Shown here: piece after piece, positions 1 to 64,000 of the stretch
How the letters are laid out: every line of letters starts with the position of its first letter
Numbering within the stretch: position 1 is the stretch's first letter
Assembly: GCA_016213935.1 (NCBI GenBank)
Contig: JACQZG010000009.1
Location: 647-64,646 of the forward strand
From: Nitrospirota bacterium
Lineage (GTDB): Bacteria; Nitrospirota; Thermodesulfovibrionia; UBA6902
Length of the DNA: 64,000 nucleotides
Direction: 5' to 3'
Position numbers and translations under genes: made by a program
The notes under the pieces: model-generated
Database searches by the model: none
The model's input: the letters and a program-made list of their open reading frames with translations, nothing else
Told to the model about the DNA's origin: nothing

Positions 1-2
1 TC

Positions 3-1427
3 GGCGACTTCGGCCCTTTCTCAAGGATAGGCAAGAGCATCGGCTATCAGGTAACGGTAGGCAGTTCCACTTTTCTCATTGACTGCGGCGCGCCTCTTTT
101 CCAGCAGATAGGCGGCCACGGCCTCAAGAAGGTGAAGGGGCTCTTTGTCACGCACGCGCACGACGACCATAAACGGTGGTTCTCGGATCTCGCGCTCTTC
201 AATATGTACGCCCCGGATATCAACAGCAAGGTCTTCTTTATCACCTCTGAGGATGTTCATGAAGAGATTATCAATGCCTCTGTGGCGGCTCTCGACAGGA
301 GCCTTTCAGCCGATTCAAAAAAGATAGTTGATATTGCCTATGAAGAGTATGTTGATTTCAGGATAATGGGCCCGAGGGCGAAGTTCAGGATAGCCGCTCT
401 TGATGACGGCCCCGGCAGGAAGAAGCTCTCAATTGTTGACAGAAAGGGGAAGGTTGCCGGGCCGGAGACGGCAAAGATAGTCATAAACCCTCGTTCGAAA
501 AGGCCGAGGATGCTATTTAAAGACCCTTTTTCGGGTGAGTGGGTGGAGCCTGAAAGTTTTTACCCTTTTACGTCAAATGTTTTTTATGAAGAAGATAAAA
601 ACATATTCAGCAGCCCCGAAGGGTTTACCATTGAAGCAATAAAGGCGCCTGTCTGGCACGGCGTGTCGGCCATAGGGATAAAGATATCCACAGGCAGAGA
701 CAGATTAATATTCAGTTCGGACACTGTCAATAATATCGAGCTTTGGAAAGAACTTTACACGGAGAAGAGAGAGCAGAAACCCGGGATGCCCAAAGCCGAT
801 TTTGAGTCCGCTTCTATAATAGAGGGCGACATAAACGACTACATTGAGCGGATATGGAGCAGGGAAAGGTTTGACGAGGCGCTCAATGCCTTCAGGGATG
901 CGGTGGTAGTGCATGACATAACGATCGGGGCGGGCGCCGTGCATACTGAATATCACAAGCTTGACAAGACCAACCTCGATAAGGAGAAGGTCATACTCAC
1001 TCACAGCCCTGACAGGATAACCTCCGAGTGGGTCATGAGCAGGGCAGACAAGAGCTTCATAATAAAAGGCACCTCTTTTTACGAGATCGTTAACGGCAGT
1101 CTGAAGAAGATGAATGCCGATATCTATCATAAGGAAGGCGGCAAGTATTATGTCGGCTATAAAAACAGCGGCGGAAAATATACTGTCTATGACAATGGCG
1201 GCATCCTGAGAGTATCGTCAAAGGCCGAGAAAAATTTTGGAGAGCCCCTTTACAAGGTTGACATGTATGAAGATATTTCAGGGAAATATTTTCCGATGCT
1301 TGACTCTGATAATGAAAGATATTGGGAAGGGCCGGACGGAGGCGTGCAGCTTATAAAGTTCAATAGTGAAGGAAGTTCCGGTGTCCCTGTCAGCGACCGC
1401 AGAGACAGGTTATCGGAAAAAGGTTAG
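3..1427 (+). CDS. MBL-fold metallo-hydrolase, 5'-partial (ORF continues to the window edge in this frame)
   Basis: Frame 3 is open from position 3 (GDFGPFSRIGKSIGYQVTVGSSTFLIDCGAPLF...). It has the HAHDDH (HxHxDH) metallo-beta-lactamase zinc motif. The first ATG at 132 is internal to the fold. Confidence 0.7.
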   Translation, partial: GDFGPFSRIGKSIGYQVTVGSSTFLIDCGAPLFQQIGGHGLKKVKGLFVTHAHDDHKRWFSDLALFNMYAPDINSKVFFITSEDVHEEIINASVAALDRSLSADSKKIVDIAYEEYVDFRIMGPRAKFRIAALDDGPGRKKLSIVDRKGKVAGPETAKIVINPRSKRPRMLFKDPFSGEWVEPESFYPFTSNVFYEEDKNIFSSPEGFTIEAIKAPVWHGVSAIGIKISTGRDRLIFSSDTVNNIELWKELYTEKREQKPGMPKADFESASIIEGDINDYIERIWSRERFDEALNAFRDAVVVHDITIGAGAVHTEYHKLDKTNLDKEKVILTHSPDRITSEWVMSRADKSFIIKGTSFYEIVNGSLKKMNADIYHKEGGKYYVGYKNSGGKYTVYDNGGILRVSSKAEKNFGEPLYKVDMYEDISGKYFPMLDSDNERYWEGPDGGVQLIKFNSEGSSGVPVSDRRDRLSEKG

Positions 1428-1434
1428 CGCGTTT

Positions 1435-3447
1435 TTGATCTCAAAACCTCTCAAATTTTCAAGTCTCAGCAAAGGCTTCATCAGGCCGACGTTAATCGTT
1501 CCTCTCTTTATAACACTCCTCTTTCTTCTTCTTACAAAGATCAACCCCTCGATAATAGACGAGCAGCTTGAGACGCTTTTTGTCGATTACCGCTTCAAGG
1601 CCGGCGATCTTATCCGCCGCCAGACCCCTCCGCCGGATATCGTGATAGTGACGATTGACGAGAAGAGCCTCTCACAGTACGGAAGGTGGCCCTGGCCGAG
1701 GCACCTGCAGGCCGGGCTCATAGATAAAATATTCGAAGGCGATCCGCGCGCCGTATCAGTGGATATATTTTATCCCGAGTCCGAGTCTCCTGAAGCGGAT
1801 ATCGCGTTGTCAGAGACCATTGAAAGGCAGAGGGGCAAATTAGTGATGGCTCTCGGGTTTGAGGGTGAGAAAGGAAAGGGTTTTACGGAAGATATCCCTG
1901 ACGTTCTTTATGAAGACGCTTTAATGAATCTCAAGAATGTGCAGTATCTGAAGGCTCTCGAAACATACAGGGTCCTCCTCCCGCCCGAGCCCATAGCTTC
2001 TTCGTCGGATTTCGGCCATGTTTACGCGCTCCCAGACATGGACGGGAAGCTGAGATGGGAGAATCTCTATATCAAATTCGGCGATGAATATTTTCCTTCG
2101 CTTGCTCTCAAGACAGCTCTGTCCGCGCTTAATATTCCTATGCAGGATGTGAAGGTGATCGGCGGCATAGGCATCGAGGCCGGCAATATCTTCATACCCA
2201 CAGACCTGTACGGGCGTTTGCATATCAAGTATTACGGCAGAGAGGGGACGGTCGCTCATAAGTCAGCGGCTGACGTGCTTTCAGGCAGAATCCCTGCTGG
2301 CCACTTTAAAAACAAGATCGTTATTATCGGGACTACCGCGATTGCCACATATGACACGAAGGTGACGCCGTTCTCGGCGAATTTTCCCGGAGTGGAAAAG
2401 AACGCCACAATAGTCGCCAATATTATAAAAGGCGACTTTATGACGCGCTCTCCCGTATATGCCGATATGCTTCTTGTTATACTTGCCGGGCTTTCCGCCC
2501 TTTTCATAGCACAGAGAAACATGAACTCTCTGTCGCTTCTCGCAAGCTTCCTTGCAGTCTTCATTGTATTTGTCACGGCAAATCAGGCGCTTTTCACATA
2601 TCATAATCTCAGGTTTAATTTTATATATCCTCTGATGACCCTTTTCAGCGTCGGGACCTTCGCGGTTAATTACAAATATTTTGTCGAGGAGAAGAAGGCG
2701 AGAGAGATAAAGAGGATGTTCTCAAGCTATGTCACCGAAAGGGTGGTGAATGAACTCATTAAGAGGCCGGAGATGGCAAAGCTCGGGGGCGACAGGAGAG
2801 ACGTCACGATATTCTTCTCTGACATAAGGTCGTTTACCACGTTCTCGGAAAAGCATGAGCCAGAAGAGGTCGTTGCCATGCTGAACGAATACCTCGGAGC
2901 CATGACCGAGATTGTCTTTAAATGGGAAGGGACCCTCGACAAGTTCATAGGAGACGCGATAGTCGCGTTCTGGGGCGCGCCTCTCCCTCAGGAGAATCAC
3001 ACCGAGCTTGCCCTCCAGTGCTCGCTTGACATGTCAAGAAAACTTGTCGAGCTTCAGGAGAAGTGGAGATCCGAGGGCAAGGCCCCGCTTGATATCGGGA
3101 TAGGGATTAACGCCGGAGAGGCCATTGTAGGCAACATTGGAGCGGAAGGCAAGAAGATGGACTATACGGTAATCGGCGACAATGTCAACCTTGCCTCGAG
3201 GGTAGAGTCTCTTACAAAAAGGTATAATGCCCGCATCCTGATGACGGAATTAGCAGTTGAGCGGATTCGTGAAAGCCTAACCGGCGGAAGGATAAAAGGC
3301 GTTTCAGCCGAAGGCCTTGAACGCGTTATCGTGAAAGGGAAGGATACCCCTGTCGGGCTTTATAGAATAACATCACTGGAGGAGGGGATGCCCTCTGTTA
3401 TTTCCGAACCCCGGCCCGGCGAGGTTCTTAAACTTGATGAAAAATGA
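1435..3447 (+). CDS. CHASE2 sensor domain-containing class III adenylate/guanylate cyclase
   Basis: N-terminal TM helix, then a periplasmic region with the GRWPWPR CHASE2-type motif. Multiple TM helices follow. C-terminal cyclase homology domain (RDVTIFFSDIRSFTTFSE ... KFIGDAIVAFWGAP ... IGINAGEAIVGNIG). The track start at 1366 overlaps the upstream gene by 62 nt; a TTG at 1435 is chosen and the start is uncertain. Confidence 0.8.
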   Translation: MISKPLKFSSLSKGFIRPTLIVPLFITLLFLLLTKINPSIIDEQLETLFVDYRFKAGDLIRRQTPPPDIVIVTIDEKSLSQYGRWPWPRHLQAGLIDKIFEGDPRAVSVDIFYPESESPEADIALSETIERQRGKLVMALGFEGEKGKGFTEDIPDVLYEDALMNLKNVQYLKALETYRVLLPPEPIASSSDFGHVYALPDMDGKLRWENLYIKFGDEYFPSLALKTALSALNIPMQDVKVIGGIGIEAGNIFIPTDLYGRLHIKYYGREGTVAHKSAADVLSGRIPAGHFKNKIVIIGTTAIATYDTKVTPFSANFPGVEKNATIVANIIKGDFMTRSPVYADMLLVILAGLSALFIAQRNMNSLSLLASFLAVFIVFVTANQALFTYHNLRFNFIYPLMTLFSVGTFAVNYKYFVEEKKAREIKRMFSSYVTERVVNELIKRPEMAKLGGDRRDVTIFFSDIRSFTTFSEKHEPEEVVAMLNEYLGAMTEIVFKWEGTLDKFIGDAIVAFWGAPLPQENHTELALQCSLDMSRKLVELQEKWRSEGKAPLDIGIGINAGEAIVGNIGAEGKKMDYTVIGDNVNLASRVESLTKRYNARILMTELAVERIRESLTGGRIKGVSAEGLERVIVKGKDTPVGLYRITSLEEGMPSVISEPRPGEVLKLDEK

Positions 3448-3484
3448 TCGATGGCAAAACGTAAGAACGTATCGGAGTGAAAAT

Positions 3485-4252
3485 TTATATTCTTATTAAT
3501 TTATTGTCTGACAGGATCTCGGTTTTGACGCCTGTATTTTTTTTAAGCTCTCTTATAATTTCAGATCGGTAACTCGGCGATATGTGCGTAACGAGTATTC
3601 TGTCCGGGACTTTCTTCATCTTTTTCAGTTCTTCCGAGAGGAGTGAAGGGGTCAGATGGCCTGATAAAAGAGCAAGCTGTTTCATCGAGTCGGGGAATGC
3701 CACTTCTATTATCAGCGCCCTGACATCATGATAACTCATCATGTTCCACAATTTGTTGGTAGGCCCTGTATCTCCGGTGTATACGAGCGTCCTTCCGTTA
3801 GGGTCTTCGATGATAAATCCGTATGATGGAACGGGATGATTGACCTTTGCGGTACAGACCTGGTATCCGCTTATCTTCATGCAGCTTCCGGCGGCAATAT
3901 TCATGAATTTCATCACAGGTTTTTTTCTGTCAGGGATAGCCGTGAAGTCAGGCCATATGCGGTTATTGAAAATATTTCTCTTTATGTCATTGATGACATC
4001 TCTTCCGCTTATCACTGTCAGCGGTTTGCCGTAATGGCCGTTTACGAGATTCTCGGCAAGAAAAGGGATGCTGTTGATATGGTCGAGATGGGCGTGAGTT
4101 ATGAGTATATGGGTGATCTTTCTCTGGGCTATCTTGTTGAGGACGCACGTTGATGTGCCGGCGTCAAGGAGCAGAAAGTCGTCTATCAGAAATGCCGGAA
4201 GGTTGTGCCCCGGCATGCGCGCTCCAGAAGAGCCGAGTACCCTGATTTTCAT
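3485..4252 (-). CDS. MBL-fold hydrolase resembling class-II 3',5'-cyclic-nucleotide phosphodiesterase
   Basis: ITHAHLDHINS partially matches the class-II cAMP phosphodiesterase signature HxHLDH. The N-terminus (MKIRVLGSSG) is typical of this fold. It is divergent from the crp-like gene and sits next to cyclases. Confidence 0.55.
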   Translation of the reverse strand: MKIRVLGSSGARMPGHNLPAFLIDDFLLLDAGTSTCVLNKIAQRKITHILITHAHLDHINSIPFLAENLVNGHYGKPLTVISGRDVINDIKRNIFNNRIWPDFTAIPDRKKPVMKFMNIAAGSCMKISGYQVCTAKVNHPVPSYGFIIEDPNGRTLVYTGDTGPTNKLWNMMSYHDVRALIIEVAFPDSMKQLALLSGHLTPSLLSEELKKMKKVPDRILVTHISPSYRSEIIRELKKNTGVKTEILSDNKLIRI

Positions 4253-4373
4253 TAGTGTTAACTATATCTTAAATAAACAGGATTTTCAAGTTTAAAAAGT
4301 TTTTTTCGACGAAGTGAAAACATGTGCTTAACCGTCTAAAAAGTAGTATAATTCAAGCAAATGGCGTTTTAAT

Positions 4374-5069
4374 ATGTTGCCGGAAGGCGTGATGATAATC
4401 GAAACCCTTAAAAAGAACAAGGTCTTCAGCGCTCTCACAGAGAGGGAGCTAAAAGATGTAGCTTCTTATTTCGAAGCAGCCGCTTTTAATAAAGGAAAGA
4501 CCATCTTTATTGAGGATGACCCTTCCGACTGGTTTTATATTGTGGCCGAGGGCAGGGTGAAGGTCGTAAAACATTCCATAAAGGGCAAAGACGTTATACT
4601 TGAGATAATATCCCCTGGCGAGGTATTTGGCGGGGTAGCCGTCCTCGACAGGAGGCCTTTCCCTGCTTCGGCAGAGGCGATGGAGACGGTGAAGGTTATC
4701 AGGATAAGCCGTAAAAACCTCTTTGCCGTCATGGAGTCTTACCCCGGCCTGAGCCTTTCGCTTGTAACATATTTCAGCAACAGGCTCAGAAATGCCCATG
4801 ACACGCTCAGAGACATCGCTACAGAGCGGGTTGAGATAAGGATTGCCTCTCTGCTTCTGAAGCTCTCTGAAAAGGCGGCTGTTGAGAAAGACGGCTTCAG
4901 AAAGATAGATATTCCCATGACGAGGCAGGAGATAGCTGAGATGGTTGGGACCACGGTAGAGACCGCGATACGAACGATGAGCAAGTTTCAGAAGGAAGGA
5001 ATGATAAGGACTTCGGGAGGAAGGATATTTGTCGCTAATGCGCCCCTGAGGGTATTTCTTCAATCTTAA
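4374..5069 (+). CDS. Crp/Fnr family transcriptional regulator (cNMP-binding domain plus C-terminal HTH)
   Basis: Beta-roll cNMP-binding region (GKTIFIEDDPSDWFYIVAEGRVKV...). C-terminal HTH reads MTRQEIAEMVGTTVETAIRTMSKFQKEGMI. Confidence 0.85.
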   Translation: MLPEGVMIIETLKKNKVFSALTERELKDVASYFEAAAFNKGKTIFIEDDPSDWFYIVAEGRVKVVKHSIKGKDVILEIISPGEVFGGVAVLDRRPFPASAEAMETVKVIRISRKNLFAVMESYPGLSLSLVTYFSNRLRNAHDTLRDIATERVEIRIASLLLKLSEKAAVEKDGFRKIDIPMTRQEIAEMVGTTVETAIRTMSKFQKEGMIRTSGGRIFVANAPLRVFLQS

Positions 5070-5140
5070 CGCATCCGTTTTTGTGCCAACCGGCGGAGTT
5101 GTTCAGACTTGATTTTATGGATATTCTTTAATTAATATCT

Positions 5141-6151
5141 ATGACCGTAAATCGGCAGGAGGCTGTATTGGATAATGATAGCGTGGAGAATGCTGAATAT
5201 CATAATGGCAAAGCCGTTCTCAATCTTTGGCTCGGCATAGCTTCCCTCATTGCGGTTCCTTTTTTTCTCCTTCTTGCGTGCCTCAGGTTTCTGGAGAGCA
5301 TCCTCCCTTTAAATATTTTTGTTTCACTCATAAAACTTCGCGAAACACTCTCCTCCCTTTCACCTTCGGGAATCAGTTTTGATTTGATTTTGTGGGCCTC
5401 CGTAATATTGCTGGTAGCATTGTTTCTGTTTTTTAACAGCAAGATGAGGCATCACAGCAACATGGCTCTCAGGTCAAGCGTCAGCAGGGATTTTGAAGAG
5501 CTTAAGGAAAAGACGCATCTCTCCGAGACATCAAAAGTACTCTCGCCGCTTAAGGAAAGGCTCGATGAATCGGCAGGCAAGGGGGGCAAGGTTCACAGGG
5601 ATGAACTTCTTAAAATATTTGCCGAGACAAAGAAGAAACTTGACACCATGGGCAGGGACCTCGCTTTTCTCTCGATAGACATAATGGATTCGACAGGCAT
5701 GAAGCAGGGCGAGGAGAAGGCGGCCATAGAGCATGATTTCAAGGAATATAAGCAGATGGTTGAGGAGATAATAAAGCGCAACGATGTGATGAAGTCCGCC
5801 TGGACTCCTGACGGCGTGATGATATGTTTTGACGACACGGATAAGGCCGTAAATGCCGCAAAGGAAGTTTTAAGGTCTCTTGATAATTTCAACAGGAACG
5901 TAAAGATGATAAAGAGGGATTTCAGGGTGCGCTGCGGCATCAATTCAGGCTTTGTGTACTGTGATGACTCCACGCCGATGGAGGAGATGAGCGACAGGGT
6001 CATAGATATCGCCGGCCACATGCAGAAATATGCAGAGGGAAACAGCGTTTACATGAGCAAAACGGTTCTCTGGCTGCTGCAGGACCGTTCGGGCTTTGAG
6101 CCTGCGGGGAAAGAGGTGGACGGGCTTGAGGCCTTTGCCTGGAAGGGGTGA
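5141..6151 (+). CDS. Membrane-anchored cyclase-homology-domain protein (second adenylate/guanylate cyclase-like)
   Basis: Two or three N-terminal TM helices. The C-terminal region carries class III cyclase-like motifs (FLSIDIMDSTGM ... RVRCGINSGFVYC). The motifs are degenerate, so activity is uncertain. Confidence 0.55.
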   Translation: MTVNRQEAVLDNDSVENAEYHNGKAVLNLWLGIASLIAVPFFLLLACLRFLESILPLNIFVSLIKLRETLSSLSPSGISFDLILWASVILLVALFLFFNSKMRHHSNMALRSSVSRDFEELKEKTHLSETSKVLSPLKERLDESAGKGGKVHRDELLKIFAETKKKLDTMGRDLAFLSIDIMDSTGMKQGEEKAAIEHDFKEYKQMVEEIIKRNDVMKSAWTPDGVMICFDDTDKAVNAAKEVLRSLDNFNRNVKMIKRDFRVRCGINSGFVYCDDSTPMEEMSDRVIDIAGHMQKYAEGNSVYMSKTVLWLLQDRSGFEPAGKEVDGLEAFAWKG

Positions 6152-6157
6152 GGCTCT

Positions 6158-6661
6158 TCAGAGCCTTTTAAGCGCCTGAAGCCTGCGCTTCTCTTTTTTT
6201 GAGAGTTTTCTATGATTTCCCTTTATCGATTCTGATTGAAAATCTTCTCCATCATCCGCGCCTTCATGGAAATTAATATCATCTTCAGGCGTTAATGCTT
6301 TGTTAAGCTTCCTCTCAAAGTCGCCGGAAGTGACGGCAATTATATTGTTTCTCAGCGCATGGTCATATATCTTTCTGTCTGAGCTTATGACAATCAGGCC
6401 ATCTTTTTTCCCTGCCATCATTTTTATCATGAGGTCGTCTGCCGTCTCCGCGTATCTTGAATAGATGACGGCGACACCGCCGGCTTTTTTTATCGTCTCA
6501 GAGGCTTCCTCTCTCTTCCATGCGTCAAAGACGATTGTTATTGAATGCCCTGTTGCCTTTGAATATCGTGAGAGCTTATCGATGATATCCTTACGAGCGC
6601 CTTCAAGGTCATTATGTCCGGTTCCGATAAGGTTATAGCCGTCAATCAGTAAATGTGCCAT
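6158..6661 (-). CDS. NYN-domain (YacP-like) predicted ribonuclease
   Basis: N-terminal MAHLLIDGYNLIGT ... SITIVFDAW pattern typical of YacP/NYN PIN-like nucleases. Confidence 0.7.
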   Translation of the reverse strand: MAHLLIDGYNLIGTGHNDLEGARKDIIDKLSRYSKATGHSITIVFDAWKREEASETIKKAGGVAVIYSRYAETADDLMIKMMAGKKDGLIVISSDRKIYDHALRNNIIAVTSGDFERKLNKALTPEDDINFHEGADDGEDFQSESIKGNHRKLSKKEKRRLQALKRL

Positions 6662-6842
6662 TAATGCATTATATCAGAAGATTACCTGTAACTTCTTGAA
6701 AGTATGTGGTTTAATAAAATAAATTCGTCGGTCCGAAAATATTATTAATAACTCCTTGCATCCCGGGGCATAGCAATGTTTGATTGGGCTTCGGACTATG
6801 TTATGGTATTATTATCGCTCAAATCAGATATGAGGAGATGAA

Positions 6843-7775
6843 TTGATGAAGGCTGCATTCGTATTCCCGGGGCAGGGGTCGCAGTATGTCGGGATGGGTA
6901 AAGATCTTTTTGATAATTTTTCCGAAGTGAGGGCGATATATAAAGAAGCCTCTGAAGCTTTAGGCTATGATATTGCCGGGATGAGTTTCAACGGCCCTGA
7001 TGAGGAGATCAATAAGACCTTCCGCACACAGCCTGCCGTCTTGACAGCAAGTTATTCGGCATATTTTCTTCTGAAGACGAGAGGCGTTAATCCTGTTTTC
7101 ATGGCAGGGCACAGCCTTGGCGAATATACGACACTTCCTGCGGCCGGGGTTTTATCTTTCAAGGAGGCAGTGATGCTTACCGAAAAGAGAGGCAGGTTCA
7201 TGCAGGAGGCGGTGCCTGAGGGCAAGGGGTTGATGGCGGCAATTCTCGGGCTTGAAAGGGCGCAAGTGGATGGAATATGTGATTCAGTAAAAAACGGCTA
7301 TGTCTCTTCCGCAAACTACAACTCGCCCGGGCAGATTGTCATTGCGGGCGAAAAACACGCTGTTGAAGAGGCTATGAGCCTTGCGAAGGCGGCGGGCGCA
7401 AAGCGCGCGCTTGCTCTTGCCGTGTCTGTCCCGTCGCATTGTAAGATGATGAGCCCTGCTTCCCAAAGGCTTTCAGAATTATTGAATGCTCTGGAATTTA
7501 ACACCCCCCATGTTCCGATCATAAATAATGCGGATGCTAAGATATTAATTAATCCGGCTGAAATAAAAGAGTCGCTCGTAAGGCAGCTCAATTCTCCGCT
7601 TTTGTGGGAAGATTCCGTAAAGGTGATGGCTGAAAAAGGCGTTGACACGATTATTGAGGCCGGCCCGGGGAATGTTTTATCAGGCCTAATCAGGAGGATA
7701 AACAAGGATTTGAGAACATTTAATGTTGGTGATACCAAAGGGCTTGAGGAGACGGTAAAGATTCTGGCTGGTTAG
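6843..7775 (+). CDS. fabD: Malonyl-CoA:ACP transacylase
   Basis: AFVFPGQGSQYVGMG and the active-site GHSLGEY motif. Confidence 0.9.
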   Translation: MMKAAFVFPGQGSQYVGMGKDLFDNFSEVRAIYKEASEALGYDIAGMSFNGPDEEINKTFRTQPAVLTASYSAYFLLKTRGVNPVFMAGHSLGEYTTLPAAGVLSFKEAVMLTEKRGRFMQEAVPEGKGLMAAILGLERAQVDGICDSVKNGYVSSANYNSPGQIVIAGEKHAVEEAMSLAKAAGAKRALALAVSVPSHCKMMSPASQRLSELLNALEFNTPHVPIINNADAKILINPAEIKESLVRQLNSPLLWEDSVKVMAEKGVDTIIEAGPGNVLSGLIRRINKDLRTFNVGDTKGLEETVKILAG

Positions 7776-7835
7776 CCGGCTCTTTTCATATTTATATATT
7801 TCAGTAAAACCATAATCCGGGGATAAAGCTGCACC

Positions 7836-8453
7836 ATGATACTCATCGGTTATTTTAGAGACTATATACTTTTTTTGACAAATCTCTTTTTGGATTTTTG
7901 GTATATCGGTCCTGTCGTCACCATTATTTTTATTGTTGCAGTATGCGTTGAGCGCTGGCGTGAGTATAAACATTCGGGTTCCTTTATCCGTGAGATAGAC
8001 ACAAAAGGTGCAGATATTTTCAAATCGCATCTTGAAAATATCATAAAGAAGCTCGGTTATACGATCGAGAAGGCAAGGCAGGCGGATGGAAATGAAGTTG
8101 CCTTTATCGGCTTGAGGGATGACGTAAGATTTTTTATAAGAGCCGTAAGGAACAGGGGCGCGGTGGGATGGAAGTTTATAGAGGAGTCGCTTAAGGCCAA
8201 ACGCTTTCACCGGTGCCACGGCCTTATCGTTGTAACCAATAAACACTTCACTTCAAAAGCGAGGAGGCTTGCCATGGAGAACGGCGTCATGCTATGGGAC
8301 AGGGCAGACCTTATATCCAGCCTGTTTGATGCCAGGGAAGAGATTTTTTCAGATGATGAAGCAAGGGTCATGCGTCATGAATCCGTAGATGAATTCATTG
8401 CTGAAAATCATCTCATGCCCGGCGGCAAATCAGAAGATAATCTTCCGGGTTGA
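7836..8453 (+). CDS. Membrane-anchored restriction-endonuclease-like (Mrr-cat type) domain protein
   Basis: Two N-terminal TM helices. The C-terminal region resembles the Mrr/restriction endonuclease catalytic fold (GLIVVTNKHFTSKARRLAMENGVMLWDRADL). Confidence 0.45.
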   Translation: MILIGYFRDYILFLTNLFLDFWYIGPVVTIIFIVAVCVERWREYKHSGSFIREIDTKGADIFKSHLENIIKKLGYTIEKARQADGNEVAFIGLRDDVRFFIRAVRNRGAVGWKFIEESLKAKRFHRCHGLIVVTNKHFTSKARRLAMENGVMLWDRADLISSLFDAREEIFSDDEARVMRHESVDEFIAENHLMPGGKSEDNLPG

Positions 8454-8481
8454 ATTTATTTTCATCATTCCTGGACATGAA

Positions 8482-8907
8482 ATGACGCCTGCAGATAAAG
8501 CCTTTGAAATTGCCGAAGAGATGAGGGAGACATTCAACCTCCTTTCGCCTTTCATAGAAAAACATACGTCCATTGTCTGCCCTGATTGCGATAAGGTTTG
8601 CTGTGCCGAGAGGCATGGATGTTACGACGGCGATGATATCTTTTTTTTTAAGGCTCTCGGCATAGATGTTTCACAGGAGGTGATTAATACTGGGGGAAAC
8701 GGGCCGTGCCGCTTTATCTCCGAGAAAGGATGCGTTCTTGAGAGGTGGAAGAGGCCTTTCAGGTGCACGCATTTTTTCTGCGACGCCCTCCTGAAAAGCC
8801 TTGAAAATGACAATGCCAAACTTTACCGCGCCTTTGTTGAATACTTCCGCCACCTTATCCGGTTGCGGCAGAAGCTTACAGGCGGAACCGATATTAATCA
8901 TGTTTAA
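8482..8907 (+). CDS. Cys-cluster protein, YkgJ-like zinc/iron-chelating domain
   Basis: CPDCDKVCC (CxxCxxxCC) followed by GPCRFISEKGCVLE ... FRCTHFFC. The start is uncertain; an in-frame upstream extension to 8389 is possible. Confidence 0.4.
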   Translation: MTPADKAFEIAEEMRETFNLLSPFIEKHTSIVCPDCDKVCCAERHGCYDGDDIFFFKALGIDVSQEVINTGGNGPCRFISEKGCVLERWKRPFRCTHFFCDALLKSLENDNAKLYRAFVEYFRHLIRLRQKLTGGTDINHV

Positions 8908-9124
8908 AGAAATGAAGCTTAAGGCAGAGGGCATTATCTGCATGTCTTGCGCAGAAGATATGGAAACGCTCTTAAGAGAGAAAGAAGGCATACTCGATGC
9001 CCACGTGAATTATGCGGAAGAGTTAATCTCTGTAAAATATGACCCGTCCATTATGAGCAGTAAAGAGGTTTATGCCGCGGTGAGAAGGCTCGGTTTCCAT
9101 GTTAAGATCCTTTCTGATAACTGA
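8900..9124 (+). CDS. Heavy-metal-associated (HMA) domain protein, CopZ-like
   Basis: MFKEMKLKAEGIICMSCAE: an MxCxxC metal-binding motif in a ~70 aa ferredoxin-like fold. It overlaps the upstream stop. Confidence 0.55.
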   Translation: MFKEMKLKAEGIICMSCAEDMETLLREKEGILDAHVNYAEELISVKYDPSIMSSKEVYAAVRRLGFHVKILSDN

Positions 9125-9144
9125 GAGCCATTATTTCCCGGCTT

Positions 9145-9612
9145 TCACTTCCCGTCGCCGCCGTACATGCCTGCCTTAAGGCTTGCTTCAGCAAGGAGGA
9201 TGCTGACCGTATTCGCGAGGTTGTAGCTTCTGACGTTCCCGAGTATCGGAACGCTGACGGTTCTCTCAGCCCATTGTCTCAGCCATTCCGCGGGAAGCCC
9301 TTTGGTCTCGTTGCCGAATATCATTATATCCTCATCCTTATAACATGGTTTGTCATATCTCAGGATGCCCTTTTTTGTTACGAGCCAGGGCTCGCGTTTT
9401 CCAAGCCATAAAAGAAATTTCCCGGCATCATTGTGGATTGTCATTTTCAGATCGTCCCAGTAGTCCAGCCCTGCGCGCTTTGCCTTGCCTCTGCTCAGTT
9501 CGAAAGTGATGGGTTTTATTATATGCAGGCGCGCGTTCATTCCCACGCACTGCCTGGCTATGGCGCCTGTATTCGGGGGTATCTCGGGTTGGTAAAGAGC
9601 TATATGGAGCAT
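9145..9612 (-). CDS. trmL: tRNA (cytidine/uridine-2'-O-)-methyltransferase TrmL (SpoU family)
   Basis: MLHIALYQPEIPPNTGAIARQC ... LHIIKP, ~155 aa SPOUT fold. Confidence 0.85.
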   Translation of the reverse strand: MLHIALYQPEIPPNTGAIARQCVGMNARLHIIKPITFELSRGKAKRAGLDYWDDLKMTIHNDAGKFLLWLGKREPWLVTKKGILRYDKPCYKDEDIMIFGNETKGLPAEWLRQWAERTVSVPILGNVRSYNLANTVSILLAEASLKAGMYGGDGK

Positions 9613-9643
9613 CTTATCCTTATTGTTATTATATTGGAATCAT

Positions 9644-9907
9644 ATGTTAAAATCACATATGACAACAGGCCGCAAGAATATATTATTTATATTTGCGATG
9701 CTTGCCGTGTTTGGTTTTTTCTGGGCCATTTCGGGCGAGAGAGCGCATCAGATGCCGGCTGATGATAATCATATTTTCGTTACGGATACCGCGTTATGCA
9801 AAGGCTGCCACATTCCGGCCGGCAGTAATGTTGTGTCAGAAAAACACCCCCCGAAGTTCGAATGCCTTAAATGCCACAAGGCAAAAAGGGCGTCAGGCGG
9901 CCGTTAG
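9644..9907 (+). CDS. Small membrane-anchored di-heme cytochrome c (putative)
   Basis: Hydrophobic N-terminus (ILFIFAMLAVFGFFWAI) and two CXXCH motifs (CKGCH, CLKCH). The start codon is ambiguous (ATG at 9644 or 9659) and the RBS is weak. Confidence 0.4.
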   Translation: MLKSHMTTGRKNILFIFAMLAVFGFFWAISGERAHQMPADDNHIFVTDTALCKGCHIPAGSNVVSEKHPPKFECLKCHKAKRASGGR

Positions 9908-9915
9908 GGCCGGAA

Positions 9916-10248
9916 TCATTTCATGGACCTTGCGAGCTCGATGTATTGCTGAGGAGGCATGATTACTTCAAGCCCGAGGCAGAATGAGTCTCCGTGATTT
10001 GTCGATTTGTCGCTGAACCATCTTACCCGGCAGACGAGATTAAGCGCTCTTGAGGAAGGGATCTTCAAAAAAAGTTCGACGATTGTTTCCTTGGTGAAAT
10101 CCTTGACATGTTTAATTGTAGCCGTGACAAAATACAGCCCGTTCTCCGAGATGTCGAGTATCATGCCGGGATAAACCGTGTCACAGCAGAGCAGTTCTCC
10201 TTCAAGAAAGTCGGTAATTCTTTTAGCTCTTCTTCTCTCAGAACTCAA
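9916..10248 (-). CDS. PilZ domain protein (c-di-GMP binding)
   Basis: N-terminal RRRAKR (RxxxR-type) and the DISENG (DxSxxG) motifs of PilZ. Confidence 0.7.
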   Translation of the reverse strand: MSSERRRAKRITDFLEGELLCCDTVYPGMILDISENGLYFVTATIKHVKDFTKETIVELFLKIPSSRALNLVCRVRWFSDKSTNHGDSFCLGLEVIMPPQQYIELARSMK

Positions 10249-10251
10249 AAA

Positions 10252-10986
10252 TCAAAGCCCCCTTATTCTGAATCGGTAATCATGATACCTTAATATTACA
10301 CCACTGATGGTAATTTCATCTACCACAAGACCCGGAATTATTTTTCCGCCCTCACGGAAGACCTGCCCGTTTATGGTGACGATCCTTGATGAAGGGTTGT
10401 TCGAATAAATGTGCCCGGAGATTGCAATCTCCGGAATTTCGCTTCTGACGGATGAAGGAAGTTCATTGAGTTCAACGACAACCGAGGGATCTGCCGGCGG
10501 GGCTTGCTCCGGCACATCCTCATTTTCCGGGTTACTTATCAGAGTTGGAGAGGTTGATGATGTTTCTTCCTGTTTAGTTGATTCTGTATTTTTATCCAAT
10601 TTTATTGGTTCAATGTTCTTCTCAGGATTAATCACGGGATTGTCGGCAGAATATGTTTTTGAGGCTGTCTTTTTGTCCGGCAGGTTATTCTCGGGATAGT
10701 TGATGAACGGCTTGTATTGAGTCACCGCAGGTTCAGTTTTTATGACACGGTTGTTTATATGTTTCTCCGGCAGACTGACAGAGGTCTCTTTTTTAGTTTC
10801 CCAGGGACGGAGCCATAAAACTATCAGCAGGGCGTTTATCAGCAGGGCAGCAGTAATGATATAAGGCCATAACTGTTTTTGCCGCGCCTTCACCTCTATC
10901 TGCGAGTGAACGGTAAGAAGGTTCGGAACAGCGTCTCTCTTGCGGCTCTCCTCAAGTTTTTTTAATCCGTCAAGTATGATTGACAT
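10252..10986 (-). CDS. Type II secretion system protein B-like (GspB/ExeB family)
   Basis: Short cytoplasmic N-terminus, one TM helix, a Pro/Ser/Glu-rich linker and a C-terminal globular domain (RIVTINGQVFREGGKIIPGLVVDEITISGVILRY). It sits immediately downstream of the GspA-like gene. Confidence 0.55.
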   Translation of the reverse strand: MSIILDGLKKLEESRKRDAVPNLLTVHSQIEVKARQKQLWPYIITAALLINALLIVLWLRPWETKKETSVSLPEKHINNRVIKTEPAVTQYKPFINYPENNLPDKKTASKTYSADNPVINPEKNIEPIKLDKNTESTKQEETSSTSPTLISNPENEDVPEQAPPADPSVVVELNELPSSVRSEIPEIAISGHIYSNNPSSRIVTINGQVFREGGKIIPGLVVDEITISGVILRYHDYRFRIRGL

Positions 10987-10988
10987 TT

Positions 10989-12602
10989 TTATTTACCGGC
11001 CTTATCCGAAAGTCTCGGCATTTTGTCTGAGGTCGATGATATGAGGCGCATGAATGTCTGCGTTCCGATTATTCCGTCAGGTGTAAGCCCTTTTGCGAAT
11101 TGAAACCTTTTCACTTCGTTTACCACCTCATTATCGTAAACAATATTATCTTTACCGGAGGGTTCTCTCTTATTTATAACCGCGAGTTGCGCGTCAAGCC
11201 ATTTTGCCCGCTTGCCGCGTTCGCCGGGACGTATATCGCCTGAATATCCGGGCGGCGTTTTCCAGAGAAGGGTGTATTCTCCGGGCCAGTGCGATTCTAT
11301 CTCTTCAAGAGATGCCATGATACTTTTTTCTTCGAGAAAAAGCTTGCCCGTTTCTCTGTCTACAGATGTAAGTGTCGCGTAATATTCCCTGCCTTCTTCA
11401 TCAAAAAGCCTGAGTACCGCGGGCAGATTTATTGCCAGAAGATTTTCGAAGTTACCTTGGCCGTTGAGACAATTGAGGCCTTGCGCCTTCGCCTGAAGGC
11501 AAGGGGTCCTGCTGTCATGCTTATCATAACCCGCGCCCCATGCCGTAAAAAGCGATTTAAACGCCGTCTTGAGGCTCTCTTCAGGCTGAATAGAAGGGCG
11601 TTCGAGTTTAACTGTATCAGGTTTTGGCTCATGCGCAACTTCAGCGTTAATCATATTTTCTGTCAGAGTAACAGCGTCAACCGGCTTCTCAGGGAAAATT
11701 CTGTCATATGAAACAGCAAACACAATCGCGAATATCGCGGAGAGCGATGCTCCGAAAAGGAGCGGCATCGTCCATCCAAAAGCCCGGGCTCTCGGCGCGT
11801 CAAGAACCTCTTTCGCCGCTTTATCAATTGTCCTCTTATTAACCGTCTGCCTGCCTAATGCAAATGTCCCCAAGAGCGCCCTGTCGCACAATAAATTGAT
11901 GATGCGGGGGATTCCTTTGCTCAGGCTGTAGAGCCTGTCAATCGCCGGTTGAGGGAAGACTTCTCTCTCGAGGCCTGCTATGGAGAGACGGTGTTTTACA
12001 TAGGCGCTGATATCTTTTTTTGAAAGCGGGCCGAGATGGTATCGGGCTATTATCCTCTGGGAAAGCTGCCTCAGCTCCGGCCTTGAGAGTTTTTCGCGAA
12101 GTTCAGGCTGGCCTAAAAGTATTATCTGAAGCAGTTTCTTCTGGCTGGTCTCGAGGTTGGTAAGAAGCCTTAGTTGTTCAAGCACGTCGGGGCTGAGGTT
12201 CTGCGCTTCGTCTATAATGAGCACCGCTTTTTTATCGCGGGAGTGGGTATCGAGCAGATAAGCGTTTATGAGGTCAGTGAAGGCCTTGTTGCTCGGGTTC
12301 TCTTTATTGTATTTGATTCCAAACTCATCACATATGGTCTCTAACAGTTCATTGACCGAGAGCTTTGGGTTGAATATAAATGCTATAGAGGCGTTTTCGG
12401 GTATTTTTTCGAGCAGGCAGCGGCAGACCGTGGTCTTTCCCGTTCCAACCTCTCCAGTGAGGAGGACAAAGCCGCCGAAGCTGTTAAACCCGTATACGAG
12501 GTGCGCCAGGGCCTCGCGGTGCTGTTCGCTCATGTAGAGATAGCGGGGGTCAGGCGCTATTGAAAACGGCTGTTCCCTGAAACCGAAATATTCCTTATAC
12601 AT
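10989..12602 (-). CDS. GspA/ExeA-like AAA+ ATPase with C-terminal peptidoglycan-binding domain
   Basis: Walker A (LLTGEVGTGKTT), a TM helix and a C-terminal PG_binding_1-like region (FQFAKGLTPDGIIGTQTFMRL). The start is moved to the ATG at 12602 (MYKEYFGFREQPF); the track ORF extends upstream to 12737. Confidence 0.8.
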   Translation of the reverse strand: MYKEYFGFREQPFSIAPDPRYLYMSEQHREALAHLVYGFNSFGGFVLLTGEVGTGKTTVCRCLLEKIPENASIAFIFNPKLSVNELLETICDEFGIKYNKENPSNKAFTDLINAYLLDTHSRDKKAVLIIDEAQNLSPDVLEQLRLLTNLETSQKKLLQIILLGQPELREKLSRPELRQLSQRIIARYHLGPLSKKDISAYVKHRLSIAGLEREVFPQPAIDRLYSLSKGIPRIINLLCDRALLGTFALGRQTVNKRTIDKAAKEVLDAPRARAFGWTMPLLFGASLSAIFAIVFAVSYDRIFPEKPVDAVTLTENMINAEVAHEPKPDTVKLERPSIQPEESLKTAFKSLFTAWGAGYDKHDSRTPCLQAKAQGLNCLNGQGNFENLLAINLPAVLRLFDEEGREYYATLTSVDRETGKLFLEEKSIMASLEEIESHWPGEYTLLWKTPPGYSGDIRPGERGKRAKWLDAQLAVINKREPSGKDNIVYDNEVVNEVKRFQFAKGLTPDGIIGTQTFMRLISSTSDKMPRLSDKAGK

Positions 12603-12733
12603 GGCCTTCAAAAAGCATTTGTATAAGAGTATTACATGTGCGGCACAAAATACAACAGGAGAGGCGCGGATTTGTTGAAGTGATCGTTCCGGAAGGCGAG
12701 AAAACGGATGATCAGATACAGGTTCCCGGTGAT

Positions 12734-12955
12734 TCACATAAAAACTTTTCCGTCTTCATCAGTGAAAAACACATGGCGCCTGTTCATGACCATTCTTCTT
12801 TTAAGATGCCTTCTCTGCGGGCCGGCATAGTCAGGGTTTTTCCACACCCTTCTTCTGTCCCTGCGTGTCCTCCTGTCAAAAACGCGCTTGTCTTTCAAAG
12901 GGCAGAGCTTTCCTGCTATCCAGCCGAGTTCGTTTCTGTCTTCAGGGGAGTTCAT
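12734..12955 (-). CDS. Small arginine-rich basic protein (hypothetical)
   Basis: 73 aa with FDRRTRRDRRRVWK. It is a paralog of the upstream ORF, overlaps it by 4 nt and lies upstream of the gspA-like gene on the same strand. Confidence 0.3.
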   Translation of the reverse strand: MNSPEDRNELGWIAGKLCPLKDKRVFDRRTRRDRRRVWKNPDYAGPQRRHLKRRMVMNRRHVFFTDEDGKVFM

Positions 12956-13269
12956 GTCTCATCATCCTTTCTTCTTTCCGTTATTCTTTTTTCTTCATGA
13001 TTTTCCGGAGGGTTGACAATATCGTTTTTCCTTCTTTCGTCTCTTCTCCTATCGTAAAATCTTTCGACAATTTTATCGTCAATATCTATGTATTTAGTCT
13101 TCCTTCTGTTGCGAAACCTTCTCTCATGCCCTTTGTAATGGCCTTTCATGCCGGGTCTTCTCCTGTCATGAAGGGTCCTTCTGTCAGGGCGGCGGCGGCC
13201 GTCGATGCTCATGAAGGCCTTACCTTTTATTATTTCCGCTGCGCCTTCTTTCTCTTTTTCTGAATCCAT
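12952..13269 (-). CDS. Small arginine-rich basic protein (hypothetical)
   Basis: 105 aa with RRRPDRRTLHDRRRPG and further DRR/ERR repeats. An AT-rich promoter-like region lies upstream. Confidence 0.3.
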   Translation of the reverse strand: MDSEKEKEGAAEIIKGKAFMSIDGRRRPDRRTLHDRRRPGMKGHYKGHERRFRNRRKTKYIDIDDKIVERFYDRRRDERRKNDIVNPPENHEEKRITERRKDDET

Positions 13270-13378
13270 GAGTTTGCCTTTTAAATTATTTAAATAATTT
13301 TACCATAAATACAATATGAGTCAACATAAAAACAGTAATAATTTTGTATACTACATCATAGTCTTGGGTTAAATAAAT

Positions 13379-14038
13379 ATGAATCTCAAGCTGGATAACA
13401 TCCAGGTAAGGATACTTGCCTCTCTGATTGAAAAAAAGATAACGACTCCTGAGTATTATCCATTGACCCTGAAGTCTCTGACCGCGGCATGCAATCAGAA
13501 GTCAAACCGCTATCCCGTGGTTTCTTATGATGAAGATACAGTTTTAAGAGGGCTTGAAAGCCTGCATAAAGCCGGGCTCATCGAAAAGATATACAAGGCG
13601 GAGAGCCGTGTTCCAAAGTATCAGCACCTCTTTACAGAGGCCTTTCCATGTACCCGGGGGGAAGTCGCTATATTGTGCGAATTGATGCTTCGCAGAGGGC
13701 AGACGTGCGGCGAGCTGCGCGGCCGGACTGAAAGGCTTTATCGGTTCGGGGGCGTAATCGAGGTGGAGGAGGCATTAAACGCCTTAATGAGCCGTGATGA
13801 GCCTGCCGTCGTTAAACTGCCTCGTCAGCCCGGAAGAAAGGAGCAGAGATATATGCATCTTTTTTCGGAATTGTCCGCGGATGTTATTCAGGATAATGCC
13901 CCTCTTGACGATGGCGCCGCTCAAGCCGTCACGGACGATGCGAGAATCTCAATCCTTGAAGATAAGATAATTAAACTTTCAGGCGAGGTTGAGGCGTTGA
14001 GGAAGGTTTTTGAGGAGTTCAGGGCTGAGTTCGGGTGA
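13379..14038 (+). CDS. yceH: YceH family protein (DUF480/UPF0502)
   Basis: Strong resemblance to E. coli YceH: IEKKITTPEYYPLTL ... TAACNQKSNRYPV ... PGRKEQRYMHLFS. Confidence 0.8.
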   Translation: MNLKLDNIQVRILASLIEKKITTPEYYPLTLKSLTAACNQKSNRYPVVSYDEDTVLRGLESLHKAGLIEKIYKAESRVPKYQHLFTEAFPCTRGEVAILCELMLRRGQTCGELRGRTERLYRFGGVIEVEEALNALMSRDEPAVVKLPRQPGRKEQRYMHLFSELSADVIQDNAPLDDGAAQAVTDDARISILEDKIIKLSGEVEALRKVFEEFRAEFG

Positions 14039-14139
14039 CAGGAATCAACCTTTTGGGGTTCATTGTTTTGGCCAAAAAATATATGTTATACTTAAATAAC
14101 GAAGAAATTTTATTTCAATCAAATCGTAAAAGGAGACGC

Positions 14140-14889
14140 ATGATGAGAAGAATATTGACGTTATCGACACTGATTTTAACTTCTGTTTTTTTAGTTTCAG
14201 TCAATATCGGGTGTGACAGTTCAAAAAAGACGACTGAACCGCAGCAACAGCAGCAGACAAAGCCGGCCACAGGCCCTATCACGAAGGAAACGCACCCGAG
14301 TATTTCGGGCAAAGTCGTTGAGACGATGAACAGCGGAGGTTATACTTATGTAAGGCTCCAGAAGGACGGCAAAGACACCTGGGTCGCCATTAACGAGGCA
14401 AAGATAGAGATCGGGGCGGAGATGGCATTTTATCCGGGTGATGTGATGAACAATTTTACAAGCAAAACGCTTAACCGCACCTTTGACAGCGTTATCTTTT
14501 CACCGGGGGTAGTTGGACAGGAGGCAAATACAACCCCTCCTTTTATGAGCAAAGGCGCGATTAAGACAGAGATACAGGATGTTAAGGTTGAAAAGGCTGC
14601 CGGTTCAGATGCCTACACAATAAATGAGCTCTACCAGAAGAAGGATACTCTTAATAAGAAGACTGTCACTGTAAAGGGAATGGTTGTGAAGGTCTCGACA
14701 GGGATCATGGGCAAGAACTGGGTTCATATTCAGGATGGCACCGCAAAGGATGACCTTGTCGTGACAACTGATACTGTTCCTCTTGAAGGCTCTGTGGTTA
14801 CGGTAAAAGGAACTTTAAGCAAAGACAAGGATTTCGGTGCCGGCTATGTTTATGCCGTATTGATTGAGGATGCGGCGATATCAAAATAG
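14140..14889 (+). CDS. Lipoprotein with two related beta-rich domains (hypothetical)
   Basis: ATG at 14140 with an AGGAG RBS. Signal peptide with a lipobox (VSVNIGC). The two halves share similar segments (GKVVETMNSGGYTYVRLQ / VKGMVVKVSTG...NWVHIQ). Confidence 0.5.
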   Translation: MMRRILTLSTLILTSVFLVSVNIGCDSSKKTTEPQQQQQTKPATGPITKETHPSISGKVVETMNSGGYTYVRLQKDGKDTWVAINEAKIEIGAEMAFYPGDVMNNFTSKTLNRTFDSVIFSPGVVGQEANTTPPFMSKGAIKTEIQDVKVEKAAGSDAYTINELYQKKDTLNKKTVTVKGMVVKVSTGIMGKNWVHIQDGTAKDDLVVTTDTVPLEGSVVTVKGTLSKDKDFGAGYVYAVLIEDAAISK

Positions 14890-14910
14890 GATTTTTGCAT
14901 AAGATCACTA

Positions 14911-14943
14911 AAGCCCCTTACTCGCCGTAAGGGGCTTTTTTTG
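14911..14943 (+). terminator. Rho-independent terminator
   Basis: AAGCCCCTTAC-TCGCC-GTAAGGGGCTT hairpin followed by TTTTTTTG. Confidence 0.65.
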
Positions 14944-14998
14944 TGCCTTGCGAACCTGTCTTAATGTATAATGAACAATAAATTCGAGGGGAATTTGA

Positions 14999-15724
14999 GT
15001 GAATATTAATTTTGGAAGCTGGACAAAGGAAAAGATCGATGAAATCCTTGCCGAAGCGTCAGGCATCGCCAATCAGGGTGAACGGATAATGTTTGTTTCC
15101 GGGTTATTTATCGGGGCACCTTATAAAGCAGGTACTCTTGGAGGAGGGAATGTTAAGGCTGAAGAACTGATTATTGACCTCGAAGGCGTCGACAGCTTTA
15201 CATATCTGGATTATGTAGAGGCGATGAGGATATCTGATGCCTTCTCTGAATTTATCGGGAATCTTGGGAGGGTAAGATACAGGGGAGGGGAGATATCATT
15301 CAGGCAGAGGAATCATTTTTTTACAGACTGGAGAGAATACAACGCGGGACTGGTAAGAGATATAACAAAAGAGATAGGGGGCAGGACGGCTGAAAAGACG
15401 GTAAAACATCTTAACAGGAGAGATGACGGCACTTTTATCCTTGACGGCCTTGAACCTGTCTGGCGGGATATCGTGTATATTCCTGCGGGCAATATCGACA
15501 CCTTTCTGCGTGGCGAACTGCGGACAGGCGATTATATCGGCATATATTCGAACGCGGCGGGGCTTGATGTTTCACACGTCGGGATAATCATAAAGTCAGA
15601 TGATATTTTTTTAAGGCATGCGTCGTCAGACAAGGGAAAAGTTGTTGACGAGAGTTTCAGTGAATATATCGCAGGCAAGCCGGGGATTATTGTGTTACGG
15701 GCTGTGGCGGGACAGGGCAAATGA
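14999..15724 (+). CDS. Hypothetical protein, possibly DUF1460 (amidase-like) family
   Basis: GTG start. ~240 aa soluble protein with YIGIYSNAAGLDVSHVGII. The family assignment is from memory only. It is adjacent to ampG. Confidence 0.35.
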   Translation: MNINFGSWTKEKIDEILAEASGIANQGERIMFVSGLFIGAPYKAGTLGGGNVKAEELIIDLEGVDSFTYLDYVEAMRISDAFSEFIGNLGRVRYRGGEISFRQRNHFFTDWREYNAGLVRDITKEIGGRTAEKTVKHLNRRDDGTFILDGLEPVWRDIVYIPAGNIDTFLRGELRTGDYIGIYSNAAGLDVSHVGIIIKSDDIFLRHASSDKGKVVDESFSEYIAGKPGIIVLRAVAGQGK

Positions 15725-15882
15725 AAAAATGCATTTTGATACAATAAGCGCAGCCTTCGTGAGCAAGACGGTTATTATTATGGCGAACGGTTCCGGAAAT
15801 TCAGAAACGACTTTCAATAAAGCCATCGAATTATGTTTTTTTGAATTTGTATTGTCCGGCCATCATCGGAACAGGTATTTTC

Positions 15883-17106
15883 ATGCACATTTTTAAAACC
15901 ATCTTCAGCCGCAGGATGCTCGTCTCTTTTGTAATGGGCTTTGCCTGCGGCCTGCCGCTTCTTTTAACGATAACAGTGCTTCAGGCATGGATGAAAGAAG
16001 AGGGCGTTGATTTGACAGTGATAGGAGCAATGTCCCTTGTCGGGCTTCCCTACACCATAAAATTCCTCTGGGCGCCTCTTGTGGACCGGTTTACTTTCCC
16101 GTTCTTCGGGAGGAGGCGCGGATGGCTTATTGTTTTTCAAATTGTGCTGACGTGTTCGATCATATTGCTTGGGTTAAGCAACCCGAAGAATATCTGGATG
16201 ATCGCAGCCGCGGCTTTTTTAGTTACGTTCTTCAGTGCGTCACAGGACATCGTTGTTGACGCCTACAGACGGGAAGACCTTGCAGACGCTGAATTGGGTT
16301 TGGGGTCTTCGCTTTATGTTAACGGATACCGCGTCGGGATGCTGTTTGCTTCAGGCGGCGGGCTGATCATGGCTGACCACATCTCCTTTTCAACAGTTTA
16401 CTTTATCATGGCGGCATGCATGCTGCCGGGCATAGCAACAACTCTGCTGACTCCTGAACCTGTGCTTTCTGCTGGAACACCAAAGAATTTGAAAGAGGCG
16501 GTGCTGGATCCTCTCATCGAATATTTCTCCAGGCAGGGCGCATTGTGGATGCTTGCCTTCATCCTTTTCTACAAGATCGGCGACACTATGGCAAGCGCGA
16601 TGACAACGCCGTTCTATCTGGACATCGGGTTTTCGAAAACAGAGATCGGAACAGTAGTAAAATTATTCGGCTTCTGGGCTACTGTCATCGGAAGCTTGAT
16701 AGGCGGTGTTATGATGCTGCGTCTCGGAATCAACCGCTCTCTCTGGATATTCGGTTTTCTGCAGGCGATTTCAACGGCAGGTTTTGTCCTGCTTGCGAAA
16801 ATCGGCTACAGCATACCGATGCTTGCCGGAGTGATCGTGTTTGAGAATTTAAGCGGAGGAATGGGAACAGCAGCCTATGTCGCTTTCATGGGCAGCATCA
16901 CGAATAAAAAATTTACCGCTACACAATACGCCCTGCTAAGCAGCCTGATGGGAGTTCCGCGTGTTCTGGCATCAGCGCCGACCGGCTACATGGCAAAGCA
17001 GATAGGGTGGACAGGGTTTTTTATTGCGTGCACGTTGATTGCGGTTCCGGGGATGCTGCTTCTGCTGAAGTTTGCTCCATGGAAAGAGTCAGTTAAAACT
17101 CTTTAA
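15883..17106 (+). CDS. ampG: AmpG family muropeptide permease (MFS)
   Basis: FVMGFACGLPLLLTITVLQAWMKEEGVDL ... KFLWAPLVDR ... GRRRGWL, matching the conserved AmpG N-terminus, and ~12 TM helices. The start is moved to the ATG at 15883. Confidence 0.85.
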   Translation: MHIFKTIFSRRMLVSFVMGFACGLPLLLTITVLQAWMKEEGVDLTVIGAMSLVGLPYTIKFLWAPLVDRFTFPFFGRRRGWLIVFQIVLTCSIILLGLSNPKNIWMIAAAAFLVTFFSASQDIVVDAYRREDLADAELGLGSSLYVNGYRVGMLFASGGGLIMADHISFSTVYFIMAACMLPGIATTLLTPEPVLSAGTPKNLKEAVLDPLIEYFSRQGALWMLAFILFYKIGDTMASAMTTPFYLDIGFSKTEIGTVVKLFGFWATVIGSLIGGVMMLRLGINRSLWIFGFLQAISTAGFVLLAKIGYSIPMLAGVIVFENLSGGMGTAAYVAFMGSITNKKFTATQYALLSSLMGVPRVLASAPTGYMAKQIGWTGFFIACTLIAVPGMLLLLKFAPWKESVKTL

Positions 17107-17175
17107 TATCAATATATTGCTTATATGGCATAAAGCTTTACATTAAGTCCATCTTTCACTATAATTTTAATAAAG

Positions 17176-17874
17176 ATGAGGAGTTGCTCTCAGAATAAAT
17201 ATTTCATTGCCACAGCAGTCATCTTATTTTTAACCGCTGTCTTATCTTCCTGCGCTGTCATAAAGGCTCCTTACACTATTACTAAAGGAGTTGTTAAGGG
17301 AACATATTACGCCGTGAAAGGCACGTATGAACTGACAGCGGGCACAACAAAGCTTGTCTATAAAATCGGTGAATTCACTTTCAATGTTGTGCGCGCCCCG
17401 CTTGACTGGCCTCTACTGAACAATGAAATAGAGACGATAGACGGACTTCCCGTTAAGGAAGCGATACGTCAGGGAAAGGTAAAAAATTCACCGTATGTTG
17501 TAAAGGGTAAGAAATATTATCCCATGACTGTTGAAATGGCAAAGACATATAACGAAGTCGGAATCGCCTCATGGTACGGGTATGAGACGAGAAATAAAAA
17601 GTTCGGGTACATGACCGCGAATGGAGAAGCATTCAACCCTGAAGAATTGACCGCCGCACACAAATATCTTCCCCTGCCGATAAATGTCAAGGTTACAAAT
17701 CTTGAGAATAAGAGATCGATTGTCGTAAGGGTAAATGACAGAGGGCCTTTCCCGAGCGACCATAACCCTGATTCAGGCAAGAGGATAATAGACTTGAGCA
17801 TGGGCGCGGCAAAACGGCTCGGGTTCTACGAGAAGGGCGTCGCAAAAGTGAGAGTTGAAGTGGTAGGGCTGTGA
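17176..17874 (+). CDS. rlpA: Septal ring lytic transglycosylase RlpA family (DPBB domain) lipoprotein
   Basis: GIASWYGYETRNKKFGYMTANGEAFNPEELTAAHKYLPLPINVKVTNLENKRSIVVRVNDRGPF. Confidence 0.8.
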   Translation: MRSCSQNKYFIATAVILFLTAVLSSCAVIKAPYTITKGVVKGTYYAVKGTYELTAGTTKLVYKIGEFTFNVVRAPLDWPLLNNEIETIDGLPVKEAIRQGKVKNSPYVVKGKKYYPMTVEMAKTYNEVGIASWYGYETRNKKFGYMTANGEAFNPEELTAAHKYLPLPINVKVTNLENKRSIVVRVNDRGPFPSDHNPDSGKRIIDLSMGAAKRLGFYEKGVAKVRVEVVGL

Positions 17875-17887
17875 GATATAACTTCAG

Positions 17888-18568
17888 CTATTTAAACGCA
17901 TACCCTTTTTTAAAGAGCTTTGAACATATTTCGACTACCTCAGGGTCAAAGAGTATCCCGCTGTTTTTTGCAATCTCTTCCAATGCCACGTCAACTCCGT
18001 GCGCGGGGCGGTAGGGGCGGTGAGACGCGATTGCCTCAAATACATCCGCAACTGCCATGATCTTTACCTCGATTATCAGTTCATCTCCCGATAGGCCGTT
18101 CGGATAGCCGCTTCCGTTTATTCTTTCATGATGCTGCAGGACAATGTTTGCAACAGGCCACGGGAAATCAATATCTTTCAGTATGTCATATCCTATCTGT
18201 GTGTGCGTCTTTATAAGGGCAAACTCTATATCAGTAAGTTTACTCGGTTTACTCAGTATTTCAGCCGGAATGGATATTTTTCCGATATCATGAATTGATC
18301 CTCCGATCCGAATCCCGTCGATCTGTTTTTCGGGCAAGCCCATTTCCGTGGCGATGGTTCTTGACAGGTCCGCGACGCGCCTCTGGTGGCCGGCTGTATA
18401 AGGGTCCCTTGTTTCGATCATTCGTGAAATAGCCTCGATCGTGCAGTCAAGAGATTTGCGCAGTTTCTCAAGCGTCGTCTGAAGTATCTCATCTTTGTCT
18501 TTGTCCGTTTTTTTCATAACGTCATATAAGAGAGCGCACCTTTGCGGCTGTCTGCAATAATATATCAC
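17888..18568 (-). CDS. HD-GYP domain phosphohydrolase (c-di-GMP phosphodiesterase-type)
   Basis: HQRRVADL ... IHDIGKISIP ... HHERINGSGYPNGL (HD and GYP motifs). Confidence 0.8.
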   Translation of the reverse strand: MIYYCRQPQRCALLYDVMKKTDKDKDEILQTTLEKLRKSLDCTIEAISRMIETRDPYTAGHQRRVADLSRTIATEMGLPEKQIDGIRIGGSIHDIGKISIPAEILSKPSKLTDIEFALIKTHTQIGYDILKDIDFPWPVANIVLQHHERINGSGYPNGLSGDELIIEVKIMAVADVFEAIASHRPYRPAHGVDVALEEIAKNSGILFDPEVVEICSKLFKKGYAFK

Positions 18569-18643
18569 ATGCTGTCTTAATAGAAAAGAAAAAAAATATG
18601 ATGAGAGGTGAGAAAAATCTCAATCAGGAAAGTTACCAGTGTA

Positions 18644-19963
18644 CTAAGAGCTTTGTATCTTCTTTTGCCATCTTTTGGCTTTTTCAAGAATTGCTTCTTC
18701 GTTTGCTGTCATGAGTTCGCCTTTGTCAATGAGAATTTTGCCGTTGACCATTACGGTCTCTATATCCGACGGCCTCATGGAGTAGGCGATATGAGAATAG
18801 ATATCGTAAATAGGAAGGAGGTGCGGCCTGTTGAGAGATGCAATAACGAGGTCAGCCCTTTTGCCCGGTTTGATGGAGCCTGTAATCTCTCCGAGGCCGA
18901 TTATTTCAGCGCCGGCCTTCGTTGCCATGAGCAATGCTGTTTTGCTGTTGACGACTGTGGGGTCAGAAGATACAGCCTTATGTACTTTGGCGGCAGTGGA
19001 GAGTTCTCCAAGTATGTTAAGGTCATTGTTGCTGGCGGCGCCGTCTGTCCCGAGGCCTACAGTTATTCCAGCCTTAAGGAGTTTGGGCACAGGCGCAAAA
19101 CCCGATGCCAGCTTCAGGTTGCTCTCAATACAATGGGCAACGCCTACCTTTTTCTTAGCGAGGATATCGATGTCATTATCCGTCAGCCAGACGCAGTGCG
19201 CTGCTGAGACTCTTTCGGAAAGGAAACCTATGGAGTCAAGGTGCTCGACAGGTGTTTTGCCAAATCTCTGACGGCATTGGGCGACTTCAAACTCTGTCTC
19301 GGCGAGATGAGTATGAAGCCTGACACCGTATTTTTCAGCGAGTTCTCTGGCGCGCGTGTAATTTTCAGGGCTGCAGGTGAATGTGGCGTGCGGAGCTACT
19401 GCAGTTGTAACCAGTTCATTGCCCTTCCAGTTTCTGATATGTTCCTCAGCCTTTCTGAAATAATCATCAGGGCCTTGAGAATAATCTTTCCAGGGGAAGT
19501 CTATAATCCCGGAGCCGAGAACAGCCCTCATTCCAATTGAAGTAAGCTTTTCGCCCGCGATATTTTCATAGAAGTACATGTCGTTGAAGGTGGTAACTCC
19601 TCCTTTCAGCATCTCGAGGCAGGCGAGTTCAACCGCGTCTCCGACGAATTCGGCGGAAAGCCACTTCATCTCATTCGGCCAAATATGTTTTTCAAGCCAT
19701 TCCTGAAGGGGCAGGTCGTCTGCTATGCCCCTAAAATAAACCATCGCGGCATGAGTATGAGTATTGACGAAGCCCGGGAATATTACCTTTTCTGTACCGT
19801 CAGTGACATTGCTTGAAGAGTATTTTTTGGAGATATCGGAGAAAGCCCCTGCAGCGGCAATATCCGTGCCTGATACGGCAACTGCTCCGTCATTGATGAT
19901 GCTCAGGTCGCCCTCCATTGTAAGGAGGTAATCGGCTTTGATTATGTGGTCAACTTTTAGCAT
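18644..19963 (-). CDS. mtaD: Amidohydrolase, 5-methylthioadenosine/S-adenosylhomocysteine deaminase-like
   Basis: PGFVNTHTHAAMVYFRGIADDLPLQEWL metal-binding start; ~440 aa TIM-barrel amidohydrolase. Confidence 0.75.
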   Translation of the reverse strand: MLKVDHIIKADYLLTMEGDLSIINDGAVAVSGTDIAAAGAFSDISKKYSSSNVTDGTEKVIFPGFVNTHTHAAMVYFRGIADDLPLQEWLEKHIWPNEMKWLSAEFVGDAVELACLEMLKGGVTTFNDMYFYENIAGEKLTSIGMRAVLGSGIIDFPWKDYSQGPDDYFRKAEEHIRNWKGNELVTTAVAPHATFTCSPENYTRARELAEKYGVRLHTHLAETEFEVAQCRQRFGKTPVEHLDSIGFLSERVSAAHCVWLTDNDIDILAKKKVGVAHCIESNLKLASGFAPVPKLLKAGITVGLGTDGAASNNDLNILGELSTAAKVHKAVSSDPTVVNSKTALLMATKAGAEIIGLGEITGSIKPGKRADLVIASLNRPHLLPIYDIYSHIAYSMRPSDIETVMVNGKILIDKGELMTANEEAILEKAKRWQKKIQSS

Positions 19964-19970
19964 ATTATGC

Positions 19971-20984
19971 TTACTCTATCAACTTCTCCGCTATCTGCAC
20001 CGCGTTCAGTGCGGCGCCCTTTCGGAGGTTGTCGGCCACTATCCACATGTTGATGCCGTTTTCTACAGACTCATCCTCTCTTATTCTTCCCACATAGGTC
20101 TCATCTTTGCCCGCAACATATATCGGAAGAGGATAGATATTCTTTTGCGGCGCATCGTATACAACAATCCCTGCTTTTGAAGAGAGTATGGCGCGCACTT
20201 CATTGGCCGTAAGCTTCTTTTCCGTCTCTATATTGACTGATTCAGAATGGCATTTAAATACCGGGACCCTTACGGTTGTCGCAGTGACCTTTATCGACTG
20301 GTCGCCCATTATCTTGCGTGTTTCATTGACCATCTTCATCTCTTCTTTCGTATATCCGTTATCGAGGAAGCTGTCTATATGGGGCAGGCAGTTGAATGCT
20401 ATCTGATGCGGATAGACCTTTGGCGTTATCTCCCTGAAGTTAAGGAACGCCGTGCACTGTTCATGAAGTTCATTCATCGCCTTCATCCCTGTTCCGGACA
20501 CAGACTGAAAAGTTGTCACGACTATCCTTTTGATCTTTGCCGCGTCATGAATGGGTTTAAGCGGAAGGACCATCTGAATGGTCGAACAGTTGGGATTCGC
20601 TATAATGCCTTTATGCCACATGAGGTCATGGGAGTTTACTTCAGGCACGACGAGAGGGACAGACGGGTCCATTCTCCACGCGCTCGAGTTGTCGATGACG
20701 ACGCTGCCGGCTTTTGCCGCGGCAGGCGCAAAATCGAGGCTCCTCTGCCCGCCGGCGGAAAAGAGTGCTATATCAATTCCTTCAAAGACATCATCCTTAA
20801 GAACTTCCACACTAACTGGTTTGCCGTGAAAATTAATCGTGCTGCCTTTTGAGCGCTCGGAGGCAAAAAGCCTCAATTGTCCCACCGGAAAATTTCTCTC
20901 TTCAAGTATGGATACCATCTCGTTTCCGACCGCTCCGGTGGCTCCAACCACTGCTACGATGTATTTTTCTTTTTTCTTAAGCAT
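19971..20984 (-). CDS. asd: Aspartate-semialdehyde dehydrogenase
   Basis: VAVVGATGAVGNEMVSILEERNFP ... SAWRMDPSVPLVVPEVN. Confidence 0.9.
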   Translation of the reverse strand: MLKKKEKYIVAVVGATGAVGNEMVSILEERNFPVGQLRLFASERSKGSTINFHGKPVSVEVLKDDVFEGIDIALFSAGGQRSLDFAPAAAKAGSVVIDNSSAWRMDPSVPLVVPEVNSHDLMWHKGIIANPNCSTIQMVLPLKPIHDAAKIKRIVVTTFQSVSGTGMKAMNELHEQCTAFLNFREITPKVYPHQIAFNCLPHIDSFLDNGYTKEEMKMVNETRKIMGDQSIKVTATTVRVPVFKCHSESVNIETEKKLTANEVRAILSSKAGIVVYDAPQKNIYPLPIYVAGKDETYVGRIREDESVENGINMWIVADNLRKGAALNAVQIAEKLIE

Positions 20985-21098
20985 GATTTGATATCCTTCA
21001 TTCTCCTGTTTGTCATTCCGAGGAAACGAGGAATCTTAAAATTTTTCCCTTTGCCTCCCTGCCGGCAGGGTCGAAATGACACAAATTGGATAAAATTT

Positions 21099-22163
21099 TT
21101 ATTTTAAATTCTTCACCACAAGGTCGCCGACTTCAGTGGTGCTGTATCCCATCTTGCCTGCCGCAAGGCTCTTTATGTTATTCGCGGTGACATTCATAAC
21201 GGCTTTCTCGATCGCCTTTCCGCTCTCTGTTTCACCCAGGCTCTCGAGCATAAGCCCTCCGGCGCATATTGCGGCAAGAGGGTTAATGATATTCTGCCCT
21301 TTATATTTCGGCGCAGAGCCTCCGATGGGCTCAAACATCGAGACGCCTTCAGGGTTGATATTTCCGCCTGCGGCAATGCCCATCCCACCCTGTATCATAG
21401 CGCCGAGGTCAGTGATTATGTCTCCGAACATATTATCAGTCACGATTACGTCAAACCATTCCGGGTTTTTGACGAACCACATAGTTATTGCATCGACATG
21501 AGCATAGGCGGTTTTAATGCCCGGGTACTCTTTCGCGACCTCGTAAAATGTTCTTTCCCAAAGGTCGAACGCGAATGTCAGGACATTTGTCTTTCCGCAG
21601 AGGGTCAGCTTATTTGCCTTATTCCTTTTTTTGCAATATTCAAATGCATAACGTATGCACCGCTCAACACCTTTACGCGTGTTTATCGAATCCTGTATCG
21701 CGACTTCGTCAGGCGTCCCTTTTTTCAGAACTCCACCGGCGCCGGCGTAAATGCCTTCGGTGTTCTCTCTTATTACAACAAAGTCAATGTCATCGGGACC
21801 TTTGTCTTTGAGCGGGCATTCGATACCGGGATAGAGTTTTACAGGCCTCAGATTTATGTATTGGTCAAGTTCAAAGCGGAGCCTGAGAAGTATGCCTTTC
21901 TCAAGTATTCCGGGCTTTACGTCGGGATGGCCTATGGCGCCAAGGTATATTGCGTCATGTTTTTTAAGTTCCGTGACAGCATTTTCCGGCAGGACTTCGC
22001 CTGTCTTGAGGTATCTGTCGCCTCCGAAATCATAATAAGTGAAATCAAGCCTGAAGCCTGATTTTTCTGATTCGGCTTTGAGAACCTTAACGCCCTCGGC
22101 TATCACCTCGGGGCCTGTCCCGTCGCCGGGAATCACAGCAATGTTGTAAGTTTTGGACATCAC
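21099..22163 (-). CDS. leuB: 3-isopropylmalate dehydrogenase (isocitrate/isopropylmalate DH family)
   Basis: YNIAVIPGDGTGPEV ... VIRENTEGIYAG ... NPLAAI. A family-level call; it could also be a tartrate/homoisocitrate-type enzyme. Confidence 0.7.
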   Translation of the reverse strand: MMSKTYNIAVIPGDGTGPEVIAEGVKVLKAESEKSGFRLDFTYYDFGGDRYLKTGEVLPENAVTELKKHDAIYLGAIGHPDVKPGILEKGILLRLRFELDQYINLRPVKLYPGIECPLKDKGPDDIDFVVIRENTEGIYAGAGGVLKKGTPDEVAIQDSINTRKGVERCIRYAFEYCKKRNKANKLTLCGKTNVLTFAFDLWERTFYEVAKEYPGIKTAYAHVDAITMWFVKNPEWFDVIVTDNMFGDIITDLGAMIQGGMGIAAGGNINPEGVSMFEPIGGSAPKYKGQNIINPLAAICAGGLMLESLGETESGKAIEKAVMNVTANNIKSLAAGKMGYSTTEVGDLVVKNLK

Positions 22164-22239
22164 ATACCTCTTTAATCAGTTATAAAATATAATTTCAAAA
22201 AGCTGACAGCTATAAGCTGATGGCTGATCGCTTGTTTCT

Positions 22240-22315
22240 TGGTGATCCCAACGGGACTCGAACCCGTGTTTCCGGCGTGAGAGGCCAGCGTCCTGGGCCA
22301 CTAGACGATGGGACC
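22240..22315 (-). tRNA. tRNA-Glu (anticodon CTC)
   Basis: The reverse complement reads GGTCCCATCGTCTAGTGGCCCAGGAC...CTCTCAC...GGGTTCGAGTCCCGTTGGGATCACCA. It folds as a cloverleaf with an encoded CCA. The anticodon loop CUCUCAC gives CUC. Confidence 0.8.
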
Positions 22316-22417
22316 AATAAAAACAGCGTTCAGCATTCAGCTATCAGCGAAGAAATCAAAATTTAGTTCTCTGAAATTTTTCAGCAGAAAGCTGATGGCT
22401 GACTGCTGATAGCTGTT

Positions 22418-22491
22418 TGGCTGGGGAGAGAGGATTTGAACCCCTACAAGCAGATCCAGAGTCTGCCGTGCTACCGTTACACTACTCCCCA
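22418..22491 (-). tRNA. tRNA-Gln (anticodon CTG)
   Basis: The reverse complement reads TGGGGAGTAGTGTAACGGTAGCACGGCAGACTCTGGATCTGC...GGTTCAAATCCTCTCTCCCCAGCCA. U1-A72 and a CCCCAGCCA 3' end are typical of tRNA-Gln. The anticodon loop CUCUGGA gives CUG. Confidence 0.75.
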
Positions 22492-22585
22492 AAACCAGAT
22501 TATTTTATATTATGATTGTTATATAATACAAGCTGTTCCCGGCAATTAAAATTTAAACTGAATAAGATTTTAAAGGACGGTAAAC

Positions 22586-23518
22586 ATGAAAAGAATCCTT
22601 GTTACGGGCGGTGCAGGTTTTTTAGGCTCACACCTTTGTAAAAGGCTGCTTAAGGAAGGGCACGAGGTTCTCTGCGTTGACAATTTTTACACGGGGCGCA
22701 GGCACAATATATCCGGCCTTGTCTCAAATCCCAATTTTGAAATACTGAGGCATGACATATGTTTTCCGCTTTATGTCGAGGTGGATGAAATCTATAACCT
22801 TGCATGCCCGGCTTCTCCAATCCATTATCAGTTTGATCCCGTTCAGACAACAAAGACCTCTGTACACGGAGCCATAAATGTCCTCGGCCTTGCCAAAAGA
22901 ATAAAGGCAAAAGTTCTTCAGGCCTCGACATCCGAAGTATACGGTGACCCCGCGGTTCATCCTCAGAAAGAGAGTTACTGGGGGAATGTAAACCCGATAG
23001 GGATACGTTCATGCTATGACGAAGGCAAACGCTGTGCCGAGACACTCTTTTTTGATTATCACAGGCAGCATTCTCTCAGGATAAAGGTCGCAAGGATATT
23101 CAATACCTACGGCCCGAATATGCACCCTCAGGACGGGAGGGTTGTGAGCAATTTCATAATGCAGGCATTAAAGGGCGAGAATATTACCGTTTACGGAAAA
23201 GGCATGCAGACGAGAAGTTTCTGTTATGTTGATGATCTTATAGACGGCATGGTCAAACTAATGGAGTCGTCTGACAGGTTTACCGGCCCGGTGAATCTCG
23301 GCAACCCTGACGAGTTCAGCATATTGGAACTCGCGAATGTTGTGATAGAACTTACGGGTTCAAAATCAAAGATAGTCTTCAGGCAGCTTCCAAAGGACGA
23401 TCCCGTGCAGAGACAGCCTGATATCTCTCTTGCGTGGAAAGAGCTGAAGTGGAAGCCTCAGGTAAAGCTTAGGGAAGGTTTAAAGAAGACGATACAATAT
23501 TTCAGCAAACTCGCGTGA
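22586..23518 (+). CDS. uxs: UDP-glucuronate decarboxylase (UDP-xylose synthase), NAD-dependent epimerase/dehydratase family
   Basis: [12 protein letters not shown] ... [24 protein letters not shown], characteristic of UXS. Confidence 0.85.
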
Positions 23519-23543
23519 GATTTTACAGTGAGTGAAACCGGAA

Positions 23544-24221
23544 TCATGCCGGAGGATTAATAAGAATCCCGTTCTCCCTGCCGGACTTTATACACACTTT
23601 CCCGCCTGTTAGGGTTATCTTTCCTTCGGCATAAAGCTTGATCGCGAGCGGGAATATCCTGTGTTCCTGCTTAAGAATTCTTTCTGACAACGTATCTTCG
23701 GTGTCATCTTCGTATACCGGAACCGCGGCCTGCATGATTATAGGCCCGGTATCAACGCCTTCGTCAACGAAATGCACGGTGCATCCGGATATCTTTACTC
23801 CGTAATCAACAGCCTGTTTCTGCCCGTGCAGGCCGGGGAAGGAGGGGAGGAGGGCAGGGTGTATGTTCATTATCTTATTATTGTATCTCTCAATTAAGGG
23901 TTTGCCGACCACCCTCATAAAACCCGCGAGCACGACAAGCTCCACGCCCCTCTTTTGAAGTTCGTCAGCGATATGCGCGTAGAATAAATCTTTATTAGAG
24001 AAGTTCTTAAGATTAATTACAAGCGATTCGATCTTATGTTTCTTCGCCCTCTCGATCGCAAAAGCATCAGCCTTGTCGCTTATCAGGACAGCTATCTCGG
24101 CAGGTATAAATCCTGATTCGATATTATCTATTATGGACTGGAAATTGGAGCCTCTTCCCGAGGCAAGAACGCCTATTTTAAGCATCTCAGACATATTTGA
24201 CACCGCCGCGCCCTTTTTCAA
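23544..24221 (-). CDS. purN: Phosphoribosylglycinamide formyltransferase
   Basis: IGVLASGRGSNFQSII ... NIHPALLPSFPG ... SGCTVHFVDEGVDTGPII. Confidence 0.85.
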   Translation of the reverse strand: MKKGAAVSNMSEMLKIGVLASGRGSNFQSIIDNIESGFIPAEIAVLISDKADAFAIERAKKHKIESLVINLKNFSNKDLFYAHIADELQKRGVELVVLAGFMRVVGKPLIERYNNKIMNIHPALLPSFPGLHGQKQAVDYGVKISGCTVHFVDEGVDTGPIIMQAAVPVYEDDTEDTLSERILKQEHRIFPLAIKLYAEGKITLTGGKVCIKSGRENGILINPPA

Positions 24222-25221
24222 TCTGCCCGATTACAAATGCCTTTTCTCCAAGTGAATTAAGTCTCTTGATAATTTTCGCCGTATCATCTTTATTGACGAC
24301 GAGCATGAACCCGATTCCCATATTAAATGTCCTGTACATCTCGTCTTCCGATACATTGCCTTCATTCTGCATAATGCTGAATATTTTATGGACAGGCCAA
24401 CTTCCTCTTTCTATTACGGCTTTCAGATTCTTCTTTTCGGGCAATATGCGGGGAAGATTTTCGGTGATGCCGCCGCCTGTGATATGCGCCATTCCCTTAA
24501 CCTTGAATTTGCTTATGATCTCCAAGATGCTTTTGACGTAAATCCGTGTCGGCTTGAGAAGCTCGTCTCCGACAGAGCAGCCGAGTTCTTTTATCTTCTT
24601 TCGGGCATTATATTTTTTTATCTCAAAGAAGAGCTTTCTTGCGAGAGAATATCCGTTGCTGTGAAGCCCGCTGGATGAAAGTCCTATGATAATATCACCT
24701 TCTTTGATCTTTGAACCGTCAATAATCTCTTTTCTCTCCGCGATGCCGACTGCGAAACCGGCAAGGTCATATTCCCCCGCGCTATAAAACCCGGGCATCT
24801 CAGCCGTTTCGCCGCCTATAAGTGAACAGCCCGCTGTCTTGCATCCGTCCGCAATTCCTCTTATTACATCTGCCGCGACTTTTGTCGAGAGCTTTCCTGA
24901 GGCAAAGTAATCAAGGAAGAAAAGAGGCCTTGCACCGCTTGTAAGCAGGTCATTTACCGACATTGCGACGAGGTCTATGCCCACGGTATCGTGCCTGTTG
25001 AGCATAAAGGCTATCTTGAGTTTTGTGCCGACGCCGTCAGTGCCGCTTACGAGCACAGGGTCTTTGTATCTTAATTGTTTTAATCCGAAGAAGGCGCCGA
25101 ACGAGCCGATGTCATTAAGAACTCCAGGTATAAATGTGGAATGCGCCAGAGGCTTGATTATGTCAACTAATTTGTCTCCTTCTGCTATGTCCACTCCGGA
25201 TTTTTTATAAGTTAGTGCCAT
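24187..25221 (-). CDS. purM: Phosphoribosylformylglycinamidine cyclo-ligase (AIR synthetase)
   Basis: YKKSGVDIAEGDKLVDIIKP ... AHITGGGITENLPR; it overlaps purN. Confidence 0.9.
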   Translation of the reverse strand: MALTYKKSGVDIAEGDKLVDIIKPLAHSTFIPGVLNDIGSFGAFFGLKQLRYKDPVLVSGTDGVGTKLKIAFMLNRHDTVGIDLVAMSVNDLLTSGARPLFFLDYFASGKLSTKVAADVIRGIADGCKTAGCSLIGGETAEMPGFYSAGEYDLAGFAVGIAERKEIIDGSKIKEGDIIIGLSSSGLHSNGYSLARKLFFEIKKYNARKKIKELGCSVGDELLKPTRIYVKSILEIISKFKVKGMAHITGGGITENLPRILPEKKNLKAVIERGSWPVHKIFSIMQNEGNVSEDEMYRTFNMGIGFMLVVNKDDTAKIIKRLNSLGEKAFVIGQIEKGRGGVKYV

Positions 25222-25327
25222 GTGCCTCCTTAAACCTGCTTTATTCTGACAAGCATCTGAAAAAATAGGGCTTATGAATTTTAAGTAATGGCAAATCGAA
25301 TATCAAGGTTGAATCAGCCAGATTATA

Positions 25328-26035
25328 TCAGGACTTCTTAATTTTTTTCAGCCCTTCTTTAGCCGCCATCTGTTCAGCCGCCTTTTTTGTCTTGCCGCTG
25401 CCTTTTCCGAGCATATCATTGTTGACCTTGACAGAGGCCTCAAATAATTTCTCGTGCTCCGGCCCTTTTTCGCTGTTTATCAGGTATTCGGGCAGGCATC
25501 CGAACTTTGCCTGAGTGATCTCCTGAAGAAGTGTTTTGAAGTCCACTAAAAGGTCGTCTTCGGTGATTTCAAGGAGATTATGGCTAAGAGAGCGCAGGAT
25601 GAAGTCTCTTGCCTTCTTCATCCCGCTGTCGATATATATTGCCGCGATAACCGCTTCGAAAGCATTGGCAAGAAGCGACGGTTTATTCCGCCCTCCGGAT
25701 ATTTCTTCGCCTTTTCCCATGAACAGGTATGACCCGATATCAAGCCGCTCAGCCGCCTCAGCAAGCGTGGCTTCCTTCACGAGGTAGGATTTGAGCTTTG
25801 AAAGTTTTGACTCGGGATATTTTCTGAAGTTCTCGAAGAGGTATTCGCTTATGACAAGGCCGAGAACAGAATCTCCGAGAAATTCAAGGCGCTCATTGTG
25901 AATCTGCCGGCTCTCCTTATTCTCGTGTGAATAAGACTTGTGGGTAAGGGCTTCTGTTGCGAGGGATCTTTTTTTGAAAGAATGCCCTATCGCCAGCTCA
26001 AAATCAGCTATATCTTTTGAAGACGATGGTGGCAT
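25328..26035 (-). CDS. rnc: Ribonuclease III
   Basis: [20 protein letters not shown] catalytic signature and a C-terminal dsRBD. Confidence 0.9.
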
Positions 26036-27245
26036 TTGTCCCTCCGAATCCGAAGGAATTAGAGATGGCGCTTCTTATTTCAAGCTTTCTCGACACATTG
26101 GGAACATAATCGAGGTCACATTCAGGGTCACGGTTGTCAAGGTTAATGGTCGGAGGAACGATATTGTTATGAATGCTGAGAACGCTTATTATGCCTTCAA
26201 TCCCGCCTGCCGCCCCGAGGAGATGGCCTGTCATGGACTTTGTTGAACTGACGCATAATTTGTAAGCATGTTCTTTAAAGACTTTTTTGATTGCCGCGGT
26301 TTCAAGTTCATCGCCGTATTTCGTCGATGTCCCGTGAGCATTTATATAATCAATTTCCTCAATCATCAACCCTGAGTCTTTGATTGCCGCCTCCATGCAC
26401 CTGGCGGCGCCTTCGCCTTCGGGAGCAGGGCTTGAAATATGGTAGGCGTCAGAGGTCATGCCGTAACCGATGATCTCAGCGTATATTTTTGCCCCGCGCC
26501 TTAACGCGTGCCCGAGTTCTTCAAGTATCATTATTCCCGCGCCTTCGCCCATGACAAAACCGTCCCTGTCAATGTCAAAAGGCCTGCTTGCTTTTTCAGG
26601 CTCGCCGTTTCTTGTCGACAGCGCTTTCATCGCGGAGAAACCTGCTATGGCGAGAGGCGTTATGACAGCTTCGGTTCCTCCCGCTATCATTACATCAGCA
26701 ATATCATTTTGTATAAGCCTGAACGCATCTCCTATGGAATGAGTGCCGCTTGCGCAGGCTGTAACAACCGCGGAGTTTGGGCCCTTTGCCCCGAACCTGA
26801 TGGATATTTGGCCTGAAGCGAGATTGATTATAGTCATCGGAATGAAGAAGGGGGTGACCTTTTTCGGGCCTTTCTCTGTCAGGACTTTTGCGTAGCGTTC
26901 GATTGCAGGGAGGCCTCCCATTCCTGCGCCAACTATGACGCCGGTTCTTTCAGCAATGTCGGGGGAAATCTTCAGGCCTGAATCTTCCATGGCCATCGTC
27001 GCGGCGGCGAGGCCAAGATGGATGAAGCGGTCCATTTTCTTCTGTTCTTTGATTTCGATATGGTTGTCTATATTGAAATCCTTCACTTCAGCGGCAATCT
27101 GGCAAGGGAATTCAGCGGGATCGAAATGAGTAATTCTTGAGACTCCTGATTTGCCGTTGATGAGTCCATCCCAGGATATCGCGGTTCCTGTCCCGAGGGG
27201 GGTTACCATACCCACCCCTGTTATAACAACCCTCCTTGGCGTCAT
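26004..27245 (-). CDS. fabF: Beta-ketoacyl-ACP synthase II
   Basis: [14 protein letters not shown] ... active-site Cys in [10 protein letters not shown] ... HGTSTKYGD. Confidence 0.9.
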
Positions 27246-27258
27246 ATCAGGAGGCCGG

Positions 27259-27492
27259 CTATGCTGACTTATCGCCGATATATTTTACCGCGTCTTTGAC
27301 CTTTATGATCTTCTCGGCATCCTCGTCCGGGATCTCGATGTTAAACGCTTCTTCGAGCGCCATTACAAGCTCAACGGTATCAAGCGAGTCAGCGCCCAGG
27401 TCATCGATAAATGATGATTCGGCAGTCACCTTGTCCGCGTCAACGCCAAGCTGTTTTGAAATAATTTCCTTAACCTTTTCTTCAATCGACAT
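27259..27492 (-). CDS. acpP: Acyl carrier protein
   Basis: [18 protein letters not shown] with the phosphopantetheine serine; 77 aa. Confidence 0.9.
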
Positions 27493-27586
27493 TGTCCGAC
27501 CTCCGTTTTGATAATGTTAATGGAATTTAGATATTTTTTAAGAAGTAATTATACATTTTTGAAATGATTTTTTCATTTAAACCGCA

Positions 27587-28327
27587 TTACATGTACATTC
27601 CGCCGTTGACATGTATAGCCTGGCCGGTTATATAGTCCGAATCTTTTGAAGCCAGGAAGACACAGGCATTAGCCACGTCTTCAGGGAGGCCGAACTCTCT
27701 AAGGGGAATGGCGTTTTTCATTTCTTCTTTAACCTTTTCCGGAAGGGCGTCTGTCATGGCGGTCTGGATGAAACCCGGCGCAACGGCGTTTATTCTTATG
27801 CCGCGCGCGGCGTATTCTTTAGCGAGCGTCTTTGTCATGCCTATAACGCCTGCTTTTGAAGCGCTGTAATTGACCTGTCCCGGATTTCCGCTGAAGGCCA
27901 CGACCGAAGAAATATTTATGATCTTGCCCGACCTCTGTTTCGACATTATCTTTATTGACTCCCTGCTGCATAGAAAAGTGCCTTTAAGGTTAATATCCAA
28001 TACCAAATCCCAGTCATCTTCCTTCATTCTTATGGCTAGTGAGTCCCTTGTTATGCCGGCGTTGTTGACGAGGATATCAAGCCTTTCGAATTCTTTTGTG
28101 AAAGACCCAAAAGCAGACGCTACGCTCTCCTGATTTGAAACATCGATTTTCAGAGCTATACATTTAACGCCGTATTTCAGGATTTCTTCAACGAGTTCTC
28201 CGGCCTTGTCGATATTGATGTCAGCGATGCAGATACCGGCGCCCTCTCTCGCCATTGCAAGCGCGACAGATCTGCCGATACCCTGGGCTGCTCCGGTTAT
28301 AAGCGCGTTTAAACTCTTGAGTCTCAT
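27587..28327 (-). CDS. fabG: 3-oxoacyl-ACP reductase
   Basis: SDR family: ALITGAAQGIGRSVA ... YSASKAGVIGMTK; it sits in the fab operon. Confidence 0.85.
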   Translation of the reverse strand: MRLKSLNALITGAAQGIGRSVALAMAREGAGICIADINIDKAGELVEEILKYGVKCIALKIDVSNQESVASAFGSFTKEFERLDILVNNAGITRDSLAIRMKEDDWDLVLDINLKGTFLCSRESIKIMSKQRSGKIINISSVVAFSGNPGQVNYSASKAGVIGMTKTLAKEYAARGIRINAVAPGFIQTAMTDALPEKVKEEMKNAIPLREFGLPEDVANACVFLASKDSDYITGQAIHVNGGMYM

Positions 28328-28469
28328 CTTGCCTCCATATTTAATGCTTAAAGTTTACATATTATATAAGTTCATTTTTAAATAGGCAACCGTTGGTTTA
28401 ACTTTATTTATGTGACGCCCGGCGCGAATATCTTATTGTAAAATAAGAATGTTTTTGTATAATTAAGTT

Positions 28470-29117
28470 ATGGGTGGGAAGCCTGTAATTAAAAGACTGC
28501 TGATGCTTACTGTCCTTTTTGCGTTGCTGTCTGCAGTATCTTTCGCTGAAAGCCCTGCCGCAAAGAAGTATCTTGAAATGGGTCTTGAGCTTACGGAAAG
28601 GATGGAATATTCCGGAGCGATCAATGCTTTTCAGCAGGCAATCAAACTCGACCCAGGCTATTCCGAAGCGTATTTCAGGTTAGGTAATGCGTATTATCAG
28701 ATTCACAGATATGCAGAGGCGGCAGACGCTTACAAAATGGCCGTGCGCCTGAACCAGAAACATGAAAAGGCATGCATTGCCCTCGGCGTAATTTCTTCCA
28801 TGCTTGGCAGATATGACGATGCTGTAAGCGCGTTCCAGACCGCCTTAAAGGCAAATCCCAACAACTCTGAGGCGCATTATAATTTGGGAATAATATACGT
28901 TGAAACCGGCAGGAAGGAAGCCGCGGTCGAGGCATATAAGAGCGCTGTGAAGATCCGCCCCGATTACGCAAAGGCGAGATATAATCTTGGGGTGCTGTGT
29001 GTTGAATTGGGAGATAAATTCCTTAAGCTTGCCATCGAACAAAAAACCGCCCTTGAAAAACTTGACAAAGGCCTTGCCGACAGCCTGGGCGATTTGATCA
29101 GCAGTTCCGGATATTAG
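28470..29117 (+). CDS. Secreted TPR-repeat protein
   Basis: Signal peptide followed by four or five TPR units (AYFRLGNAYYQIHRYAEA... etc.). Confidence 0.7.
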   Translation: MGGKPVIKRLLMLTVLFALLSAVSFAESPAAKKYLEMGLELTERMEYSGAINAFQQAIKLDPGYSEAYFRLGNAYYQIHRYAEAADAYKMAVRLNQKHEKACIALGVISSMLGRYDDAVSAFQTALKANPNNSEAHYNLGIIYVETGRKEAAVEAYKSAVKIRPDYAKARYNLGVLCVELGDKFLKLAIEQKTALEKLDKGLADSLGDLISSSGY

Positions 29118-29229
29118 GCTTTTCATCGGCAGGAGCCCTTGGCAGTCCGCAGGCACCGCTAATTCTGTATATAAACCATGTCAACCCGTCAACTACAAAA
29201 AATAATTATATAATTGTATTATAAGTTCA

Positions 29230-30741
29230 ATGTATAACTTTAACAGCCTCAAGTTCAAAATTTCCTTCGTTACTTTTCTCCTTATCTCCATAATAATGTC
29301 GGCAACCACATACAGGGATATCAAGTTGACAGAGCAAAAACTCATCAAAACGCAGCAGGAGAAGACTGTCCTCCTGTCTGACAGGATAGCTCACGGGATA
29401 ATGGTACTGATGCTGAAGAACAGGTGGCAGGAACTTCAGGCCATGATGCAGAATCTTGTAAAGGACAGCAATGAACTTAAGGAGATACGAATATTCCTTC
29501 CCACTGACGGGACAATAGTTGTATCCTCTGAAGAAAAAGAAATCGGGACAAAGATATACGCTGAGGATTTAATAAATTACAATAAAGGGAATTATGAGGA
29601 AGCTTTTTTGATAAATAAAGATGATTCCATTTATGCTTCAAAACTGACGCTTTTAAAAAACGCTCCTGCGTGTTTCAGGTGCCACGGGACAGAAAAGGAT
29701 GTGCTCGGAGTTATGGATGTCGAGCTCTCGCTTTTGAATGTGCATAACGCAATCGATGATTTCACCAAAGAGCATATCACGGATGCGTTTATCGGTTTTA
29801 TCATGTTAATGGGCACATTCCTCTTCTTGGTCGCGATCATGATTGACAGGCCTGTTAACAGGATGGTCAACACCATCAGAAGATTGGAGAAGGGGGATTT
29901 CTCAGCCAGAATGAACATCAGGTCTAAAGACGAGTTCGGGCTTCTCGCGGCCAGCTTTGACAATATGGTCGAGGCGCTTGAATCCGCAAAAAAAGAGCTT
30001 GAGCTTACCCATGAGATCAAGATGGAGAGGGCGGCAAAACTCGCAACTATCGGGGAGGTTGTTGCGGGCATTGCTCATGAGATAAAGAATCCTCTTACCG
30101 GAATAAGCTGCGCGGTGCAGCTTCTGCAGGTGGACATGAGCGAAGATGACAAGAACAGGGATGTCACTGAAAAGATACTGAGCCAGGTAAAGAGGCTTGA
30201 CAGGACAGTGAAAGACCTCCTTAGTTACGCCAAACCGAAGGCGGCAAAGTTTTTGCCTGCCAATATAGGCGAAGTTATTGACAGGGCAGTATTCCTTGTA
30301 TATCCGGAGGCAAAAAAACTTAACGTGAAAATCAATGCAACCGTTGCGCAAGACCTTCCTGATATCGTTATGGATACTGACCAGATGCAGCAGGTTGCGC
30401 TTAATTTGATGATAAACGCTCTGCAGGCTATGCCGGAGGGGGGCATACTGAATGTCAGCGTCTATCAGAAAAAATACAATGAAGTTCGCGATGAGTTGAA
30501 GTCCCCATTAAACTGTGAGAATGTTCTTGTTATGTCTTTTGAAGACACCGGCAAAGGGATCTCACAGGAGGACATGGAATATATTTTTGAGCCCTTTTTT
30601 ACCAGGAAATCAAAAGGGTCGGGGCTCGGGTTGTCCATAACGCAGAAGATCGTCCGTGAGCATGGCGGGGTGATTACATGCAGAAGCGCTCTTGGCAAAG
30701 GTTCTTTTTTTACGATATACTTGCCGATAACAAAGAAATAG
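29230..30741 (+). CDS. Sensor histidine kinase with periplasmic c-type-heme (CXXCH) sensor domain, HAMP, HisKA and HATPase
   Basis: TM1, ~150 aa periplasmic domain containing PACFRCHG, TM2, a HAMP domain, the H-box AHEIKNPLTGIS and the G-boxes GSGLGLSI. The sensor resembles Tll0287-like heme-c PAS-type sensor domains. Confidence 0.8.
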   Translation: MYNFNSLKFKISFVTFLLISIIMSATTYRDIKLTEQKLIKTQQEKTVLLSDRIAHGIMVLMLKNRWQELQAMMQNLVKDSNELKEIRIFLPTDGTIVVSSEEKEIGTKIYAEDLINYNKGNYEEAFLINKDDSIYASKLTLLKNAPACFRCHGTEKDVLGVMDVELSLLNVHNAIDDFTKEHITDAFIGFIMLMGTFLFLVAIMIDRPVNRMVNTIRRLEKGDFSARMNIRSKDEFGLLAASFDNMVEALESAKKELELTHEIKMERAAKLATIGEVVAGIAHEIKNPLTGISCAVQLLQVDMSEDDKNRDVTEKILSQVKRLDRTVKDLLSYAKPKAAKFLPANIGEVIDRAVFLVYPEAKKLNVKINATVAQDLPDIVMDTDQMQQVALNLMINALQAMPEGGILNVSVYQKKYNEVRDELKSPLNCENVLVMSFEDTGKGISQEDMEYIFEPFFTRKSKGSGLGLSITQKIVREHGGVITCRSALGKGSFFTIYLPITKK

Positions 30742-30744
30742 GGG

Positions 30745-32145
30745 GTGGCTGGAGTGCAAAGCGTCAAGATACTTGTTGTTGATGACGAGGAACTCATCAG
30801 ATCCTCAATAAAACAGTACCTCGAAAAAGAGGGGCATGAAGTCCTGACCGAAGGAACGGGAGAGGACGGTCTTAAGACATACAGGGCCGAACTCCCGGAT
30901 ATGGTATTTCTCGACCTTCATATGCCCGGGATAAACGGGATGGAGGTTTTGGAGGCAATTAAAAAAATAAACAAAGATACCGTTGTCATAATAATCACGG
31001 CTCACGGCGCGGTTGAGACAGCGGTATCCGCCATAAAACTCGGAGCGTTTGATTTCATAGAAAAGCCTTTTGAGTTCAGCCGGTTGTCAATTTTAATAAA
31101 AAAGGCCCTTGAAACTGTTGACCTCAAGAAAGAGGTAAATTTTTTACGGGGCGAGCAGCATCAGAAGTACAGGTTTGAAAGCATTATCTGTGAGTCCGAA
31201 ATAATGAAGAATATTATTTCGCTTGCCAAAAAGATAGCGGAAAGCGACGCAAACACGGTTTTAATACAGGGAGAGAGCGGGACCGGCAAGACCCTCATAT
31301 CAAGGGCAATTCATTACCACAGCGCGAGGGCTTCTAAACCTTTTGTCGAGATAACATGCACCGCGTTGCCCGAGACGCTTGTCGAAAGCGAGCTTTTCGG
31401 GTATGAGAAGGGAGCATTCACTGACGCTAAATCGGCAAAGAAGGGGCTTTTTGAACTGGCTGACGGAGGGACAGTCTACCTTGATGAAATAGGCGATATG
31501 AAGCCTTCCACACAGGCCAAGTTCCTTAAAGTTATTGAAGAGAAGGTCTTTATGAGGATCGGCAGCCTGAAAGAGACATCTGTTGATGTCAGGATCATCG
31601 CAACGACAAACAGGAACCTGAGGGAAGAGGTTATGAAGGGCAATTTCAGGGAGGATTTATATTACAGGCTTAATGTAATACCCATGGAGTTTCCCGCCTT
31701 GAGGAACAGAAAGGAAGATATATTGCCTACGGCCATGTATTTTCTTGAAACGATGAGGAAAGAGTGCAGAAGAAATATTACCGGCATCTCCAAAGATGTT
31801 CAGGGCCTTTTTTTAAAATACAACTGGCCCGGCAATATCAGAGAGTTGAAGAATGTTATAGAGAGGGTTTTTATTCTCGGGATCGAAGGGCAGCTTCTAC
31901 CTGAGCATCTTCCCCTTGAAATTGCCGGGGTCGGCAGGGAGGCTCCGGTTTTGGGGTCAGTTCATGATCACGATGAATTCAGGTTCCCTATTTCGGATGA
32001 CGGCATATCCATTGAAGAAGTTGAAAAAGAATTCATTATTCAGGCCCTTCGCATGACCGCAGAGAATCAAACAAAAGCGGCTAAACTTCTCGGCCTTTCA
32101 AGGGATGCCCTCAGGTACAGGATGCAGAAGTTCAAACTTCTTTGA
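30745..32145 (+). CDS. Sigma-54-dependent response regulator (NtrC/AtoC family: REC, AAA+ sigma-54 activator, Fis HTH)
   Basis: REC (ILVVDDEELIR...D at FLDLHMPG), Walker A GESGTGKTL, the GAFTDA motif and a C-terminal HTH (AAKLLGLSRDALRYRMQKF). GTG start; it follows the kinase stop by 3 nt. Confidence 0.9.
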   Translation: MAGVQSVKILVVDDEELIRSSIKQYLEKEGHEVLTEGTGEDGLKTYRAELPDMVFLDLHMPGINGMEVLEAIKKINKDTVVIIITAHGAVETAVSAIKLGAFDFIEKPFEFSRLSILIKKALETVDLKKEVNFLRGEQHQKYRFESIICESEIMKNIISLAKKIAESDANTVLIQGESGTGKTLISRAIHYHSARASKPFVEITCTALPETLVESELFGYEKGAFTDAKSAKKGLFELADGGTVYLDEIGDMKPSTQAKFLKVIEEKVFMRIGSLKETSVDVRIIATTNRNLREEVMKGNFREDLYYRLNVIPMEFPALRNRKEDILPTAMYFLETMRKECRRNITGISKDVQGLFLKYNWPGNIRELKNVIERVFILGIEGQLLPEHLPLEIAGVGREAPVLGSVHDHDEFRFPISDDGISIEEVEKEFIIQALRMTAENQTKAAKLLGLSRDALRYRMQKFKLL

Positions 32146-32174
32146 CCGTCTGCGGAACATATTGAAGTTTCATG

Positions 32175-34043
32175 TCACTGGGTTTTTTTTATGTAATTGC
32201 CTATCGCGGCTGCGACAACGTCCTTTCTCAGGGCTGTAAGGTTATGGTCATTAGGGTACAAGGCGAGGCCTTCATCAAGTACTGATTTCGACTTCTCATA
32301 ATAGATAAGGGAATTTTTTGGGTCGATTTCTCCAAGCCTGTAGTAAATCAATCCTTCGAGATTATACGAAGGAAGCCCCGGCCTCCTTATCTTCTCTTTC
32401 GCATTCCATAGCAGGAAACTATTTATAAAATCCATGTTCTCGGCAGGGTTTAAAGCGGCGTTAAGAGCTTTTCTGAACATATAATCAGGTTCAGCCCAGT
32501 TTTTCAAATAGATATTTTTTGTTGCCGGGAGAATTTGAGTTTCATCGAGGGCCTCCCCATTCATAAAGGCTTCTTTGTACTGTCCGTATTTCCTGTAATC
32601 GATAAATGTTTTTACGGTATAGGATGAGAGCCCCAGATAGAGCACTGAGAAGAATATAAGTATTGCCGCAGTCGCCTTGTTTCCGGTGCGAATTTCTTTT
32701 ACTCTCGTTTCATCGGATGTAACCATAAACAGCAGTATTATAAACAGGAGAAAGTGAGAGGCGGATAATTCCAGAGGGTATTCGACCATCGTATGCATGA
32801 GCACAGGGATAAGCAGCATAGCATATGCAAAAGTATTACTTACGCGGCCTGCTTTATACAGCATCTTGAAGATCCCAAACAGCGCGAAACCTAAGGCAAG
32901 CATTCCTGCTATCCCGCATTCGGCCAAAATATTAAAAAACTCATTATGAGGATGGCTTATGAATTCATTGTAAACCATTCCCTTGTACAGGGGATTTTCG
33001 GAGGAGACTTTTGCTTTTTTGTGCATAAAAACACTGCTGAAATTAGAGTATCCGTAGCCGAATAAGGGTTTATCCTTGAACATTTCATATGAGGTTTCGA
33101 AGAGAATCAGGCGTTCGACATAGGAACGCTGTGTTATGTCGGAAAGCCATTTGACTTTTTCCTTGGCGGTGCTGTCAGCGCTTTCAACCAGCCCTTTTGG
33201 GCCTGTCTTTGTGCCTGACACATAAAATCCGCAAGCTGTGCCGATAAAAAATATCATGATCCATATTGCTATATATTTTTTTGTCCGCAGATATGCAGAA
33301 TGGTTGGAAATCAAGAGCGCCAAAATGGCCAGCGCCAATCCTATAAGCCCAATCCTTGAATTGGCAAGGAACAGCCCTCCCGCAAGCGGCATAGCAGAGA
33401 TTAAAAATAGTGCCTTCTTTGCCTTTCCGAACAGTTTAAACCTTTCGGTTGTAATAAGGTGAACGCTTATCGCTATACCTGTAGCCGCCCATGAAGCAAA
33501 GAGGTTCTTCTGCTGGAAAGCGCCGCCGACATCAGGTATATATTTGGTCACTTTTACCATGGCAAGAGCGAAACTGATGCCAAAAGAATGTATAGCGTAG
33601 GAATTGACCAGAGCTTTCAATATGACCATGGTTGATTCAATAACTGCTGACATGAGTATCACTATAAGAACAGTTACTTTTTCTCTCTCACTGAATCTGA
33701 ACTGGTGAAGGCTTAACCATATTATTACTGCGGCAATCACGCGCAGGGATTGAATTATAAATATTTCCCTATTTAGGATTGGATTAAATACGGCTGTAAT
33801 CAGGAGGAGAGATGTGTAGGCTGCGGCATATTTAAAATACGACGGCACGATTAGTGCTTTTCTGCTTGTAACGAATGCAGCTGCAATAAGGATCAATGTG
33901 AAGATGCCTATCCAGACTATATATTCCCGAGGATGCGCAAGGGTGCCCCCCATATTCGGGATGGCAATATGCATAATAACGAGCAGGATAACGGATAACA
34001 CCGTAATCGGTAAATATTCAAACGCCTTTTGTGATTTTGTCAA
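32175..34043 (-). CDS. O-antigen ligase (Wzy_C) family polytopic membrane protein with C-terminal TPR-like soluble domain
   Basis: ~10 TM helices and HPHNEFFNILAE (conserved His of the WaaL/PglL type). The C-terminal ~200 aa are helical and repeat-like. It is a paralog of the upstream gene. Confidence 0.55.
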   Translation of the reverse strand: MTKSQKAFEYLPITVLSVILLVIMHIAIPNMGGTLAHPREYIVWIGIFTLILIAAAFVTSRKALIVPSYFKYAAAYTSLLLITAVFNPILNREIFIIQSLRVIAAVIIWLSLHQFRFSEREKVTVLIVILMSAVIESTMVILKALVNSYAIHSFGISFALAMVKVTKYIPDVGGAFQQKNLFASWAATGIAISVHLITTERFKLFGKAKKALFLISAMPLAGGLFLANSRIGLIGLALAILALLISNHSAYLRTKKYIAIWIMIFFIGTACGFYVSGTKTGPKGLVESADSTAKEKVKWLSDITQRSYVERLILFETSYEMFKDKPLFGYGYSNFSSVFMHKKAKVSSENPLYKGMVYNEFISHPHNEFFNILAECGIAGMLALGFALFGIFKMLYKAGRVSNTFAYAMLLIPVLMHTMVEYPLELSASHFLLFIILLFMVTSDETRVKEIRTGNKATAAILIFFSVLYLGLSSYTVKTFIDYRKYGQYKEAFMNGEALDETQILPATKNIYLKNWAEPDYMFRKALNAALNPAENMDFINSFLLWNAKEKIRRPGLPSYNLEGLIYYRLGEIDPKNSLIYYEKSKSVLDEGLALYPNDHNLTALRKDVVAAAIGNYIKKTQ

Positions 34044-34044
34044 T

Positions 34045-35805
34045 TTATTTAATTTCCTTTGCGTCGGCAGATTTCATCTCTTGTTTTAACTTAACCATAC
34101 TGCTCCAGCCAGGGTAAAGATCCAGCCCTTCCTCAAGAAGTTTATATCCCTCTTCCCTTCTTCCTACGACAAACAAAGCAAATGACCCTCTTTCGTATAC
34201 ATGCGGATGCGGGAACACTTCTTTCTCCTTAATGAGAAAGTCAGCATAGTCTTCTATTAACTTCTTGTCGCCCCTCATAAAACCGATCCTGTAATTGGCA
34301 TCAAAATAAAATCTCTTTGCAAGCTGTTCAAGGTACATATTGCCGGTTGCTGGTTCAACAAGTTCAGGCCTGACAATTCCTATAATAAGCAAGTCCTGAT
34401 ATTTTTTCATGGCTCTCTGGGCAATGAGGGTTGTTATTGACAGATACGATATAATTACAAAGAGCGTGGCGGCCGCAGTAAACGCGCTTGCCCGTAAGAG
34501 TCCGGCTGGTCTAATCTTAATTTTCTTTACAAAAGATGACGACGGCAGGTAAAGCAGAAAGAGAAAGAGCGCCCAGTGGGGCATGGACTGATAAAGGGAA
34601 TAACTCACTTGTGTATCAAATGCTATCGGGAACAAAAAAGCCGCGTAAGTTCCGCCCTGTTTTCTTCCAAGTTTTATAAGGCATACCGTAAAGGCGGCTC
34701 CAATCAGCATCAGCCCGGCACTGCCCATTAGGCCGGACTCTACCGTCCTGTACAAAAACTCGTTATGCGGATGAGAGGTAAAGGCAGCTTCATAGGGATA
34801 TTCAGGGTGTTCTTTTGCAAGCCTGCTTCGGTAATGCATGAACCTGCTGCCGAAACTGCCGGGTCCGTGGCCGGTCAGCGGCCTGTCTTTTATCATGTTT
34901 ACAGCAGTAATGTACATCGGTACCCTCATGTCCGTAACCTCGTCTCCTGCTACACTCTCCATCGTCATCCCGATCTTTTGTCCTACGGAACTGAGCGCCG
35001 AGTCCCGTTTGTAGTAATACTTCTCAGCCGCCACACTGCCTGCTATTCCAAATACTATCATCAGCAACCATATGGCGAGATAGAGCGCCTTCTCTTTGTA
35101 ACTCCGATACCTTGCCCATAAGAGTATAAGTGTTCCGGCGCCGGCCTCTATAACTCCTGCCCGTGAGCCCGTCAGAAAAATGATAAAGCACATGAGCATA
35201 ACAAAAAGATAAAAAAGAGTTTTAAGCCATCTGCCGAATCCCTTAAAAATATCTCCGGTTAAGAGATAAAGCGATATCGCAATCGTGGTAGCAAGGTATG
35301 ATGCAAGTAGGTTCTGGTGCTGGAAATTGCCAAATATTTTGTTCGGGGCAGGCGCGACTATAAGAAATATGGCAGTATCAGGATTAAAATACTGAAACAG
35401 GCTTATCAGTGCCTCAGTCATGCCGGAGATAACTATCGCGTATAAAAGCCGTTCCTTCTCATCATTTGAAAACTCAAACTGATGGAGGGAAGCAAAAAAT
35501 ATTATCCCGCCGATAAGCCCGGCTGTCTCAAATATGAAGACATGACGGTCTATTATCGGATTAAAAATTGCTGACGAAAGCGATGATAAGAGGAATAGAA
35601 TTATATATAAGGAAATGCGCGGGACTGAGATGTCCCATTGATTGAATATATGTATCACTGAAAGAAGTACAAGTCCTGACAGCGTTATCCAGACAAGATA
35701 TGCCGCAGGCAGTACAAGGGGGGCGCCGAAGTTCCTGATGGTTATGTGAGAAACCGCCAGAAAGAGCAGCGCGAGAACCCATAAATGGATTTTCTTTGTC
35801 ATCAA
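34045..35805 (-). CDS. O-antigen ligase (Wzy_C) family polytopic membrane protein with C-terminal soluble domain
   Basis: LTGSRAGVIEAG and HPHNEFLYRTVESG motifs typical of O-antigen ligase/O-oligosaccharyltransferase proteins, plus ~10 TM helices. Confidence 0.6.
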   Translation of the reverse strand: MMTKKIHLWVLALLFLAVSHITIRNFGAPLVLPAAYLVWITLSGLVLLSVIHIFNQWDISVPRISLYIILFLLSSLSSAIFNPIIDRHVFIFETAGLIGGIIFFASLHQFEFSNDEKERLLYAIVISGMTEALISLFQYFNPDTAIFLIVAPAPNKIFGNFQHQNLLASYLATTIAISLYLLTGDIFKGFGRWLKTLFYLFVMLMCFIIFLTGSRAGVIEAGAGTLILLWARYRSYKEKALYLAIWLLMIVFGIAGSVAAEKYYYKRDSALSSVGQKIGMTMESVAGDEVTDMRVPMYITAVNMIKDRPLTGHGPGSFGSRFMHYRSRLAKEHPEYPYEAAFTSHPHNEFLYRTVESGLMGSAGLMLIGAAFTVCLIKLGRKQGGTYAAFLFPIAFDTQVSYSLYQSMPHWALFLFLLYLPSSSFVKKIKIRPAGLLRASAFTAAATLFVIISYLSITTLIAQRAMKKYQDLLIIGIVRPELVEPATGNMYLEQLAKRFYFDANYRIGFMRGDKKLIEDYADFLIKEKEVFPHPHVYERGSFALFVVGRREEGYKLLEEGLDLYPGWSSMVKLKQEMKSADAKEIK

Positions 35806-36140
35806 CTATTAACCCAGCTAAAAATACCAGAATCCGTAATCCATGTCAAAAAGGGGGTATAAATTTAATGTCATGGAAACCCCGGTGTTACAGATGACCT
35901 TGATTTTTTTTGACATCAAATATTAATATACATTATAAAATGCTGAACAATCTTGTTAATGAGAAAGTCTGCTTACTAATTAGGCACTATATTGCAGATT
36001 CTCCGAAGTTGCGTGAAATAACGCTCCCGATTGGTTGAGTCTAATATTTTTGGAACCAAAAATTAAGTATTAAACGCCGTGTTGTGTTACAACTTGTTGA
36101 TTTATAAGTTAAATATTTTTTAACTGCAACATTGAGAATC

Positions 36141-36156
36141 TGGTATGCTAATTGCT
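36141..36156 (+). promoter_or_regulatory. Candidate sigma-54 (-24/-12) promoter upstream of the first OmcS-like gene
   Basis: TGGTATGCTAATTGCT gives GG-N10-GC spacing with the TTGC -12 element, ~150 nt upstream of the ATG at 36304. The sigma-54 activator gene is 4 kb upstream. Confidence 0.5.
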
Positions 36157-36303
36157 TTATAAATAGCCGTGAGGATTAATCAAATGAAAGATAAACAAAA
36201 AATAAATACAGGAGGGTTGCCTATGGAACACAAAACCAAATCCATTTTAGATGGAGAATCAACACTATACTTTATTAAAAGTATAACACCAAAAGGAGGA
36301 ATT

Positions 36304-37299
36304 ATGAAAAAAGTACTGTTCACAATGTTCGTAGTACTTGCGGCCGCGTTCATGCTGTATGGAATCGCAGACGCAATCTCCGGCGTGTGCTCCGGATGCC
36401 ACACAATGCACAACAGTCAGGACGGCGCTGCAGTAAACGGTTCAGGCCCCGCAGACATCCTGCTCAAGAGCGACTGTATGGGCTGTCACACCACAGCGTC
36501 AGCAGTTGGACCGAGGGTTGATAATGCGACCTTGCTGTCAGCAGGCTCATTTGCAGATGCCTTTGTAACATCAGACACAAACACCCACAACGTTGAGGAC
36601 CTCGTAGGATTTAATGCCGGCGGCGCTGACGACATTCTTACCTCTAACGATCCACCGGGAGGAAGCGCGGCTGTTTTAACCAAGTTCTCTGGTGCTAACC
36701 AGTTGAAGTGCGCCGGTAGTAACGGCTGTCACGGTAGCCATGATAGTAAAGCTACAAGCTGGGCAGGCATACAGGGTTATCACCATGCAGGCGGGTCAAT
36801 CTATAAGTTCCTTGAGGTTGCTACTGACAACGAAGGCGCAGGCACCGCTGTTGCAGGCACAAAAGATTCAACCTACGAATCAGGCGGAGCAACCGCATCC
36901 AAACATAATATTTACGTGTCCGACGCGGCAACAGGCATCAGCGCATTCTGCAATAACTGCCATGATGTCTTCCACGGCGCGGCGACCACTGACCTGACCA
37001 CCAACGGCCTTTGGAACCGCCACCCGACCGATATATCAATTGCTACTTACCTTGGGGCTTCGGGTGTAACAGTTGATTATGTGAATAACCCGTTTGCATT
37101 CACAGCGGCATACGCAACCACATTAAGCACAACCTCGGCAACAGGTTATGACGCAACTAATGGTTATGTAATGTGTCTGTCTTGCCATCGCGCACACGCG
37201 TCTGAGTACGCAGACCTGCTCAGGTTTAACTATGCTTCACAGAGCGCAGGCGGCGGCGGTACAACAGGATGTCTCGGATGTCACGTGAATCAGAGGTAA
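36304..37299 (+). CDS. OmcS-like hexaheme c-type cytochrome (nanowire-type), paralog 1
   Basis: Strong RBS (AAAGGAGGAATT-ATG) and a signal peptide (MKKVLFTMFVVLAAAFMLYGIADA). The mature N-terminus [17 protein letters not shown] matches the OmcS CEGCHTMHNS start. C-terminal MCLSCHRAHASEYADLLRFNY matches OmcS NCLSCHRAHASGFDSMTRFN. Heme sites: CSGCH, CMGCH, C-x5-CH (CAGSNGCH), CNNCH, CLSCH, CLGCH. Confidence 0.75.
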   Translation: MKKVLFTMFVVLAAAFMLYGIADAISGVCSGCHTMHNSQDGAAVNGSGPADILLKSDCMGCHTTASAVGPRVDNATLLSAGSFADAFVTSDTNTHNVEDLVGFNAGGADDILTSNDPPGGSAAVLTKFSGANQLKCAGSNGCHGSHDSKATSWAGIQGYHHAGGSIYKFLEVATDNEGAGTAVAGTKDSTYESGGATASKHNIYVSDAATGISAFCNNCHDVFHGAATTDLTTNGLWNRHPTDISIATYLGASGVTVDYVNNPFAFTAAYATTLSTTSATGYDATNGYVMCLSCHRAHASEYADLLRFNYASQSAGGGGTTGCLGCHVNQR

Positions 37300-37308
37300 T
37301 TTAATCCG

Positions 37309-37373
37309 CAAGGGGAACCCGTTGGGGTTCCCCTTGCATCTGAGTGGTTAAGCAACTCTTAACCACTCAGATG
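37309..37373 (+). other. Two consecutive perfect stem-loops between OmcS-like paralogs (terminator/attenuator or RNA processing element)
   Basis: CAAGGGGAACC-cgt-GGTTCCCCTTG, immediately followed by CATCTGAGTGGTTAAG-caact-CTTAACCACTCAGATG (16 bp stem). No clear U-tract follows. Confidence 0.5.
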
Positions 37374-37397
37374 CAAGATACGAAAGCAAGGCATATT

Positions 37398-38609
37398 ATG
37401 ATTAAAATAATCATAAAAGAAATGGCAAGAATAAATAATACCAATAGGTATGTTTTAATATTTATTGCAGCCTTGGCTTTAGTTGCTTCTTCAGTAAATG
37501 CAAATATTACAGGCGTATGTTCAAACTGCCATACAATGCATAATAGTCAGGACGGAGCAGCTGTTGTTGGGTCAGGCCCAAACGATGTTCTTTTAACTTC
37601 AGATTGTCTTGGTTGTCACGGCCAGGGCGGCAGCCAGAAGATAATCAGTATCGGGGGAAGTGAGATTCCCCAAGTATTGCATTCTGACGGCACAGGCGAC
37701 CTTGCAGGAGGAAACTTTAATTATATCGGCACACTCGGCGACAATAGAGGCCATAACATCGTTGATCTCGTTAATGGAGATGATGTGTTAGATATACCGC
37801 CCGGGGCTGAATATGGCGAGCATGCCAATCCCGCAAAGATGGTCACTGATTCCGTGCTTACATGCGCAGGCTCTAACGGTTGCCACGGGTTTAGGGCGAT
37901 TGGAGGGAGTTCGAATCTTCAGGCATTAAAAGGGGCGCACCATAAGAATATTACAACTGATTCCACAAGCGGATTTGATGACGATTACAACAGCTATAGA
38001 TTTCTCAGGAAAGTGAAGGGGCATGAGAATGACGGGCAGGTAAATTCCTCAACAAAATGGCAGAATGCCGATGCCAATAACCATAATGAATATTTCGGCG
38101 CTACGTCTCCTCTTGAGTTTGACGCAAACTGCGCAAAGTGCCATTCAAATGCGCCGTCAGCCAACATTGTTCCCCCGCAAAATACTATGAGCGGCTTCTG
38201 CGGCACATGCCATATGAATTTTCATCTCTTAACAGGAACAGAAACCTCTGATATGGGCATAGGAGATTCAACTGTATCTCCATTCAGGAGGCACCCGACT
38301 GATGTTGTGTTGCCTGGGGCAGGTACAGAATATAATAACTATACATCGTACAGTGTGGAGGCTCCTGTAGCGAGGGGCGTGGTTCCTGACAGTATGAGCA
38401 ATGTCGTAACACCCGATAACAGCGGCGTACAGGGTGCGATTGTAATGTGCCTTTCCTGCCATAAGGCGCACGCATCTCAATATCCCGATATGCTGAGGTG
38501 GGATTATGACGGTATGGTTGTCGGCACAACCGGGGCTTCAGCCTTTTTTTCCATTGTCGATAGAAACCGCAGGTATTTATTGCATCTCAGCTTATTTATT
38601 GAAGAATAA
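37398..38609 (+). CDS. OmcS-like hexaheme c-type cytochrome, paralog 2
   Basis: Signal peptide ([27 protein letters not shown]). [26 protein letters not shown]-x5-CH (CAGSNGCH), [14 protein letters not shown] and [23 protein letters not shown]. The start is ambiguous (ATG at 37398 or 37422). Confidence 0.7.
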
Positions 38610-38647
38610 TTGACTCATTATTTTTTTTTTAATATTATTAGTAAGTT

Positions 38648-39628
38648 ATGCGTTCAATAAGACTTCAAACAAGAAAGATAATGACATTGATTAAACATGT
38701 TTTAAATCCATCTGTCATTATTGTTTTATTTGTTTTATTTGGAACAGTCAGACCTGTTTCATTAAATGCCCAGGGGCCTCTTGTCAGGTATTATATGGCA
38801 TTAGAGTATGACGAAAATGATGAGAGACTTGTCAGGCCCTCTTTTGCGCAGTATGAAAATGTAATGAATGAAATTTATGTAATTGATGCCAGGCAAAGGG
38901 TGCTGATATATACTTCTGACCTTTTTCCGGTTCTTTCACTCGGCAAGAGCCGTAAGATACTGAATCCCGAAGGTTTGACAGTTGATTCTAACGGCAATCT
39001 TTATGTTGTTCAGACAGCCACGCCTGAAGATTTGAGAAACAGGGTTTCCGTTTACAATGCCTGCCTCAAATGGGAGCGTGATATCTTTTTTGAGGGCTTT
39101 GAAGGCGCTGATAAATTTGTGCCGTATCGCCTTGCAAAAGATTCAAAGGGCAATCTTTTTGTTGCAGGAATACGCTTCCCGGGAGTTCTGATATTTGATG
39201 CTGATTATAACTTGGTAGAAATAATATCTCCGCAGGAAAATGATAGGAAGGCGTTGATTATGAATGTCCATATTGATGACACGGGCCGGATATATCTTGT
39301 AAGCGAGGAAGAAGGGCATATTTATGTTTATGATGAAAATCGAAAGTTCATCTATCAGTTTGGGGAAAAAGGCGGCAGTTCCGGCAAGTTGAGCAGGCCG
39401 CGTGCCGTGGCAGTTGATAATAACAGGGGATGGCTTTATGTCGTTGATTATATGAGACACACGGTCAATACATATGACCGCAACGGCATGATGTTATTCG
39501 AGTTTGGCGGAATGGGATGGGGAGAAGGCTGGTTCAGGTTCCCTACAGACATTAGCGTTAATAAGGAAGGCGATGTGATGGTTACAGACCTTTTTAACCA
39601 GAGAGTACAGATCTTTAAGCCTTACTGA
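38648..39628 (+). CDS. Secreted NHL-repeat beta-propeller protein
   Basis: Signal peptide and repeated NHL-like units (SNGNLYVVQ..., RPRAVAVDNNRGWLYVVDYMRHTVNTYDRNG, VMVTDLFNQRVQIFKP). Confidence 0.8.
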   Translation: MRSIRLQTRKIMTLIKHVLNPSVIIVLFVLFGTVRPVSLNAQGPLVRYYMALEYDENDERLVRPSFAQYENVMNEIYVIDARQRVLIYTSDLFPVLSLGKSRKILNPEGLTVDSNGNLYVVQTATPEDLRNRVSVYNACLKWERDIFFEGFEGADKFVPYRLAKDSKGNLFVAGIRFPGVLIFDADYNLVEIISPQENDRKALIMNVHIDDTGRIYLVSEEEGHIYVYDENRKFIYQFGEKGGSSGKLSRPRAVAVDNNRGWLYVVDYMRHTVNTYDRNGMMLFEFGGMGWGEGWFRFPTDISVNKEGDVMVTDLFNQRVQIFKPY

Positions 39629-39642
39629 CGGTTGAAAATTTC

Positions 39643-41244
39643 ATGTCAATATTATTTTGCAATTTGAGGCGGTTTTTCAGAAATAAAAATTTGGTGTTGT
39701 GTATTATTATTTTTATATACGGCTGCTCCATCGTTTTAAATGATAATAGTGTAACTGAAGACCAGAAGCCTCCCGATTACAACAGCCAGATAACGCTTTA
39801 TTTTAATGGCCATGAGAAGACATCTCTTGATTTGGAATTTCTTTTAACCGGGGTTGACATGGTTTTTGTTGATGGAACATCAATAGGGATTCTTAAAGGG
39901 CCTGTAACATTGAGGTCATCTGAAGTTAAGGGCAGGCAGGTGCGCCTTGGCGAGATATATGTCCCTGAAGGCGAATGCAAAGAAGTCCGTTTGCATATCA
40001 CTAAAGCATCGATAATAACCCCTGACGGCACTGCATCACTTTCAATTTCTTCAGATACGGTATCCATGCCTTTTAATCTTGTCATTAAAAGGAGGCAAAA
40101 TTCCACGCTATTTTTAAATTGGAACCCTGACGGGTCTGTGACAGATAACTATCTTTTTACCCCTTTGTTCTATTTGGGAAAAGAGGCCCCAGACCTTATT
40201 GGTCAGCTTCTGTATGTTACCAATGAAGATTCTAATAATGTGTCGGTCATAAACCGGTATTACGGCAAGGTCGTCGGAACCGTGCTCGTAGGCAAAAGGC
40301 CGAGGGGTATTGCCGCTGGATTGAAGGAAGACCGGTTAAGGGTATATGTTGCAAATTCAGGTTCAAACAGCGTATCGGTAATTGATCCCAATACAAATAC
40401 AGTAGAACATGAAATCCCTTTAAGATTCGGTAGGGAACCGGTCGCGATTGCTGTTGCGAAAGGGCCTTTTGGGAGAGAACTCGTTTTCGTGGCTAATTAT
40501 GCTTCCGGCTCGGTATCTGTGATAGACCCTTTATCTTTTCAGGAGCTTGAGAGAGTCGGGGTCGGAAACGGGCCTGTGGCTGTAGCCGCGGATCCTCCCG
40601 TCGAATTTTATTCTGGTTCCGCATCTCTCAGCATTGAAGAGGTTAACTTAATAAAAGATTATAGAGGCAAATTTGTTAATGTCTATGTTGCCAATAAAGA
40701 GTCAAACAGCGTATCAGTAATTCGAATGGACATGCTTAATAACAGGGTGGAAGATGTTCAGAATGTCGCTGTTGAATGGAGCCCTGTCGCATTGTCCGTT
40801 GACTTCAAAAGAGGCAAAGTCTATGTCGCAAATTACGGCTCTGACAGGCTGTCTGTCATAGATATCGTATCGCTAATACGCGGGGATGGTTCTGCAGAAA
40901 TAAGCTCAATTGAAAATACCGGCCGTTACACAGTGGGAGTCGCAACCAATCCATTCATTGACAGGCTCTACCTGCTTAAATCCGTCTCGTCCGAAGTTTT
41001 ATTTTTAAACCCTTATTCTGATGCAGGAAATGATATATTTTCTGTATCAGGCTCTGTAATGGGTATTGCCGCAACAGGTCTTTCGCCGAGATCATTACAA
41101 TTTGACCTTCAATCCAGAAATCTCTTTGTGGTTAACAGCGGCTCCGACAGCGTTTCAATCATTGACGTCACTACCCGTAATGAAAAAAAGAGAATTTCCG
41201 TGGGGCGTAATCCTTACGGCGTAACAATGTTCTCGGTGAAATGA
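39643..41244 (+). CDS. YVTN-family beta-propeller repeat lipoprotein
   Basis: Lipobox (IFIYGC). Repeated ~40 aa units of the YVTN type (LYVTNEDSNNVSVINRYYGKV, VYVANSGSNSVSVIDPNTN, VFVANYASGSVSVIDPLSF, VYVANKESNSVSVI, LFVVNSGSDSVSIIDVTT). Confidence 0.75.
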   Translation: MSILFCNLRRFFRNKNLVLCIIIFIYGCSIVLNDNSVTEDQKPPDYNSQITLYFNGHEKTSLDLEFLLTGVDMVFVDGTSIGILKGPVTLRSSEVKGRQVRLGEIYVPEGECKEVRLHITKASIITPDGTASLSISSDTVSMPFNLVIKRRQNSTLFLNWNPDGSVTDNYLFTPLFYLGKEAPDLIGQLLYVTNEDSNNVSVINRYYGKVVGTVLVGKRPRGIAAGLKEDRLRVYVANSGSNSVSVIDPNTNTVEHEIPLRFGREPVAIAVAKGPFGRELVFVANYASGSVSVIDPLSFQELERVGVGNGPVAVAADPPVEFYSGSASLSIEEVNLIKDYRGKFVNVYVANKESNSVSVIRMDMLNNRVEDVQNVAVEWSPVALSVDFKRGKVYVANYGSDRLSVIDIVSLIRGDGSAEISSIENTGRYTVGVATNPFIDRLYLLKSVSSEVLFLNPYSDAGNDIFSVSGSVMGIAATGLSPRSLQFDLQSRNLFVVNSGSDSVSIIDVTTRNEKKRISVGRNPYGVTMFSVK

Positions 41245-41288
41245 GATTTTCCAAATAAACGGTTACTATTGTTAATCAGCAGGGAACA

Positions 41289-43529
41289 GTGAGTAATAGA
41301 CGTTTAATAAACGCTCTTCTTTTTTTGATTTTATTTATCGGCGGTTCCTCGGCAGTCTTCGCTGACCTGAACGGAAACGCAAGCATTGACTATACCTCGT
41401 TTCAGGAGGATAGGGGCGATGCCAGTATTACCCAAAACGATACTCAGAAGCGTCTAAATTTCTATTTCACTAAACCGATAACCTCCCTTCTTTCTTACCA
41501 GCTAACTTTGAGGGCTGAGATTTCCGATTCTGATTCCAGTGATTCACAGGGCGCTGATTATACCTCTCTTAAGGAAGTCTATGAACCCGGAATAGATTTT
41601 TCGCTTAAAAATGTTATGTACGAATTCGATTCGGGGTTTCATCACAGAGATGAGCTTTATTCTAATTCAGGACAGGCTTATGATAACAAAAGAATCACTG
41701 ATTTTTTCTACAGCCGGTTTGCTGTCAGCCCTCTTAATCTCCCCACTTTTTCCGCTGAACTTAGCAGGATTAAGGAAAGCGATAACATCATGCTCGACAG
41801 GCAAAACAGTATTTATTTTTTGAGGTCATCTTATGAACTGCCTTCTCCCGAGCTTGACTTCAGGGCAAATCTCAATTATTCACATGCAGAAGAAGAGAAC
41901 CCCGGGAAAATATTGTATAAAAACGTCAGCGATGCTTACTCCGGTGATTATCAGTTATCTGATTCACGCATTTTTTTGTCTGGGAAAATAATACTAAATG
42001 GAAGTTACAGGGGCAATTTCAGCAGTGCCGACAGCACGAGTTATTCCTCAGATACCGGATATGTCCTCTTTGAGCGCACCAAACTCGGCGGCCTCCACGC
42101 AAAAGGAACGGCGCTGAATCCTGACGTTGACAGTTTGCCTTCTGAAACAGCTCTTGCTGATGATAATTATATTCTTTCGACATCAATTAATCTCAGCATA
42201 TCAGGTTCTGACGAATATCATAATATAGGGATTTGGGTGCCTTCTGACGATTCTGTCGAGAAACTGTACATTTACGTTAACAAAGATGTAACAGGCGATT
42301 TTTCTTTAAAAAGCATCTCGAACTGGAAAGTCTATAAGAGCGATTTTAACCTGGCAGGCACATGGCTTCCGGTAACGATCAGCAGTGTTTCGGTTTCTCT
42401 ATTTGATCTTGCAAACACCATTTATCGTTACGAAATCGAATTTTCAGCTCCGCATAATGCGAGATATTTCAAAGCGGTTAACATGGATGTCTCCGATATT
42501 TCCAATGTTGCTGTCACAGAGATAGAGGCTTACGGGTCAGAACTCATTCCTGATTCCGGAATATTGACGAGCTCTTCTAACGCACTCGGCCAGAGGCTGG
42601 ATTTTTTATCGGTCTTTCAGCCATTAAGCAAATTCAGATTTAGTTTTAATTATTCGATTGATAAGTCTGACCAGAATCCGTCATCTGTTTTTAGCTCGAT
42701 CACATCTCTTTTTACAAGCATTTTTTCCAAATCAAGGAGCGAAGAAGATCAATCTGATTCCAGCAGCACAATCAATAAAGGCCTCGCACTTAATGCAAAC
42801 TGGTTAACTCATAAATTTCTCACGACCAATTTTCGTTTTCAGCGGAATGAATCATATGACAATGCCTTTAAGACTGATAGGGCGGCTACTACTTATGAAC
42901 TATCTTTTAATTCATCGCCGATTGAAACGCTTAACGCAAGTTTTAGTATGGTAAGAGGGGATAGTTATCAATTTGAAGTAAAAGAGTCGACATATGATTC
43001 GGCAATATTAAGCCTTGGCACCCGATTATACAGGGATTTGAATATGGTGACGGATATAGGATATTCACGGTCTGACTCCGTAAGCGGGGGAGATTCAACT
43101 TCAAGGTATATTTCAGGTAGCATTGATTCGGTTTTTACAGATAAATTGGAGGGTAGCTTGAGCTACAATATAAACTGGAAATCGTCTGGGGAATCAGAAG
43201 TTCAGTCAAAAAGCAGTTCGGCAAAGATAACCTATCGTCCAGGCAGATTTGTTAATTTATCCTGTGATTTTAATTATTCTTCTAATGACGCAGGTTCCGC
43301 CATGTCGGAAATAATAACTGCGGAATGGCGGCCTGTCCCCGTTTTGCAGTTGAATGCCAATTACCAGCACTCAAGTACAAGCTCAGCGAGTATTACAAAG
43401 GATGTTTTTTCGGGCAACGGCACATGGCATATTAAAAAGTTTTTACATGCGCAGCTTTCATTTTTATATGAGAAAGAAGGCGAAAGCACGGAACAGAATG
43501 TCAGTACCGGCATGAGATTATTGTTTTAA
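41289..43529 (+). CDS. Large Ser/Asp-rich secreted protein, predicted outer-membrane beta-barrel (porin-like)
   Basis: Signal peptide (ALLFLILFIGGSSAVFA). 746 aa with alternating polar/aromatic beta-strand-like segments and a C-terminal ...TGMRLLF (terminal Phe, typical of OM beta-barrels). Confidence 0.5.
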   Translation: MSNRRLINALLFLILFIGGSSAVFADLNGNASIDYTSFQEDRGDASITQNDTQKRLNFYFTKPITSLLSYQLTLRAEISDSDSSDSQGADYTSLKEVYEPGIDFSLKNVMYEFDSGFHHRDELYSNSGQAYDNKRITDFFYSRFAVSPLNLPTFSAELSRIKESDNIMLDRQNSIYFLRSSYELPSPELDFRANLNYSHAEEENPGKILYKNVSDAYSGDYQLSDSRIFLSGKIILNGSYRGNFSSADSTSYSSDTGYVLFERTKLGGLHAKGTALNPDVDSLPSETALADDNYILSTSINLSISGSDEYHNIGIWVPSDDSVEKLYIYVNKDVTGDFSLKSISNWKVYKSDFNLAGTWLPVTISSVSVSLFDLANTIYRYEIEFSAPHNARYFKAVNMDVSDISNVAVTEIEAYGSELIPDSGILTSSSNALGQRLDFLSVFQPLSKFRFSFNYSIDKSDQNPSSVFSSITSLFTSIFSKSRSEEDQSDSSSTINKGLALNANWLTHKFLTTNFRFQRNESYDNAFKTDRAATTYELSFNSSPIETLNASFSMVRGDSYQFEVKESTYDSAILSLGTRLYRDLNMVTDIGYSRSDSVSGGDSTSRYISGSIDSVFTDKLEGSLSYNINWKSSGESEVQSKSSSAKITYRPGRFVNLSCDFNYSSNDAGSAMSEIITAEWRPVPVLQLNANYQHSSTSSASITKDVFSGNGTWHIKKFLHAQLSFLYEKEGESTEQNVSTGMRLLF

Positions 43530-43534
43530 TAATA

Positions 43535-44164
43535 ATGCGCAATAATGAAGCTTTAAATAAAAATATCAATGGGTTATATTATTCTATGTTTAATTCGGCA
43601 ATCAGGCATGGTTCATTGATTTTTCGTTTTTCGTTTTTATTATTTTTTGTAACATACGGGTGCAGCGTTATGAGCGCGTATGTAAGGCCCGGATTTGATA
43701 AAGCTTCAGTGAAAAAAATAGCGGTTCTTCCTTTTGAAAATTATACCGAAGATAAATTTGCAGGCCAGAAGATGAGGGCTAAGGTTATGATCGAGCTTCT
43801 TAATTCCGGATTCGAGGTTGTGGAAGAGGGGGAGGTTACAAGGATATTGAAGGAGTTAAAAGTGTATCAGGTCGCATCAATAACCGTTTCAGACATTCAG
43901 GAACTTGGCAAGAGGCTCGGCATTGACGCGGTGGTTAAAGGTTCAACAGGGGAGATGGAAGATAAGAAAGGCGTAGCCTTAACATATCCTGAAGTATCCA
44001 TTAATTTAAGCATACTCGATGCAAAATCCGGAGATATTGTCTGGTCCGTGTCGCATAGTGCCGGCGGTCCGAGTTTCTGGACAAGGCATTTTGGAACAGA
44101 GGGGGATACCCTGGATAAGGCCGCTTATAAAGTTGTAAAAGAGTCTATTAATACATTAAAATAA
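43535..44164 (+). CDS. Small lipoprotein, paralog family member 1 (hypothetical)
   Basis: Lipobox (FVTYGC). KIAVLPFENYT ... GIDAVVKGS; similar to the next two genes. An alternative start is the ATG at 43586. Confidence 0.5.
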   Translation: MRNNEALNKNINGLYYSMFNSAIRHGSLIFRFSFLLFFVTYGCSVMSAYVRPGFDKASVKKIAVLPFENYTEDKFAGQKMRAKVMIELLNSGFEVVEEGEVTRILKELKVYQVASITVSDIQELGKRLGIDAVVKGSTGEMEDKKGVALTYPEVSINLSILDAKSGDIVWSVSHSAGGPSFWTRHFGTEGDTLDKAAYKVVKESINTLK

Positions 44165-44182
44165 ACACATTTATATAATATA

Positions 44183-44779
44183 ATGAACTTAATATTGAAG
44201 TTGAAATATAATACAATTTTTATTTATCTAATAATTGGCTGTTCGTTTTTTTTAAACGGATGCTTCGCCTCTCAACCGACATATCATATTAAGGAGGATG
44301 TTGATTTCAGTTATATAAAAAGGGTAGCTATATTGCCGTTGCAGAATTTTACCAGCGACAAAAACGCTTCTGATGCGGTTAGGCAGGTGCTTATCACAGA
44401 ATTTTTGTCTTCAGGGTTGGCCGATGTTGTTGTCCCGGGAGACGTTCTGGCTGCCCTTAATAATATAGGCGTTAGCTCTATTTCCTCTCCAAGTATTGAA
44501 GAAATAAGATCAATCGGAAAATTTCTGAAAGTACAAGCTGTCATTACGGGTTCTGTAGACAAATTAGCTGAGATCAGGAGCAGTAATGTTACTTCGGCCG
44601 AGGTTACTTTGACTTTAATGATGGTGGACACAGGAGCAGGCGATATTCTCTGGTCCGTAACGGCCACAAGCGGCGGGGCAGGCTTTATGTCAAGGCATTT
44701 TGGCGCTGATACCCCGACATTGAGTGAAACGATTTCAGATGTTGTAAAAAGGTCTATTCAGACATTGACAGGGAATTAA
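44183..44779 (+). CDS. Small lipoprotein, paralog family member 2 (hypothetical)
   Basis: Lipobox (LNGC). RVAILPLQNFTSD ... VQAVITGSV ... ILWSVT ... HFGADTPTL parallels member 1. Confidence 0.5.
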   Translation: MNLILKLKYNTIFIYLIIGCSFFLNGCFASQPTYHIKEDVDFSYIKRVAILPLQNFTSDKNASDAVRQVLITEFLSSGLADVVVPGDVLAALNNIGVSSISSPSIEEIRSIGKFLKVQAVITGSVDKLAEIRSSNVTSAEVTLTLMMVDTGAGDILWSVTATSGGAGFMSRHFGADTPTLSETISDVVKRSIQTLTGN

Positions 44780-44819
44780 TTTTTACTTGCTGTGTGTAAT
44801 ATAATGTGTGTAATATAAT

Positions 44820-45896
44820 ATGATGCCTAAATCAGACAGACTGACTTCTTTTTTTTCTTTAGTTAAATTTTCTTTACTGTTGCATAGTTTTTTGTTTTTC
44901 TTTTTGTTGTGCGACGGTATTGTCTTTGCCCAAGCAGTCACTGATATTAAGGAAGCCGATCAGAAAATAATCATATTTCCTTTTGATAATTATAGCGATA
45001 AGGTAGAAGCCGCTGACATTGTCATGCCTGTTCTCGTGGATAGTTTTATAAATAGAGGGTATAAAGTCATTGATGAAAAATTGCTTTATGACTTTTTATG
45101 TAAAGAGAAAGTAAGGGAAACAGGGTATATCTCAAGGGATCTTGCGAGAAAATTAAGAGATAAATTCGGGGTTGATTTTATTCTGGTTGGAGCGATTATC
45201 AGATTTGCTAATATTGACGTTCCTGATTTGGGTTTGACGGCAAGGCTTGTTGATGCTTCAAACGGCAACATCTTATGGGCTGATTATTCCTCAGCTGCTG
45301 GAGATGACTTTACAGCCGTATTAGGATTGGGGAATGTAAGGGAGATTGAAATGCTCGTTTCCATGGTGATCAATAATCTTTTGGCGTCATTCAGCTTAGA
45401 ACCTTTTGGCAAGCATGCCGAATCAGCTTACAAGATAGCGGTAATGCCTTTTCAGAATGATTCTGAAAATAAGGATGCCGGAATGATAGCCTCACAGTTT
45501 TTTATAGTTTCTTTGTTTAAAAGCAAAAGCTTTATCCCTGTTGAATACGGTGAAATTAAAACAAATATTTTTGATCTAAAGTTAAGGACAAAAGGTGAGC
45601 TGGATTATAGAAGTGTCAGCGAGTTAATGGAAAGGCTGAATGTTGATGGTTTTGTTATAGGCACAGTTGAACTATATTCCGAAGGGCAGAGGCTGCTTTC
45701 TCCCCCTGCGGCCGCAGTAACCGCAAGACTTCTGAATGCGCGTAACAGCAGGATGCTATGGTATAACAGGTACCAAATGACCGGTGATGATGATGTTATA
45801 ATTTATGATTGGCGCAGACTCAGGAGCGTTGATAAGGTTGCAAACAGGATAATTTCAAAACTTGTTAATGGGATGGGAGCTATTCAATGGCAGTAG
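44820..45896 (+). CDS. Secreted protein with two tandem copies of the same lipoprotein-family domain
   Basis: KIIIFPFDNYSD...ILWADYS and KIAVMPFQNDSEN...MLWYNRY are two repeats of the module seen in the two preceding genes. Confidence 0.5.
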   Translation: MMPKSDRLTSFFSLVKFSLLLHSFLFFFLLCDGIVFAQAVTDIKEADQKIIIFPFDNYSDKVEAADIVMPVLVDSFINRGYKVIDEKLLYDFLCKEKVRETGYISRDLARKLRDKFGVDFILVGAIIRFANIDVPDLGLTARLVDASNGNILWADYSSAAGDDFTAVLGLGNVREIEMLVSMVINNLLASFSLEPFGKHAESAYKIAVMPFQNDSENKDAGMIASQFFIVSLFKSKSFIPVEYGEIKTNIFDLKLRTKGELDYRSVSELMERLNVDGFVIGTVELYSEGQRLLSPPAAAVTARLLNARNSRMLWYNRYQMTGDDDVIIYDWRRLRSVDKVANRIISKLVNGMGAIQWQ

Positions 45897-47521
45897 AGCG
45901 CGGGATAAAATTTATTATTAATAGCCGATATCTGCAATATATTTTTGCTGGTATCTTATTGATTTTTATAACATATGGCTGCGCTTCAGTAAGACAGGCT
46001 CAGAGCGTATTGGCAATTGTTGACGGTGAATCCATAACAATTGATGACGTTAATTACGCGTTGGCAATTGAGCATAGAAGGGAGAATCTTTCAGCTACAG
46101 AAAAATTGGATATAAAAGGCTTCATTGATTCCATTATCGGCGACAAACTTATTATACAGGAGGCCCGCAGAATTGGTTTGGACCAGTACCTTGAGGTTAA
46201 AGACAAGCTGAAGGCATATATTCTCAGGGAATCTGTGGTGAAACTTCATGAGGATGAGATTGTTAAAAAAGTGAATGTTAGTGATGAGGAGATTCTTAAT
46301 TATTACAAAGACAATTACAAACGAATTACATATGATATTGTCGAATTAAACACAATGGAAGATGCGCTGAGCATATTAAACAGGCTTAACGAGGGCGAAG
46401 ATTTTAAGGAGATAGCTCTTACACTGCCTAATTATGAAGCAAAGGATAAAGAGAGGGTTTCAACCTTTGGTTCTTTTGATAAACTTTTTCAGGAAAAGAT
46501 TTCCGATCTGGGCACGGGTGAATTCAGCGACGTTATTGAGTTAAATAATAGTTTTTACATTATCAAGATACTTGGCAGGGAGGATGCTCCGCCTGAAAAG
46601 TTTTCAGAAGCAGCGAGCCATATTACCAAGATTATAAGAAACAAGAAGGAGGATGACAGGGGGAATGAATATCTCTCTGAACTGCGGGCTGCCTCTAACA
46701 TTGTAATTGATAATGAGATTCTCTCTTCCATTAAATTGCTGAAAGGAGAAGATGAGCGGGATAAGTGGGTTAATGACACCAGTCCTCTTGTTGTTTTGGA
46801 CGGAGAGATTTTCACTGTCAAGGATTTTATATTTGTTCTTCCTCCCGTTGTTAAAATTTCTAACGAAGTTTTGATAAAAAACTGGATTGACAGAAAGATT
46901 GTTGACAGAGAGGCTTTGTCAAGAAATTACAATCTTGATCCTGAACTAAGCCGTTACAGGGATCAGGTTTTTAAAAATGTTTACATTAAGGAATATGTTT
47001 TGCCAAATATAAATGTTTCCGAGGATCTCCTGAGGAATTATTATAACGAGCATTTAGATAATTATATGGAACCTCAACGTTACAGGATGCAGGTGATTAC
47101 TGCAGAGACAAAGGAGTCTGCTGAAGCGATTTACGACAGCCTTTTAAAAGGTGCTGATTTTGCATGGCTTGCGAAAATGAGGTCAACCGATGTTAAAACT
47201 GCCGAAAAAGGGGGGAATCTGGGCTGGCAGGCTATTTCGTTATTGCCTAAGCCGTTAATAGAGGTTATTGATTCCATTGAAGCTGAGGGAATAAGCCCGG
47301 TACTGTCAGTAGACTCAGTATATGCCATCTACAGGGTCCAGGAAAAGGCCGCTCCACTGGTTAAGGATTTTAATTCAGTAAGACAGGATGTTTACAGGTC
47401 ATATTTTGCAGAGCAGTTTAAAAAATCATATAATGAATATATAGAAAAATTAAAGTCAGACGCCGAGATAATTATCAATGAGAATGCAATCAAGTCATTT
47501 GCTGAAATGTTTAAACCGTAG
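45887..47521 (+). CDS. SurA/PpiC-type peptidyl-prolyl cis-trans isomerase lipoprotein (periplasmic chaperone-like)
   Basis: Lipobox (ITYGC), a SurA-N-like helical region and a C-terminal parvulin domain (LLKGADFAWLAKMRSTD...GGNLGW...). Confidence 0.65.
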   Translation: MAVERGIKFIINSRYLQYIFAGILLIFITYGCASVRQAQSVLAIVDGESITIDDVNYALAIEHRRENLSATEKLDIKGFIDSIIGDKLIIQEARRIGLDQYLEVKDKLKAYILRESVVKLHEDEIVKKVNVSDEEILNYYKDNYKRITYDIVELNTMEDALSILNRLNEGEDFKEIALTLPNYEAKDKERVSTFGSFDKLFQEKISDLGTGEFSDVIELNNSFYIIKILGREDAPPEKFSEAASHITKIIRNKKEDDRGNEYLSELRAASNIVIDNEILSSIKLLKGEDERDKWVNDTSPLVVLDGEIFTVKDFIFVLPPVVKISNEVLIKNWIDRKIVDREALSRNYNLDPELSRYRDQVFKNVYIKEYVLPNINVSEDLLRNYYNEHLDNYMEPQRYRMQVITAETKESAEAIYDSLLKGADFAWLAKMRSTDVKTAEKGGNLGWQAISLLPKPLIEVIDSIEAEGISPVLSVDSVYAIYRVQEKAAPLVKDFNSVRQDVYRSYFAEQFKKSYNEYIEKLKSDAEIIINENAIKSFAEMFKP

Positions 47522-47537
47522 GTCAACAGCTTATCGT

Positions 47538-49490
47538 ATGTATATTTCAAAAATATCATTGTTATTTTTTTGCCTGATAATCTTTACTGTATTATCTTGC
47601 GCTCCTGCAACTCAGAAGTCTGCAAAAGGCCGTTTTAAGCAGAAAGAGTGTCTTGATTGCCATGAAGAGATACAGCCTGACTTGAAACGCCGAATTGTGC
47701 ATATTCCTTTACAAGAGCACAATTGCGAAGGATGCCATCTTCGTCACGGAAGGCTGGCTTTTAAATCATTTATAGAACGTGAAGAAAGAAAACTTTGCTT
47801 TATATGCCATACTGTCATGGAATCGGATATTCTGAAAAGAAAGCATGTTCATACGGTAATTCAAGAGAATAAATGCCTGCCATGCCATGAACCTCATGCT
47901 TCTGAGGCCCAGGCTCTTCAGAAGAATGCCGGGAACAGTCAATGTTTTGGATGCCATAATGATGCTACGTTTAAACGCGCGACTCGGCATAAACCCGTTG
48001 AAGACGGGTGCCTTATTTGTCATGATCCGCATGGGTCTGACTATAAGTCTAATCTTATTAAAGATGAGGTAGCTCTTTGCGAATCATGCCACAAGTTTAA
48101 TGAAAAGAATTTTATCGCAGCTCACAATAATTATCCAGTCGGCAAGGGCACTTGTATGGGCTGCCACACTCCGCACAGTTCGTCAAACAGCAAACTTCTC
48201 AGAGAGTATGTGCATGCGCCGGTCAGTAATATTGAGTGTTCTTCATGCCATCTGCCTTCTGAAGGCCCTAACCCCCTTTCGGTTTCATCAGTAGAAGGAA
48301 ATCTCTGCTATTCATGCCACACAAAAGAGAAAAAAGATTTCAATAAAAATTACAGACACCTCGTGGCCGAAAAGGAAGAGTGTTTGAAATGCCATAGCCC
48401 TCATGCATCTGATTATCCCAAAATCACCATTAAAAACAATGTGGATTTATGTTTAATGTGTCACGACAAGAAACCAAATGTAAACGTTAATAATTTACAT
48501 AGCCCGATAAGAAATAAAGGTTGTACCGCTTGTCATGACTCTCATGCTTCTGATAACCGGCTTTATCTTACTGCTCCTGAAAATGAGATATGTTTTACCT
48601 GCCATGAGGCTCTTAAGGATATGCTGAAAGAGGAGAATATACATGAACCCTTCATGAAGATTGAATGCCTGAAATGCCATGATACCCATGGCAGCAACTA
48701 TGCCGGCATGCTGAAGGTAACAGCCGAAGACCTTTGTTTCACCTGCCATAAAGATGAACAGAAGAATTACTTTAGAACATATATTCATACTCCTGTTAGC
48801 AATAAGAAATGTTCTTCTTGCCACCAATCTCATGTTTCTAAATTTAAGAAGCTGCTCACCGATGACCCTGAAAATATATGTATGAAATGCCATCAGGGCT
48901 TGGTTCAGGAGGAAGAAGGCATTTTTATCCACCAGCCGTTTAAGGAGAAAAAATGCAGTGTTTGCCATGATCCGCATGCAAGTGATAATATCGCTTCAAC
49001 TGTAAAACCTATGACTGAGCTTTGCTTCACATGCCATAAAAATATGGGGGAAGCATTAAACAAGTCTCTTAATAAGCATCTTCCCGTTGAGGAAGGGAAA
49101 TGCAATTCCTGTCATAATTCCCACTTGTCAAAAATAAAGAATCAACTCCTTAATCTTCCGAATGCTCTTTGCCTTACTTGCCATGAAAGGATAATTACGA
49201 CTACATCAAGAAGCGGACATATTGCAACTGAAGGCGTGGATTGCCTGAATTGTCATATATCTCATTATTCTGATTCTAATACGCTTTTAAAAGGTAAAGA
49301 CCCTGACATATGCCGTAAGTGCCACTCTGCAGATACTGAAAATCTTTTAAGGGTTCATAAGTCTCCGCTTGATGATATTTCCCGTTGTTCAAGCTGTCAC
49401 GAACCGCATGTTACTGAAAAGCCAGGGCTTCTGAAGAAAGTTGTTCATGACCCATTCAACCAAGGGCATTGTGAGGCATGTCATGAATAG
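47538..49490 (+). CDS. 26-heme c-type cytochrome lipoprotein built from ~13 doubled-CXXCH units
   Basis: Lipobox (FTVLSC) and 26 CXXCH motifs counted. The repeating unit is CxxCH-x(~20, with internal His)-CxxCHxxH(A/G/S)S, as in the paired-CXXCH family. Confidence 0.8.
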   Translation: MYISKISLLFFCLIIFTVLSCAPATQKSAKGRFKQKECLDCHEEIQPDLKRRIVHIPLQEHNCEGCHLRHGRLAFKSFIEREERKLCFICHTVMESDILKRKHVHTVIQENKCLPCHEPHASEAQALQKNAGNSQCFGCHNDATFKRATRHKPVEDGCLICHDPHGSDYKSNLIKDEVALCESCHKFNEKNFIAAHNNYPVGKGTCMGCHTPHSSSNSKLLREYVHAPVSNIECSSCHLPSEGPNPLSVSSVEGNLCYSCHTKEKKDFNKNYRHLVAEKEECLKCHSPHASDYPKITIKNNVDLCLMCHDKKPNVNVNNLHSPIRNKGCTACHDSHASDNRLYLTAPENEICFTCHEALKDMLKEENIHEPFMKIECLKCHDTHGSNYAGMLKVTAEDLCFTCHKDEQKNYFRTYIHTPVSNKKCSSCHQSHVSKFKKLLTDDPENICMKCHQGLVQEEEGIFIHQPFKEKKCSVCHDPHASDNIASTVKPMTELCFTCHKNMGEALNKSLNKHLPVEEGKCNSCHNSHLSKIKNQLLNLPNALCLTCHERIITTTSRSGHIATEGVDCLNCHISHYSDSNTLLKGKDPDICRKCHSADTENLLRVHKSPLDDISRCSSCHEPHVTEKPGLLKKVVHDPFNQGHCEACHE

Positions 49491-50778
49491 ATTGTACACA
49501 TTGAGTATCTTTAATTTAATCAGAGGTAAAAGCTTAAGTGTATTAATCTTTCAAGCTGTCTTTTTCACTATTATATTTCAATTTGATTTCGCTCATGCAA
49601 AAGCTGAGCTGACAGCGGCCGAACCAACGATTTGTTATAAATGCCATAAAGAGCTAAAAGATAATTTATCTGCTAAATATGTCCATTTCCTTTTTAAGCA
49701 GGGGAAGTGCAGTACATGTCATAATCCGCATGTTAGCAAGGATAAAGGCTTGTTAAGGGAGGATATTAATCCGCTGTGCCTTGGTTGCCATGAAAACATT
49801 AAGAATATAATCGCAACTGGACGTCAGCACAGCGCAATCAGAGACGGGGCATGCACTGATTGTCATTTTGCACATAGCAGTAATAATAACAACCTTATGG
49901 TTAAACCGGAAAAGGATCTTTGCTGGAAGTGCCATGAAGAACTAAAGCCTCAGCTTGAGAAAAAATATGCCTGTTCTCCATTCAAGAACGGGGATTGTTC
50001 AGCCTGTCACAATGCCCACGGCTCATCAGAAGACAATCTTTTGCACAGTAATCCTAAAGCGACATGTAAAAAATGTCACAATTCAGTCGGCTGCAAGTCA
50101 GGCAGTGTCTCTATATCAGCTTTAACGAAGGATATGAACTGCATATCCTGTCACTCAGGACATAGTTCCGATTCAAAAGGCATGTTAGGCCCGTATGGCC
50201 ATAAAGTATTTATTAACAAAGAATGCGTCAAATGCCATAAGCCCATAAAAGAGGGTGAGAAAATAACAACTCTTGCTGTTGGAGACGTCTTATGCCTTAA
50301 CTGCCATCGTGAAAAAACAGAGGTGATTGAAGATGATGTTCATGGAAGGGGCGATGCGTATTCTTGTACTTTGTGTCATGACCATCATGCTTCCGAAAAG
50401 AGCAATCTTACCAAGAGTGAATCAAGGCTATGTGTTAAGTGTCATGCTGATACCGAAAAAAGAACTGTCTTTATGGAGAAGGCCCTCAAATCAAAACGTG
50501 AATGCGAGCCTATAAAGAACAGAGAATGTTTTGAGTGCCATGTCCCTAAACATTCGAGGCGGATTTTGAATTTTAAACAGGATGTTTTTGTACTCTGCAA
50601 TGAATGTCATGAAACCGAGCACAAAATAACGCATCCTCTCGGCGCCGATGTAATCGATGTTCGTAACGGTCAGCCAATTACGTGCGTCACATGCCATAGC
50701 ATGCATTCTGCAAAAGCAAGCTATATGCTTACTCATGACGGAAAAAGAACTTTGTGCATTCAGTGCCATAAATATTAG
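49483..50778 (+). CDS. 16-heme c-type cytochrome (secreted)
   Basis: The start ATG overlaps the upstream stop by 8 nt (ATGAATAG). Signal peptide and 16 CXXCH motifs counted, again in paired units (CYKCH...CSTCHNPHVSKD). Confidence 0.8.
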   Translation: MNRLYTLSIFNLIRGKSLSVLIFQAVFFTIIFQFDFAHAKAELTAAEPTICYKCHKELKDNLSAKYVHFLFKQGKCSTCHNPHVSKDKGLLREDINPLCLGCHENIKNIIATGRQHSAIRDGACTDCHFAHSSNNNNLMVKPEKDLCWKCHEELKPQLEKKYACSPFKNGDCSACHNAHGSSEDNLLHSNPKATCKKCHNSVGCKSGSVSISALTKDMNCISCHSGHSSDSKGMLGPYGHKVFINKECVKCHKPIKEGEKITTLAVGDVLCLNCHREKTEVIEDDVHGRGDAYSCTLCHDHHASEKSNLTKSESRLCVKCHADTEKRTVFMEKALKSKRECEPIKNRECFECHVPKHSRRILNFKQDVFVLCNECHETEHKITHPLGADVIDVRNGQPITCVTCHSMHSAKASYMLTHDGKRTLCIQCHKY

Positions 50779-50906
50779 TTCAAGCATTATCGTACGAGCA
50801 GTTATTATTTGCTGACACCAGATTTAATAAACAGTCTTCGTGAATGCTTTTCCAATATTAACCACGGCATGGTTGTCTTTGGGTAAATAGTTCTTTACTT
50901 CTGTTT

Positions 50907-51926
50907 ATGAAGTTACCGCTCTATAACATAATTTTTTTTTGCGGTTTGATGTTTGTTCTTTATTTGTCCGAGTGCAGCGCTGATATGTCGGGTAAATTCT
51001 GCAGCGATTGTCATACAATGCATAACAGCCAAGCTTCTGAGGTTATGACATTTGATGACAGTTTGACGCCTTACAAGGCATTGCTACGTGGCTCTTGCGA
51101 CGGCTGTCACTCATCTTCCTCTAATTCCGTGTGGATTGACTCGGTTGCCGGGGCCCCTATCGTATATAATACTGTTGAACCTTCATATGCGAACAATGGA
51201 CTTGCCGGCGGCAATTTTTATTACACAAGTACAACCGATGATGATAAAGGCCATAATATTTTTTTGTTAAATCCTGATGATATATTAGGCAATACTCCGC
51301 CTGGAGGGAATAGTCTCGATCAGCAACTCAATTGTTCAGGAACTTACGGTTGTCACGGGCATAACGGCAGGCAGGTCGGAGATGTCGCAATTGAGGATCA
51401 ATTGAGTGCGATTATGGGCGGGCATCACGGGATTAATTCCCCTATGGACGGCAGTGTCACTGAGGTATCAAAAAGTTATCGTTATCTGCTTGGCATAAAG
51501 GGTATGGAGGATTCTGATTGGGAACATGACAATACTGCCACAAGCCATAATGATTCAAGCTCAACCGATTCTATAAGTTTTTTTTGCGCTTAATGCCATG
51601 GTAATTTCCATACATGGACAGGGGGCGAGTCTGAAGTGGGAAGCGCTTCTCCCTGGCTTAGGCATCCGACCGATATGGTTTTGCCGGCTTCCGGGGAATA
51701 CAATTCATATACAAACTATGACCTTTTGGCGCCAGTCGCTCGGGCAGATCCCGATTCTGTTGCCGACACTACGCGTGCTTATCCTGGAACCGACATTGTT
51801 ATGTGTCTTTCATGTCATCGGGCGCACGCCTCTCCTTATTACAAAATGCTCAGGTGGGATTATAAAAGCACAGTTTTATCAACTGCATTATCCGGATGCA
51901 ATGTTTGTCATACGTCAAAAAATTAA
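50907..51926 (+). pseudogene. OmcS-like hexaheme cytochrome paralog 3, interrupted by an in-frame TAA (51591-51593) inside a CXXCH motif
   Basis: Signal peptide, [17 protein letters not shown] and C-x5-CH (CSGTYGCH). At the fourth site the paralogs read CxxCH but this copy reads FFCA-TAA-CHGNFH. The same frame then continues (WLRHPTDMVLP ... CLSCHRAHASPYYKMLRWDY ... CNVCH) to 51926. Confidence 0.6.
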
Positions 51927-51949
51927 CAGGCTTGGTTTATTGTCATAAT

Positions 51950-53230
51950 ATGAAACAGATGCTAAGATTCTTTATTGGTACGATAATAATATATTTTCTT
52001 TTTATTGACACCCAGCCTGCGAACAGCGGGGCATACCTTCAATCTTCACATGGAGATTCAACTTATGGCGTTAAGCGAAACGCTTCAGGCTTTCCTTCAG
52101 GTTATCCGAAAGGACTCTGTGCCCATTGTCATGAACAGCATGCTAATATAGATGGCTCTGAACCTGCTCCATCCGACGGAGGACCTTCTTTGTTTGAGCT
52201 TTTCTCAGATAATCATATTGCACAGACTGAGAATTTTTGTTATCAATGTCATAAAGAATCAGGGTCTTACCAGTCAGGAGGGATGGTCAATAGGAGTTAT
52301 AGCTACAGGGCAGGTGGTTGGACTGCTGACAGCGTGAATGATATACTTGAGTCATTTAATTATGGTTCTCCAGACTCCTCGCATTATCTCGATGATATTG
52401 TAACTTTTATTTCCGGTAAATGGGGTTATACTGCTAATTCCAATCCCTGTACTGCCTGCCATAATCCTCATTCTGCGCAGGGTGATCCGCCTAATATGCC
52501 GAATGGGCCTAAAAATACTTCAACAACTCGAGGCTGGCCTGTTTCAAGGCCGAGCTTGCACAGTAAGGATAATAATACTTGGGGGCTATGGGGCGATGTA
52601 TCCGGCGAAAGGATGAGCATTTTTACATATCAGGCGCCTTACAGGTTTAACTCTTCAACCAATTACGAACCTGATGGCTCGACAACTGTATATGACGGTT
52701 CTAATCTTACTGATTTTGTGTCATTTTGCACAGACTGCCATAATGATTCCAACACAATATACAGCACCCCACTTTTTAGAGATAGTAATAAGTTTAACTG
52801 GAATACTGAACAGCATGGAGGGGGCGTTGCAAGTTATGGATGCTCTGATATTTTGCCGCCATATCAAGAAGCGCAATGCGGGTCATATGTGCTTTCATGC
52901 ACAGACTGCCATGAACCTCACGGCTCTCCAAACATCTTTTTGATACGGAAAGAAGTAAATGGAGACGAAGTTACGGTAGATGCCGGTAATGCTCCAGGGC
53001 CTGATGAGAGGGAAAATACAGAATGGATATTTCTTTGCAGCAGATGTCATGATGGATTAAGCATTCCTGACGGCAGGCATACCCATCCGTTTTTTGTTCC
53101 GCCGCAGGTTTCCGGCTGTTCTTCATTGCAATGTCATGAGGCTGGGGATTATTACAGGGTGTGTACCGAATGCCATAATCATGGCAATCAGGATATCGAC
53201 GGAACGCCGTTTGGCGAGCCTTTATTATAA
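51950..53230 (+). CDS. Octaheme c-type cytochrome (secreted)
   Basis: Signal peptide (MKQMLRFFIGTIIIYFLFI). Motifs CAHCH, CYQCH, CTACH, CTDCH, CTDCH, CSRCH, CSSLQCH (CX4CH) and CTECH. Confidence 0.7.
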   Translation: MKQMLRFFIGTIIIYFLFIDTQPANSGAYLQSSHGDSTYGVKRNASGFPSGYPKGLCAHCHEQHANIDGSEPAPSDGGPSLFELFSDNHIAQTENFCYQCHKESGSYQSGGMVNRSYSYRAGGWTADSVNDILESFNYGSPDSSHYLDDIVTFISGKWGYTANSNPCTACHNPHSAQGDPPNMPNGPKNTSTTRGWPVSRPSLHSKDNNTWGLWGDVSGERMSIFTYQAPYRFNSSTNYEPDGSTTVYDGSNLTDFVSFCTDCHNDSNTIYSTPLFRDSNKFNWNTEQHGGGVASYGCSDILPPYQEAQCGSYVLSCTDCHEPHGSPNIFLIRKEVNGDEVTVDAGNAPGPDERENTEWIFLCSRCHDGLSIPDGRHTHPFFVPPQVSGCSSLQCHEAGDYYRVCTECHNHGNQDIDGTPFGEPLL

Positions 53231-53248
53231 ATCTTTGGAGACAACAAA

Positions 53249-53500
53249 GTGAAAAATTTTTTTACAGCATCTGTGTTTGTTTTATTTTTGGTATTCTGCA
53301 TAACTACATATCCTGCAGCGGATGCTTTAAAGTCATCTGCAGAGATTGAGCAGGAGATAAAAATTAAAATGAACGCACATATTGAAAAAGTAAAACATAA
53401 AAACCCTGAAAAAATTCAGTCTTTGATGCAAAAGACCGGCAATAAAATAACAGGATGTTTAAGCTGCCATGATGACCTCCTTGGCAACAAAAACAAATAG
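53249..53500 (+). CDS. Small monoheme c-type cytochrome
   Basis: GTG start with a GGAGA RBS. Signal peptide and a single C-terminal CLSCH. Confidence 0.55.
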   Translation: MKNFFTASVFVLFLVFCITTYPAADALKSSAEIEQEIKIKMNAHIEKVKHKNPEKIQSLMQKTGNKITGCLSCHDDLLGNKNK

Positions 53501-53621
53501 CTTCAACATCTTCTGCCTTAAATTGCAGTTTATATATGTGCGATAACTCATATTACTGCGTGAAATTGCACAATTAATCTGTTTTTTAGGTCAAAATTGA
53601 TAGAAAAATAAGCATGTTGCC

Positions 53622-53637
53622 TGGCATATGTTTTGCT
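53622..53637 (+). promoter_or_regulatory. Candidate sigma-54 (-24/-12) promoter
   Basis: CTGGCATATGTTTTGCTAT is a near-consensus TGGCAT-N5-TTGCT, 23 nt upstream of the receiver gene at 53660. Confidence 0.6.
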
Positions 53638-53659
53638 ATAGTATTTATAGGCAAATACT

Positions 53660-54043
53660 ATGGCAATGAGTAATAACAAAAAAATTTTAGTTGCTGAAGA
53701 CGAAGAGCTTATCGGTTGGTCGTTAAGAAAGTTTTTTGAGTCTGACGGGTATAGAGTTGATATGGTTCACAGCGGCATTGACGCGCTTAACAGGATTAGA
53801 AATAATGAATATGATATCGTTGTTACAGACCTTTTCATGCCTGGTATGAGCGGGATGGAGGTTCTCTCCAAAATGAAGCAGGACGGCATAACGACCCCTG
53901 TTATAGTGACCTCGGCTTATTTTTCAGAAAAAATCATGTCTGATGTGCTTGATGGGGGAGCTTTCAGATGTATAAATAAGCCATTTAAGCTCGAAGACGT
54001 TCTTGTTGCAATAAAAGATGCTGAAAGAGTAAGCATCAGGTGA
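53660..54043 (+). CDS. Stand-alone response regulator receiver (CheY-like)
   Basis: KILVAEDEEL ... VVTDLFMPGMSGMEV ... TSAY ... KPF; REC domain only. Confidence 0.8.
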   Translation: MAMSNNKKILVAEDEELIGWSLRKFFESDGYRVDMVHSGIDALNRIRNNEYDIVVTDLFMPGMSGMEVLSKMKQDGITTPVIVTSAYFSEKIMSDVLDGGAFRCINKPFKLEDVLVAIKDAERVSIR

Positions 54044-54165
54044 ACCGACAGGCCTTTTAATCTAAAAGGCTTCTCATCTATATTAGTTAATCATCATTAT
54101 AAGCATTGCTTATAAAAGATTAATTTCTTTTTAATTCACTTTCTTCCTCTTACCGTGTAACATTA

Positions 54166-55068
54166 ATGGATTTATTTTGGCTTAGCATAATGAATATTAT
54201 ATTTCTTCCCTTAATAGGGTTGATAATGGGAACAGCATTTGCCAACGAAATTCCGAAAGAAACTAATATTCACTTCGCAGGTAAATATTGTGAAGAGTGT
54301 CATTCTCAAACGCCGGAAAAAGGCAAAGATAAATACTTGAAATATGGAAACGATTATGGTCGAACTTGCCGGTGCCATGAATATACCCCAGGGACATACA
54401 TTCACCCGGTTTTTATAAAACTTTCTGATGAGAAAAAGTCCAAGATACCCGATAATTTTCCTTTGGACAACGGAGAAATAACATGTCTGACATGTCATGA
54501 TATATATCTTCAGTGTCAGGACAGAGTTGTTTTAAAACTTTTCAACAGGCTTTTTCTAAGGGGAGGTCCTTACTTGCAGAGGACAGACATATGCTTTAAT
54601 TGTCATAATCGAAGCGAATATGCCAAACTTAATCCGCACAATCAGCTTGATGAGTATGGGAATATAATAGGCGAAAAATGCCTCTATTGTCATACGGAAA
54701 AGCCCGATGAGAAGCTGGATGCATATAAGGAAACATCTTCCGGCCATCAAGTCAAGCTTATTGGAAACTTTGATGCATTGTGTCTCAGATGTCATCCTGA
54801 AAAAGGAAGATTTCATCCGATAAACGCTGATCATCTTAGGAGACCTTCTGCGGTAACTTTGTCCAATATTAAAGAGGCGGAAAAGAAATACAATGTTATT
54901 CTCCCATTAAATGACAAGGGCGAAATCACATGCGCAACTTGTCATAATCCTCATGAAAAGGGCGTGTTGCCTCGCAAAAAGGCCTCTGCCTCAGGTGCAA
55001 GTGAGAAATACAGGCTTCGATTATCCGGCATGACTGGTGAGATATGCAGGGCATGCCATAAAAAATAA
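54166..55068 (+). CDS. Heptaheme (possibly octaheme) c-type cytochrome, secreted
   Basis: Signal peptide. Motifs CEECH, CLTCH, CFNCH, CLYCH, CLRCH, CATCH, CRACH, plus an atypical CRCH (C-x-CH) at 54367-54378. Confidence 0.7.
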   Translation: MDLFWLSIMNIIFLPLIGLIMGTAFANEIPKETNIHFAGKYCEECHSQTPEKGKDKYLKYGNDYGRTCRCHEYTPGTYIHPVFIKLSDEKKSKIPDNFPLDNGEITCLTCHDIYLQCQDRVVLKLFNRLFLRGGPYLQRTDICFNCHNRSEYAKLNPHNQLDEYGNIIGEKCLYCHTEKPDEKLDAYKETSSGHQVKLIGNFDALCLRCHPEKGRFHPINADHLRRPSAVTLSNIKEAEKKYNVILPLNDKGEITCATCHNPHEKGVLPRKKASASGASEKYRLRLSGMTGEICRACHKK

Positions 55069-55084
55069 TATAGGGGGTGGAAAT

Positions 55085-56161
55085 TTGAAGCATATTAATC
55101 ATGTGAGAATCACGTTATATTTCAGTCTCCTCTTCTTTGTTGCGGTGGCAGCATTTGCAACATCTGCTTATGCAGCAGACAAAGAAAACTGTTTAATGTG
55201 CCATAAGTATCGTTTTCTCGGCAGAATCGATGAACACGGTAAAAAAAGAAATTATAATGTTGATGAAAATATTTTCAACAATACGGTTCATCGAAATGTA
55301 CCGTGCAGGGATTGCCACACTCAAATCGCCAACCTCCCGCACGATCCGATAACGGAGGAAGTTAACTGCGGAAATGAATGTCATATTAAGCCGCCCTTCT
55401 CGACTGAAAATTTCTCGCATAAAAAAATAATCCAGATTTACAACAAAAGTGTTCACGGCATAAAAGCAGATGACCCCGAGGATTTGAAGGCGGCAAAGCC
55501 ATATTGTAAATACTGCCATTTAAACCCTATTTTTACGAAAGTGGAGGAAGAAAGGGTAGCAAGTTCAACACTACGGAGATGCTTGAACTGCCATGAAGAG
55601 AAAGGGGTTTCCCAGGCTTATAAGCATATAACGCACCGTCTCCGGCATAAAACATCTCGTTCAAGGCAGGAGATTGTCAAGCTATGTTCGTATAATTGTC
55701 ATGAGAATACCGCATTAATGGCAAGATTTAATGTTTCCCAAGAGAGCCTTGAGTCTGTCGAAACCTATAAGCGATCTATACATGGAAAGGCTGTTGCGTT
55801 AGGTTCTGAGGAGACAGCTGACTGTGTGAGCTGCCACGCGACCAGCAGTATACATGATGTTTACAAGAAGGATGAGATGATGTCAACAGTAAATGAAAGA
55901 AACCTCAAAAGGACGTGTGAGCAGTGCCACAGGGATGTTAGTGATGAGTTTATAAAAATAGATGTTCATTCCGGGATTACCCATGATGAAAAGCCGTTCC
56001 TGCATTTTCTCGAAGTTATGCTTGGTTTTGTTCTGTACGGAACAATATTCAGCTTATTGGGCCTTGCCGTTCTTGAGACGATTGGAAGAAAGAAGGATGG
56101 GATCAAGTGGCAGATTAGAGAGGGCACTACCTGGCGCGGAATATCAAAAAGAGGATTTTAG
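55085..56161 (+). CDS. Octaheme c-type cytochrome with C-terminal TM anchor (Cbc-type quinol oxidoreductase c subunit), module A
   Basis: TTG/GTG start after an AGGGGGTGG RBS and a signal peptide. Motifs CLMCH, CRDCH, CGNECH (CX3CH), CKYCH, CLNCH, CSYNCH (CX3CH), CVSCH, CEQCH. C-terminal hydrophobic helix (FLEVMLGFVLYGTIFSLLGLAVL). Confidence 0.7.
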   Translation: MKHINHVRITLYFSLLFFVAVAAFATSAYAADKENCLMCHKYRFLGRIDEHGKKRNYNVDENIFNNTVHRNVPCRDCHTQIANLPHDPITEEVNCGNECHIKPPFSTENFSHKKIIQIYNKSVHGIKADDPEDLKAAKPYCKYCHLNPIFTKVEEERVASSTLRRCLNCHEEKGVSQAYKHITHRLRHKTSRSRQEIVKLCSYNCHENTALMARFNVSQESLESVETYKRSIHGKAVALGSEETADCVSCHATSSIHDVYKKDEMMSTVNERNLKRTCEQCHRDVSDEFIKIDVHSGITHDEKPFLHFLEVMLGFVLYGTIFSLLGLAVLETIGRKKDGIKWQIREGTTWRGISKRGF

Positions 56162-56186
56162 ATTATAAATCTTACATGGAGGTAAC

Positions 56187-57077
56187 ATGGCAACTTCGTC
56201 TGAAACATTAGTAACCACTGCCGGGAATGCACAGGCGGACAGCGATTATATGCATTATGTCGAGGGAGTCGGTCATGTCCCGAGGGATATTTACAAACAT
56301 GTGCTTTCAGACCCTCTCGGTGACTTGCCTCGGTATTCGATTCATATCGTCATCCAGCACTTTCTTATTTTTATAACATTCATCACTCTCGCGGCTACCG
56401 GCCTCCCTCTTCATTTCGGTGACCTGTTCTGGGCGCCGATAATTCTGGCTCCATTAGGCGGCCCTGATTCCGCACGAATTATACACAGGATTTCTGCAGG
56501 GATAATGATAGTGGCTGCTCTCTATCATTTCATCACTATCGCAATCGGGACTTACAGTAAGCTTAAAAAGCACAAATTTAACCTGTTACATAGTCAGATT
56601 CCGACATTGAAGGATTTAAATGACATTAAGCATGATATCAGGTATTTTCTTGGCAAGGAGCAGTACCGCCCCAAGATGGGCAAGTTCATGTATAAACAGA
56701 AGCTGCATTACCTGGCCATAATATGGGGTACATTTGTAATGATAGTTGCAGGGTCAACGCTTTTGTTTCCTGAGGCCATGGCTAAGTTTTGGCCAAATCC
56801 TGAATTTGCCCAGGATCTCGCAAGGCTTATGCACGCGGATGAGGCAATTATGGCTTCAGCTGTGGTTGTATTTTGGCATTGGTCCAATGTGCACTTGGTG
56901 CCCGGCAGATTTCCGCTTCAGTGGACTTTTTTGACAGGCAGAATCACTCGCGAACATCAGATAGAAGAGCATTTTCTTGAATATATCGATAAGCTAAAAG
57001 ATGACCCGAAAGAAAAGGAATATTTAATAAGCGTATTGAAAGAAAAAGGATACAAAACAGAAGGGGGTGAGGTTTAA
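56187..57077 (+). CDS. Membrane di-heme cytochrome b (FdnI/HydC-like, Ni/Fe-hydrogenase b-type cytochrome family), module A
   Basis: Four or five TM helices with conserved His residues (IHIVIQHFLIF, RIIHRISAGIMIVAALYHF, VVFWHWSNVH). Confidence 0.7.
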   Translation: MATSSETLVTTAGNAQADSDYMHYVEGVGHVPRDIYKHVLSDPLGDLPRYSIHIVIQHFLIFITFITLAATGLPLHFGDLFWAPIILAPLGGPDSARIIHRISAGIMIVAALYHFITIAIGTYSKLKKHKFNLLHSQIPTLKDLNDIKHDIRYFLGKEQYRPKMGKFMYKQKLHYLAIIWGTFVMIVAGSTLLFPEAMAKFWPNPEFAQDLARLMHADEAIMASAVVVFWHWSNVHLVPGRFPLQWTFLTGRITREHQIEEHFLEYIDKLKDDPKEKEYLISVLKEKGYKTEGGEV

Positions 57078-57911
57078 TTGTCCGGGAGACCTAAAAGGCT
57101 TAATCATCCAAAAAGTGTTTATGTTGTGGGTTTAGTTTTTAAAATTATAACCCTTACGGTTATCATTGCGGTTTTATATCATCTGACCTTGTCGCATCAT
57201 GGCCCAAACCTTCTGACTCCTTTAAAAACAAAGATCGAGGAAAAGCAGAAGTCGGAAATTATGGAAGAAGTACAACATCTTGAAGAACTCGAAGTCCACA
57301 GGCATTTTCATAATATAGCCCCATTTCCGGAGATGCCTGAAAACCTGAGGCCGGTCTGTTTTATATGCCATTCAGATTACCCTCACAGCAAGAGTAAAAA
57401 GGTCAGGGCGATGTTAAATATGCACACCCAATTTTTCACATGTGAGGCGTGCCATTTAGAAGAAGACCCCGGTCTTAAGGTTGTTTTCAACTGGTATAAT
57501 CCACAGGATGAAAATCCTAAAGGGCCTTTTTTCGGCACGGATTATGACTCTGAAACAGGCAATCTCATAACTGTCACGGATAAATTATCAAAGATATCAG
57601 TTTTTTATAAAAAAGGTGATAAATTAGAATCTACGATTCAGATGCAGGATGCCCCGATCGCGATCGATTACATGAAAATCAGGGATAAACTTACTCCTGA
57701 CCAGCGCGATAATGTCAAAAAGAAATTTCATGTAAGGATCAAACCCAAGGGTCATGAATGCAAAAAATGCCACGACAGAAACAGTATTCTTGATTTTAGG
57801 AAACTCAGCTTTTCAGACAACAGAAGGGTTGACCTTGAGCAATTGAATATCACAGGTATGATTACGAAGTATGAAATGTTTTACCTGCCTAACCTTTTTC
57901 AGGGTGAGTAA
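57078..57911 (+). CDS. TM-anchored triheme c-type cytochrome, module A
   Basis: N-terminal TM helix (VVGLVFKIITLTVIIAVLY), then CFICH, CEACH and CKKCH. It starts 1 nt after the upstream stop. Confidence 0.65.
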   Translation: MSGRPKRLNHPKSVYVVGLVFKIITLTVIIAVLYHLTLSHHGPNLLTPLKTKIEEKQKSEIMEEVQHLEELEVHRHFHNIAPFPEMPENLRPVCFICHSDYPHSKSKKVRAMLNMHTQFFTCEACHLEEDPGLKVVFNWYNPQDENPKGPFFGTDYDSETGNLITVTDKLSKISVFYKKGDKLESTIQMQDAPIAIDYMKIRDKLTPDQRDNVKKKFHVRIKPKGHECKKCHDRNSILDFRKLSFSDNRRVDLEQLNITGMITKYEMFYLPNLFQGE

Positions 57912-57975
57912 GAGATTTACAGGGAATATTTAAAGTTCCCTGCAGTCAAGAACTTATTTTGTCGACACCTTTAAT

Positions 57976-58012
57976 GCCTCCCCCTTCGCATGCGAAGGGG
58001 GGGTGTTTCTTC
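57976..58012 (+). terminator. Rho-independent terminator after module A
   Basis: CCTCCCCCTTCGCA-TGCGAAGGGGGGG palindrome followed by TGTTTCTT. A smaller hairpin (CAGGGAA...TTCCCTG) lies at 57920-57942. Confidence 0.6.
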
Positions 58013-58084
58013 CATTGGTTTTTATAATACTGGCTTTATGTTCCTGATTTCTTATTAGGTAGTTACTCTTAGGGAGATTTTCAT

Positions 58085-59005
58085 TTGAGAAACTGTATTA
58101 AGTTTTTATTTTTTATATTCTGTTTGATTGCTGTCAGTTATAACAATGCATTTTCACTGGACTGTGTTAATGCCAGGTTCCTTTTTGACATAAAAGGCGA
58201 TATTGATCAGCCAAGCGATGTTTCCGTAAGCCAGAATGGAGACATCTATTTTGTTGATGGCGTAAATAACCGTATAGTAGCCGTTGATAATTTGGGCCGC
58301 TTTAAATTTACATTTGGCAAGAGGGGATCAGGAAAAGGCGAATTCGACTTGCCTCTGGGTATTGATATTTCTTCTGATGATAAAATTTATATTGCCGATA
58401 CAGGCAATAAGAGGATACAGGTATTTGACCTGGAAGGTAATATATTGACTATGTTCAGCACCGTCCTTGAATCTGACAGAAACACTTCAGAACCTGTAGA
58501 TGTCCTTGTGTCAAAATTTAAGGACTACCTTTATGTTTCTGATAATAATAATCATGAAATTAAGGTGTATGACAGAGGAGGAAGGTTTAAACTTAAATGG
58601 GGAAAATTCGGTGAGGGATACGGCGAGTTCAGATATCCTGCCACCATGTCTGCCAATTCCCTTTCAGAGGTTTTTATTGCGGATGTTATAAATACCAGGG
58701 TTCAAAGGTTTTCTCCCATGGGCGATCACATTAATGATATTGGCGTATGGGGGGTTCACCCGGGTGATTTTTTCAGGCCTAAAGGCGTTTCTGTTTCGAA
58801 AGACGGCTGGGTATTCGTGAGTGACAGCTATATGGGGGTCGTACAGGTCTTTTCATCGGCAGGCAAGTTTGACGGAGTCATATGTGAAAACAATAAAAAG
58901 AAAGTGTTCCGAACTCCGGTAGGCGTTTTTGTAGACAAGGACAGCAGACTCCTCGTTGTTGAAATGAGGGCAAATAAAATTACTGTCCTCAAAATATTGC
59001 AATGA
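58085..59005 (+). CDS. Secreted NHL-repeat beta-propeller protein
   Basis: TTG start and a signal peptide. NHL units (GDIYFVDGVNNRIVAVD, IYIADTGNKRIQVFD, LYVSDNNNHEIKVYD, VFIADVINTRVQRF, VFVSDSYMGVVQVF). Confidence 0.75.
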   Translation: MRNCIKFLFFIFCLIAVSYNNAFSLDCVNARFLFDIKGDIDQPSDVSVSQNGDIYFVDGVNNRIVAVDNLGRFKFTFGKRGSGKGEFDLPLGIDISSDDKIYIADTGNKRIQVFDLEGNILTMFSTVLESDRNTSEPVDVLVSKFKDYLYVSDNNNHEIKVYDRGGRFKLKWGKFGEGYGEFRYPATMSANSLSEVFIADVINTRVQRFSPMGDHINDIGVWGVHPGDFFRPKGVSVSKDGWVFVSDSYMGVVQVFSSAGKFDGVICENNKKKVFRTPVGVFVDKDSRLLVVEMRANKITVLKILQ

Positions 59006-59039
59006 CCTTTCATTTCCTAAGCAACATATTGATTATATT

Positions 59040-61289
59040 ATGCGTTATCTACGCTGTTTAAACGGGTTAGTAATATTTTTTTTTGTTTTTGTTCTGGTTG
59101 CTCCCGATTCATTTGCTCTTGTTGAATCTGCAAGAAGAGATTGTGTCCTTTGCCATATAATGTGGATGGATGATTTCAGGGAGAATAAGGAAACTCTGAT
59201 CGAATGGCAGCCGTCGAATGCACTTAAGAAAGACACACAGGGCGTGGAAAGCTCTGAGGATATATGCTACAGTTGCCATGACGGCTACGTAAGAGATTCA
59301 AGAAACATAACATGGAAATATAACAGACATCCTGTCTTTGTAAAACCTTCCGGCAAGGTTATAGTACCTGATTCTTTTCCCCTGAGCGTCAAGAATGAAA
59401 TTTACTGCGGCACATGTCATTCAGCTCACGGCAAAGGCGCGGCTGCCACGGAAGAACACGCTAAGACATCGCTTTTCAGGGAAGTAAACGTTAATTCCAG
59501 CCTTTGCGAGATGTGCCACCTGGACCAGGCAAATTTCAGAGCATCCAACGGCCATCCAGTTCATTCAAGGGCTATCAAGCTTCCTGATAAACTTTTTGAG
59601 AACGGAGCTGTTTCTGCTTCTGACAAAAATACCGTTATTTGTCAGTCCTGTCATAAAATTCACGGCGCAAAAGGGCAGAAACTTCTTATTGTGGACAATC
59701 AGAACTCTGAATTATGCATAATTTGTCATCAGGAAAAAGAGAGTATATCGGGAACGAAACATGACCTCAGCATCACCCTTCCTGATGTCAAGAACATAAA
59801 GGATAAGTCATTGTCTGAATCCGGCCCGTGCGGGGCATGCCATCTTCCCCATAATGCTGTCGGCAAAAGATTGTGGGCTCGCACAATGGGGAAGGGCAAT
59901 CCGGCTGCACAGATGTGCCTTACATGCCATGACCAGTCTTCCGGCTATAAAATTAAAGGAGTTGGCGAGTTTTCTCATCCTATAGACATAAAACCGGCAT
60001 CAGGAACGCACATTCCTCCGGAATTGCCTCTTTTTTCCTCTGAGGGAGCAAAGACGAAGGATGGGAATGTGCAGTGCTTCACTTGCCATGATATACACAG
60101 ATGGGATCCACAGACTCCTATTAATAAAGGCGGGAAGGACGTGGAAGGCGACTCATCAAACAGTTTTTTAAGAATAAGCAACAGCAGTGGCTCAGGCCTT
60201 TGCATTTTATGCCACGTTGATAAAAAGCAACTGGTTTATTCAGACCATAATCTCGAAGTCACTGCTCCGGAGGAGAAGAATATTCAGGGCGTAAATACCC
60301 GGTCTTCCGGCCCCTGCGGCGCTTGTCATCTTCCGCATAATGCATCTTCATATCGTCTGTGGGCAAGGAATCTTCCCAAAGAAAATATTGCGGGTGAATT
60401 ATGTATCTCGTGCCATAAGAATGAAGGCCCGGCAAAGGATAAACAGTTAGGGAATTATTTTCATCCTGTTAACGTATCTCTCGAAAAATTCAAGATCAGC
60501 ACGGCGCTCCCCTTATTTGATGAAAAAGGAAACAAGACCCAGGACGGAAAGCTTGTATGCATGACATGTCATGACCCCCATGTGTGGAACCCTGACAGTT
60601 CATTATTTATTGAAGAGTATAAATACGCCAATGTCGAGGGAGACGCCACAAACAGCTTTTTACGAAAGCATAATTCGCCTACTTCGGATCTTTGCGAAGC
60701 ATGTCATTTCAAACAGGCTTTTGTTGATGGAACCGATCATGACTTAAATGTTACCGCACCTGATGCAAAAAATCTCCTTGGCCAGACAGTCAAAGAGTCA
60801 GGACAATGCGGGGCCTGCCACCTCGTTCATAACAGCCCTAACAGTTTAAGGTTATGGGCAAGGCCGTATCTGCCGTACATAGAAAAATCGGGTATCATTG
60901 AATCTCTATGCAACAGCTGTCATTCAAAAAATAATATCGCAGGTAATAAGATCCCGGTAATTGCCACGCATCCTGGCGACAAACTGGTTAATAATATAAT
61001 GAGATGTGACCGCGATGACATTGATTACGCCCCATTGTTTGACGTGAAAAGCGGGAACTTTACCAATTACGGCAATATTTCGTGCCCAACATGCCACAAT
61101 GCGCATCAGTGGAGCCCTTTATCAAAGATAAAAGGCATAGGCCAAAACGTGGAGGGCAATGCAACAAATAGTTTTTTAAGGAATGTCAGCTATAGAAACA
61201 TATGTATAGATTGCCACGGTTTTGACGCACTTTTCAGATATAAGTATTTTCATGACCTTGAAGACAGAATTCCTCAAAGGACCCGCTGA
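59040..61289 (+). CDS. 18-heme c-type cytochrome with three internal ~150 aa repeats
   Basis: Signal peptide and 18 CXXCH motifs counted. The block SGPCGACHLPHNA..RLWAR...C(L/I)(T/S)CH occurs three times, and the block ...NSFLR...C..CH...DH(D/N)L(E/N)VTAP(E/D)(E/A)KN also recurs. Confidence 0.8.
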   Translation: MRYLRCLNGLVIFFFVFVLVAPDSFALVESARRDCVLCHIMWMDDFRENKETLIEWQPSNALKKDTQGVESSEDICYSCHDGYVRDSRNITWKYNRHPVFVKPSGKVIVPDSFPLSVKNEIYCGTCHSAHGKGAAATEEHAKTSLFREVNVNSSLCEMCHLDQANFRASNGHPVHSRAIKLPDKLFENGAVSASDKNTVICQSCHKIHGAKGQKLLIVDNQNSELCIICHQEKESISGTKHDLSITLPDVKNIKDKSLSESGPCGACHLPHNAVGKRLWARTMGKGNPAAQMCLTCHDQSSGYKIKGVGEFSHPIDIKPASGTHIPPELPLFSSEGAKTKDGNVQCFTCHDIHRWDPQTPINKGGKDVEGDSSNSFLRISNSSGSGLCILCHVDKKQLVYSDHNLEVTAPEEKNIQGVNTRSSGPCGACHLPHNASSYRLWARNLPKENIAGELCISCHKNEGPAKDKQLGNYFHPVNVSLEKFKISTALPLFDEKGNKTQDGKLVCMTCHDPHVWNPDSSLFIEEYKYANVEGDATNSFLRKHNSPTSDLCEACHFKQAFVDGTDHDLNVTAPDAKNLLGQTVKESGQCGACHLVHNSPNSLRLWARPYLPYIEKSGIIESLCNSCHSKNNIAGNKIPVIATHPGDKLVNNIMRCDRDDIDYAPLFDVKSGNFTNYGNISCPTCHNAHQWSPLSKIKGIGQNVEGNATNSFLRNVSYRNICIDCHGFDALFRYKYFHDLEDRIPQRTR

Positions 61290-61529
61290 AAATCGTAACA
61301 GTTTTGCCTGCCATGCTTAATCATTATGCAATATTTATAAGGTAATTAATTTTTCAATATCAGGTGTATTACCGATATATCAGGCAAGTCATTTTTTTAT
61401 TACAAAATGGCTAATGCATTATCACATAAGAAAAAATAGCGCCATATTTATAACCGCTGAATTCTATCAGCATAATCATATAATAATTTATTATTTCACA
61501 TTAAGTAAGGTTTGTTGTAAAAAAATTAT

Positions 61530-62582
61530 ATGAGCCTAAAAAGAGCTGCAAGGCTTTATATTGTTGGATTTATTTTTATAGTATTGAATTTCTATCCTTC
61601 CAAGAATCTTTTTTCTGCAGATGTCGGCAACTGTCTCTTGTGCCACAAATATCCTGGCTTAAGCAGGATTGACGAGCAAGGCAAAATGAAACTTCTCTAT
61701 GTTAATGAAGATATTTTCAATATCAGCGTTCACTTAAAAGTTAAATGTGAGGGCTGTCATACTGATATAAAAAAGATTCCCCATGACCCTGTGAATAAAG
61801 TAGACTGCCTGGTTGAATGCCATATTGTTGAACCTTCAAGCGAACAGAAATTCTCTCATAAGGATGTTGATAATTATGTTAAAAAGAGTGTTCATGCCGC
61901 GTTAGACAAGTATGGGATGCCGAAGAAATTCAAAGAGGATCTGCCTACCTGCAAAAATTGCCATGACGAGCCGCTATACAGGCCTCTCTCTTTCTTTAAG
62001 CAGGTGCGTCCAGGTATTTCTGAAGCTGCACTCGGCAGGTGCAGGGTATGTCACAAGAAAGAGGATTTTATTATAAGATTTTATAATCATGTTACCACAA
62101 GATTGCACCGCACCAGAAATCCAATCAATATTGCAGAGGTTTGCGCTAGGTGTCATGATGATCCGTTGTTGGTTGAAAGGCATAATCTGGGCACAAGGGC
62201 GGTTTTTTCATACGGAGAGACCTTTCACGGGAAAGCGGCACGCTTTCTTGATGAAAGAGTGCCGGACTGTCTTGATTGCCATGTTAATACAGGCGAATCT
62301 GTCCATCAAATGCTGAGTCATAAAGATTCTGCCGCGATAACCTATCGGGAAAACAAATATCTGGCATGTTCTAACATTGAATGCCATCCCGGCACGTCGC
62401 AGCAATTCGCCAGTTATAAAGTTCACGCGGAATTTAATCTGGACCAAAGCCCGGTGCAATATTATTTCACCCTCTTTTTCATAATTCTCACAGGGGGCAC
62501 GCTCCTGCCGTTGATGGCGATCATATTTTTGGACTTGATAAGAAGGTTATTCCCGGACGCCGTGATACCAAGGAGAAGATGA
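61530..62582 (+). CDS. Octaheme c-type cytochrome with C-terminal TM anchor, module B (paralog of 55085-56161)
   Basis: Signal peptide. Motifs CLLCHKYPGLSRIDEQGK (paralog: CLMCHKYRFLGRIDEHGK), CEGCH, CLVECH (CX3CH), CKNCH, CRVCH, CARCH, CLDCH, CSNIECH (CX4CH). C-terminal TM helix. Confidence 0.7.
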   Translation: MSLKRAARLYIVGFIFIVLNFYPSKNLFSADVGNCLLCHKYPGLSRIDEQGKMKLLYVNEDIFNISVHLKVKCEGCHTDIKKIPHDPVNKVDCLVECHIVEPSSEQKFSHKDVDNYVKKSVHAALDKYGMPKKFKEDLPTCKNCHDEPLYRPLSFFKQVRPGISEAALGRCRVCHKKEDFIIRFYNHVTTRLHRTRNPINIAEVCARCHDDPLLVERHNLGTRAVFSYGETFHGKAARFLDERVPDCLDCHVNTGESVHQMLSHKDSAAITYRENKYLACSNIECHPGTSQQFASYKVHAEFNLDQSPVQYYFTLFFIILTGGTLLPLMAIIFLDLIRRLFPDAVIPRRR

Positions 62583-62586
62583 AGAC

Positions 62587-63420
62587 ATGGAAAAGTATCC
62601 TCTTATAAAAACGATAAACGGGCGCAGGTATTTTTATAGGTTTTCATTGAATCAGAGGGTGCAGCACATAATACTTGCCTTATCAGTAATTATACTCGTG
62701 TTAACCGGAATGCCCCTGAAGTTTCATAATGCTGGCTGGGCTCCTTATCTGTATAAAATATTCGGAGGGATAAAAGCCGCTCCCATTGTGCATAAAGCGG
62801 CAGGCAGCATCCTTCTTATCCTCTTTGCTTATCATATAATTTATCTCGTTTATGTAATTTATAAATATCAAATAGTCCCTTTGAGAGATAAGGAACGGCG
62901 TCTCACTTCGGGCATGATCTTGAAGTTACTCGCGACTCAGCCGCTGGTTCCGAATATGAAAGATGCGAGAGACATAAGGGATCTCATGACATATCTTCTT
63001 TATTTTACAAATAAAAGGCCTGACGGCGATGCTTTTACATGGAAGGAAAAGTTTGATTACTGGGCGCCTTTCTGGGGTATGGTAGTAATTGGGCTGTCAG
63101 GCCTTATAATGTGGAATAAAGTGCTTGCGACAAAGATCGTACCAGGCATTGTCATTAATTTCTCTTTGATTGCTCACAGCGATGAGGCACTTCTTGCGGC
63201 GCTTTTTTTATTCATATGGCATTGGTATAATGTTCATTTTTCAATTTCGGTTTTTCCAATGGGGATGGTCTTTATAACGGGTTATTTGCCCGAAGAGCTG
63301 ATGATTGAGGAACATTATGAATATTATGTCAAAATCATGAAGCAGGCCGGGCTGGACAATGAAATACGCCCTCCGCACGGAGCACATTCAGAACTTTCTA
63401 CAGACGAGGCAGAGAAATAA
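62587..63420 (+). CDS. Membrane di-heme cytochrome b, module B (paralog of 56187-57077)
   Basis: TM helices with His ligands (RVQHIILALSVIIL, IVHKAAGSILLILFAYHIIY, LFIWHWYNVH). Confidence 0.7.
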   Translation: MEKYPLIKTINGRRYFYRFSLNQRVQHIILALSVIILVLTGMPLKFHNAGWAPYLYKIFGGIKAAPIVHKAAGSILLILFAYHIIYLVYVIYKYQIVPLRDKERRLTSGMILKLLATQPLVPNMKDARDIRDLMTYLLYFTNKRPDGDAFTWKEKFDYWAPFWGMVVIGLSGLIMWNKVLATKIVPGIVINFSLIAHSDEALLAALFLFIWHWYNVHFSISVFPMGMVFITGYLPEELMIEEHYEYYVKIMKQAGLDNEIRPPHGAHSELSTDEAEK

Positions 63421-64000
63421 TGAAAAACATTTTTTACAAATTATATGTCGTAGCTTTTATGTGTTTAACGGTGTGGTTCATCGTAATTATCTGGAATGTC
63501 ACTTTTCATCATGTTATTGAAGAATACGAGAACCGTAAAGAGCTTGAAGAAGTCGCAACCATAAAAGAACAGAAAAAACGAGAAGCGGAAAAAACCAAAT
63601 TCGAGAGAATAATACTTCAAAGCGAAGAAAGGGTCAAGCATTATCTTGGTTACAGGGTGATCGAGGAGCAGAGAATCGAAGGCCATTTTCATCATATCGG
63701 TTTTGATATTGGCCCTGACAACAGATCGTACTGCATAAGATGCCATGGGGATATGCCGCATGATAAGGTCAGAGATCTTAGGGCGTTTCTTAATATGCAC
63801 GCATTCTTCATCGCCTGTCAGACATGTCATGTAAAGACCGAAGGAAGAGGCCCCAGAGTTTACAAATGGTACGACAGAAAAACAGGCGAGTTGGTACCAA
63901 GCCCTGTGCTGACATACAGAGCCGGCACGTATAATGCAAAAATTATTCAAATCGAGAACACAGGTGTCGGAGAGCCTCAACGGGTTGACTCACAGGAGCG
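63420..64000 (+). CDS. TM-anchored c-type cytochrome, module B, 3'-partial at window end (paralog of 57078-57911)
   Basis: ATG overlaps the upstream TAA. N-terminal TM helix (LYVVAFMCLTVWFIVIIW), then CIRCHGDMPHDKVRDLRAFLNMHAFFIACQTCH, paralleling CFICHSDYPHSKSKKVRAMLNMHTQFFTCEACH. It is absent from the ORF track because no stop is reached. Confidence 0.65.
   Translation, partial: MKNIFYKLYVVAFMCLTVWFIVIIWNVTFHHVIEEYENRKELEEVATIKEQKKREAEKTKFERIILQSEERVKHYLGYRVIEEQRIEGHFHHIGFDIGPDNRSYCIRCHGDMPHDKVRDLRAFLNMHAFFIACQTCHVKTEGRGPRVYKWYDRKTGELVPSPVLTYRAGTYNAKIIQIENTGVGEPQRVDSQE

Follow-up and report, generated by a model that had tools for sequence, protein, structure and literature searches.

Two tandem genes in a 64,000-nucleotide stretch of DNA from a Nitrospirota bacterium (the window) encode secreted multihaem c-type cytochromes, which an earlier note, made from the letters alone, had likened to the Geobacter nanowire cytochrome OmcS. 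The locus raises two questions: are these proteins, called A and B here, true relatives of OmcS, and do they form filaments? The coordinates and the peptides quoted in that note were exact, and the motifs CHTMHNSQ and CLSCH(R/K)AH were found in both A and B. The OmcS strings that it gave were correct as well: PDB chain 6ef8_A contains ECEGCHTMHNS (residues 8-18) and NCLSCHRAHASGFDSMTRFN (residues 327-346). The features of the locus are listed in Table 1.

Table 1. Genes and sequence elements of the cytochrome locus, with positions in the window.
Feature	Position	Strand	Details
HAMP/HisKA/HATPase sensor histidine kinase, putative cluster regulator	29230..30741	+	Pfam
Sigma-54-dependent response regulator (receiver, Sigma54_activat and HTH_8)	30745..32145	+	Pfam E 1.3e-67
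Two tandem Wzy_C / PglL-type O-antigen-ligase-like membrane proteins	32175-34043, 34045-35805	-	Pfam Wzy_C, Wzy_C_2, PglL_A
Sigma-54-type promoter-like element TGGTATGCTAATTGCT	36141..36156	+	148 nt upstream of A start
Gene A, secreted OmcS-family hexahaem cytochrome	36304..37299	+	331 aa, ATG 36304, stop 37299
Two adjacent perfect hairpins between A and B	37309-37336, 37337-37373	+	No T tract
Gene B, OmcS-family paralogue, heptahaem subfamily (extra CAKCH)	37422..38609	+	395 aa; ORF 37344-38609, likely start ATG 37422
NHL-repeat beta-propeller with signal peptide	38648..39628	+	Pfam NHL; versus 315-aa gene upstream of Geobacter omcS, E 3e-14
YVTN/YncE-type beta-propeller lipoprotein (lipobox IYGC)	39643..41244	+	TIGR02276 E 1.4e-50
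Outer-membrane beta-barrel, 746 aa, ~28 strands, beta-sandwich insert ~257-420, C-terminal Phe	41289..43529	+	
Three GNA1162/LpoB-like lipoproteins	43535-44164, 44183-44779, 44820-45896	+	Pfam; collinear in related loci
SurA/PpiC-type peptidyl-prolyl isomerase (PPIase) lipoprotein	45887..47521	+	Pfam Rotamase_2 E 4.7e-28; collinear in related loci
26-haem c-type cytochrome	47478-49490	+	CxxCH counts
16-haem c-type cytochrome	49441-50778	+	CxxCH counts
Paralogue C, interrupted OmcS-family gene	50907..51926	+	In-frame TAA 51591-51593 within haem motif 4 (CA*CH)

The proposed similarity of A and B to OmcS was borne out by phmmer, by a family profile and by hhalign. When A was searched against the PDB with phmmer, OmcS was the sole match, with an E value of 1.5e-9, so the resemblance is not due to chance; B matched OmcS in the PDB with an E value of 1.8e-3. 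A profile of 53 family members found OmcS as its sole strong match in the PDB (E 3.7e-25, residues 8-349), and hhalign against an alignment of the OmcS clade gave a probability of 99.94% (E 1.1e-36, 295 columns). The homology spans haem motifs 1 to 5, the CHTMH and CLSCHRAH blocks included. A more general multihaem resemblance, of the NapC/NrfH, cytochrome c3 or c7, or MtrC type and lacking specific kinship to OmcS, would fit the weak sub-threshold Pfam and NCBIfam matches to Cytochrome_C7, NapC/NirT, NrfH and DmsE, as well as a match of the family profile to NrfA (E ~2e-4) over the C-terminal third. However, the NapC/NirT/NrfH and c3/c7 matches all fell under the gathering or NCBIfam cut-offs, with the generic Paired_CXXCH_1 alone above; the only strong PDB match, OmcS, was whole-length; and the neighbouring genes are likewise homologous to the omcS locus. 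This explanation is refuted, and its probability is close to nil. Paired_CXXCH_1 (PF09699; 34.8 bits for A and 38.7 bits for B, cut-off 20.6) and TIGR01905 (26.6 and 34.2 bits, cut-off 25.2) are generic motif domains and uninformative on function. Sequence, profile, predicted fold and gene neighbourhood all identify A and B as genuine cytochromes of the OmcS superfamily, and this membership together with a role in extracellular electron transfer is almost certain. The family comprises at least 543 loci in GTDB species genomes and is abundant in MAGs of Desulfobulbia, Desulfobacterales, Thermodesulfobacteria and Desulfovibrionaceae.

The product of gene A is identical to NCBI protein HY809_02680, and an AGGAGG Shine-Dalgarno sequence lies ahead of the gene at 36294-36299. 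Sec-type signal peptides with AxA-like cleavage sites could be read in both proteins, ending ...GIADA in A and ...SSVNA in B; MCLSCHRAHASEYADLLRFNY is found within protein A. Judging from the adjoining barrel and propeller genes, A may be exported past the periplasm. It has five CxxCH sites and one CX5CH site, the latter at site 3 (CAGSNGCH), and all six could be aligned with the sites of OmcS. The two proteins had been said to end with the C-terminal strings quoted for them, but both continue: A goes on with ASQSAGGGGTTGCLGCHVNQR, its sixth haem motif, and B with an unrelated tail. The AlphaFold model of A had a pLDDT of 66.9, falling to ~50 across residues 21-70, which include CHTMH. The predicted fold is OmcS-like, at the moderate confidence of this model; a Foldseek search found nothing.

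A and OmcS (GSU2504; PDB 6EF8, 6NEF) share CxxCHTMHNS a few residues after the signal peptide, the same succession of six predicted haem sites, and the blocks GHN(V/I), YR(F/I)L, RHP and C(L)SCHRAH(A/G)S...R(F/W). They are only ~26-28% identical, and A is shorter (331 aa versus 434 aa). The third haem site is CX5CH in A and CSSCH in OmcS, and the distance from the RF/W-x-Y (RFNY) block to the last haem motif is ~10 residues in the A family versus ~75 in OmcS. The N-terminal FHSGG, which contains His2 of OmcS, is absent from A, and the additional conserved histidines differ, being H160/H161 (HH) and H201 (HNxY) in A and His2, 63 and 147 in OmcS. A also comes from a different phylum, Nitrospirota.

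The neighbourhood of A and B is also that of OmcS. A tandem paralogue lies directly downstream of A, as in omcS-omcT, the same accessory genes occur in order, and a sensor kinase and a sigma-54 regulator are found upstream. The window proteins match those of the Geobacter omcS locus in the order NHL, YncE, barrel and lipoproteins: the YncE-type protein is 27% identical to its counterpart over 483 aa (E 9e-33), the barrel matched with an E value of 2e-15, and the lipoproteins matched a Geobacter lipoprotein with E values of 1e-13 to 1e-16. This direct comparison covered the NHL, YncE, barrel and first lipoprotein genes; from the PPIase and the 26-haem cytochrome onward, the correspondence is with the description in PMC12977616 and with related loci. 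The same gene order was found in 12 loci of Nitrospirota, Desulfovibrionaceae and Desulfonauticus, and an NHL propeller gene in 40 of 80 related loci. The barrel model (pLDDT 87.8) matched large outer-membrane barrels including MtrB; neither the barrel nor the 444-aa cytochrome had sequence relatives in the PDB. Paired_CXXCH_1 occurred 13 times in the region of the 26-haem and 16-haem cytochromes (47478..50778). By sequence, the block downstream of A and B is orthologous to the omcS locus of G. sulfurreducens.

Exactly eight genes extend from YncE through the 16-haem cytochrome in the window, and GSU2500-GSU2493 is likewise an eight-gene block, which functions in nanowire maturation and secretion according to Shen et al. 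2025, as relayed by PMC12977616. Within that block, GSU2495 is a ~70 kDa, 26-haem protein (PMC12977616). The arrangement in the window resembles the GSU2501-type locus too, where an OmcS-like gene stands right before the YncE propeller, the large barrel, lipoproteins, PPIase and 26-haem cytochrome. In PMC12977616, GSU2501 is put forward as ancestral. Some differences from Geobacter were noted: NHL separates the cytochromes from YncE in the window but is found upstream of omcS in Geobacter, the window cluster has no spermine-synthase-like gene, and the glycosylation genes upstream are of the PglL/Wzy type rather than PMT_2/GT2. A large barrel and propeller lipoproteins are regarded as characteristic of nanowire clusters (bioRxiv 10.1101/2025.10.22.684050).

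Such loci had been called poorly characterised outside Geobacter, which is partly true. Syntrophic sulfate reducers have OmcS-like genes whose products are proposed to form filaments (PMC10553843), a survey of OmcS homologues in bacteria has been published (PMC10954620), and such homologues were reported from Thermodesulfovibrionia MAGs (PMC8478452). By description, the Oet (OetABI) cassette of the syntrophic sulfate-reducing ANME partners (PMC10553843) and the DFE_450/464-type cytochromes of Desulfovibrio ferrophilus (PMC5815863) resemble the window in having several copies of non-Geobacter OmcS homologues that adjoin an outer-membrane barrel as well as large multihaem cytochromes, and these homologues have been proposed to form filaments. 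The literature already contains relatives of OmcS from outside Geobacter, along with the proposal that they form filaments, and nothing is overturned by the present locus. Its particular features are the CX5CH third site, the short C-terminal linker, the sigma-54-type promoter and the adjacent PglL-like genes.

Whether A forms filaments is a separate matter, which had been argued from the conservation of CHTMH. CxxCHTMH was present in 110 of 120 homologues, and its second His, His36 in A, was invariant in the alignments of both the gene A family and the OmcS clade. Residues H36, H95, H240 and H298 of A were invariant and H224 nearly so; they correspond to His16, 110, 257, 335 and 247 of OmcS, respectively. 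A has eight conserved non-motif histidines for six haems, a count that does not decide between cis and trans ligation. Wang and colleagues reportedly identified His16 as the donor residue of OmcS in 2019. The cross-check of this residue consisted of the 6ef8 chain numbering, in which residues 16 and 332 are the His of CHTMH and that of CLSCH, respectively, and of the report by Filman 2019 (PMC6584659) that one axial ligand of haem 505 is supplied by the neighbouring molecule. By homology, His36 of A may act as an inter-subunit ligand in the same way. However, OmcT and the GSU2501-like paralogue, which have no known filaments (PMC12977616), carry the same motif. Because CHTMH is superfamily-wide, it does not discriminate, and the step from the conserved motif to filament formation is weak. 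Moreover, the short linker, the CX5CH site and the different extra conserved histidines mean that the subunit interface of A may differ from that of OmcS.

A and B could also be non-polymerising hexahaem cytochromes like OmcT, OmcJ and GSU2501, facing the outer surface or the periplasm and serving as monomeric carriers or as terminal reductases docked on the barrel and the large cytochromes, in a porin-cytochrome conduit; the CHTMH His would then have an intramolecular or another role. CHTMH is common to all the paralogues, OmcS is the only one of the four in G. sulfurreducens known to form a wire, and PMC12977616 warns that predicting nanowires by OmcS homology is error-prone. In searches against the paralogues of the Geobacter locus, A scored about equally against OmcS (E 2.7e-17), OmcT (E 8e-11) and the GSU2501-like gene (E 3e-11). 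It sits beside the secretion block, the position of GSU2501 in Geobacter, its C-terminal linker is much shorter than that of OmcS, and the barrel resembles MtrB, the porin of the porin-cytochrome complex. On the other hand, conservation in both clades is highest in two blocks, that of the donor His and that of the haem-5 motif, the accessory block is the one tied to nanowire maturation in Geobacter, and GSU2501 itself is allowed to be a protein that "forms an uncharacterized nanowire" (PMC12977616). We regard the non-polymerising alternative as plausible but the less probable one. The physiological role of the OmcS filaments themselves is disputed (PMC11077965). Such filaments have also been produced in Shewanella oneidensis (bioRxiv 10.1101/2023.10.26.564108).

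The explanation that we consider best, and modestly probable as a whole, is that A, B and the interrupted C are Sec-exported OmcS-superfamily c-type cytochromes heading an omcS-type block, with A likely polymerising; for filament formation by A taken by itself, the analysis leaves the balance even. In the favoured scheme, A would be the main product, given its strong ribosome-binding site, the sigma-54-type promoter and the stable hairpin pair past its stop codon. It would mature in the periplasm with six bis-His haems and, aided by the propeller lipoproteins and the PPIase, either pass through the 746-aa barrel or be mounted on it. It would then relay electrons between the envelope multihaem cytochromes and external minerals or partner cells. 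Head-to-tail polymerisation like that of OmcS is the most likely, though unproven, arrangement, in which case His36 (His16 of OmcS) would serve as a ligand to haem 5 (the CLSCH motif) in the adjoining subunit. A further elaboration, which we think unlikely, is a compact and distinct OmcS-type nanowire with a mature subunit of ~300 residues, an expanded CX5CH loop and a very short linker between haems 5 and 6. The A-type and B-type proteins would have different roles (for example, major subunit versus base, cap or terminator), the filament might be O-glycosylated by the PglL-like pair, and a sigma-54 two-component switch would control the system.

If A does polymerise, Nitrospirota (Thermodesulfovibrionia-like groundwater bacteria) would join the groups with structurally verified OmcS-type nanowires, and a minimal subunit, ~100 residues under OmcS, would become available for working out how much of the fold polymerisation and conduction require. 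In different phyla the cytochrome gene is followed, in strictly conserved order, by those for the NHL propeller, the YncE propeller, the barrel, the three lipoproteins and the PPIase. This conservation supports the published view that the assembly machinery is ancient and widespread, and the order offers a practical rule for choosing candidate nanowire loci in metagenomes.

CHTMH had been reported in three paralogues at this locus, and it is indeed present in A, B and C, but not all of the three genes are intact, and C lies outside the interval 36304-38609 given for the observation. B represents a distinct conserved paralogue type, often found 3' of an A-type gene. A C-terminal CxxCH after the CLSCH block was present in 133 of 134 family ORFs of related loci and in 133 of 135 representative homologues; it is absent in B, which as sequenced has no haem 6. 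The closest relatives of B end ...GTTGASAGTGCFTCHTTKDG, and B departs from them right after GTTGASA, at a T7 run (38543-38549). Its tail is non-homologous, and no CxxCH was found in any of the three frames after 38480 when a frameshift restoring the motif was sought. The 3' end of B, past the T7 run, probably reflects a genuine defect or an assembly error. The family consensus at motif 4 is CAECH, and one base change, GAA to TAA, suffices to account for the stop codon of C.

These defects suggest that A alone is functional and that B and C are decaying copies, leaving no set of three working nanowire paralogues, a reading towards which we lean slightly. Fast evolution and turnover of multihaem cytochrome genes (PMC12977616) would fit with such decay. 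However, the source is metagenome assembled, and the defect of B could stem from a homopolymer indel or chimeric join within 38543-38549 and that of C from one wrong base at 51591; elsewhere, both genes are well conserved and retain every other motif. Since no single frameshift restores the CxxCH of B, an error there would not be a simple one.

The sensor kinase and sigma-54 regulator upstream of A have counterparts of the same type upstream of the Geobacter omcS locus. The Wzy/PglL pair between the regulator and A is divergent from A, and none of 80 related loci had such genes beside the relatives; the pair was therefore excluded from the system, and its association with the cluster is uncertain. 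The pattern TGGYAYN5TTGCW had two matches in the 64 kb on both strands, with 0.39 expected by chance, and both lay just 5' of operons on the + strand. The one ahead of A may represent its sigma-54-type promoter; upstream of Geobacter omcS, no such match was found at up to one mismatch. The hairpins between A and B were not called as an intrinsic terminator in a consensus scan, because they have no T tract, and a dispersed REP-like repeat was rejected, each arm occurring only there within the window. A GC-rich hairpin also follows omcS in Geobacter, but the fold of that region was non-significant (z -1.1), and no parallel is claimed. The RNA fold of the A-B hairpins had an energy of -56.8 kcal/mol (z -8.3), and none of 200 shuffled sequences was as stable; the pair is possibly a transcript-stabilising or attenuating structure.

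Protein A was identical (100%) to NCBI entry HY809_02680, from a metagenome-assembled 'Nitrospirae bacterium'. The peptides quoted for A and B in an earlier note matched the sequence exactly, and the OmcS strings given there were correct according to alignments to PDB chain 6ef8_A, the hexahaem nanowire subunit of Geobacter sulfurreducens (GSU2504). The note also counted a third paralogue with the motif; a six-frame motif scan located one further copy of both motif blocks of A and B, gene C. Pairwise identity among A, B and C was only 32-38%, and they are therefore paralogue types of old standing, not the outcome of recent duplication.

The homology to OmcS proposed in that note was significant in the alignment and profile searches. 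Among all PDB sequences, OmcS was the sole match to A (E = 1.5e-9); B gave a weak OmcS match (E = 1.8e-3). The profile of a 53-member alignment of the A/B-type family (A1) retrieved OmcS at E = 3.7e-25 in a single stretch (profile 30-326, OmcS 8-349), and its next-best matches were to NrfA, at about 2e-4. A profile-profile comparison of A1 with a 26-member OmcS-clade alignment gave a probability of 99.94% and an E value of 1.1e-36 over 295 aligned columns with 26% identity. In Pfam and NCBIfam, the generic Paired_CXXCH_1 was the only domain above threshold. Because of the PDB, profile and profile-profile matches, A and B are true members of the OmcS superfamily, in a sister family outside the OmcS clade itself.

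This family had 581 matches in a 90%-clustered database, 910 representatives at 50% identity with B as the query, and at least 543 loci in GTDB species genomes. Members occurred in Nitrospirota/Thermodesulfovibrionia and in Thermodesulfobacteriota (Desulfobulbia, Desulfobacterales, Desulfovibrionaceae), as well as in MAGs labelled Aquificota, Campylobacterota and Spirochaetota. The N-terminal CxxCHTMH was present in 110 of 120 homologues. In A1, the invariant positions comprised the Cys and His residues in five haem motifs as well as H36, Q39, H95, H160, H161, H240 and H298 (precursor numbering of A); H201, H224 and the sixth haem motif were nearly invariant. The third haem site is CSSCH in OmcS, whereas by a heuristic count it was C-x5-CH (CAGSNGCH) in 98 of 127 family ORFs, the remainder having spacings of 2, 3, 4 or 6.

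In OmcS, the ligand that crosses between subunits is reportedly donated by His16, paired with His332 (as attributed to Wang et al. 2019). These numbers are those of the CHTMH His and the CLSCH His in the chain numbering of 6ef8_A. Eleven axial ligands in OmcS are the subunit's own, and one, at the fifth haem, is supplied by the neighbouring subunit (PMC6584659; see also PMC9473688). The equivalents of both His16 and His332 were invariant in the A/B family, and for this reason an OmcS-like head-to-tail polymerization of A would be the most economical reading. In the alignment of A with OmcS, H36 = His16, H95 = His110, H224 = His247, H240 = His257 and H298 = His335. A caution for filament formation is that several candidate ligands, and the region around haem 6, are not as in OmcS. 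H160, H161 and H201 of A lack an OmcS counterpart, and OmcS His2, His63 and His147 lack one in the A/B family; the distance from the R(F/W)xY block to the last haem motif is about 75 residues in OmcS but about 10 in the A/B family. We give A roughly even chances of forming filaments. It is very likely that A serves extracellular electron transfer as part of an OmcS-type cluster.

The surroundings of A and B were compared with the Geobacter omcS locus, fetched via the OmcS cluster representative. That locus carries, in this order, genes for a sensor kinase, a sigma-54 response regulator, a 315-aa protein, OmcS, OmcT, a 1017-aa protein, a GSU2501-like cytochrome, a YncE propeller, a 718-aa protein with no Pfam match and a GNA1162/LpoB lipoprotein. 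Counterparts in the window were the NHL propeller (to the 315-aa gene, E = 3e-14), the YncE propeller (9e-33), the 746-aa protein (to the 718-aa gene, 2e-15 over 676 residues) and the lipoproteins (1e-13 to 1e-16). As in Geobacter, genes for a sensor kinase and for a sigma-54 regulator lie upstream (29230-32145). The genes from the NHL propeller to the multihaem cytochrome 3' of C all share the strand of B. A itself matched OmcS (2.7e-17), the GSU2501-like cytochrome (3e-11) and OmcT (8e-11); the note had proposed comparison with OmcS and OmcT as a check. The 746-aa protein was modelled with confidence (pLDDT 87.8) as a very large outer-membrane barrel that has a beta-sandwich insertion at ~257-420 and a single helix at 467-479.

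Features of the window
Feature	Position	Strand	Remarks
CHASE2-adenylate/guanylate cyclase	1366-3447		signalling trio
Class II cAMP phosphodiesterase-like metallo-beta-lactamase protein	3485-4252	-	signalling trio
Crp-family regulator	4374-5069		signalling trio
Gene A	36304 (ATG)-37299 (stop)		331 aa; AGGAGG 4 bases 5' of ATG
Third haem site, A	36709-36732		CAGSNGCH; C-x5-CH in most family members across the 80 related loci
Gene B	37344-38609 (ORF)		signal peptide from ATG 37422; 395 aa
Third haem site, B	37866-37889		as in A
NHL propeller		same as B	3' of B
YVTN/YncE propeller lipoprotein		same as B	3' of B, after NHL propeller
746-aa protein	41289-43529		no Pfam, NCBIfam or PDB sequence match
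Three GNA1162/LpoB-like lipoproteins		same	3' of 746-aa gene
SurA/PpiC-type PPIase		same	3' of lipoproteins
26-haem and 16-haem cytochromes			3' of PPIase, then C
Gene C	50907-51926		both motif blocks of A and B
Multihaem cytochrome			3' of C; seven CxxCH and one longer-spaced site
Multihaem cytochrome and cytochrome b561-type membrane protein, two pairs	54166-57077; 61530-63420		second module
Further NHL propeller	58085-59005		second module
18-haem cytochrome	59040-61289		second module

Among 80 related loci from other genomes, many of them incomplete, the accessory genes co-occurred with the cytochromes as follows: an NHL gene in 40, lipoprotein genes in 37, a YncE gene in 24, a PPIase gene in 22 and a barrel gene in 17. 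In sufficiently long loci, the order cytochrome, NHL, YncE, barrel, Lipo1, Lipo2, Lipo3, PPIase was strictly conserved. According to PMC12977616, the Geobacter block for nanowire maturation and secretion (GSU2500-2493) always comes with a GSU2501-type OmcS-like gene, and bioRxiv 10.1101/2025.10.22.684050 lists a large barrel and propeller lipoproteins as hallmarks of the OmcE and OmcS regions. Tandem arrays of 2-6 OmcS-family genes of differing paralogue types were common (L001, L005, L016, L018, L026 and others). An A-type gene followed by a B-type gene was also seen elsewhere in Nitrospirota (L001, L005 and L016, for example), and in several Nitrospirota MAGs the pair immediately preceded the NHL gene. 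Directly upstream of A and divergent from it are two tandem PglL/Wzy_C-type O-antigen-ligase/O-oligosaccharyltransferase-like genes (32175-35805, minus strand), a place taken in the Geobacter locus by genes for PMT_2, GT2 and a methyltransferase; adjoining PglL-like genes were not conserved across the 80 loci.

Partner bacteria of ANME are reported to have OmcS-like cytochromes, encoded next to a barrel and large cytochromes and proposed to form filaments (PMC10553843). Broad surveys of OmcS homologues exist as well (PMC10954620), and the window locus is therefore of an already known kind. OmcS and DFE genes are also known from Thermodesulfovibrionia MAGs (PMC8478452), and L005 originates from the DeMMO site of that study. 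Shen et al. (2025), as cited in PMC12977616, reportedly call the assembly machinery 'widespread and ancient'. Features that may be new are the CX5CH third site, the compact C terminus, the repeated occurrence of A-type/B-type pairs and the presence nearby of sigma-54 elements and PglL-like genes; no paper using the term CX5CH was found in the literature searched.

Upstream of A, the stretch TGGTATGCTAATTGCT (36141-36156) agrees with the sigma-54 -24/-12 consensus and is a putative promoter. Two consensus matches were present in the window (0.39 expected), the second at 53622-53637 before the next cytochrome operon; both lie immediately 5' of cytochrome operons. Between A and B are two adjacent perfect hairpins (37309-37373; stems of 10-11 bp and 17-18 bp), which occur nowhere else in the window and lack a T tract; the region folds at -56.8 kcal/mol (z = -8.3). 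The hairpins and the strong ribosome-binding site of A suggest that A would be made abundantly, with B as its read-through partner.

As sequenced, both B and C carry defects. No CxxCH follows CLSCHKAH of B in any reading frame. A C-terminal CxxCH was found in 133 of 134 family ORFs of the related loci, the lone exception being cut by a contig end, and in 133 of 135 representatives. The nearest relatives of B end in ...GTTG(A/P)(S/A)AGTGCF(A/T)CHT(E/T)KDG, and B departs from all of its relatives immediately past GTTGASA, where seven T stand in a row (38543-38549, in the region 38520-38609). In C, an in-frame TAA (51591-51593) interrupts the fourth haem motif (FFCA*CHGNFH); the family consensus at this place being CAECH, a single G to T substitution (GAA to TAA) explains the stop, and C is either a pseudogene or affected by a base-call error. 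The defects of B and C may be real lesions or MAG errors.

Elsewhere in the window, a cyclic-nucleotide signalling trio lies at 1366-5069, and a second electron-transfer module, which also includes a response regulator, spans 53660-63420.

What the first reader, a model, noticed from the sequence alone, without database searches (positions are those of the whole stretch)
36709..36732. Conserved non-canonical C-x5-CH heme site replacing a CXXCH in all three OmcS-like paralogs
At the position where OmcS has a canonical site (HCSSCHDPHG, from memory), the three paralogs read [14 protein letters not shown] (36709-36732), [13 protein letters not shown] (37863-37886) and NCSGTYGCHGHNG (51333-51356). 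That is Cys, five residues, Cys-His. The insertion is conserved across diverged paralogs, so it is not a sequencing artefact. Extended motifs (CX3CH, CX4CH, CX15CH) are known to bind heme via dedicated lyases or stretched loops. A conserved CX5CH in a nanowire-type cytochrome would be unusual.
Basis: seen in the sequence. Interest (0 to 1): 0.7.

Follow-up and report, generated by a model that had tools for sequence, protein, structure and literature searches.

The report
Stretched heme site in OmcS-like cytochromes
The Cys-x5-Cys-His motif is real and marks the third heme site of a very large family of OmcS-like "nanowire" cytochromes from sulfur-cycling anaerobes, but published work has already counted such motifs as heme sites without testing them, so this is a tidy family signature, not a new kind of system.

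Summary
All three genes encode C-x5-C-H at the stated coordinates.

**What the proteins are**
- The motif sits at the OmcS heme-3 CXXCH position.

**How widespread the motif is**
- It is a family rule, not a local oddity. 355 of 365 cluster representatives read C-[A/G/S/D]-G-x-x-G-C-H-G.
- The family has 593 clusters at 50 % identity with E<=1e-30. It occurs in Nitrospirota, many Thermodesulfobacteriota, and a few other MAGs.
- Rare relatives have CX6, CX8, CX10 or CX12 at the same site, or a canonical CXXCH. The spacer therefore looks like an expandable loop between two fixed cysteines.

**Context**
- The genes head a cluster collinear with the Geobacter omcS-companion (osc) nanowire-assembly cluster.
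- No heme lyase gene lies in the window, nor in 78 of 81 related loci.

**Most likely reading**
- An ordinary covalent bis-His heme 3 with a Gly-rich loop, matured by the general machinery. Occupancy is untested.

**Prior work**
- Deng 2018 and Chen 2025 already counted CX2-5CH motifs as heme sites in OmcS-like proteins.
- OmcZ has a CX14CH site.

**Caveat**
- Two of the three window paralogs look damaged.

Interest is moderate to low.

The parts
36304..37299 (+). OmcS-like hexaheme cytochrome, paralog 1. It is intact and has a Sec signal peptide. Heme motifs in order: [33 protein letters not shown].
   Evidence: (100 % identical to P0001, 331 aa).
36709..36732 (+). The finding: C136-A-G-S-N-G-C142-H143, a CX5CH motif at the heme-3 position of paralog 1.
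   Evidence: (C136, G138, G141, C142, H143 and G144 invariant in 64 sequences).
37344..38609 (+). OmcS-like paralog 2 (likely start near 37422). It belongs to the seven-heme subtype, with an extra CAKCH between heme 3 and heme 4. The CX5CH lies at 37863-37886. The last heme motif is missing.
   Evidence: 62 % identical to P0108, which ends ...GTGCFACHTEKDGI.
50907..51926 (+). OmcS-like paralog 3. The CX5CH (CSGTYGCH) lies at 51333-51356. The reading frame is interrupted by an in-frame TAA at 51594-51596 inside the heme-4 motif (CA*CH).
38648..39628 (+). NHL-repeat beta-propeller protein, related to the 315-aa gene upstream of Geobacter omcS.
   Evidence: E 7e-15.
39643..41244 (+). OscD-like beta-propeller (Lactonase/YNCE).
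   Evidence: 27 % identity over 483 aa, E 6e-34, to the Geobacter gene after GSU2501.
41289..43529 (+). OscE-like 746-aa protein with no Pfam domain.
   Evidence: E 5e-16 to the 718-aa Geobacter protein.
43535..45896 (+). Three small genes: 43535-44164 and 44820-45896 are GNA1162/LpoB-like lipoproteins, and 44183-44779 has no Pfam match. The first two (43535-44164, 44183-44779) are OscF-like by blastp.
   Evidence: E 4e-14 and 9e-18.
45887..47521 (+). SurA-like peptidyl-prolyl isomerase. It sits at the position of the folding factor in the osc cluster.
   Evidence: The same position is seen in L001. The osc roles are as cited.
47478..50778 (+). A 26-heme cytochrome (47478-49490; compare the 26-heme GSU2495/OscI) and a cytochrome with 16 CXXCH motifs (49441-50778).
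   Evidence: The 26-heme GSU2495 is mentioned.
29230..35805 (.). Upstream genes kept in synteny: a histidine kinase and a sigma-54 response regulator (+ strand), and two Wzy_C/PglL-like ligase genes (- strand).
   Evidence: same order in L001; response regulator 40 % identical, E 2e-81, to the one upstream of Geobacter omcS.

Best explanation
The motif is the covalent attachment site of heme 3 in a secreted, OmcS-like hexaheme cytochrome. The two cysteines (C136, C142) are proposed to form the two thioether bonds, and H143 to act as the proximal iron ligand, as in an ordinary CXXCH.

The difference from CXXCH is a Gly-rich spacer three residues longer (consensus C-A-G-x-x-G-C-H-G). It folds back on itself as a tight hairpin or loop, so the two cysteines stay side by side. 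The loop tip is free to vary and, in a few relatives, to grow.

Heme is most likely attached by the organism's general cytochrome c maturation system, not by a dedicated lyase.

The protein belongs to a large sister family of Geobacter OmcS. Its genes head an osc-like assembly and secretion cluster, so it is probably exported and possibly polymerised into a heme wire.

What is shown: site homology, conservation, fold and synteny. What is inferred: heme occupancy, hairpin geometry, maturation route and filament formation.
For: **Site homology.** hhalign of the family (A1) against the OmcS family (A2) gives probability 99.9 and E 1.5e-34. It aligns L-t-C-A-G-x-x-G-C-H-G with L-x-C-x-S---C-H-D-P-H-G of OmcS heme 3.

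**Heme count.** There are six motifs in the same order as OmcS, and every cysteine of paralog 1 lies in a heme motif (12 Cys).

**Constraint.**
- C, C, H and three Gly are invariant in 64 sequences with 37-67 % identity to the first sequence.
- 355 of 365 cluster representatives carry C[AGSD]GxxGCHG. In the 248 representatives with a five-residue spacer the His after the second Cys never changes. A plain disulfide would not need that His.

**Loop behaviour.**
- The same site reads CX6 (P0367), CX8/CX10 (L058), CX10 (P0272), CX12 (P0352) or a canonical CQGCH (P0370) in otherwise similar proteins.
- Seven-heme paralogs show spacings 2 to 6 there in one alignment.

**Structure.**
- The AlphaFold2 model has mean pLDDT 77.9, and about 84-85 at residues 131-150.
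- It puts 134-137 and 141-143 in paired strands around the spacer.

**Polymerisation residue.** The CxxCH-T-M-H string, containing the equivalent of OmcS His16, is kept in 354 of 365.

**No dedicated lyase nearby.** There is no WWD-type gene in the window. Only L029, L033 and L052 among 81 loci have one.

**Other non-canonical motifs.** Other cytochromes in the window carry CX3CH and CX4CH motifs, so non-canonical spacings are not confined to this family in this organism.

**Precedents.**
- OmcZ heme 1 is bound through a 14-residue loop.
- From my own memory of the abstract of Allen et al. 2009 (Biochem J 419:177; citation confirmed, text not held): E. coli Ccm attaches heme to engineered CXnCH with n up to 6.
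Against: - No experiment or coordinate-level model shows heme at this site. The structure tool returned no coordinates, so Cys-Cys-His geometry could not be measured.
- Two cysteines facing each other across a hairpin is also the classic geometry of a disulfide.
- As I recall Allen 2009, n = 5 and 6 gave side products in E. coli.
- HMMER gives an alternative ungapped alignment, in which C-A-G-x-x-G-C-H-G lies over C-S-S-C-H-D-P-H-G. The family His then lies over the second OmcS His, so the 'three-residue insertion' history is not the only possible one.
- The set of conserved non-motif histidines differs from OmcS, so the distal ligand of heme 3 is unknown.
- Filament formation is unproven for any member of this family.
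Confidence: 0.72

Rival explanations
1. The site binds heme through only one thioether (C142) plus H143, as in single-cysteine heme c motifs. C136 is free or has another role, such as redox sensing or metal binding.
For: The spacer is longer than the natural motifs known to be matured cleanly (CX2-4CH). From my memory of Allen 2009, heme attachment was imperfect for n = 5-6. Nothing separates one thioether from two.
Against: The first Cys is as invariant as the second. It is present in all 248 representatives that have a five-residue spacer, and it is kept at the base of the loop when the loop grows to CX6-CX12. It aligns with the first Cys of OmcS heme 3 in both the gapped and the ungapped alignment.
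Confidence: 0.1
2. The site has lost its heme. C136 and C142 form a structural disulfide that staples a hairpin, and the protein is a pentaheme.
For: The AF2 model places the two Cys on facing strands. Several surveys list 'pentaheme' or '5x' OmcS homologues.
Against: The His after the second Cys and the flanking Gly are invariant, which a disulfide would not require. The '5x' counts are explained by CXXCH-only counting. From established knowledge of the OmcS structure, heme 3 lies in the middle of the heme chain, so its loss would break the wire. A canonical CXXCH reappears at this site in P0370 and in OmcS itself.
Confidence: 0.07
3. Heme is attached here, but only with the help of a dedicated heme lyase paralog encoded elsewhere in the genome, as for MccA CX15CH or NrfA CXXCK.
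For: Dedicated lyases are the rule for CX15CH and CXXCK (established knowledge; the motif list is). Only 64 kb of this genome could be inspected. L029 and L033 have CcmC/CcmF within 6 kb of family genes.
Against: No lyase gene lies in the window or in 78 of 81 related loci covering 820 kb. A few related loci carry CcmC/CcmF-type genes and one carries a CcsA-type gene, so the family occurs next to both maturation systems. The spacer is short, and engineered CX5CH is a Ccm substrate (my own memory of Allen 2009).
Confidence: 0.12
4. The motif is an assembly or sequencing artefact, or a chance string.
For: This MAG shows defects in two of the three paralogs.
Against: The same motif appears in three diverged paralogs and in hundreds of independent assemblies.
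Confidence: 0.01

Closest known systems
OmcS of Geobacter sulfurreducens (GSU2504; PDB 6EF8/6NEF), the hexaheme nanowire subunit
   Same: - Six heme motifs in the same order.
- The same N-terminal C-x-x-C-H-T-M-H-N-S string, including the His16 equivalent.
- The same PPG...L-x-C context at heme 3, and the same C-L-S-C-H-R-A-H at heme 5.
- The companion gene cluster is collinear.
   Different: - About 28 % identity by blastp.
- About 100 residues shorter.
- Heme 3 is CX5CH instead of CXXCH.
- The N-terminal His2 and the invariant D-P-H after heme 3 are not conserved; other histidines are conserved instead (H160, H161, H201, H224).
- No filament has been shown for this family.
OmcS-like 'sister clade' of sulfur-cycling bacteria: Desulfurivibrio alkaliphilus DA_402/DA_756/DA_765 (Chen et al. 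2025, PMC12545173), and probably Desulfovibrio ferrophilus DFE_0450/DFE_0464 (Deng et al. 2018, PMC5815863)
   Same: - Extracellular OmcS-like cytochromes found outside Geobacter, in sulfur-respiring lineages.
- Motifs counted as CX2-5CH.
- DA_756 and DA_765 are listed as '5x' and are 346-358 aa, which fits five CXXCH plus one CX5CH.
- Desulfurivibrionaceae and Desulfovibrionaceae MAGs carry the CAGxxGCHG form (L057, L007).
   Different: I could not obtain those sequences, so membership in the same family is inferred, not shown. This window comes from a Nitrospirota (Thermodesulfovibrionia-like) MAG. Those papers do not single out or test the CX5CH site.
OmcZ heme 1 (CX14CH) of Geobacter sulfurreducens
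   Same: An extended CXnCH motif in a solved cytochrome nanowire. The extra residues form a loop between the two cysteines.
   Different: An unrelated fold, a 14-residue loop, and a known role in the subunit interface. Here the loop is 5 residues and its role is unknown.
CX3CH / CX4CH heme sites of cytochrome c3-type and Geobacter cytochromes, and the CX11/CX15/CX17CH sites (list in Soares et al. 2024, PMC11492766)
   Same: Two cysteines and a histidine with a non-standard spacer that still bind heme c.
   Different: CX5CH is absent from that published list. The strings 'CX5CH' and 'CXXXXXCH' gave no hit in the full-text library. The long motifs need dedicated lyases, and no such gene was found near this family.

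Membership tests
OmcS-type hexaheme (nanowire) cytochrome superfamily | Significant sequence homology to OmcS over most of its length | tested here: met
   phmmer E 3.1e-9; profile against PDB E 7.1e-23; hhalign probability 99.9, E 1.5e-34, 301 columns.
OmcS-type hexaheme (nanowire) cytochrome superfamily | OmcS fold | tested here: met
OmcS-type hexaheme (nanowire) cytochrome superfamily | Six c-type heme motifs in conserved order | tested here: met
   The spacing pattern 2,2,5,2,2,2 occurs in 321 of 365 family representatives, against 2,2,2,2,2,2 in OmcS proper. One of the six is CX5CH.
OmcS-type hexaheme (nanowire) cytochrome superfamily | Histidine three residues after heme-1 His (OmcS His16), which ligates heme 5 of the next subunit | tested here: met
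   CxxCH-TMH is present in 354 of 365, and H36 is at least 90 % conserved. The role of His16 comes from established knowledge of the 6EF8 structure.
OmcS-type hexaheme (nanowire) cytochrome superfamily | Polymerisation into an extracellular filament | not testable with these tools
   Needs microscopy or cryo-EM.
osc (omcS-companion) assembly cluster (Shen et al. 2025, as cited) | OmcS-like gene followed by propeller, large unknown protein, lipoproteins, prolyl isomerase and a 26-heme cytochrome | tested here: met
   The order is collinear with the Geobacter locus L082. blastp gives E 6e-34 (OscD-like), 5e-16 (OscE-like) and 4e-14 / 9e-18 (OscF-like). The PPIase and the 26-heme cytochrome match by domain or heme count only. 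The same order is seen in L001.
Covalent heme c binding site | Cys...Cys-His with thioether-bound heme | not testable with these tools
   The sequence requirements are met and invariant. Occupancy needs mass spectrometry or a structure.
Non-canonical heme sites that depend on a dedicated lyase (MccA CX15CH, NrfA CXXCK type) | A specialised CcsA/CcmF/NrfE-type lyase gene linked to the cytochrome gene | tested here: not met
   There is no WWD-motif protein in the window and no Ccm/Ccs Pfam hit among 48 window ORFs. Only 3 of 81 related loci have one. The rest of the genome was not available.

The most novel reading that the evidence does not exclude
C-A-G-x-x-G-C-H-G is a genuine, naturally selected CX5CH class of heme c attachment site. 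It is absent from current motif lists. It is matured without a dedicated lyase, and it is diagnostic of a phylum-spanning sister family of OmcS nanowires. Its hairpin can expand to CX12CH and acts as a functional surface element, for example a subunit contact or partner docking site, as the CX14CH loop does in OmcZ.
Probability: 0.45. Interest if true: 0.5.

Novelty: new member of a known kind. Interest (0 to 1): 0.35.

Why it matters
**Heme counting.** Heme counts drive how multiheme cytochromes are annotated. A CXXCH-only count calls this whole family 'pentaheme'. That hides its kinship with OmcS and suggests a broken heme chain. Recognising C-A-G-x-x-G-C-H-G as the heme-3 site gives a simple sequence marker for a very common OmcS-like family. 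The family occurs in Nitrospirota and sulfate- or sulfur-cycling Thermodesulfobacteriota, some of which are implicated in mineral respiration, corrosion and syntrophy.

**Maturation.** For cytochrome c maturation, the family would be a natural test case for how far the general machinery tolerates spacer length.

**Limits.** Neither point is a surprise to specialists. Extended motifs are known, and published regexes already count n = 5.

Tried and rejected
- **Literature strings.** Full-text searches for 'CX5CH', 'CXXXXXCH' and 'OmcS-companion' returned nothing.
- **Papers not held.** Allen 2009, Wang 2019 and Shen 2025 are not in the library. The Deng 2018 supplements are not held either. I therefore could not read the OmcS ligand table, the osc paper, or the DFE_0450/0464 heme counts.
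- **Link to D. alkaliphilus.** I searched with a Desulfurivibrionaceae family member to find proteins labelled D. alkaliphilus. None appeared in the top 120.
- **A graded series at the third motif.** I first read the third motif of the seven-heme paralogs as a graded 2-to-8 series at the same site. One alignment put those motifs elsewhere and another put them at the site. I treat that series as suggestive only. I rely instead on the six-heme proteins, where the site is unambiguous.
- **Apparent CXCH motifs.** The apparent CX1CH motifs at heme 4 in the P-series family representatives turned out to be C-C-x-C-H, a canonical site with an extra Cys. I dropped them.
- **Frameshift in paralog 3.** I rejected this: it is an in-frame TAA.
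- **Model geometry.** The structure tool gives no coordinates, so Cys-Cys-His distances in the model could not be measured.

Full report
**Observation**

They read [32 protein letters not shown] and LNCSGTYGCHGHNGR, which is Cys, five residues, Cys-His. They lie in three ORFs on the + strand:
- 36169..37299. The true start is 36304, because the product is identical to the 331-aa NCBI MAG protein HY809_02680 from a 'Nitrospirae bacterium'.
- 37344..38609.
- 50907..51926.

The three products are 41-47 % identical to each other. The six-frame translation of the window has 110 CXXCH and only 7 CX5CH strings, so three at homologous positions is not chance.

**What the proteins are**

- phmmer against all PDB sequences finds only OmcS (6EF8/6NEF, E 3.1e-9). 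A family profile raises this to E 7.1e-23.
- A profile-profile comparison of 64 family members (A1) with 48 OmcS-type proteins (A2) gives probability 99.9 and E 1.5e-34 over 301 columns.
- Paralog 1 has a signal peptide and twelve cysteines, all in six heme motifs in the OmcS order.
- It has the N-terminal string C-x-x-C-H-T-M-H-N-S. In OmcS this string holds His16, the residue that ligates a heme of the neighbouring subunit (established knowledge of 6EF8). The string is kept in 354 of 365 family representatives.

**The site**

hhalign places L-t-C-A-G-x-x-G-C-H-G on the OmcS heme-3 site L-x-C-x-S---C-H-D-P-H-G, which implies three extra residues between the cysteines. HMMER offers an ungapped alternative: the nine residues C-A-G-x-x-G-C-H-G lie over C-S-S-C-H-D-P-H-G. 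Either way the first Cys is the heme-3 Cys and the site is the same.

**Conservation**

- All 120 closest database relatives carry the motif.
- In A1, C136, G138, G141, C142, H143 and G144 are invariant, while identity to the first sequence ranges from 37 to 67 %.
- Over 365 cluster representatives gathered read C-[A/G/S/D]-G-x-x-G-C-H-G, and 321 have exactly the spacing pattern 2,2,5,2,2,2.
- OmcS-type proteins are all 2,2,2,2,2,2, including GSU2501/OscC.
- A profile search of 1.84 billion 50 %-identity representatives finds 2059 proteins at E<=1e-3, 1250 at E<=1e-10 and 593 at E<=1e-30.
- A scan of species-representative genomes found at least 542 loci. The CX5CH form occurs in Nitrospirota/Thermodesulfovibrionia, many Thermodesulfobacteriota (Desulfobulbia, Desulfobacterales, Desulfovibrionaceae, Thermodesulfobacteriales, Desulfofervidaceae, Desulfuromonadales), a Spirochaetota MAG, a Sulfurovum MAG, and one contig binned as Methanoperedens.

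**Loop behaviour**

At this site a few six-heme relatives have a different spacing:
- CX6 (P0367)
- CX8 and CX10 (L058)
- CX10 (P0272)
- CX12 (P0352)
- canonical CQGCH (P0370)

. The ends C-A/S-G and G-C-H-G stay put and the middle grows. This fits the AF2 model, which pairs residues 134-137 with 141-143 as two short strands around the spacer.

Seven-heme paralogs next to the six-heme genes show spacings 2-6 at what one alignment takes to be the same site. A second alignment disagrees, so I give that little weight.

**Context**

Downstream of paralogs 1 and 2 lie, in order:
- an NHL propeller
- a Lactonase/YNCE propeller
- a 746-aa protein without Pfam domains
- three small genes (two GNA1162/LpoB-like lipoproteins and one with no Pfam match)
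- a SurA-like prolyl isomerase
- a 26-heme cytochrome
- a cytochrome with 16 CXXCH motifs
- paralog 3
- further cytochromes and b-type cytochromes

. The Geobacter omcS locus (L082) has the same order after its OmcS-like genes. Its proteins match by blastp at E 6e-34, 5e-16 and 4e-14 / 9e-18, and the upstream sigma-54 regulator matches at E 2e-81. This is the omcS-companion (osc) cluster that Shen et al. 2025 linked to nanowire folding and secretion, as cited. I could not read that paper. A second Thermodesulfovibrionia MAG (L001) has the identical arrangement.

No cytochrome c maturation gene is in the window:
- A WWD-motif scan of all six frames found none.
- Pfam scans of 48 ORFs found none.
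- Among 81 related loci (820 kb), only L029 and L033 (CcmC and CcmF) and L052 (CcsA-like) have one.

**Mechanism**

The best reading is an ordinary covalently bound bis-His heme 3 whose two cysteines are separated by a Gly-rich hairpin. The arguments for occupancy are:
- The site is homologous to OmcS heme 3.
- The Cys-Cys-His triplet is invariant. A disulfide would not need the His.
- There is no other free cysteine.
- Canonical CXXCH reappears at the site in a few relatives.
- From knowledge of the OmcS heme chain, removing heme 3 would break the wire.

Maturation by the general system is suggested by the missing linked lyase, by finding Ccm-type genes in two related loci and a Ccs-type gene in a third, and by CX3CH and CX4CH motifs in other cytochromes of this window. 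From my memory of the abstract of Allen et al. 2009 (reference confirmed), E. coli Ccm attaches heme to engineered CXnCH with n up to 6, though less cleanly for n = 5-6.

Heme occupancy, hairpin geometry, the maturation route and filament formation are all inferred.

**What is known**

- Soares et al. 2024 list the known motifs as CXCK, CX2CK, CX3CH, CX4CH, CX11CH, CX15CH and CX17CH, without CX5CH. They also mention 'pentaheme' OmcS homologues.
- The strings 'CX5CH' and 'CXXXXXCH' occur in no paper of the library.
- Deng et al. 2018 searched D. ferrophilus for 'CXnCH (n = 2 to 5)' and described a new clade of extracellular cytochromes in sulfur respirers.
- Chen et al. 2025 used the same rule for D. 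alkaliphilus. [quoted passage not shown] One of their tables lists DA_756 and DA_765 as 'OmcS-like 5x'.
- OmcZ binds heme 1 through a 14-residue loop that contributes to the subunit interface.

So the family, the OmcS kinship and the practice of counting n = 5 as a heme site are already in print. What I did not find in print is the statement that C-A-G-x-x-G-C-H-G is the near-universal heme-3 signature of the family, or any experimental test of it.

**Caveats on this window**

- Paralog 3 has an in-frame TAA inside heme motif 4 (FFCA*CHG, 51594-51596).
- Paralog 2 ends ...[15 protein letters not shown]... where its 62 %-identical relative P0108 ends ...GTTGPAAGTGCFACHTEKDGI. A T7 run lies at about 38544-38550, and another frame reads ...AGIYCISAY..., which looks like a decayed CxxCH.
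- These may be assembly errors or real decay. Only paralog 1 is clearly intact.

**Verdict**

The feature is a conserved family trait of a known kind of protein, and it has been partly anticipated in the literature. I rate it as a new member of a known kind, with interest 0.35.

Noticed in passing
window 51594-51596: Paralog 3 is interrupted by an in-frame TAA exactly at an X position of its heme-4 motif (SISFFCA*CHGNFH). The frame continues intact to 51926. This could be a nonsense mutation, an assembly error or readthrough.
   Followed up: partly
window 38540-38609: Paralog 2 lacks the last heme motif found in its closest relative P0108. A T7 homopolymer lies at about 38544-38550, and another frame reads AGIYCISAY, resembling a decayed CxxCH. 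This may be a frameshift plus decay, or a sequencing error.
   Followed up: partly
window 32175-35805 (- strand); L001 5866-9485: Two tandem Wzy_C / PglL-like (O-antigen ligase or protein O-glycosylation ligase) genes sit immediately upstream of the OmcS-like genes, in the window and in a second Thermodesulfovibrionia MAG. This hints that the secreted cytochrome, or its assembly, involves glycosylation.
   Followed up: partly
window 38648-50778 vs L082 8809-21305: The window carries a gene block collinear with the Geobacter omcS-companion (osc) cluster. It includes a 26-heme cytochrome (47478-49490), like GSU2495.
   Followed up: yes
L058 (Desulfobulbaceae MAG JAWSUG010000006.1); P0272, P0352, P0367: At the same heme-3 site some relatives have CX6CH, CX8CH, CX10CH and CX12CH (for example CVSREDTAGCH and CSGGSGSGAGSLGCH). 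The loop can grow well beyond five residues.
   Followed up: partly
window 51896-53230, 55037-56161, 61530-62582: Other multiheme cytochromes in the window carry CX3CH (CGNECH, CSYNCH, CLVECH) and CX4CH (CSSLQCH, CSNIECH) motifs.
   Followed up: no
L029 ~2400-4200 and L033 ~1240 (- strand); L052 ~10700: CcmC/CcmF-type genes (L029, L033) and a CcsA-type gene (L052) lie within a few kb of family genes in these three loci only. This may be coincidence, or a local link to cytochrome maturation.
   Followed up: no
L036 (contig CAYSLW010000147.1, binned as Candidatus Methanoperedens): A six-heme CX5CH family member sits on a 5.8-kb contig assigned to an archaeal MAG. This could be horizontal transfer or a binning error.
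   Followed up: no
P0399-P0442 and others (15 family representatives): Heme motif 4 reads L-C-C-E/Q-C-H, a canonical CXXCH with an extra cysteine at X1. It first looked like a contracted CXCH.
   Followed up: yes
window 1366-5069: A small cyclic-nucleotide signalling group unrelated to the finding: a CHASE2 adenylate/guanylate cyclase, a class II phosphodiesterase-like gene and a Crp-family regulator.
   Followed up: no

Follow-up and report, generated by a model that had tools for sequence, protein, structure and literature searches.

Protective 3' structures and differential decay have been described for malEFG, for pufBALMX and for many Escherichia coli operons (Dar and Sorek 2018, PMC5927463). 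In elements of this class, cleavage downstream and 3'-to-5' trimming leave the upstream cistron capped by a hairpin and more abundant (PMC5927463). A similar expression pattern is described for cytochrome genes of Geobacter sulfurreducens in two reports (PMC1974784, PMC2680965), according to which the omcS transcript occurs both by itself and joined to omcT, omcT is never transcribed without omcS, and OmcS is the predominant protein. Geobacter omcS is also under a 5' GEMM riboswitch (PMC1950547); an Rfam search did not detect this riboswitch in the DNA analysed here. Conductive filaments are built from OmcS-type cytochromes, and it is poorly understood how the main subunit is kept in proportion to its tandem paralogs.

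We analysed a 64 kb stretch of Nitrospirota DNA (hereafter, the window), in which a gene for a multihaem cytochrome (gene 1; 36304-37299, + strand) is followed by a paralogous multihaem cytochrome gene (gene 2; 37398-38609, + strand), whose product has a signal peptide and starts at an ATG at 37398. The product of gene 1, which ends with a TAA codon at 37297-37299, has 331 amino acids, a signal peptide, five CxxCH motifs and one longer C..CH motif, and matches a Nitrospirae MAG protein with 100% identity. An earlier note on this DNA had labelled these genes OmcS-like, and the label is justified, because the profile of gene 1 relatives matches OmcS (6ef8; E = 7.8e-17, residues 29-311) and OmcE (7tfs; 7e-6). 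With similarity over most of its length and six haem-binding motifs, gene 1 is, as judged from its deduced product, a member of the OmcS-like group. Upstream, on the opposite strand, there are two Wzy_C/PglL-like genes and, beyond them, genes for a histidine kinase and for a sigma-54 activator (29230-32145). Downstream of gene 2 come genes for an NHL propeller and a YVTN propeller, an uncharacterised gene of 746 amino acids and lipoprotein genes.

Sequence reading and folding revealed two tandem perfect hairpins directly 3' of the gene 1 stop codon and before gene 2. After a spacer of 8 nt (37300-37307, + strand), hairpin 1 (37308-37337, + strand; GCAAGGGGAACCC-GTTG-GGGTTCCCCTTGC) has a perfect stem of 13 bp, with arms at 37308-37320 and 37325-37337, and a loop of 4 nt. 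Hairpin 2 (37333-37377, + strand; CTTGCATCTGAGTGGTTAAG-CAACT-CTTAACCACTCAGATGCAAG) has a perfect stem of 20 bp, with arms at 37333-37352 and 37358-37377, and a loop of 5 nt (37353-37357). The earlier note had reported two back-to-back perfect hairpins, and these are indeed present at that place with their arms as given there, but the stems are of 13 and 20 bp instead of 12 and 16 bp, and the loop of hairpin 1, given as cgt, reads GTTG. The two stems overlap by 5 nt, CTTGC (X'; 37333-37337, + strand), which can pair either with the upstream GCAAG (X5'; 37308-37312) or with the downstream GCAAG (X3'; 37373-37377), so that hairpins 1 and 2 cannot be full length simultaneously. This shared, swappable segment had been overlooked. 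Hairpin 2 is separated from gene 2 by a purine-rich linker of 20 nt (37378-37397, + strand; A-rich in the orthologous loci), with a Shine-Dalgarno-like AAGG at 37388-37391. In the window, a fourth copy of GCAAGG is found at 37386-37391 and overlaps the gene 2 ribosome-binding site.

The fold of the 111-nt region has a free energy of -51.5 kcal/mol, compared to -24.6 +/- 3.3 kcal/mol for dinucleotide-preserving shuffles (z = -8), and none of 200 shuffles was as stable. Perfect hairpins of at least 12 bp number three in the whole window, for a Markov-shuffle expectation with a mean of 0.07: hairpins 1 and 2, and a hairpin at 14910-14938 that the window scan identifies as a canonical terminator with a T tract. 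We found no other copies of the hairpin arms elsewhere in the window, and no flanking repeats or transposase genes around the hairpins. Two open reading frames that touch the hairpins were discarded: a mini-ORF from a TTG in the loop of hairpin 1 is not conserved, as seen by sequence reading, and a GTG ORF from 37344, inside hairpin 2, is an artefact of the ORF caller, since the orthologs support the ATG at 37398.

We gathered orthologous loci through gene 1 homologs and found the same tandem element directly after the stop codon of the ortholog in seven further loci (protein identity 48-67%). Five of these (L001, L002, L003, L084 and L086, with gene 1 orthologs of 48-67% identity) maintain the gene order of the window, and one of them, L084, is from a Thermodesulfovibrionia MAG. 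The remaining two, L085 and L207, contain the ortholog with the element, but differ in what lies downstream: L085 has a degenerate paralog there, while in L207 gene 2 is absent and the DNA downstream contains unrelated small ORFs. The distance from the stop codon to hairpin 1 is 8-10 nt in seven of the eight loci and 16 nt in L207. The retention of the element in L207 without gene 2 indicates that it is a feature of the gene 1 3' end and not of the gene 2 5' end; for the same reason, an element of the gene 2 5' UTR is disfavoured.

All the pairing statistics are based on an alignment of these 8 copies (the window and the seven loci), which belong to a single clade. Standard pairs make up 98.5% of the base-pair cells, and eight pairs show compensatory changes with both sides altered. 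The observed pairing and covariation values were not reached in any of 500 column shuffles, and pairing fell to 24-54% in a control where the partners were slid by 1-3 columns. Mean pairwise identity was 0.94 for the stem of hairpin 1, 0.79 for the stem of hairpin 2 and 0.46 for the loops; in the adjacent, highly conserved haem-binding coding region, it was 0.75 at codon positions 1 and 2, and 0.55 at position 3. The cells that are not Watson-Crick pairs comprise 8 G.U and 3 mismatches on the + strand, compared to 1 G.U and 10 mismatches when read on the - strand. The occurrence of G.U pairs on the + strand, the pairing itself and a stem identity above that of third codon positions thus point to a selected sense-strand RNA, and argue against chance and against a site in duplex DNA. 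As deduced from this alignment, the structure is under purifying selection as an RNA transcribed in the sense direction.

The two hairpins are conserved in different ways. The core of hairpin 1 (AAGGGGAAC/GTTCCCCTT), a 9-4-9 inverted repeat, is identical in the 8 loci, except for one compensated change from an A-U to a G-C pair in L207, and the orthologs close this hairpin with UNCG-like tetraloops such as C(UUCG)G and C(UCCG)G. In hairpin 2, 8 of the 14 aligned pairs vary across loci by compensatory and G.U changes, and its long form spans 20 bp in the window, compared to 18-20 bp for the orthologs. Loops have 4 nt in hairpin 1 and 3-8 nt in hairpin 2, and their sequences are not conserved. 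The invariance of the hairpin 1 core suggests sequence-specific recognition; however, this core is also a common terminator stem in unrelated bacteria, and its invariance may simply mark an especially stable solution.

The shared segment and its two partners (X5'/X'/X3') covary three ways: they are GCAAG/CTTGC/GCAAG in the window, GTGAG/CTCAC/GTGA in L207 and GTAAG/CTTAC/GTAA in five other loci, with L001 having TTAAG at X5'. The covariation with both partners is thus found in two independent lineages, those of the window and of L207. In the folding ensemble of each of the 8 copies, the shared segment is always paired, partly with one partner and partly with the other.

A covariance model built from the 8 copies retrieved only these syntenic copies from the ~600 kb searched (~530-600 kb of loci, default filters) and, with filters off, a single copy in the window. 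Being single-copy and syntenic, the element is not a dispersed repeat within the sequence available; a REP/BIME, a MITE or a mobile-element remnant were all rejected, since it is single-copy and syntenic and its arms are unique in the window. Rfam searches at gathering thresholds identified only two tRNAs in the window, and a permissive search of positions 37200-37480 retrieved unrelated hairpin-containing families only, with 24 bits or less for thresholds of 61-178. Nor did we find features of ANTAR or RAT-type targets in the form of conserved hexaloops, an overlapping terminator or loop GGA motifs. The pattern of the hairpin 1 core alone produced at least 123 matches in genome contigs from unrelated phyla, mostly ordinary terminators, with a T or A tract in 73 of the 123 matches listed and the tandem element in none of these 123; the core alone is therefore not diagnostic. 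A longer pattern retrieved from viral contigs three look-alikes with hairpin 1 only, scoring 24-33 bits compared to 75-96 bits for the true members. We found no description of the element in the literature searched; its sequence family is new and absent from Rfam, while the kind of element is already well known.

The specific motif is also limited in its range. It does not follow the stand-alone gene 1 homologs in L083, L208 and L209/L210, of which L209 carries an ordinary terminator instead; L214, with 43% identity, no longer has the tandem motif, which is also absent from 79 metagenome loci at 42% identity or less. In these more distant loci, a long G+C-rich hairpin usually begins within ~10-40 nt of the gene 1 homolog and is very often a canonical terminator, and the co-oriented gene close downstream is often a gene 2 homolog or an ORF of ~310-325 amino acids with no haem motifs, the size of an NHL-type propeller. 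Such clusters therefore seem to share, as a general design, a strong structure 3' of their first cytochrome gene, of which the Nitrospirota clade has its own conserved version.

How the hairpins are transcribed can be deduced from the signals that flank the two genes. A sigma-54-type promoter-like site (TGGTATGCTAATTGCT; 36141-36156, + strand), with the GG-N10-GC arrangement, is situated ~160 nt upstream of gene 1. The pattern TGGTAY-N5-TTGCW occurs upstream of the gene 1 ortholog in all six loci with upstream sequence, in five cases at a distance of 121-163 nt from the start codon, and is likely the start of the transcription unit. At the other end, a canonical terminator (AAAAGGTTG...CAACC plus 7-9 T) is conserved directly after gene 2 in L002, L003, L084 and L086. 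A TTGACTC promoter-like site lies between this terminator and the NHL gene in L002, L003 and L086, and a promoter-like site is retained in the window at 38610-38638. Between hairpin 2 and gene 2, no promoter was predicted in the window or found conserved across loci, and the 20 nt leave no room for one. An apparent sigma-54 promoter within the hairpins (TGGGGT-N5-TTGCA, 37323-37338) fits the window only, with no ortholog showing it, and was rejected. With a promoter before gene 1, a terminator after gene 2 and no promoter in the spacer, the hairpins lie inside a two-gene operon, and the conserved signals define a putative transcription unit with the order promoter, gene 1, hairpins, gene 2 and terminator.

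In the window, both stems lack a U tract on their 3' side, where the sequence reads ATCTGAGT and ATACGAAA, and no terminator was predicted here; a U tract is missing from all 8 copies, most orthologs having an A-rich tract after hairpin 2 instead. The earlier note had already stated that a clear U tract was lacking and that the hairpins did not look like simple intrinsic terminators, and both statements are borne out by these copies and, for the second, by the canonical terminator after gene 2 in four orthologous loci. Indeed, what mainly speaks against the hairpins being just a terminator is that a U-tract terminator is found at the end of the unit, whereas the double hairpin between the cistrons has none.

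In all, we assign a probability of roughly 55% to the reading that the element marks and protects the end of the gene 1 mRNA, as an intercistronic exonuclease barrier or processing site, so as to favour the gene 1 message. As in known intercistronic protective elements, there is a stable structure 3' of the upstream cistron, inside an operon, and this structure is conserved among relatives. The hairpins would be a cis-acting element of the sense RNA at the 3' end of gene 1, within the two-gene operon, and RNA polymerase would mostly transcribe through them. The downstream message would then be cut, either in the linker, which is A-rich and single-stranded, or inside hairpin 2, whose ~20 bp form RNase III would cleave, and degradation from the 3' side would proceed until exonucleases stall at the very stable hairpins. 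As an outcome, the gene 1 message would be long-lived and that of gene 2 less abundant, and the presumed major subunit would be in excess over its paralog. Gene 2 of the window does not have the last CxxCH motif, which is present in the orthologs, and the protein ratio may thus matter little in this particular genome. The earlier note had seen a resemblance to stabiliser or partial-terminator arrangements, and the layout agrees with it, with an OmcS-like gene followed by its paralog in an operon and a selected sense-strand RNA between them; the functional part of that proposal is a deduction from this layout.

RNase III might plausibly take the first step in this scheme, by cleaving hairpin 2 in its long form of 18-20 bp. 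This form has the length of double-stranded RNA, ~20 bp, that the enzyme needs. The gene for RNase III, rnc, is located in the window at 25328-26035 (- strand), as previously noted. To our knowledge, however, rnc is nearly universal, and its presence in the window therefore says little in favour of RNase III.

Several observations count against a simple barrier. The near-invariance of hairpin 1 exceeds what an exonuclease barrier needs and hints at sequence-specific recognition, and the three-way covariation of the shared segment is not needed by such a barrier either. Also counting against it, the statistics come from only 8 sequences of one clade.

The main rival is a partial, factor-assisted termination, which we consider unlikely but still deserving of serious attention. 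Here, the hairpins would be a non-canonical partial terminator or pause site, at which a fraction of the RNA polymerases would halt although there is no U tract, possibly with the aid of NusA or NusG, so that the monocistronic gene 1 transcript would arise during transcription and not through decay. In favour of this, the two hairpins have a high stability, more distant relatives often have a canonical terminator at this position, and tandem hairpins lacking a U tract were reportedly proposed by Unniraman et al. in 2002 as terminator classes in some bacteria. Additionally, the outcome for expression would be the same as with a stabiliser, and both could act together. Against this, none of the 8 copies has a U tract, with an A-rich tract after hairpin 2 instead, and the same genomes use a terminator with 7-9 U after gene 2 and a U-tract terminator elsewhere; the presence of U tracts at the end of other units suggests that they are used where termination is wanted. 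Since gene 2 does not have its own promoter, termination at the hairpins cannot be efficient.

The swappable segment allows for a more elaborate version of the processing scheme, which we regard as rather doubtful: a two-state switch that cuts and recaps the message, and that would set the subunit ratio of the cytochrome filament. In a first step, X' would pair downstream, and hairpin 2 would reach about two helical turns, the size needed by RNase III. After cleavage, or upon invasion by a terminating ribosome or an exonuclease, X' would pair again upstream, and hairpin 1, with its full 13 bp and its tetraloop, would cap the 3' end of the message and be read by a dedicated factor. Speculatively, the covariation might instead reflect a junction in which full pairing is maintained no matter from which side a ribosome or exonuclease enters.

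It is also quite improbable, in our opinion, that the element is primarily the site for a sequence-specific factor, a protein or RNA such as an anti-terminator or a translational regulator of gene 2, that binds hairpin 1, with the swap of the segment as the regulated step. Such a site would agree with the nearly invariant stem of hairpin 1 across the 8 loci, while 8 of 14 pairs of hairpin 2 vary, with the covariation of the shared segment with both partners, between which it is split in the ensemble, and with the overlap in the window of the fourth GCAAGG (37386-37391) with the ribosome-binding site of gene 2. However, complementarity to this ribosome-binding site is not kept in all loci, and L207 retains the element without gene 2. 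The loops, with an identity of 0.46, are not conserved and show neither ANTAR-type hexaloops nor loop GGA motifs, no candidate binding protein was identified, and no second copy of the element was found in the window (filters off) or in the ~530-600 kb of loci (default filters). Finally, a DNA-level feature (an operator palindrome, a recombination site, a repeated extragenic palindrome or a mobile-element remnant) is highly improbable, because, although the arms of both hairpins are perfect palindromes in the window and the 9-4-9 core of hairpin 1 is nearly constant in sequence, G.U pairs occur on the + strand (8 vs 1), as expected for RNA and not for duplex DNA, which led us to reject a DNA palindrome, the structure of hairpin 2 is kept while its sequence changes, and the element is single-copy at one syntenic position, with no flanking repeats or transposase genes.

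The element is a concrete, conserved RNA candidate for an omcS-like pattern of mono- and bicistronic transcripts in uncultured Nitrospirota, including Thermodesulfovibrionia. It supplies defined nucleotides to mutate, and is a small and well-supported RNA motif with an unusual swappable junction. The principle of intercistronic protective or processing hairpins is already established, and the conceptual gain is thus modest.

Comparison with known systems places the element close to several of them. It resembles Rho-independent terminators in having a G+C-rich hairpin shortly after the stop codon, whose core is an ordinary terminator stem in many unrelated bacteria, but it differs from them in the lack of a U tract, the A-rich tail, the promoterless gene 20 nt downstream and the canonical terminator after gene 2. 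RNase III processes hairpins located between cistrons in the early mRNAs of phage T7 and in rpsO-pnp, and known RNase III sites usually have internal loops or specific boxes. The likeness to these sites lies in an intercistronic stem of about two turns, the 18-20 bp form of hairpin 2, whose cleavage would leave the upstream hairpin as a 3' stabiliser, and in the presence of rnc. In turn, the puf operon of Rhodobacter capsulatus (pufBA/LMX) and malE/malF of E. coli share with our locus stable stem-loops 3' of the cistron presumed to be in excess, a true terminator further downstream and conservation in relatives. The sequence family found here is unrelated to those of puf and mal, and is distinguished by two abutting hairpins with no spacer, a swappable segment of 4-5 nt and one near-invariant stem. 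Also, the malE-malF element is a repeated REP sequence, whereas the one from Nitrospirota is single-copy, and its putative effect on decay is deduced here from the sequence layout. With respect to omcS-omcT, Geobacter belongs to another phylum and the likeness concerns gene order and predicted transcript pattern; both systems have an OmcS-family gene followed by a co-oriented paralog, and the transcript pattern of Geobacter is that expected from the element described here.

The first OmcS-like cytochrome gene (gene 1) is preceded by a sigma-54-type promoter, TGGTAY-N5-TTGCW, at window positions 36141-36156, which is conserved in five orthologous loci that carry the same tandem hairpins (L001, position 4374; L002, 3664; L003, 7961; L084, 7868; and L086, 566). 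Genes for a histidine kinase and a sigma-54-dependent response regulator lie near the cytochrome operon as well (29230-32145); together with the conserved promoter, this suggests that the operon is under two-component, sigma-54-dependent control. Inside the hairpins that separate gene 1 from its paralog, gene 2, we found a second stretch, TGGGGTTCCCCTTGCA (37323-37338), whose GG-N10-GC spacing matches that of sigma-54 promoters. This fit is absent from all the orthologs and is confined to the window because the loop region of its hairpin 1 is 4 nt longer; it is probably a coincidence.

The accessory genes are apparently transcribed as a unit of their own, apart from the two cytochrome genes, since the TTGACTC box before the downstream NHL propeller gene is kept in L002, L003 and L086; in the window, this box belongs to a sigma-70-like promoter (TTGACT-17-TATTAT, 38610-38638) situated directly before that gene. 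Divergently from the cytochrome operon, two tandem genes on the reverse strand (32175-35805) encode Wzy_C/PglL-like membrane proteins (O-antigen ligase/protein O-glycosylation ligase), an arrangement that is conserved in L001, L002, L003 and L084; these proteins might glycosylate the extracellular cytochromes.

Within hairpin 1, a Shine-Dalgarno-like AAGGGG is paired with an anti-Shine-Dalgarno-like CCCCTT. Additionally, GCAAGG occurs a fourth time at 37386-37391, where it overlaps with the Shine-Dalgarno region of gene 2; this copy is the complement of the CCTTGC at the junction of hairpins 1 and 2. A possible link between these pairings and the translation of gene 2 lacks clear conservation in the orthologs.

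The 3' end of gene 2 and the stretch behind it (38500-38647) differ between the window and the orthologs. In the window, gene 2 lacks the last haem motif, GCFxCH, that the orthologs from L002, L003, L084 and L086 carry, and only 38 nt separate it from the NHL gene, versus 141-216 nt in the orthologs. Likewise, the canonical terminator that follows gene 2 in the orthologs has as its window counterpart a weak remnant at 38532-38545 with a T run behind it. These differences suggest a deletion or an assembly error at a T7 run; in this genome, gene 2 may be in decay. In the orthologous locus L085, the tandem hairpins are still present beside a decaying paralog, a short, degenerate cytochrome copy located downstream of them (2866-3273) and with ruined haem motifs (CSGSY, CLSCQ).

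A textbook intrinsic terminator after the ORF ending at 14889 (AAAGCCCCTTAC-TCGCC-GTAAGGGGCTTT followed by TTTT, 14910-14938) shows that U-tract terminators are in use in the window organism. Several copies resembling hairpin 1, AAGGGGAAC-N4-GGTTCCCCTT, occur in a giant-virus MAG contig (L213; 565-635, 3592-3661 and 5865-5889); they are unrelated to the cytochrome element and probably represent a repeated terminator-like hairpin. The more distant cluster L214 contains three tandem cytochrome genes, with a single 13 bp hairpin lacking a U tract, GGCAAGGAGAGC...GCTCTCCTTGCC (4412-4465), between two paralogs; canonical terminators lie after its second cytochrome gene and after the third, which is sigma-54-driven. 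A U-less hairpin between paralogs may be a more widespread design.

Follow-up and report, generated by a model that had tools for sequence, protein, structure and literature searches.

A block of genes at ca. 36.3–51.9 kb of a 64,000-nucleotide stretch of Nitrospirota DNA (henceforth termed the window) corresponds, as judged by sequence homology, to the omcS-companion (osc) cluster of Geobacter in the form that it takes in Nitrospirota, here a Thermodesulfovibrionia-type metagenome-assembled genome. The region around a large outer-membrane β-barrel gene, described in an earlier note as a putative porin-cytochrome conduit, is part of this larger operon-like block. We propose that the block probably provides an outer-membrane portal, composed of the barrel and a PelC-like ring, together with a peptidyl-prolyl isomerase (PPIase) chaperone, to serve an extracellular cytochrome of the OmcS type, with periplasmic multiheme proteins as its wiring. 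Identities between window and Geobacter osc proteins are only 20–36%, and every function assigned below is carried over from Geobacter homologs at this level of identity.

In Geobacter sulfurreducens, the osc cluster corresponds to GSU2505–GSU2493 (Shen et al. 2025, Cell Chem Biol 32:239) and is linked in the literature to folding, secretion, and morphology of OmcS nanowires. The literature designates GSU2500–GSU2493 as an eight-gene osc block, GSU2501 as oscC, GSU2494 as oscJ, and GSU2495 as oscI, which encodes a ca. 70 kDa protein with 26 hemes. It associates the propeller protein OscD with morphology, OscH with folding, and OscE, OscF, and OscG with OmcS secretion, and lists oscI and oscJ as periplasmic. 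Reviewers have called the mechanism of OmcS secretion and its membrane anchoring speculative.

Collinearity with the osc cluster

Two Geobacter loci containing omcS (L047 and L048) showed gene-for-gene collinear homology to the window block, and in reciprocal tblastn searches every Geobacter protein mapped to the expected window ORF. Pairwise homology was established for OscD to OscI and for the OmcS family, with Geobacter oscE, oscF, and oscG identified by their position between oscD and oscH. The earlier view that the components are non-orthologous to those of Geobacter is contradicted by these collinear homologs and by the gene at the oscJ position. Both clusters comprise an NHL-repeat gene, hexaheme OmcS-family genes, equivalents of OscD to OscI, a multiheme cytochrome at the OscJ position, and an upstream sensor kinase with a sigma-54 response regulator; their barrels are of similar size (ca. 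720–750 amino acids). They differ in that Nitrospirota have two OscF paralogs and Geobacter one, that lipoprotein signals are predicted for OscI and OscH in the window whereas the proteins of Geobacter sp. DSM 9736 start with ordinary signal peptides, that the window OscD lacks the N-terminal CxxCH present in L047 OscD, and that tblastn detected no equivalent of the spermine synthase-like oscB in the window. In addition, most Nitrospirota loci contain an OmcS-like gene downstream of the 16-heme gene, unlike Geobacter.

Linkage of barrel and cytochrome genes, for which the earlier note had asked for a comparison of genomes, is conserved in Nitrospirota, Desulfobacterota, and Geobacter. The order NHL protein, YVTN protein, barrel, three small lipoproteins (lp1, lp2, lp3), PPIase, 26-heme cytochrome, 16-heme cytochrome is kept in 27 of the 28 Nitrospirota loci whose upstream DNA reaches far enough, and the same order occurs in Desulfobacterota loci. 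Since the Desulfobacterota loci with the whole block contain no OmcS-like gene within 10 kb, the conserved core may not be specific to OmcS-type filaments.

A large barrel with a discoidin insert

The barrel gene (41289–43529, + strand, GTG start) encodes a 746-amino acid protein with a signal peptide ending in AVFA, a C-terminal RLLF, and a serine content of 16.8%; the earlier note had described the signal peptide, the RLLF end, and the serine richness. Its proposal of a β-barrel is borne out by an AlphaFold2 model built from 51 homologs (mean pLDDT 89.3), from which an outer-membrane barrel of ca. 28 strands is confidently predicted. DSSP assigned 11 long antiparallel strands to residues 26–253, an inserted β-sandwich to residues ~257–420, and 17 long strands to residues 425–745. 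The insert, a discoidin (F5/8 type C, CBM32-like) domain encoded at 42057–42548 (+ strand), sits between strands 11 and 12 and presumably lies in an extracellular loop. Searches of NCBIfam and Pfam returned no family at E <= 0.1. Relatedness to Geobacter OscE was evident from hhalign (99.7% probability, E 2.3e-26) and BLASTP (E 7e-17), and the barrel family comprises >1,000 clusters at 50% identity. Structurally, MtrB is a good generic match, yet no better than TonB-dependent receptors, ushers, or porins.

Multiheme cytochromes and the Mtr-type alternative

The OscI-like 26-heme cytochrome is encoded on the + strand by an ORF at 47478–49490, with a likely start at ATG 47538 as judged from alignment with orthologs. 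It contains exactly 26 CxxCH motifs, and a conserved cysteine in an xTCAP lipobox makes it a probable lipoprotein. The protein is 36% identical to Geobacter OscI (E 2e-81) and 38% identical to a Desulfobacterota 26-heme protein. The adjacent cytochrome (49483–50778, + strand; ORF from 49441) has exactly 16 CxxCH motifs, aligns over its full length with a Desulfobacterota 16-heme protein (L043 c418, 33% identity, E 2e-70), and is encoded at the same position in all loci; its equivalence to OscJ rests on position. Both heme counts agree with the earlier note. Where it suggested translational coupling, the two cytochrome genes overlap by 8 nt if the 16-heme start is 49483, and the likely 26-heme start lies 16 nt beyond the PPIase stop rather than overlapping it.

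These cytochromes bring to mind the MtrCAB, PioAB, and Geobacter Pcc (OmaB-OmbB-OmcB) systems, in which a large barrel gene likewise adjoins a gene for an MtrA/DmsE-like multiheme cytochrome. A self-contained Mtr-type conduit, in essence the reading of the earlier note, would have the 26-heme lipoprotein inserted through the 28-strand barrel to deliver electrons straight to the outside; it would leave the small lipoproteins and PPIase as assembly or gating accessories and the OmcS-like proteins as optional acceptors. The 26-heme protein exceeds the curated DmsE/MtrA cut-off (TIGR03508, 282.7 bits against 192.2), its only PDB match and only solved relative is MtrA (6r2q_A, E 1.4e-14), and linked 26- and 16-heme genes accompany the barrel gene throughout, Desulfobacterota without a nearby OmcS-like gene included. 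We nevertheless consider such a conduit rather unlikely, given a barrel that lacks a family match and resembles several other barrel types as well as MtrB, the absence of an MtrC/OmcA-type surface decaheme cytochrome (TIGR03507, 53 bits against a cut-off of 209), and the Geobacter literature, which assigns OscE, OscF, and OscG to secretion of OmcS rather than to conduction and lists oscI and oscJ as periplasmic. Conduit and portal are not mutually exclusive. As a cluster type, Mtr and Pcc were ruled out by the barrel without family match and the missing MtrC/OmcA-type cytochrome; the window barrel further differs in its ca. 28 strands and discoidin insert, and the PelC-like lipoproteins, PPIase, and β-propellers of the window have no counterparts in Mtr and Pcc clusters. 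Of the porin-cytochrome logic put forward earlier, a barrel with an MtrA-related periplasmic multiheme partner is reasonable, whereas membership in the Mtr or Pcc type does not.

PelC-like lipoproteins

Downstream of the barrel gene lie three paralogous lipoprotein-type genes with four modules in all: lp1 (43535–44164), lp2 (44183–44779), and lp3 (44820–45896), each on the + strand. They share the motif (K/R)(I/V)A(I/V)(L/F)P(F/L)xN...(I/M)(L/V)W. As previously noted for this family, lp3 is a tandem of two modules, with lp1 and lp2 sharing 32% identity (E 2e-34), lp1 matching each lp3 half at E ~1e-13, and the halves matching each other at E 8e-11. BLASTP connected lp1 (30%, E 1e-25) and lp2 (32%, E 4e-28) to Geobacter OscF, and lp3 to OscG (25% over full length, E 4e-32); lp2 is found in nearly all Nitrospirota loci examined. 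In place of a lipobox, lp3 may have a signal peptidase I site (AQA), a feature that varies among orthologs. In a relative (L003), the first lipoprotein has at its C-terminus a peptidoglycan-binding domain of the OmpA type, as would fit a periplasmic location.

Sequence and predicted fold indicate that the modules are PelC-like. A profile of the lp1 family matched the PelC homologs 5t11 and 5t10 at E 4e-9, and the AlphaFold2 model of lp1 (pLDDT 88.8) retrieved exclusively PelC as top Foldseek matches (TM 0.72–0.85). Twelve copies of the lipoprotein PelC make up a ring that is mounted on the PelB barrel at its periplasmic rim (PDB 9h80; PelC 5t0z, 5t10, 5t11), and as in PelBC of Pseudomonas aeruginosa, the window lipoprotein genes directly follow an outer-membrane barrel gene. 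However, the window barrel is unrelated to PelB in size and architecture, the modules are heterogeneous where the Pel system has one PelC, and the presumed cargo is a cytochrome rather than a cationic polysaccharide. The same likeness could also indicate a Pel-like channel for exopolysaccharide or glycoconjugate export that merely adjoins cytochrome genes, in keeping with the CBM32/discoidin domain on the barrel and with two Wzy_C/PglL-like ligase genes just upstream of the block (32175–35805). We regard this as highly improbable: the ORFs annotated around the block include no pelA, pelD, pelE, pelF, or pelG, no other Pel biosynthesis genes, and no glycosyltransferases; the ca. 28-strand barrel lacks the TPR domain of PelB; the ligase genes were not seen in related loci with upstream DNA available; three phyla share the linkage to genes for the PPIase and for the 26-heme and 16-heme cytochromes; and the Geobacter literature ties the block genes to OmcS.

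In general logic, the block also resembles curli (CsgG) and chaperone-usher pilus systems, where a chaperone in the periplasm and a channel in the outer membrane serve a protein polymer outside the cell. The lipoproteins have weak CsgG-fold matches and the barrel matches ushers, but the former miss the Pfam cut-offs and come far behind PelC, while usher similarity is generic to large barrels and the window lacks an usher plug and an Ig-like chaperone.

The PPIase

The PPIase gene (45887–47521, + strand), which overlaps lp3 by 10 nt, encodes the parvulin/SurA-type lipoprotein recognized in the earlier note: it has two parvulin domains (Pfam Rotamase_2, E 5e-28, two stretches), a SurA-like N-terminal region that matched SurA_N weakly, and a motif resembling a lipobox (TYGC), with a GCAS-type lipobox kept in Nitrospirota orthologs. 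It matched Geobacter OscH by BLASTP (25% over 441 columns, E 2e-20). OscH reportedly interacts with OmcS. An alternative is that the PPIase and small lipoproteins help to fold and insert the unusually large barrel as general factors of envelope biogenesis (SurA, LpoB, or LptE-like) and have no direct role with the cytochromes; barrels of very large size, LptD among them, depend on a lipoprotein partner of their own. The weak SurA_N match fits this idea, as do the Pfam matches of the lipoproteins to LpoB and GNA1162-like. Both of these families were matched above cut-offs by lp1, and lp3 matched GNA1162-like and FlgO. Yet the closest solved lipoprotein relative is PelC and not LpoB, OscH is assigned to OmcS folding in the citing literature, and OmcZ nanowires independently require a PPIase for their expression, in an operon that lacks such a barrel, which together make a purely general role quite improbable.

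OmcS-family cytochromes and propeller proteins

The flanks of the block hold three OmcS-family genes (36304–38609 and 50907–51926), all on the + strand, to which the earlier note had not linked the block. Cytochrome A (36304–37299; likely start ATG 36304, ORF from 36169) contains five CxxCH and one C-x5-CH motif, and matched Geobacter OmcS by BLASTP (28% over 388 columns, E 2e-17) and the OmcS structure 6ef8 (E 1.4e-9). Its CHTMH and heme motifs align with OmcS, and the family members here retain the histidine of CHTMH as well as the distal histidines, with C-x5-CH replacing the third CxxCH in the window OmcS-like proteins. Cytochrome B (37422–38609) aligned nearly full length with OscC, OmcT, and OmcS (26–27%, E 1e-9 to 2e-11) but lacks the last C-terminal CxxCH, which none of the other reading frames restores. 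The third gene (50907–51926), at a position conserved in Nitrospirota clusters, was recovered in one frame by tblastn with the L001 ortholog (71% identity, 338 residues) and is broken by a TAA stop in frame (51591–51593), giving CA*CH where the ortholog has CAECH. The stop in one OmcS-like gene and the missing heme motif in another count against the proposed OmcS-linked role. As the paralogs OmcT, OscC, and OmcJ are not known to polymerize, filament formation by the window cytochromes is putative.

Two β-propeller genes follow that for cytochrome B on the + strand. The NHL-repeat protein (38648–39628; Pfam NHL and SBBP) is homologous to the product of the Geobacter gene immediately upstream of omcS (L047 x315, BLASTP E 2e-14; L048 x312, E 4e-11) and is 48% identical to L043 NHL521. 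The OscD-like lipoprotein (39643–41244) combines a DUF4382-like N-terminal domain with a YVTN/lactonase-type propeller (TIGR02276, E 1e-50), matches Geobacter OscD over full length (27–28%, E 1e-33), and has a lipobox cysteine kept in orthologs.

A model for the block

In the portal model that we favor, OmcS-family hexaheme subunits would be exported by Sec and loaded with heme in the periplasm, as their signal peptides and heme motifs suggest, and the membrane-anchored double-parvulin PPIase would chaperone their folding, the role reported for OscH in Geobacter. The barrel and a periplasmic ring of lp1, lp2, and both lp3 halves would constitute the portal, through which the subunits or the filament base may pass or in which they may sit; here the barrel and PelC-like folds are predicted, and ring formation and docking are drawn by analogy with PelBC. 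The discoidin domain could contact surface glycans or polymer, and the OscD-like and NHL propeller lipoproteins may act on filament morphology, as reported for OscD in Geobacter. Electrons would cross the periplasm to the portal or filament by way of the 26-heme lipoprotein, which is MtrA-like, and of the 16-heme cytochrome. Cytochrome b and multiheme modules are encoded downstream of the block and may feed these two proteins. On this evidence, the block adds a new member to the recently described osc systems and does not represent an electron conduit of a new kind.

Correspondence with the Geobacter osc cluster

The genes of the block all lie on the forward strand and are separated by gaps of 5–40 nt or short overlaps. 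We found no convincing intergenic terminator between 38648 and 50778, and a scan for sigma-70 promoters and terminators was uninformative. For comparison, we used two Geobacter loci around omcS (L047, L048), whose companion genes form the osc cluster. Downstream of omcS and oscC, these loci carry genes for a YVTN propeller, a protein of 718–749 aa without annotation, a GNA1162/LpoB-like lipoprotein of 200 aa, a 392 aa protein, a peptidyl-prolyl isomerase (PPIase), and a 26-heme-type cytochrome. BLASTP paired each window protein, starting with the propeller and ending with the 26-heme cytochrome, with its positional Geobacter counterpart, which contradicts the view of the earlier note that the components are non-orthologous to those of Geobacter. 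The ORF at 39643-41244, which contains YVTN repeats, aligns with the OscD-position proteins over the full length (27–28% identity, E 1e-33), and the putative barrel protein (41289-43529) matches OscE (BLASTP E 7e-17; hhalign 99.7%, E 2.3e-26 over 684 columns). Three small paralogous lipoprotein-type genes follow, of which lp1 and lp2 match OscF (E 1e-25 to 4e-28) and lp3 matches OscG (E 4e-32). The PPIase pairs with OscH (E 2e-20) and the 26-heme cytochrome with OscI (36% identity, E 2e-81); reciprocal tblastn agrees with all of these pairings. As the Geobacter loci stop short of oscJ, the only match for the adjoining 16-heme protein is its counterpart in Desulfobacterota (33% identity, E 2e-70), and we assign it to OscJ by position.

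Pairwise homology and synteny together thus suggest that the barrel corresponds to OscE, lp1 and lp2 to OscF, lp3 to OscG, the PPIase to OscH, and the 26-heme cytochrome to OscI. For OscE, OscF, and OscG, the transferred names rest on the position between oscD and oscH together with the anchors oscC, oscI, and oscJ. In the osc literature, these anchors are GSU2501 (oscC), GSU2495 (oscI, 26 hemes), and GSU2494 (oscJ), with an eight-gene block spanning GSU2500-GSU2493; the same literature connects OscH with folding, OscE, OscF, and OscG with ‘channel-like’ secretion, and OscD with the morphology of OmcS nanowires. While the homology of the window genes to osc was computed here, their presumed roles are transferred from Geobacter. 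One difference concerns OscD, which in L047 (17193-18671) carries a CSGCH (CxxCH) motif overlapping the lipobox that is absent from OscD of L048 and from the OscD-like protein of the window. We infer that the cluster is a Nitrospirota version of the recently described osc kind.

The gene order NHL, YVTN propeller lipoprotein, barrel, lp1, lp2, lp3, PPIase, 26-heme and 16-heme cytochrome is kept in Nitrospirota relatives with barrel identities down to 34%. Among the 28 Nitrospirota loci that extend 7.5 kb or more beyond the 26-heme gene on its upstream side, 27 have the barrel gene in place, and its linkage to cytochromes is likewise conserved in Desulfobacterota and Geobacter, as the earlier note would have predicted. 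The sole exception (L028; CP070788.1, complete chromosome, 1-10000) has OscG-like, PPIase, 26-heme, 16-heme, and OmcS-like genes and lacks the barrel, OscF-like genes, and propellers directly upstream. A scan of genome contigs based on the 26-heme alignment retrieved loci from Nitrospirota, a few from Planctomycetota, and no others, as the peptide patterns obtained from it were too specific to the lineage to recover Geobacter; the Geobacter loci were found with an OmcS sequence query.

A predicted barrel with PelC-like lipoproteins

The barrel gene encodes a protein of 746 aa with a cleavable signal peptide, a serine content of 16.8%, and a C-terminus ending in RLLF. The protein (HY809_02700 of a Nitrospirae MAG) matches no family in Pfam or NCBIfam, and its 57 full-length homologues are unannotated and derive essentially all from Nitrospirota MAGs. 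An AlphaFold2 model built with 51 homologues (mean pLDDT 89.3) comprises, according to DSSP, 11 long antiparallel strands, a beta-sandwich insert (residues ~257–420), and another 17 long strands. The model thereby predicts a large outer-membrane beta-barrel of ~28 strands. As the insert follows an odd-numbered strand, it should face outward if the protein has the topology common to outer-membrane proteins. A profile search additionally retrieved barrels annotated as ‘discoidin domain-containing’ from Desulfobacterota MAGs with the same gene order. The family is large: a HMMER scan of 1.84 billion representatives yielded 1255 clusters at E <= 1e-3, of which 544 reached E <= 1e-30.

Directly downstream, lp1 (43535-44164), lp2 (44183-44779), and the two-module lp3 (44820-45896) are paralogous, with 32% identity between lp1 and lp2 (E 2e-34), E ~1e-13 between lp1 and either half of lp3, and E 8e-11 between the lp3 halves. 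When the profile of the OscF-like lipoproteins was searched against the PDB, PelC homologues (5t11 and 5t10, E 4e-9) ranked above GNA1162, LpoB, and CsgG, and PelC itself (9h80_C) was matched at E 8e-6. The AlphaFold2 model of lp1 (pLDDT 88.8) gave the same picture, with PelC accounting for all of the best 17 Foldseek matches (TM 0.72–0.85). Alternative readings as CsgG/curli, LpoB, or FlgO-type proteins were rejected, since these ranked below PelC in both profile and fold comparisons. PelC forms a 12-membered lipoprotein ring at the periplasmic rim of the PelB barrel, and by analogy the four PelC-like modules of the window probably assemble into a ring beneath the barrel. In another Nitrospirota locus (L003), the first PelC-like lipoprotein (12259-13602, 447 aa) is fused to a C-terminal OmpA peptidoglycan-binding domain, in line with this module lying in the periplasm.

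With respect to the PelBC complex, both profile and fold place a PelC-type outer-membrane lipoprotein in the window, but a PelB-type protein, composed of a TPR domain and a small barrel, was not found; the barrel has ~28 strands and a discoidin insert and is devoid of TPRs. The pelADEFG biosynthesis genes were not found either, the annotated neighboring ORFs encoding cytochromes, propellers, and regulators.

Multiheme cytochromes and comparison with Mtr-type conduits

The product of the PPIase gene (45887-47521) contains two parvulin domains and matches SurA_N weakly. The gene is followed by ORFs with exactly 26 and exactly 16 CxxCH motifs. The DmsE/MtrA profile TIGR03508 matches the 26-heme protein in six repeated stretches with 282.7 bits (cut-off 192.2), and MtrA is the protein's sole PDB match, although MtrA-type decaheme proteins bind 10 hemes rather than 26. 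Its lipobox cysteine is kept in Nitrospirota and Desulfobacterota, unlike in Geobacter sp. DSM 9736. In the local copy of PDB entry 6r2q, chain A (MtrA) is named ‘Cystathionine beta-synthase’ and the MtrB chain ‘Uncharacterized protein’, so that a reading of matches by name would mislead.

The earlier note had described a Ser-rich, beta-barrel-like protein, three paralogous small proteins with a duplicated module in the third, a parvulin/SurA-type protein, and 26-heme and 16-heme cytochromes, all of which the analysis confirms. Its interpretation, an assembly following the logic of porin-cytochrome complexes, is partly supported. In its favor, MtrA is the only structurally solved relative of the 26-heme protein. 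Against it, the window contains neither a barrel of the MtrB/PioB family (or OmbB) that would define an Mtr, Pio, or Pcc conduit nor a surface lipoprotein cytochrome of the MtrC/OmcA or OmcB type (TIGR03507, 53 bits against a cut-off of 209), with OmcS-family proteins present instead. By these measures, the barrel and the surface cytochromes set the cluster apart from the Mtr and Pcc conduits.

OmcS-family genes and genomic surroundings

Two OmcS-family genes, cytochromes A (36304-37299) and B (37422-38609), lie upstream of the block and a third (50907-51926) downstream, at a position conserved in Nitrospirota osc clusters. They match OmcS in the PDB (6ef8, E 1.4e-9) and reach BLASTP E values down to 2e-17; the heme motifs align, and the CHTMH motif and distal histidines of the family are conserved. 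In all Nitrospirota OmcS-like proteins examined, the third heme motif is C-x5-CH (e.g., CAGSNGCH or CSGTYGCH) as compared to CSSCH in Geobacter OmcS. We observed this pattern in the window (~36750-36775, 37900-37925, and 51320-51345) and in L001, L005, L012, L015, and L033, and it would represent an unusual heme-attachment spacing if the site is functional. The third gene contains a single in-frame TAA (51591-51593) inside a heme motif, reading CA*CH where the 71% identical L001 orthologue has CAECH; the gene is a pseudogene or a strain variant, or the stop codon is an assembly error. Cytochrome B lacks the final C-terminal CxxCH (38500-38609) that is present in all orthologues. A frameshift was rejected as the cause, as no other reading frame restores the motif.

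Upstream of the cluster, a HAMP/HisKA sensor kinase and a sigma-54-dependent response regulator (29230-32145) mirror the arrangement in Geobacter, where GSU2507 and GSU2506 precede omcS. Sigma-54 motifs are not enriched in the window (5 versus 5.8 expected); TGG-N8-TTGCW motifs occur directly 5′ of the genes for cytochromes A and B (at 36141 and 37323, respectively) and of one for a response regulator (53622). Two tandem Wzy_C/PglL-like genes of the O-antigen or protein O-glycosylation ligase type occupy the reverse strand (32175-35805) between the regulators and the OmcS-like genes. They may bear on how surface cytochromes are glycosylated and were not seen in related loci with available upstream DNA. 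Downstream, 54166-57911 and 59040-63420 encode multiheme cytochromes with 7, 6, 3, and 18 CxxCH motifs, two cytochrome b561-type membrane proteins, and another NHL propeller, which look like inner-membrane quinol-oxidizing (Cbc-like) entry modules. With these modules, the window would constitute a large extracellular-electron-transfer island.

Proposed function and implications

Most likely, the ~28-strand barrel and the PelC-like ring would together form a portal in the outer membrane, with a geometry inferred by analogy to PelBC and roles carried over from Geobacter. The portal would handle an OmcS-type extracellular cytochrome and be served by the PPIase as chaperone and by the beta-propeller lipoproteins, while the 26- and 16-heme proteins would provide a periplasmic electron path from the downstream cytochrome b and multiheme modules. 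In published commentary, the mechanism of OmcS secretion and anchoring is described as still speculative. An Mtr-like conduit is less likely and may be complementary to this portal. Desulfobacterota MAG loci (L043-L046) keep the complete block of propeller, barrel, PelC-like, PPIase, 26-heme, 16-heme, and NHL genes, here adjoining a ccmABC(D)EF operon, and OmcS-like genes are missing within 10 kb of it. In these loci, the OscG position is taken by a 464–500 aa protein that combines an N-terminal PelC-like module with Ig-like/CHU_C-like domains. An autonomous core would explain such blocks. Under this scenario, which we consider unlikely, the discoidin-bearing barrel, a hetero-oligomeric PelC-like ring, the PPIase, and the MtrA-like 26-heme and 16-heme proteins would represent a distinct, widespread class of trans-outer-membrane electron portals, in which the 26-heme lipoprotein, of periplasm-spanning length, plugs into the barrel through the ring and OmcS filaments are one of several external partners.

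Returning to the portal for OmcS-type cytochromes, the analysis offers three structural handles: a ~28-strand barrel with a surface discoidin domain for OscE, PelC-like ring lipoproteins for OscF and OscG, and MtrA-like modules for OscI. Together, they suggest testable models, for example docking with a geometry as in PelBC or, as in MtrAB, a cytochrome inserted into the barrel. A practical gain is better annotation of ~1,250 barrel-family clusters now labelled ‘hypothetical’ or ‘discoidin domain-containing’. Direct sequence evidence extends the nanowire-associated osc gene set to uncultured groundwater Nitrospirota of the Thermodesulfovibrionia type and to Desulfobacterota MAGs, which supports the view that hardware for OmcS-type extracellular electron transfer is widespread outside Geobacter.
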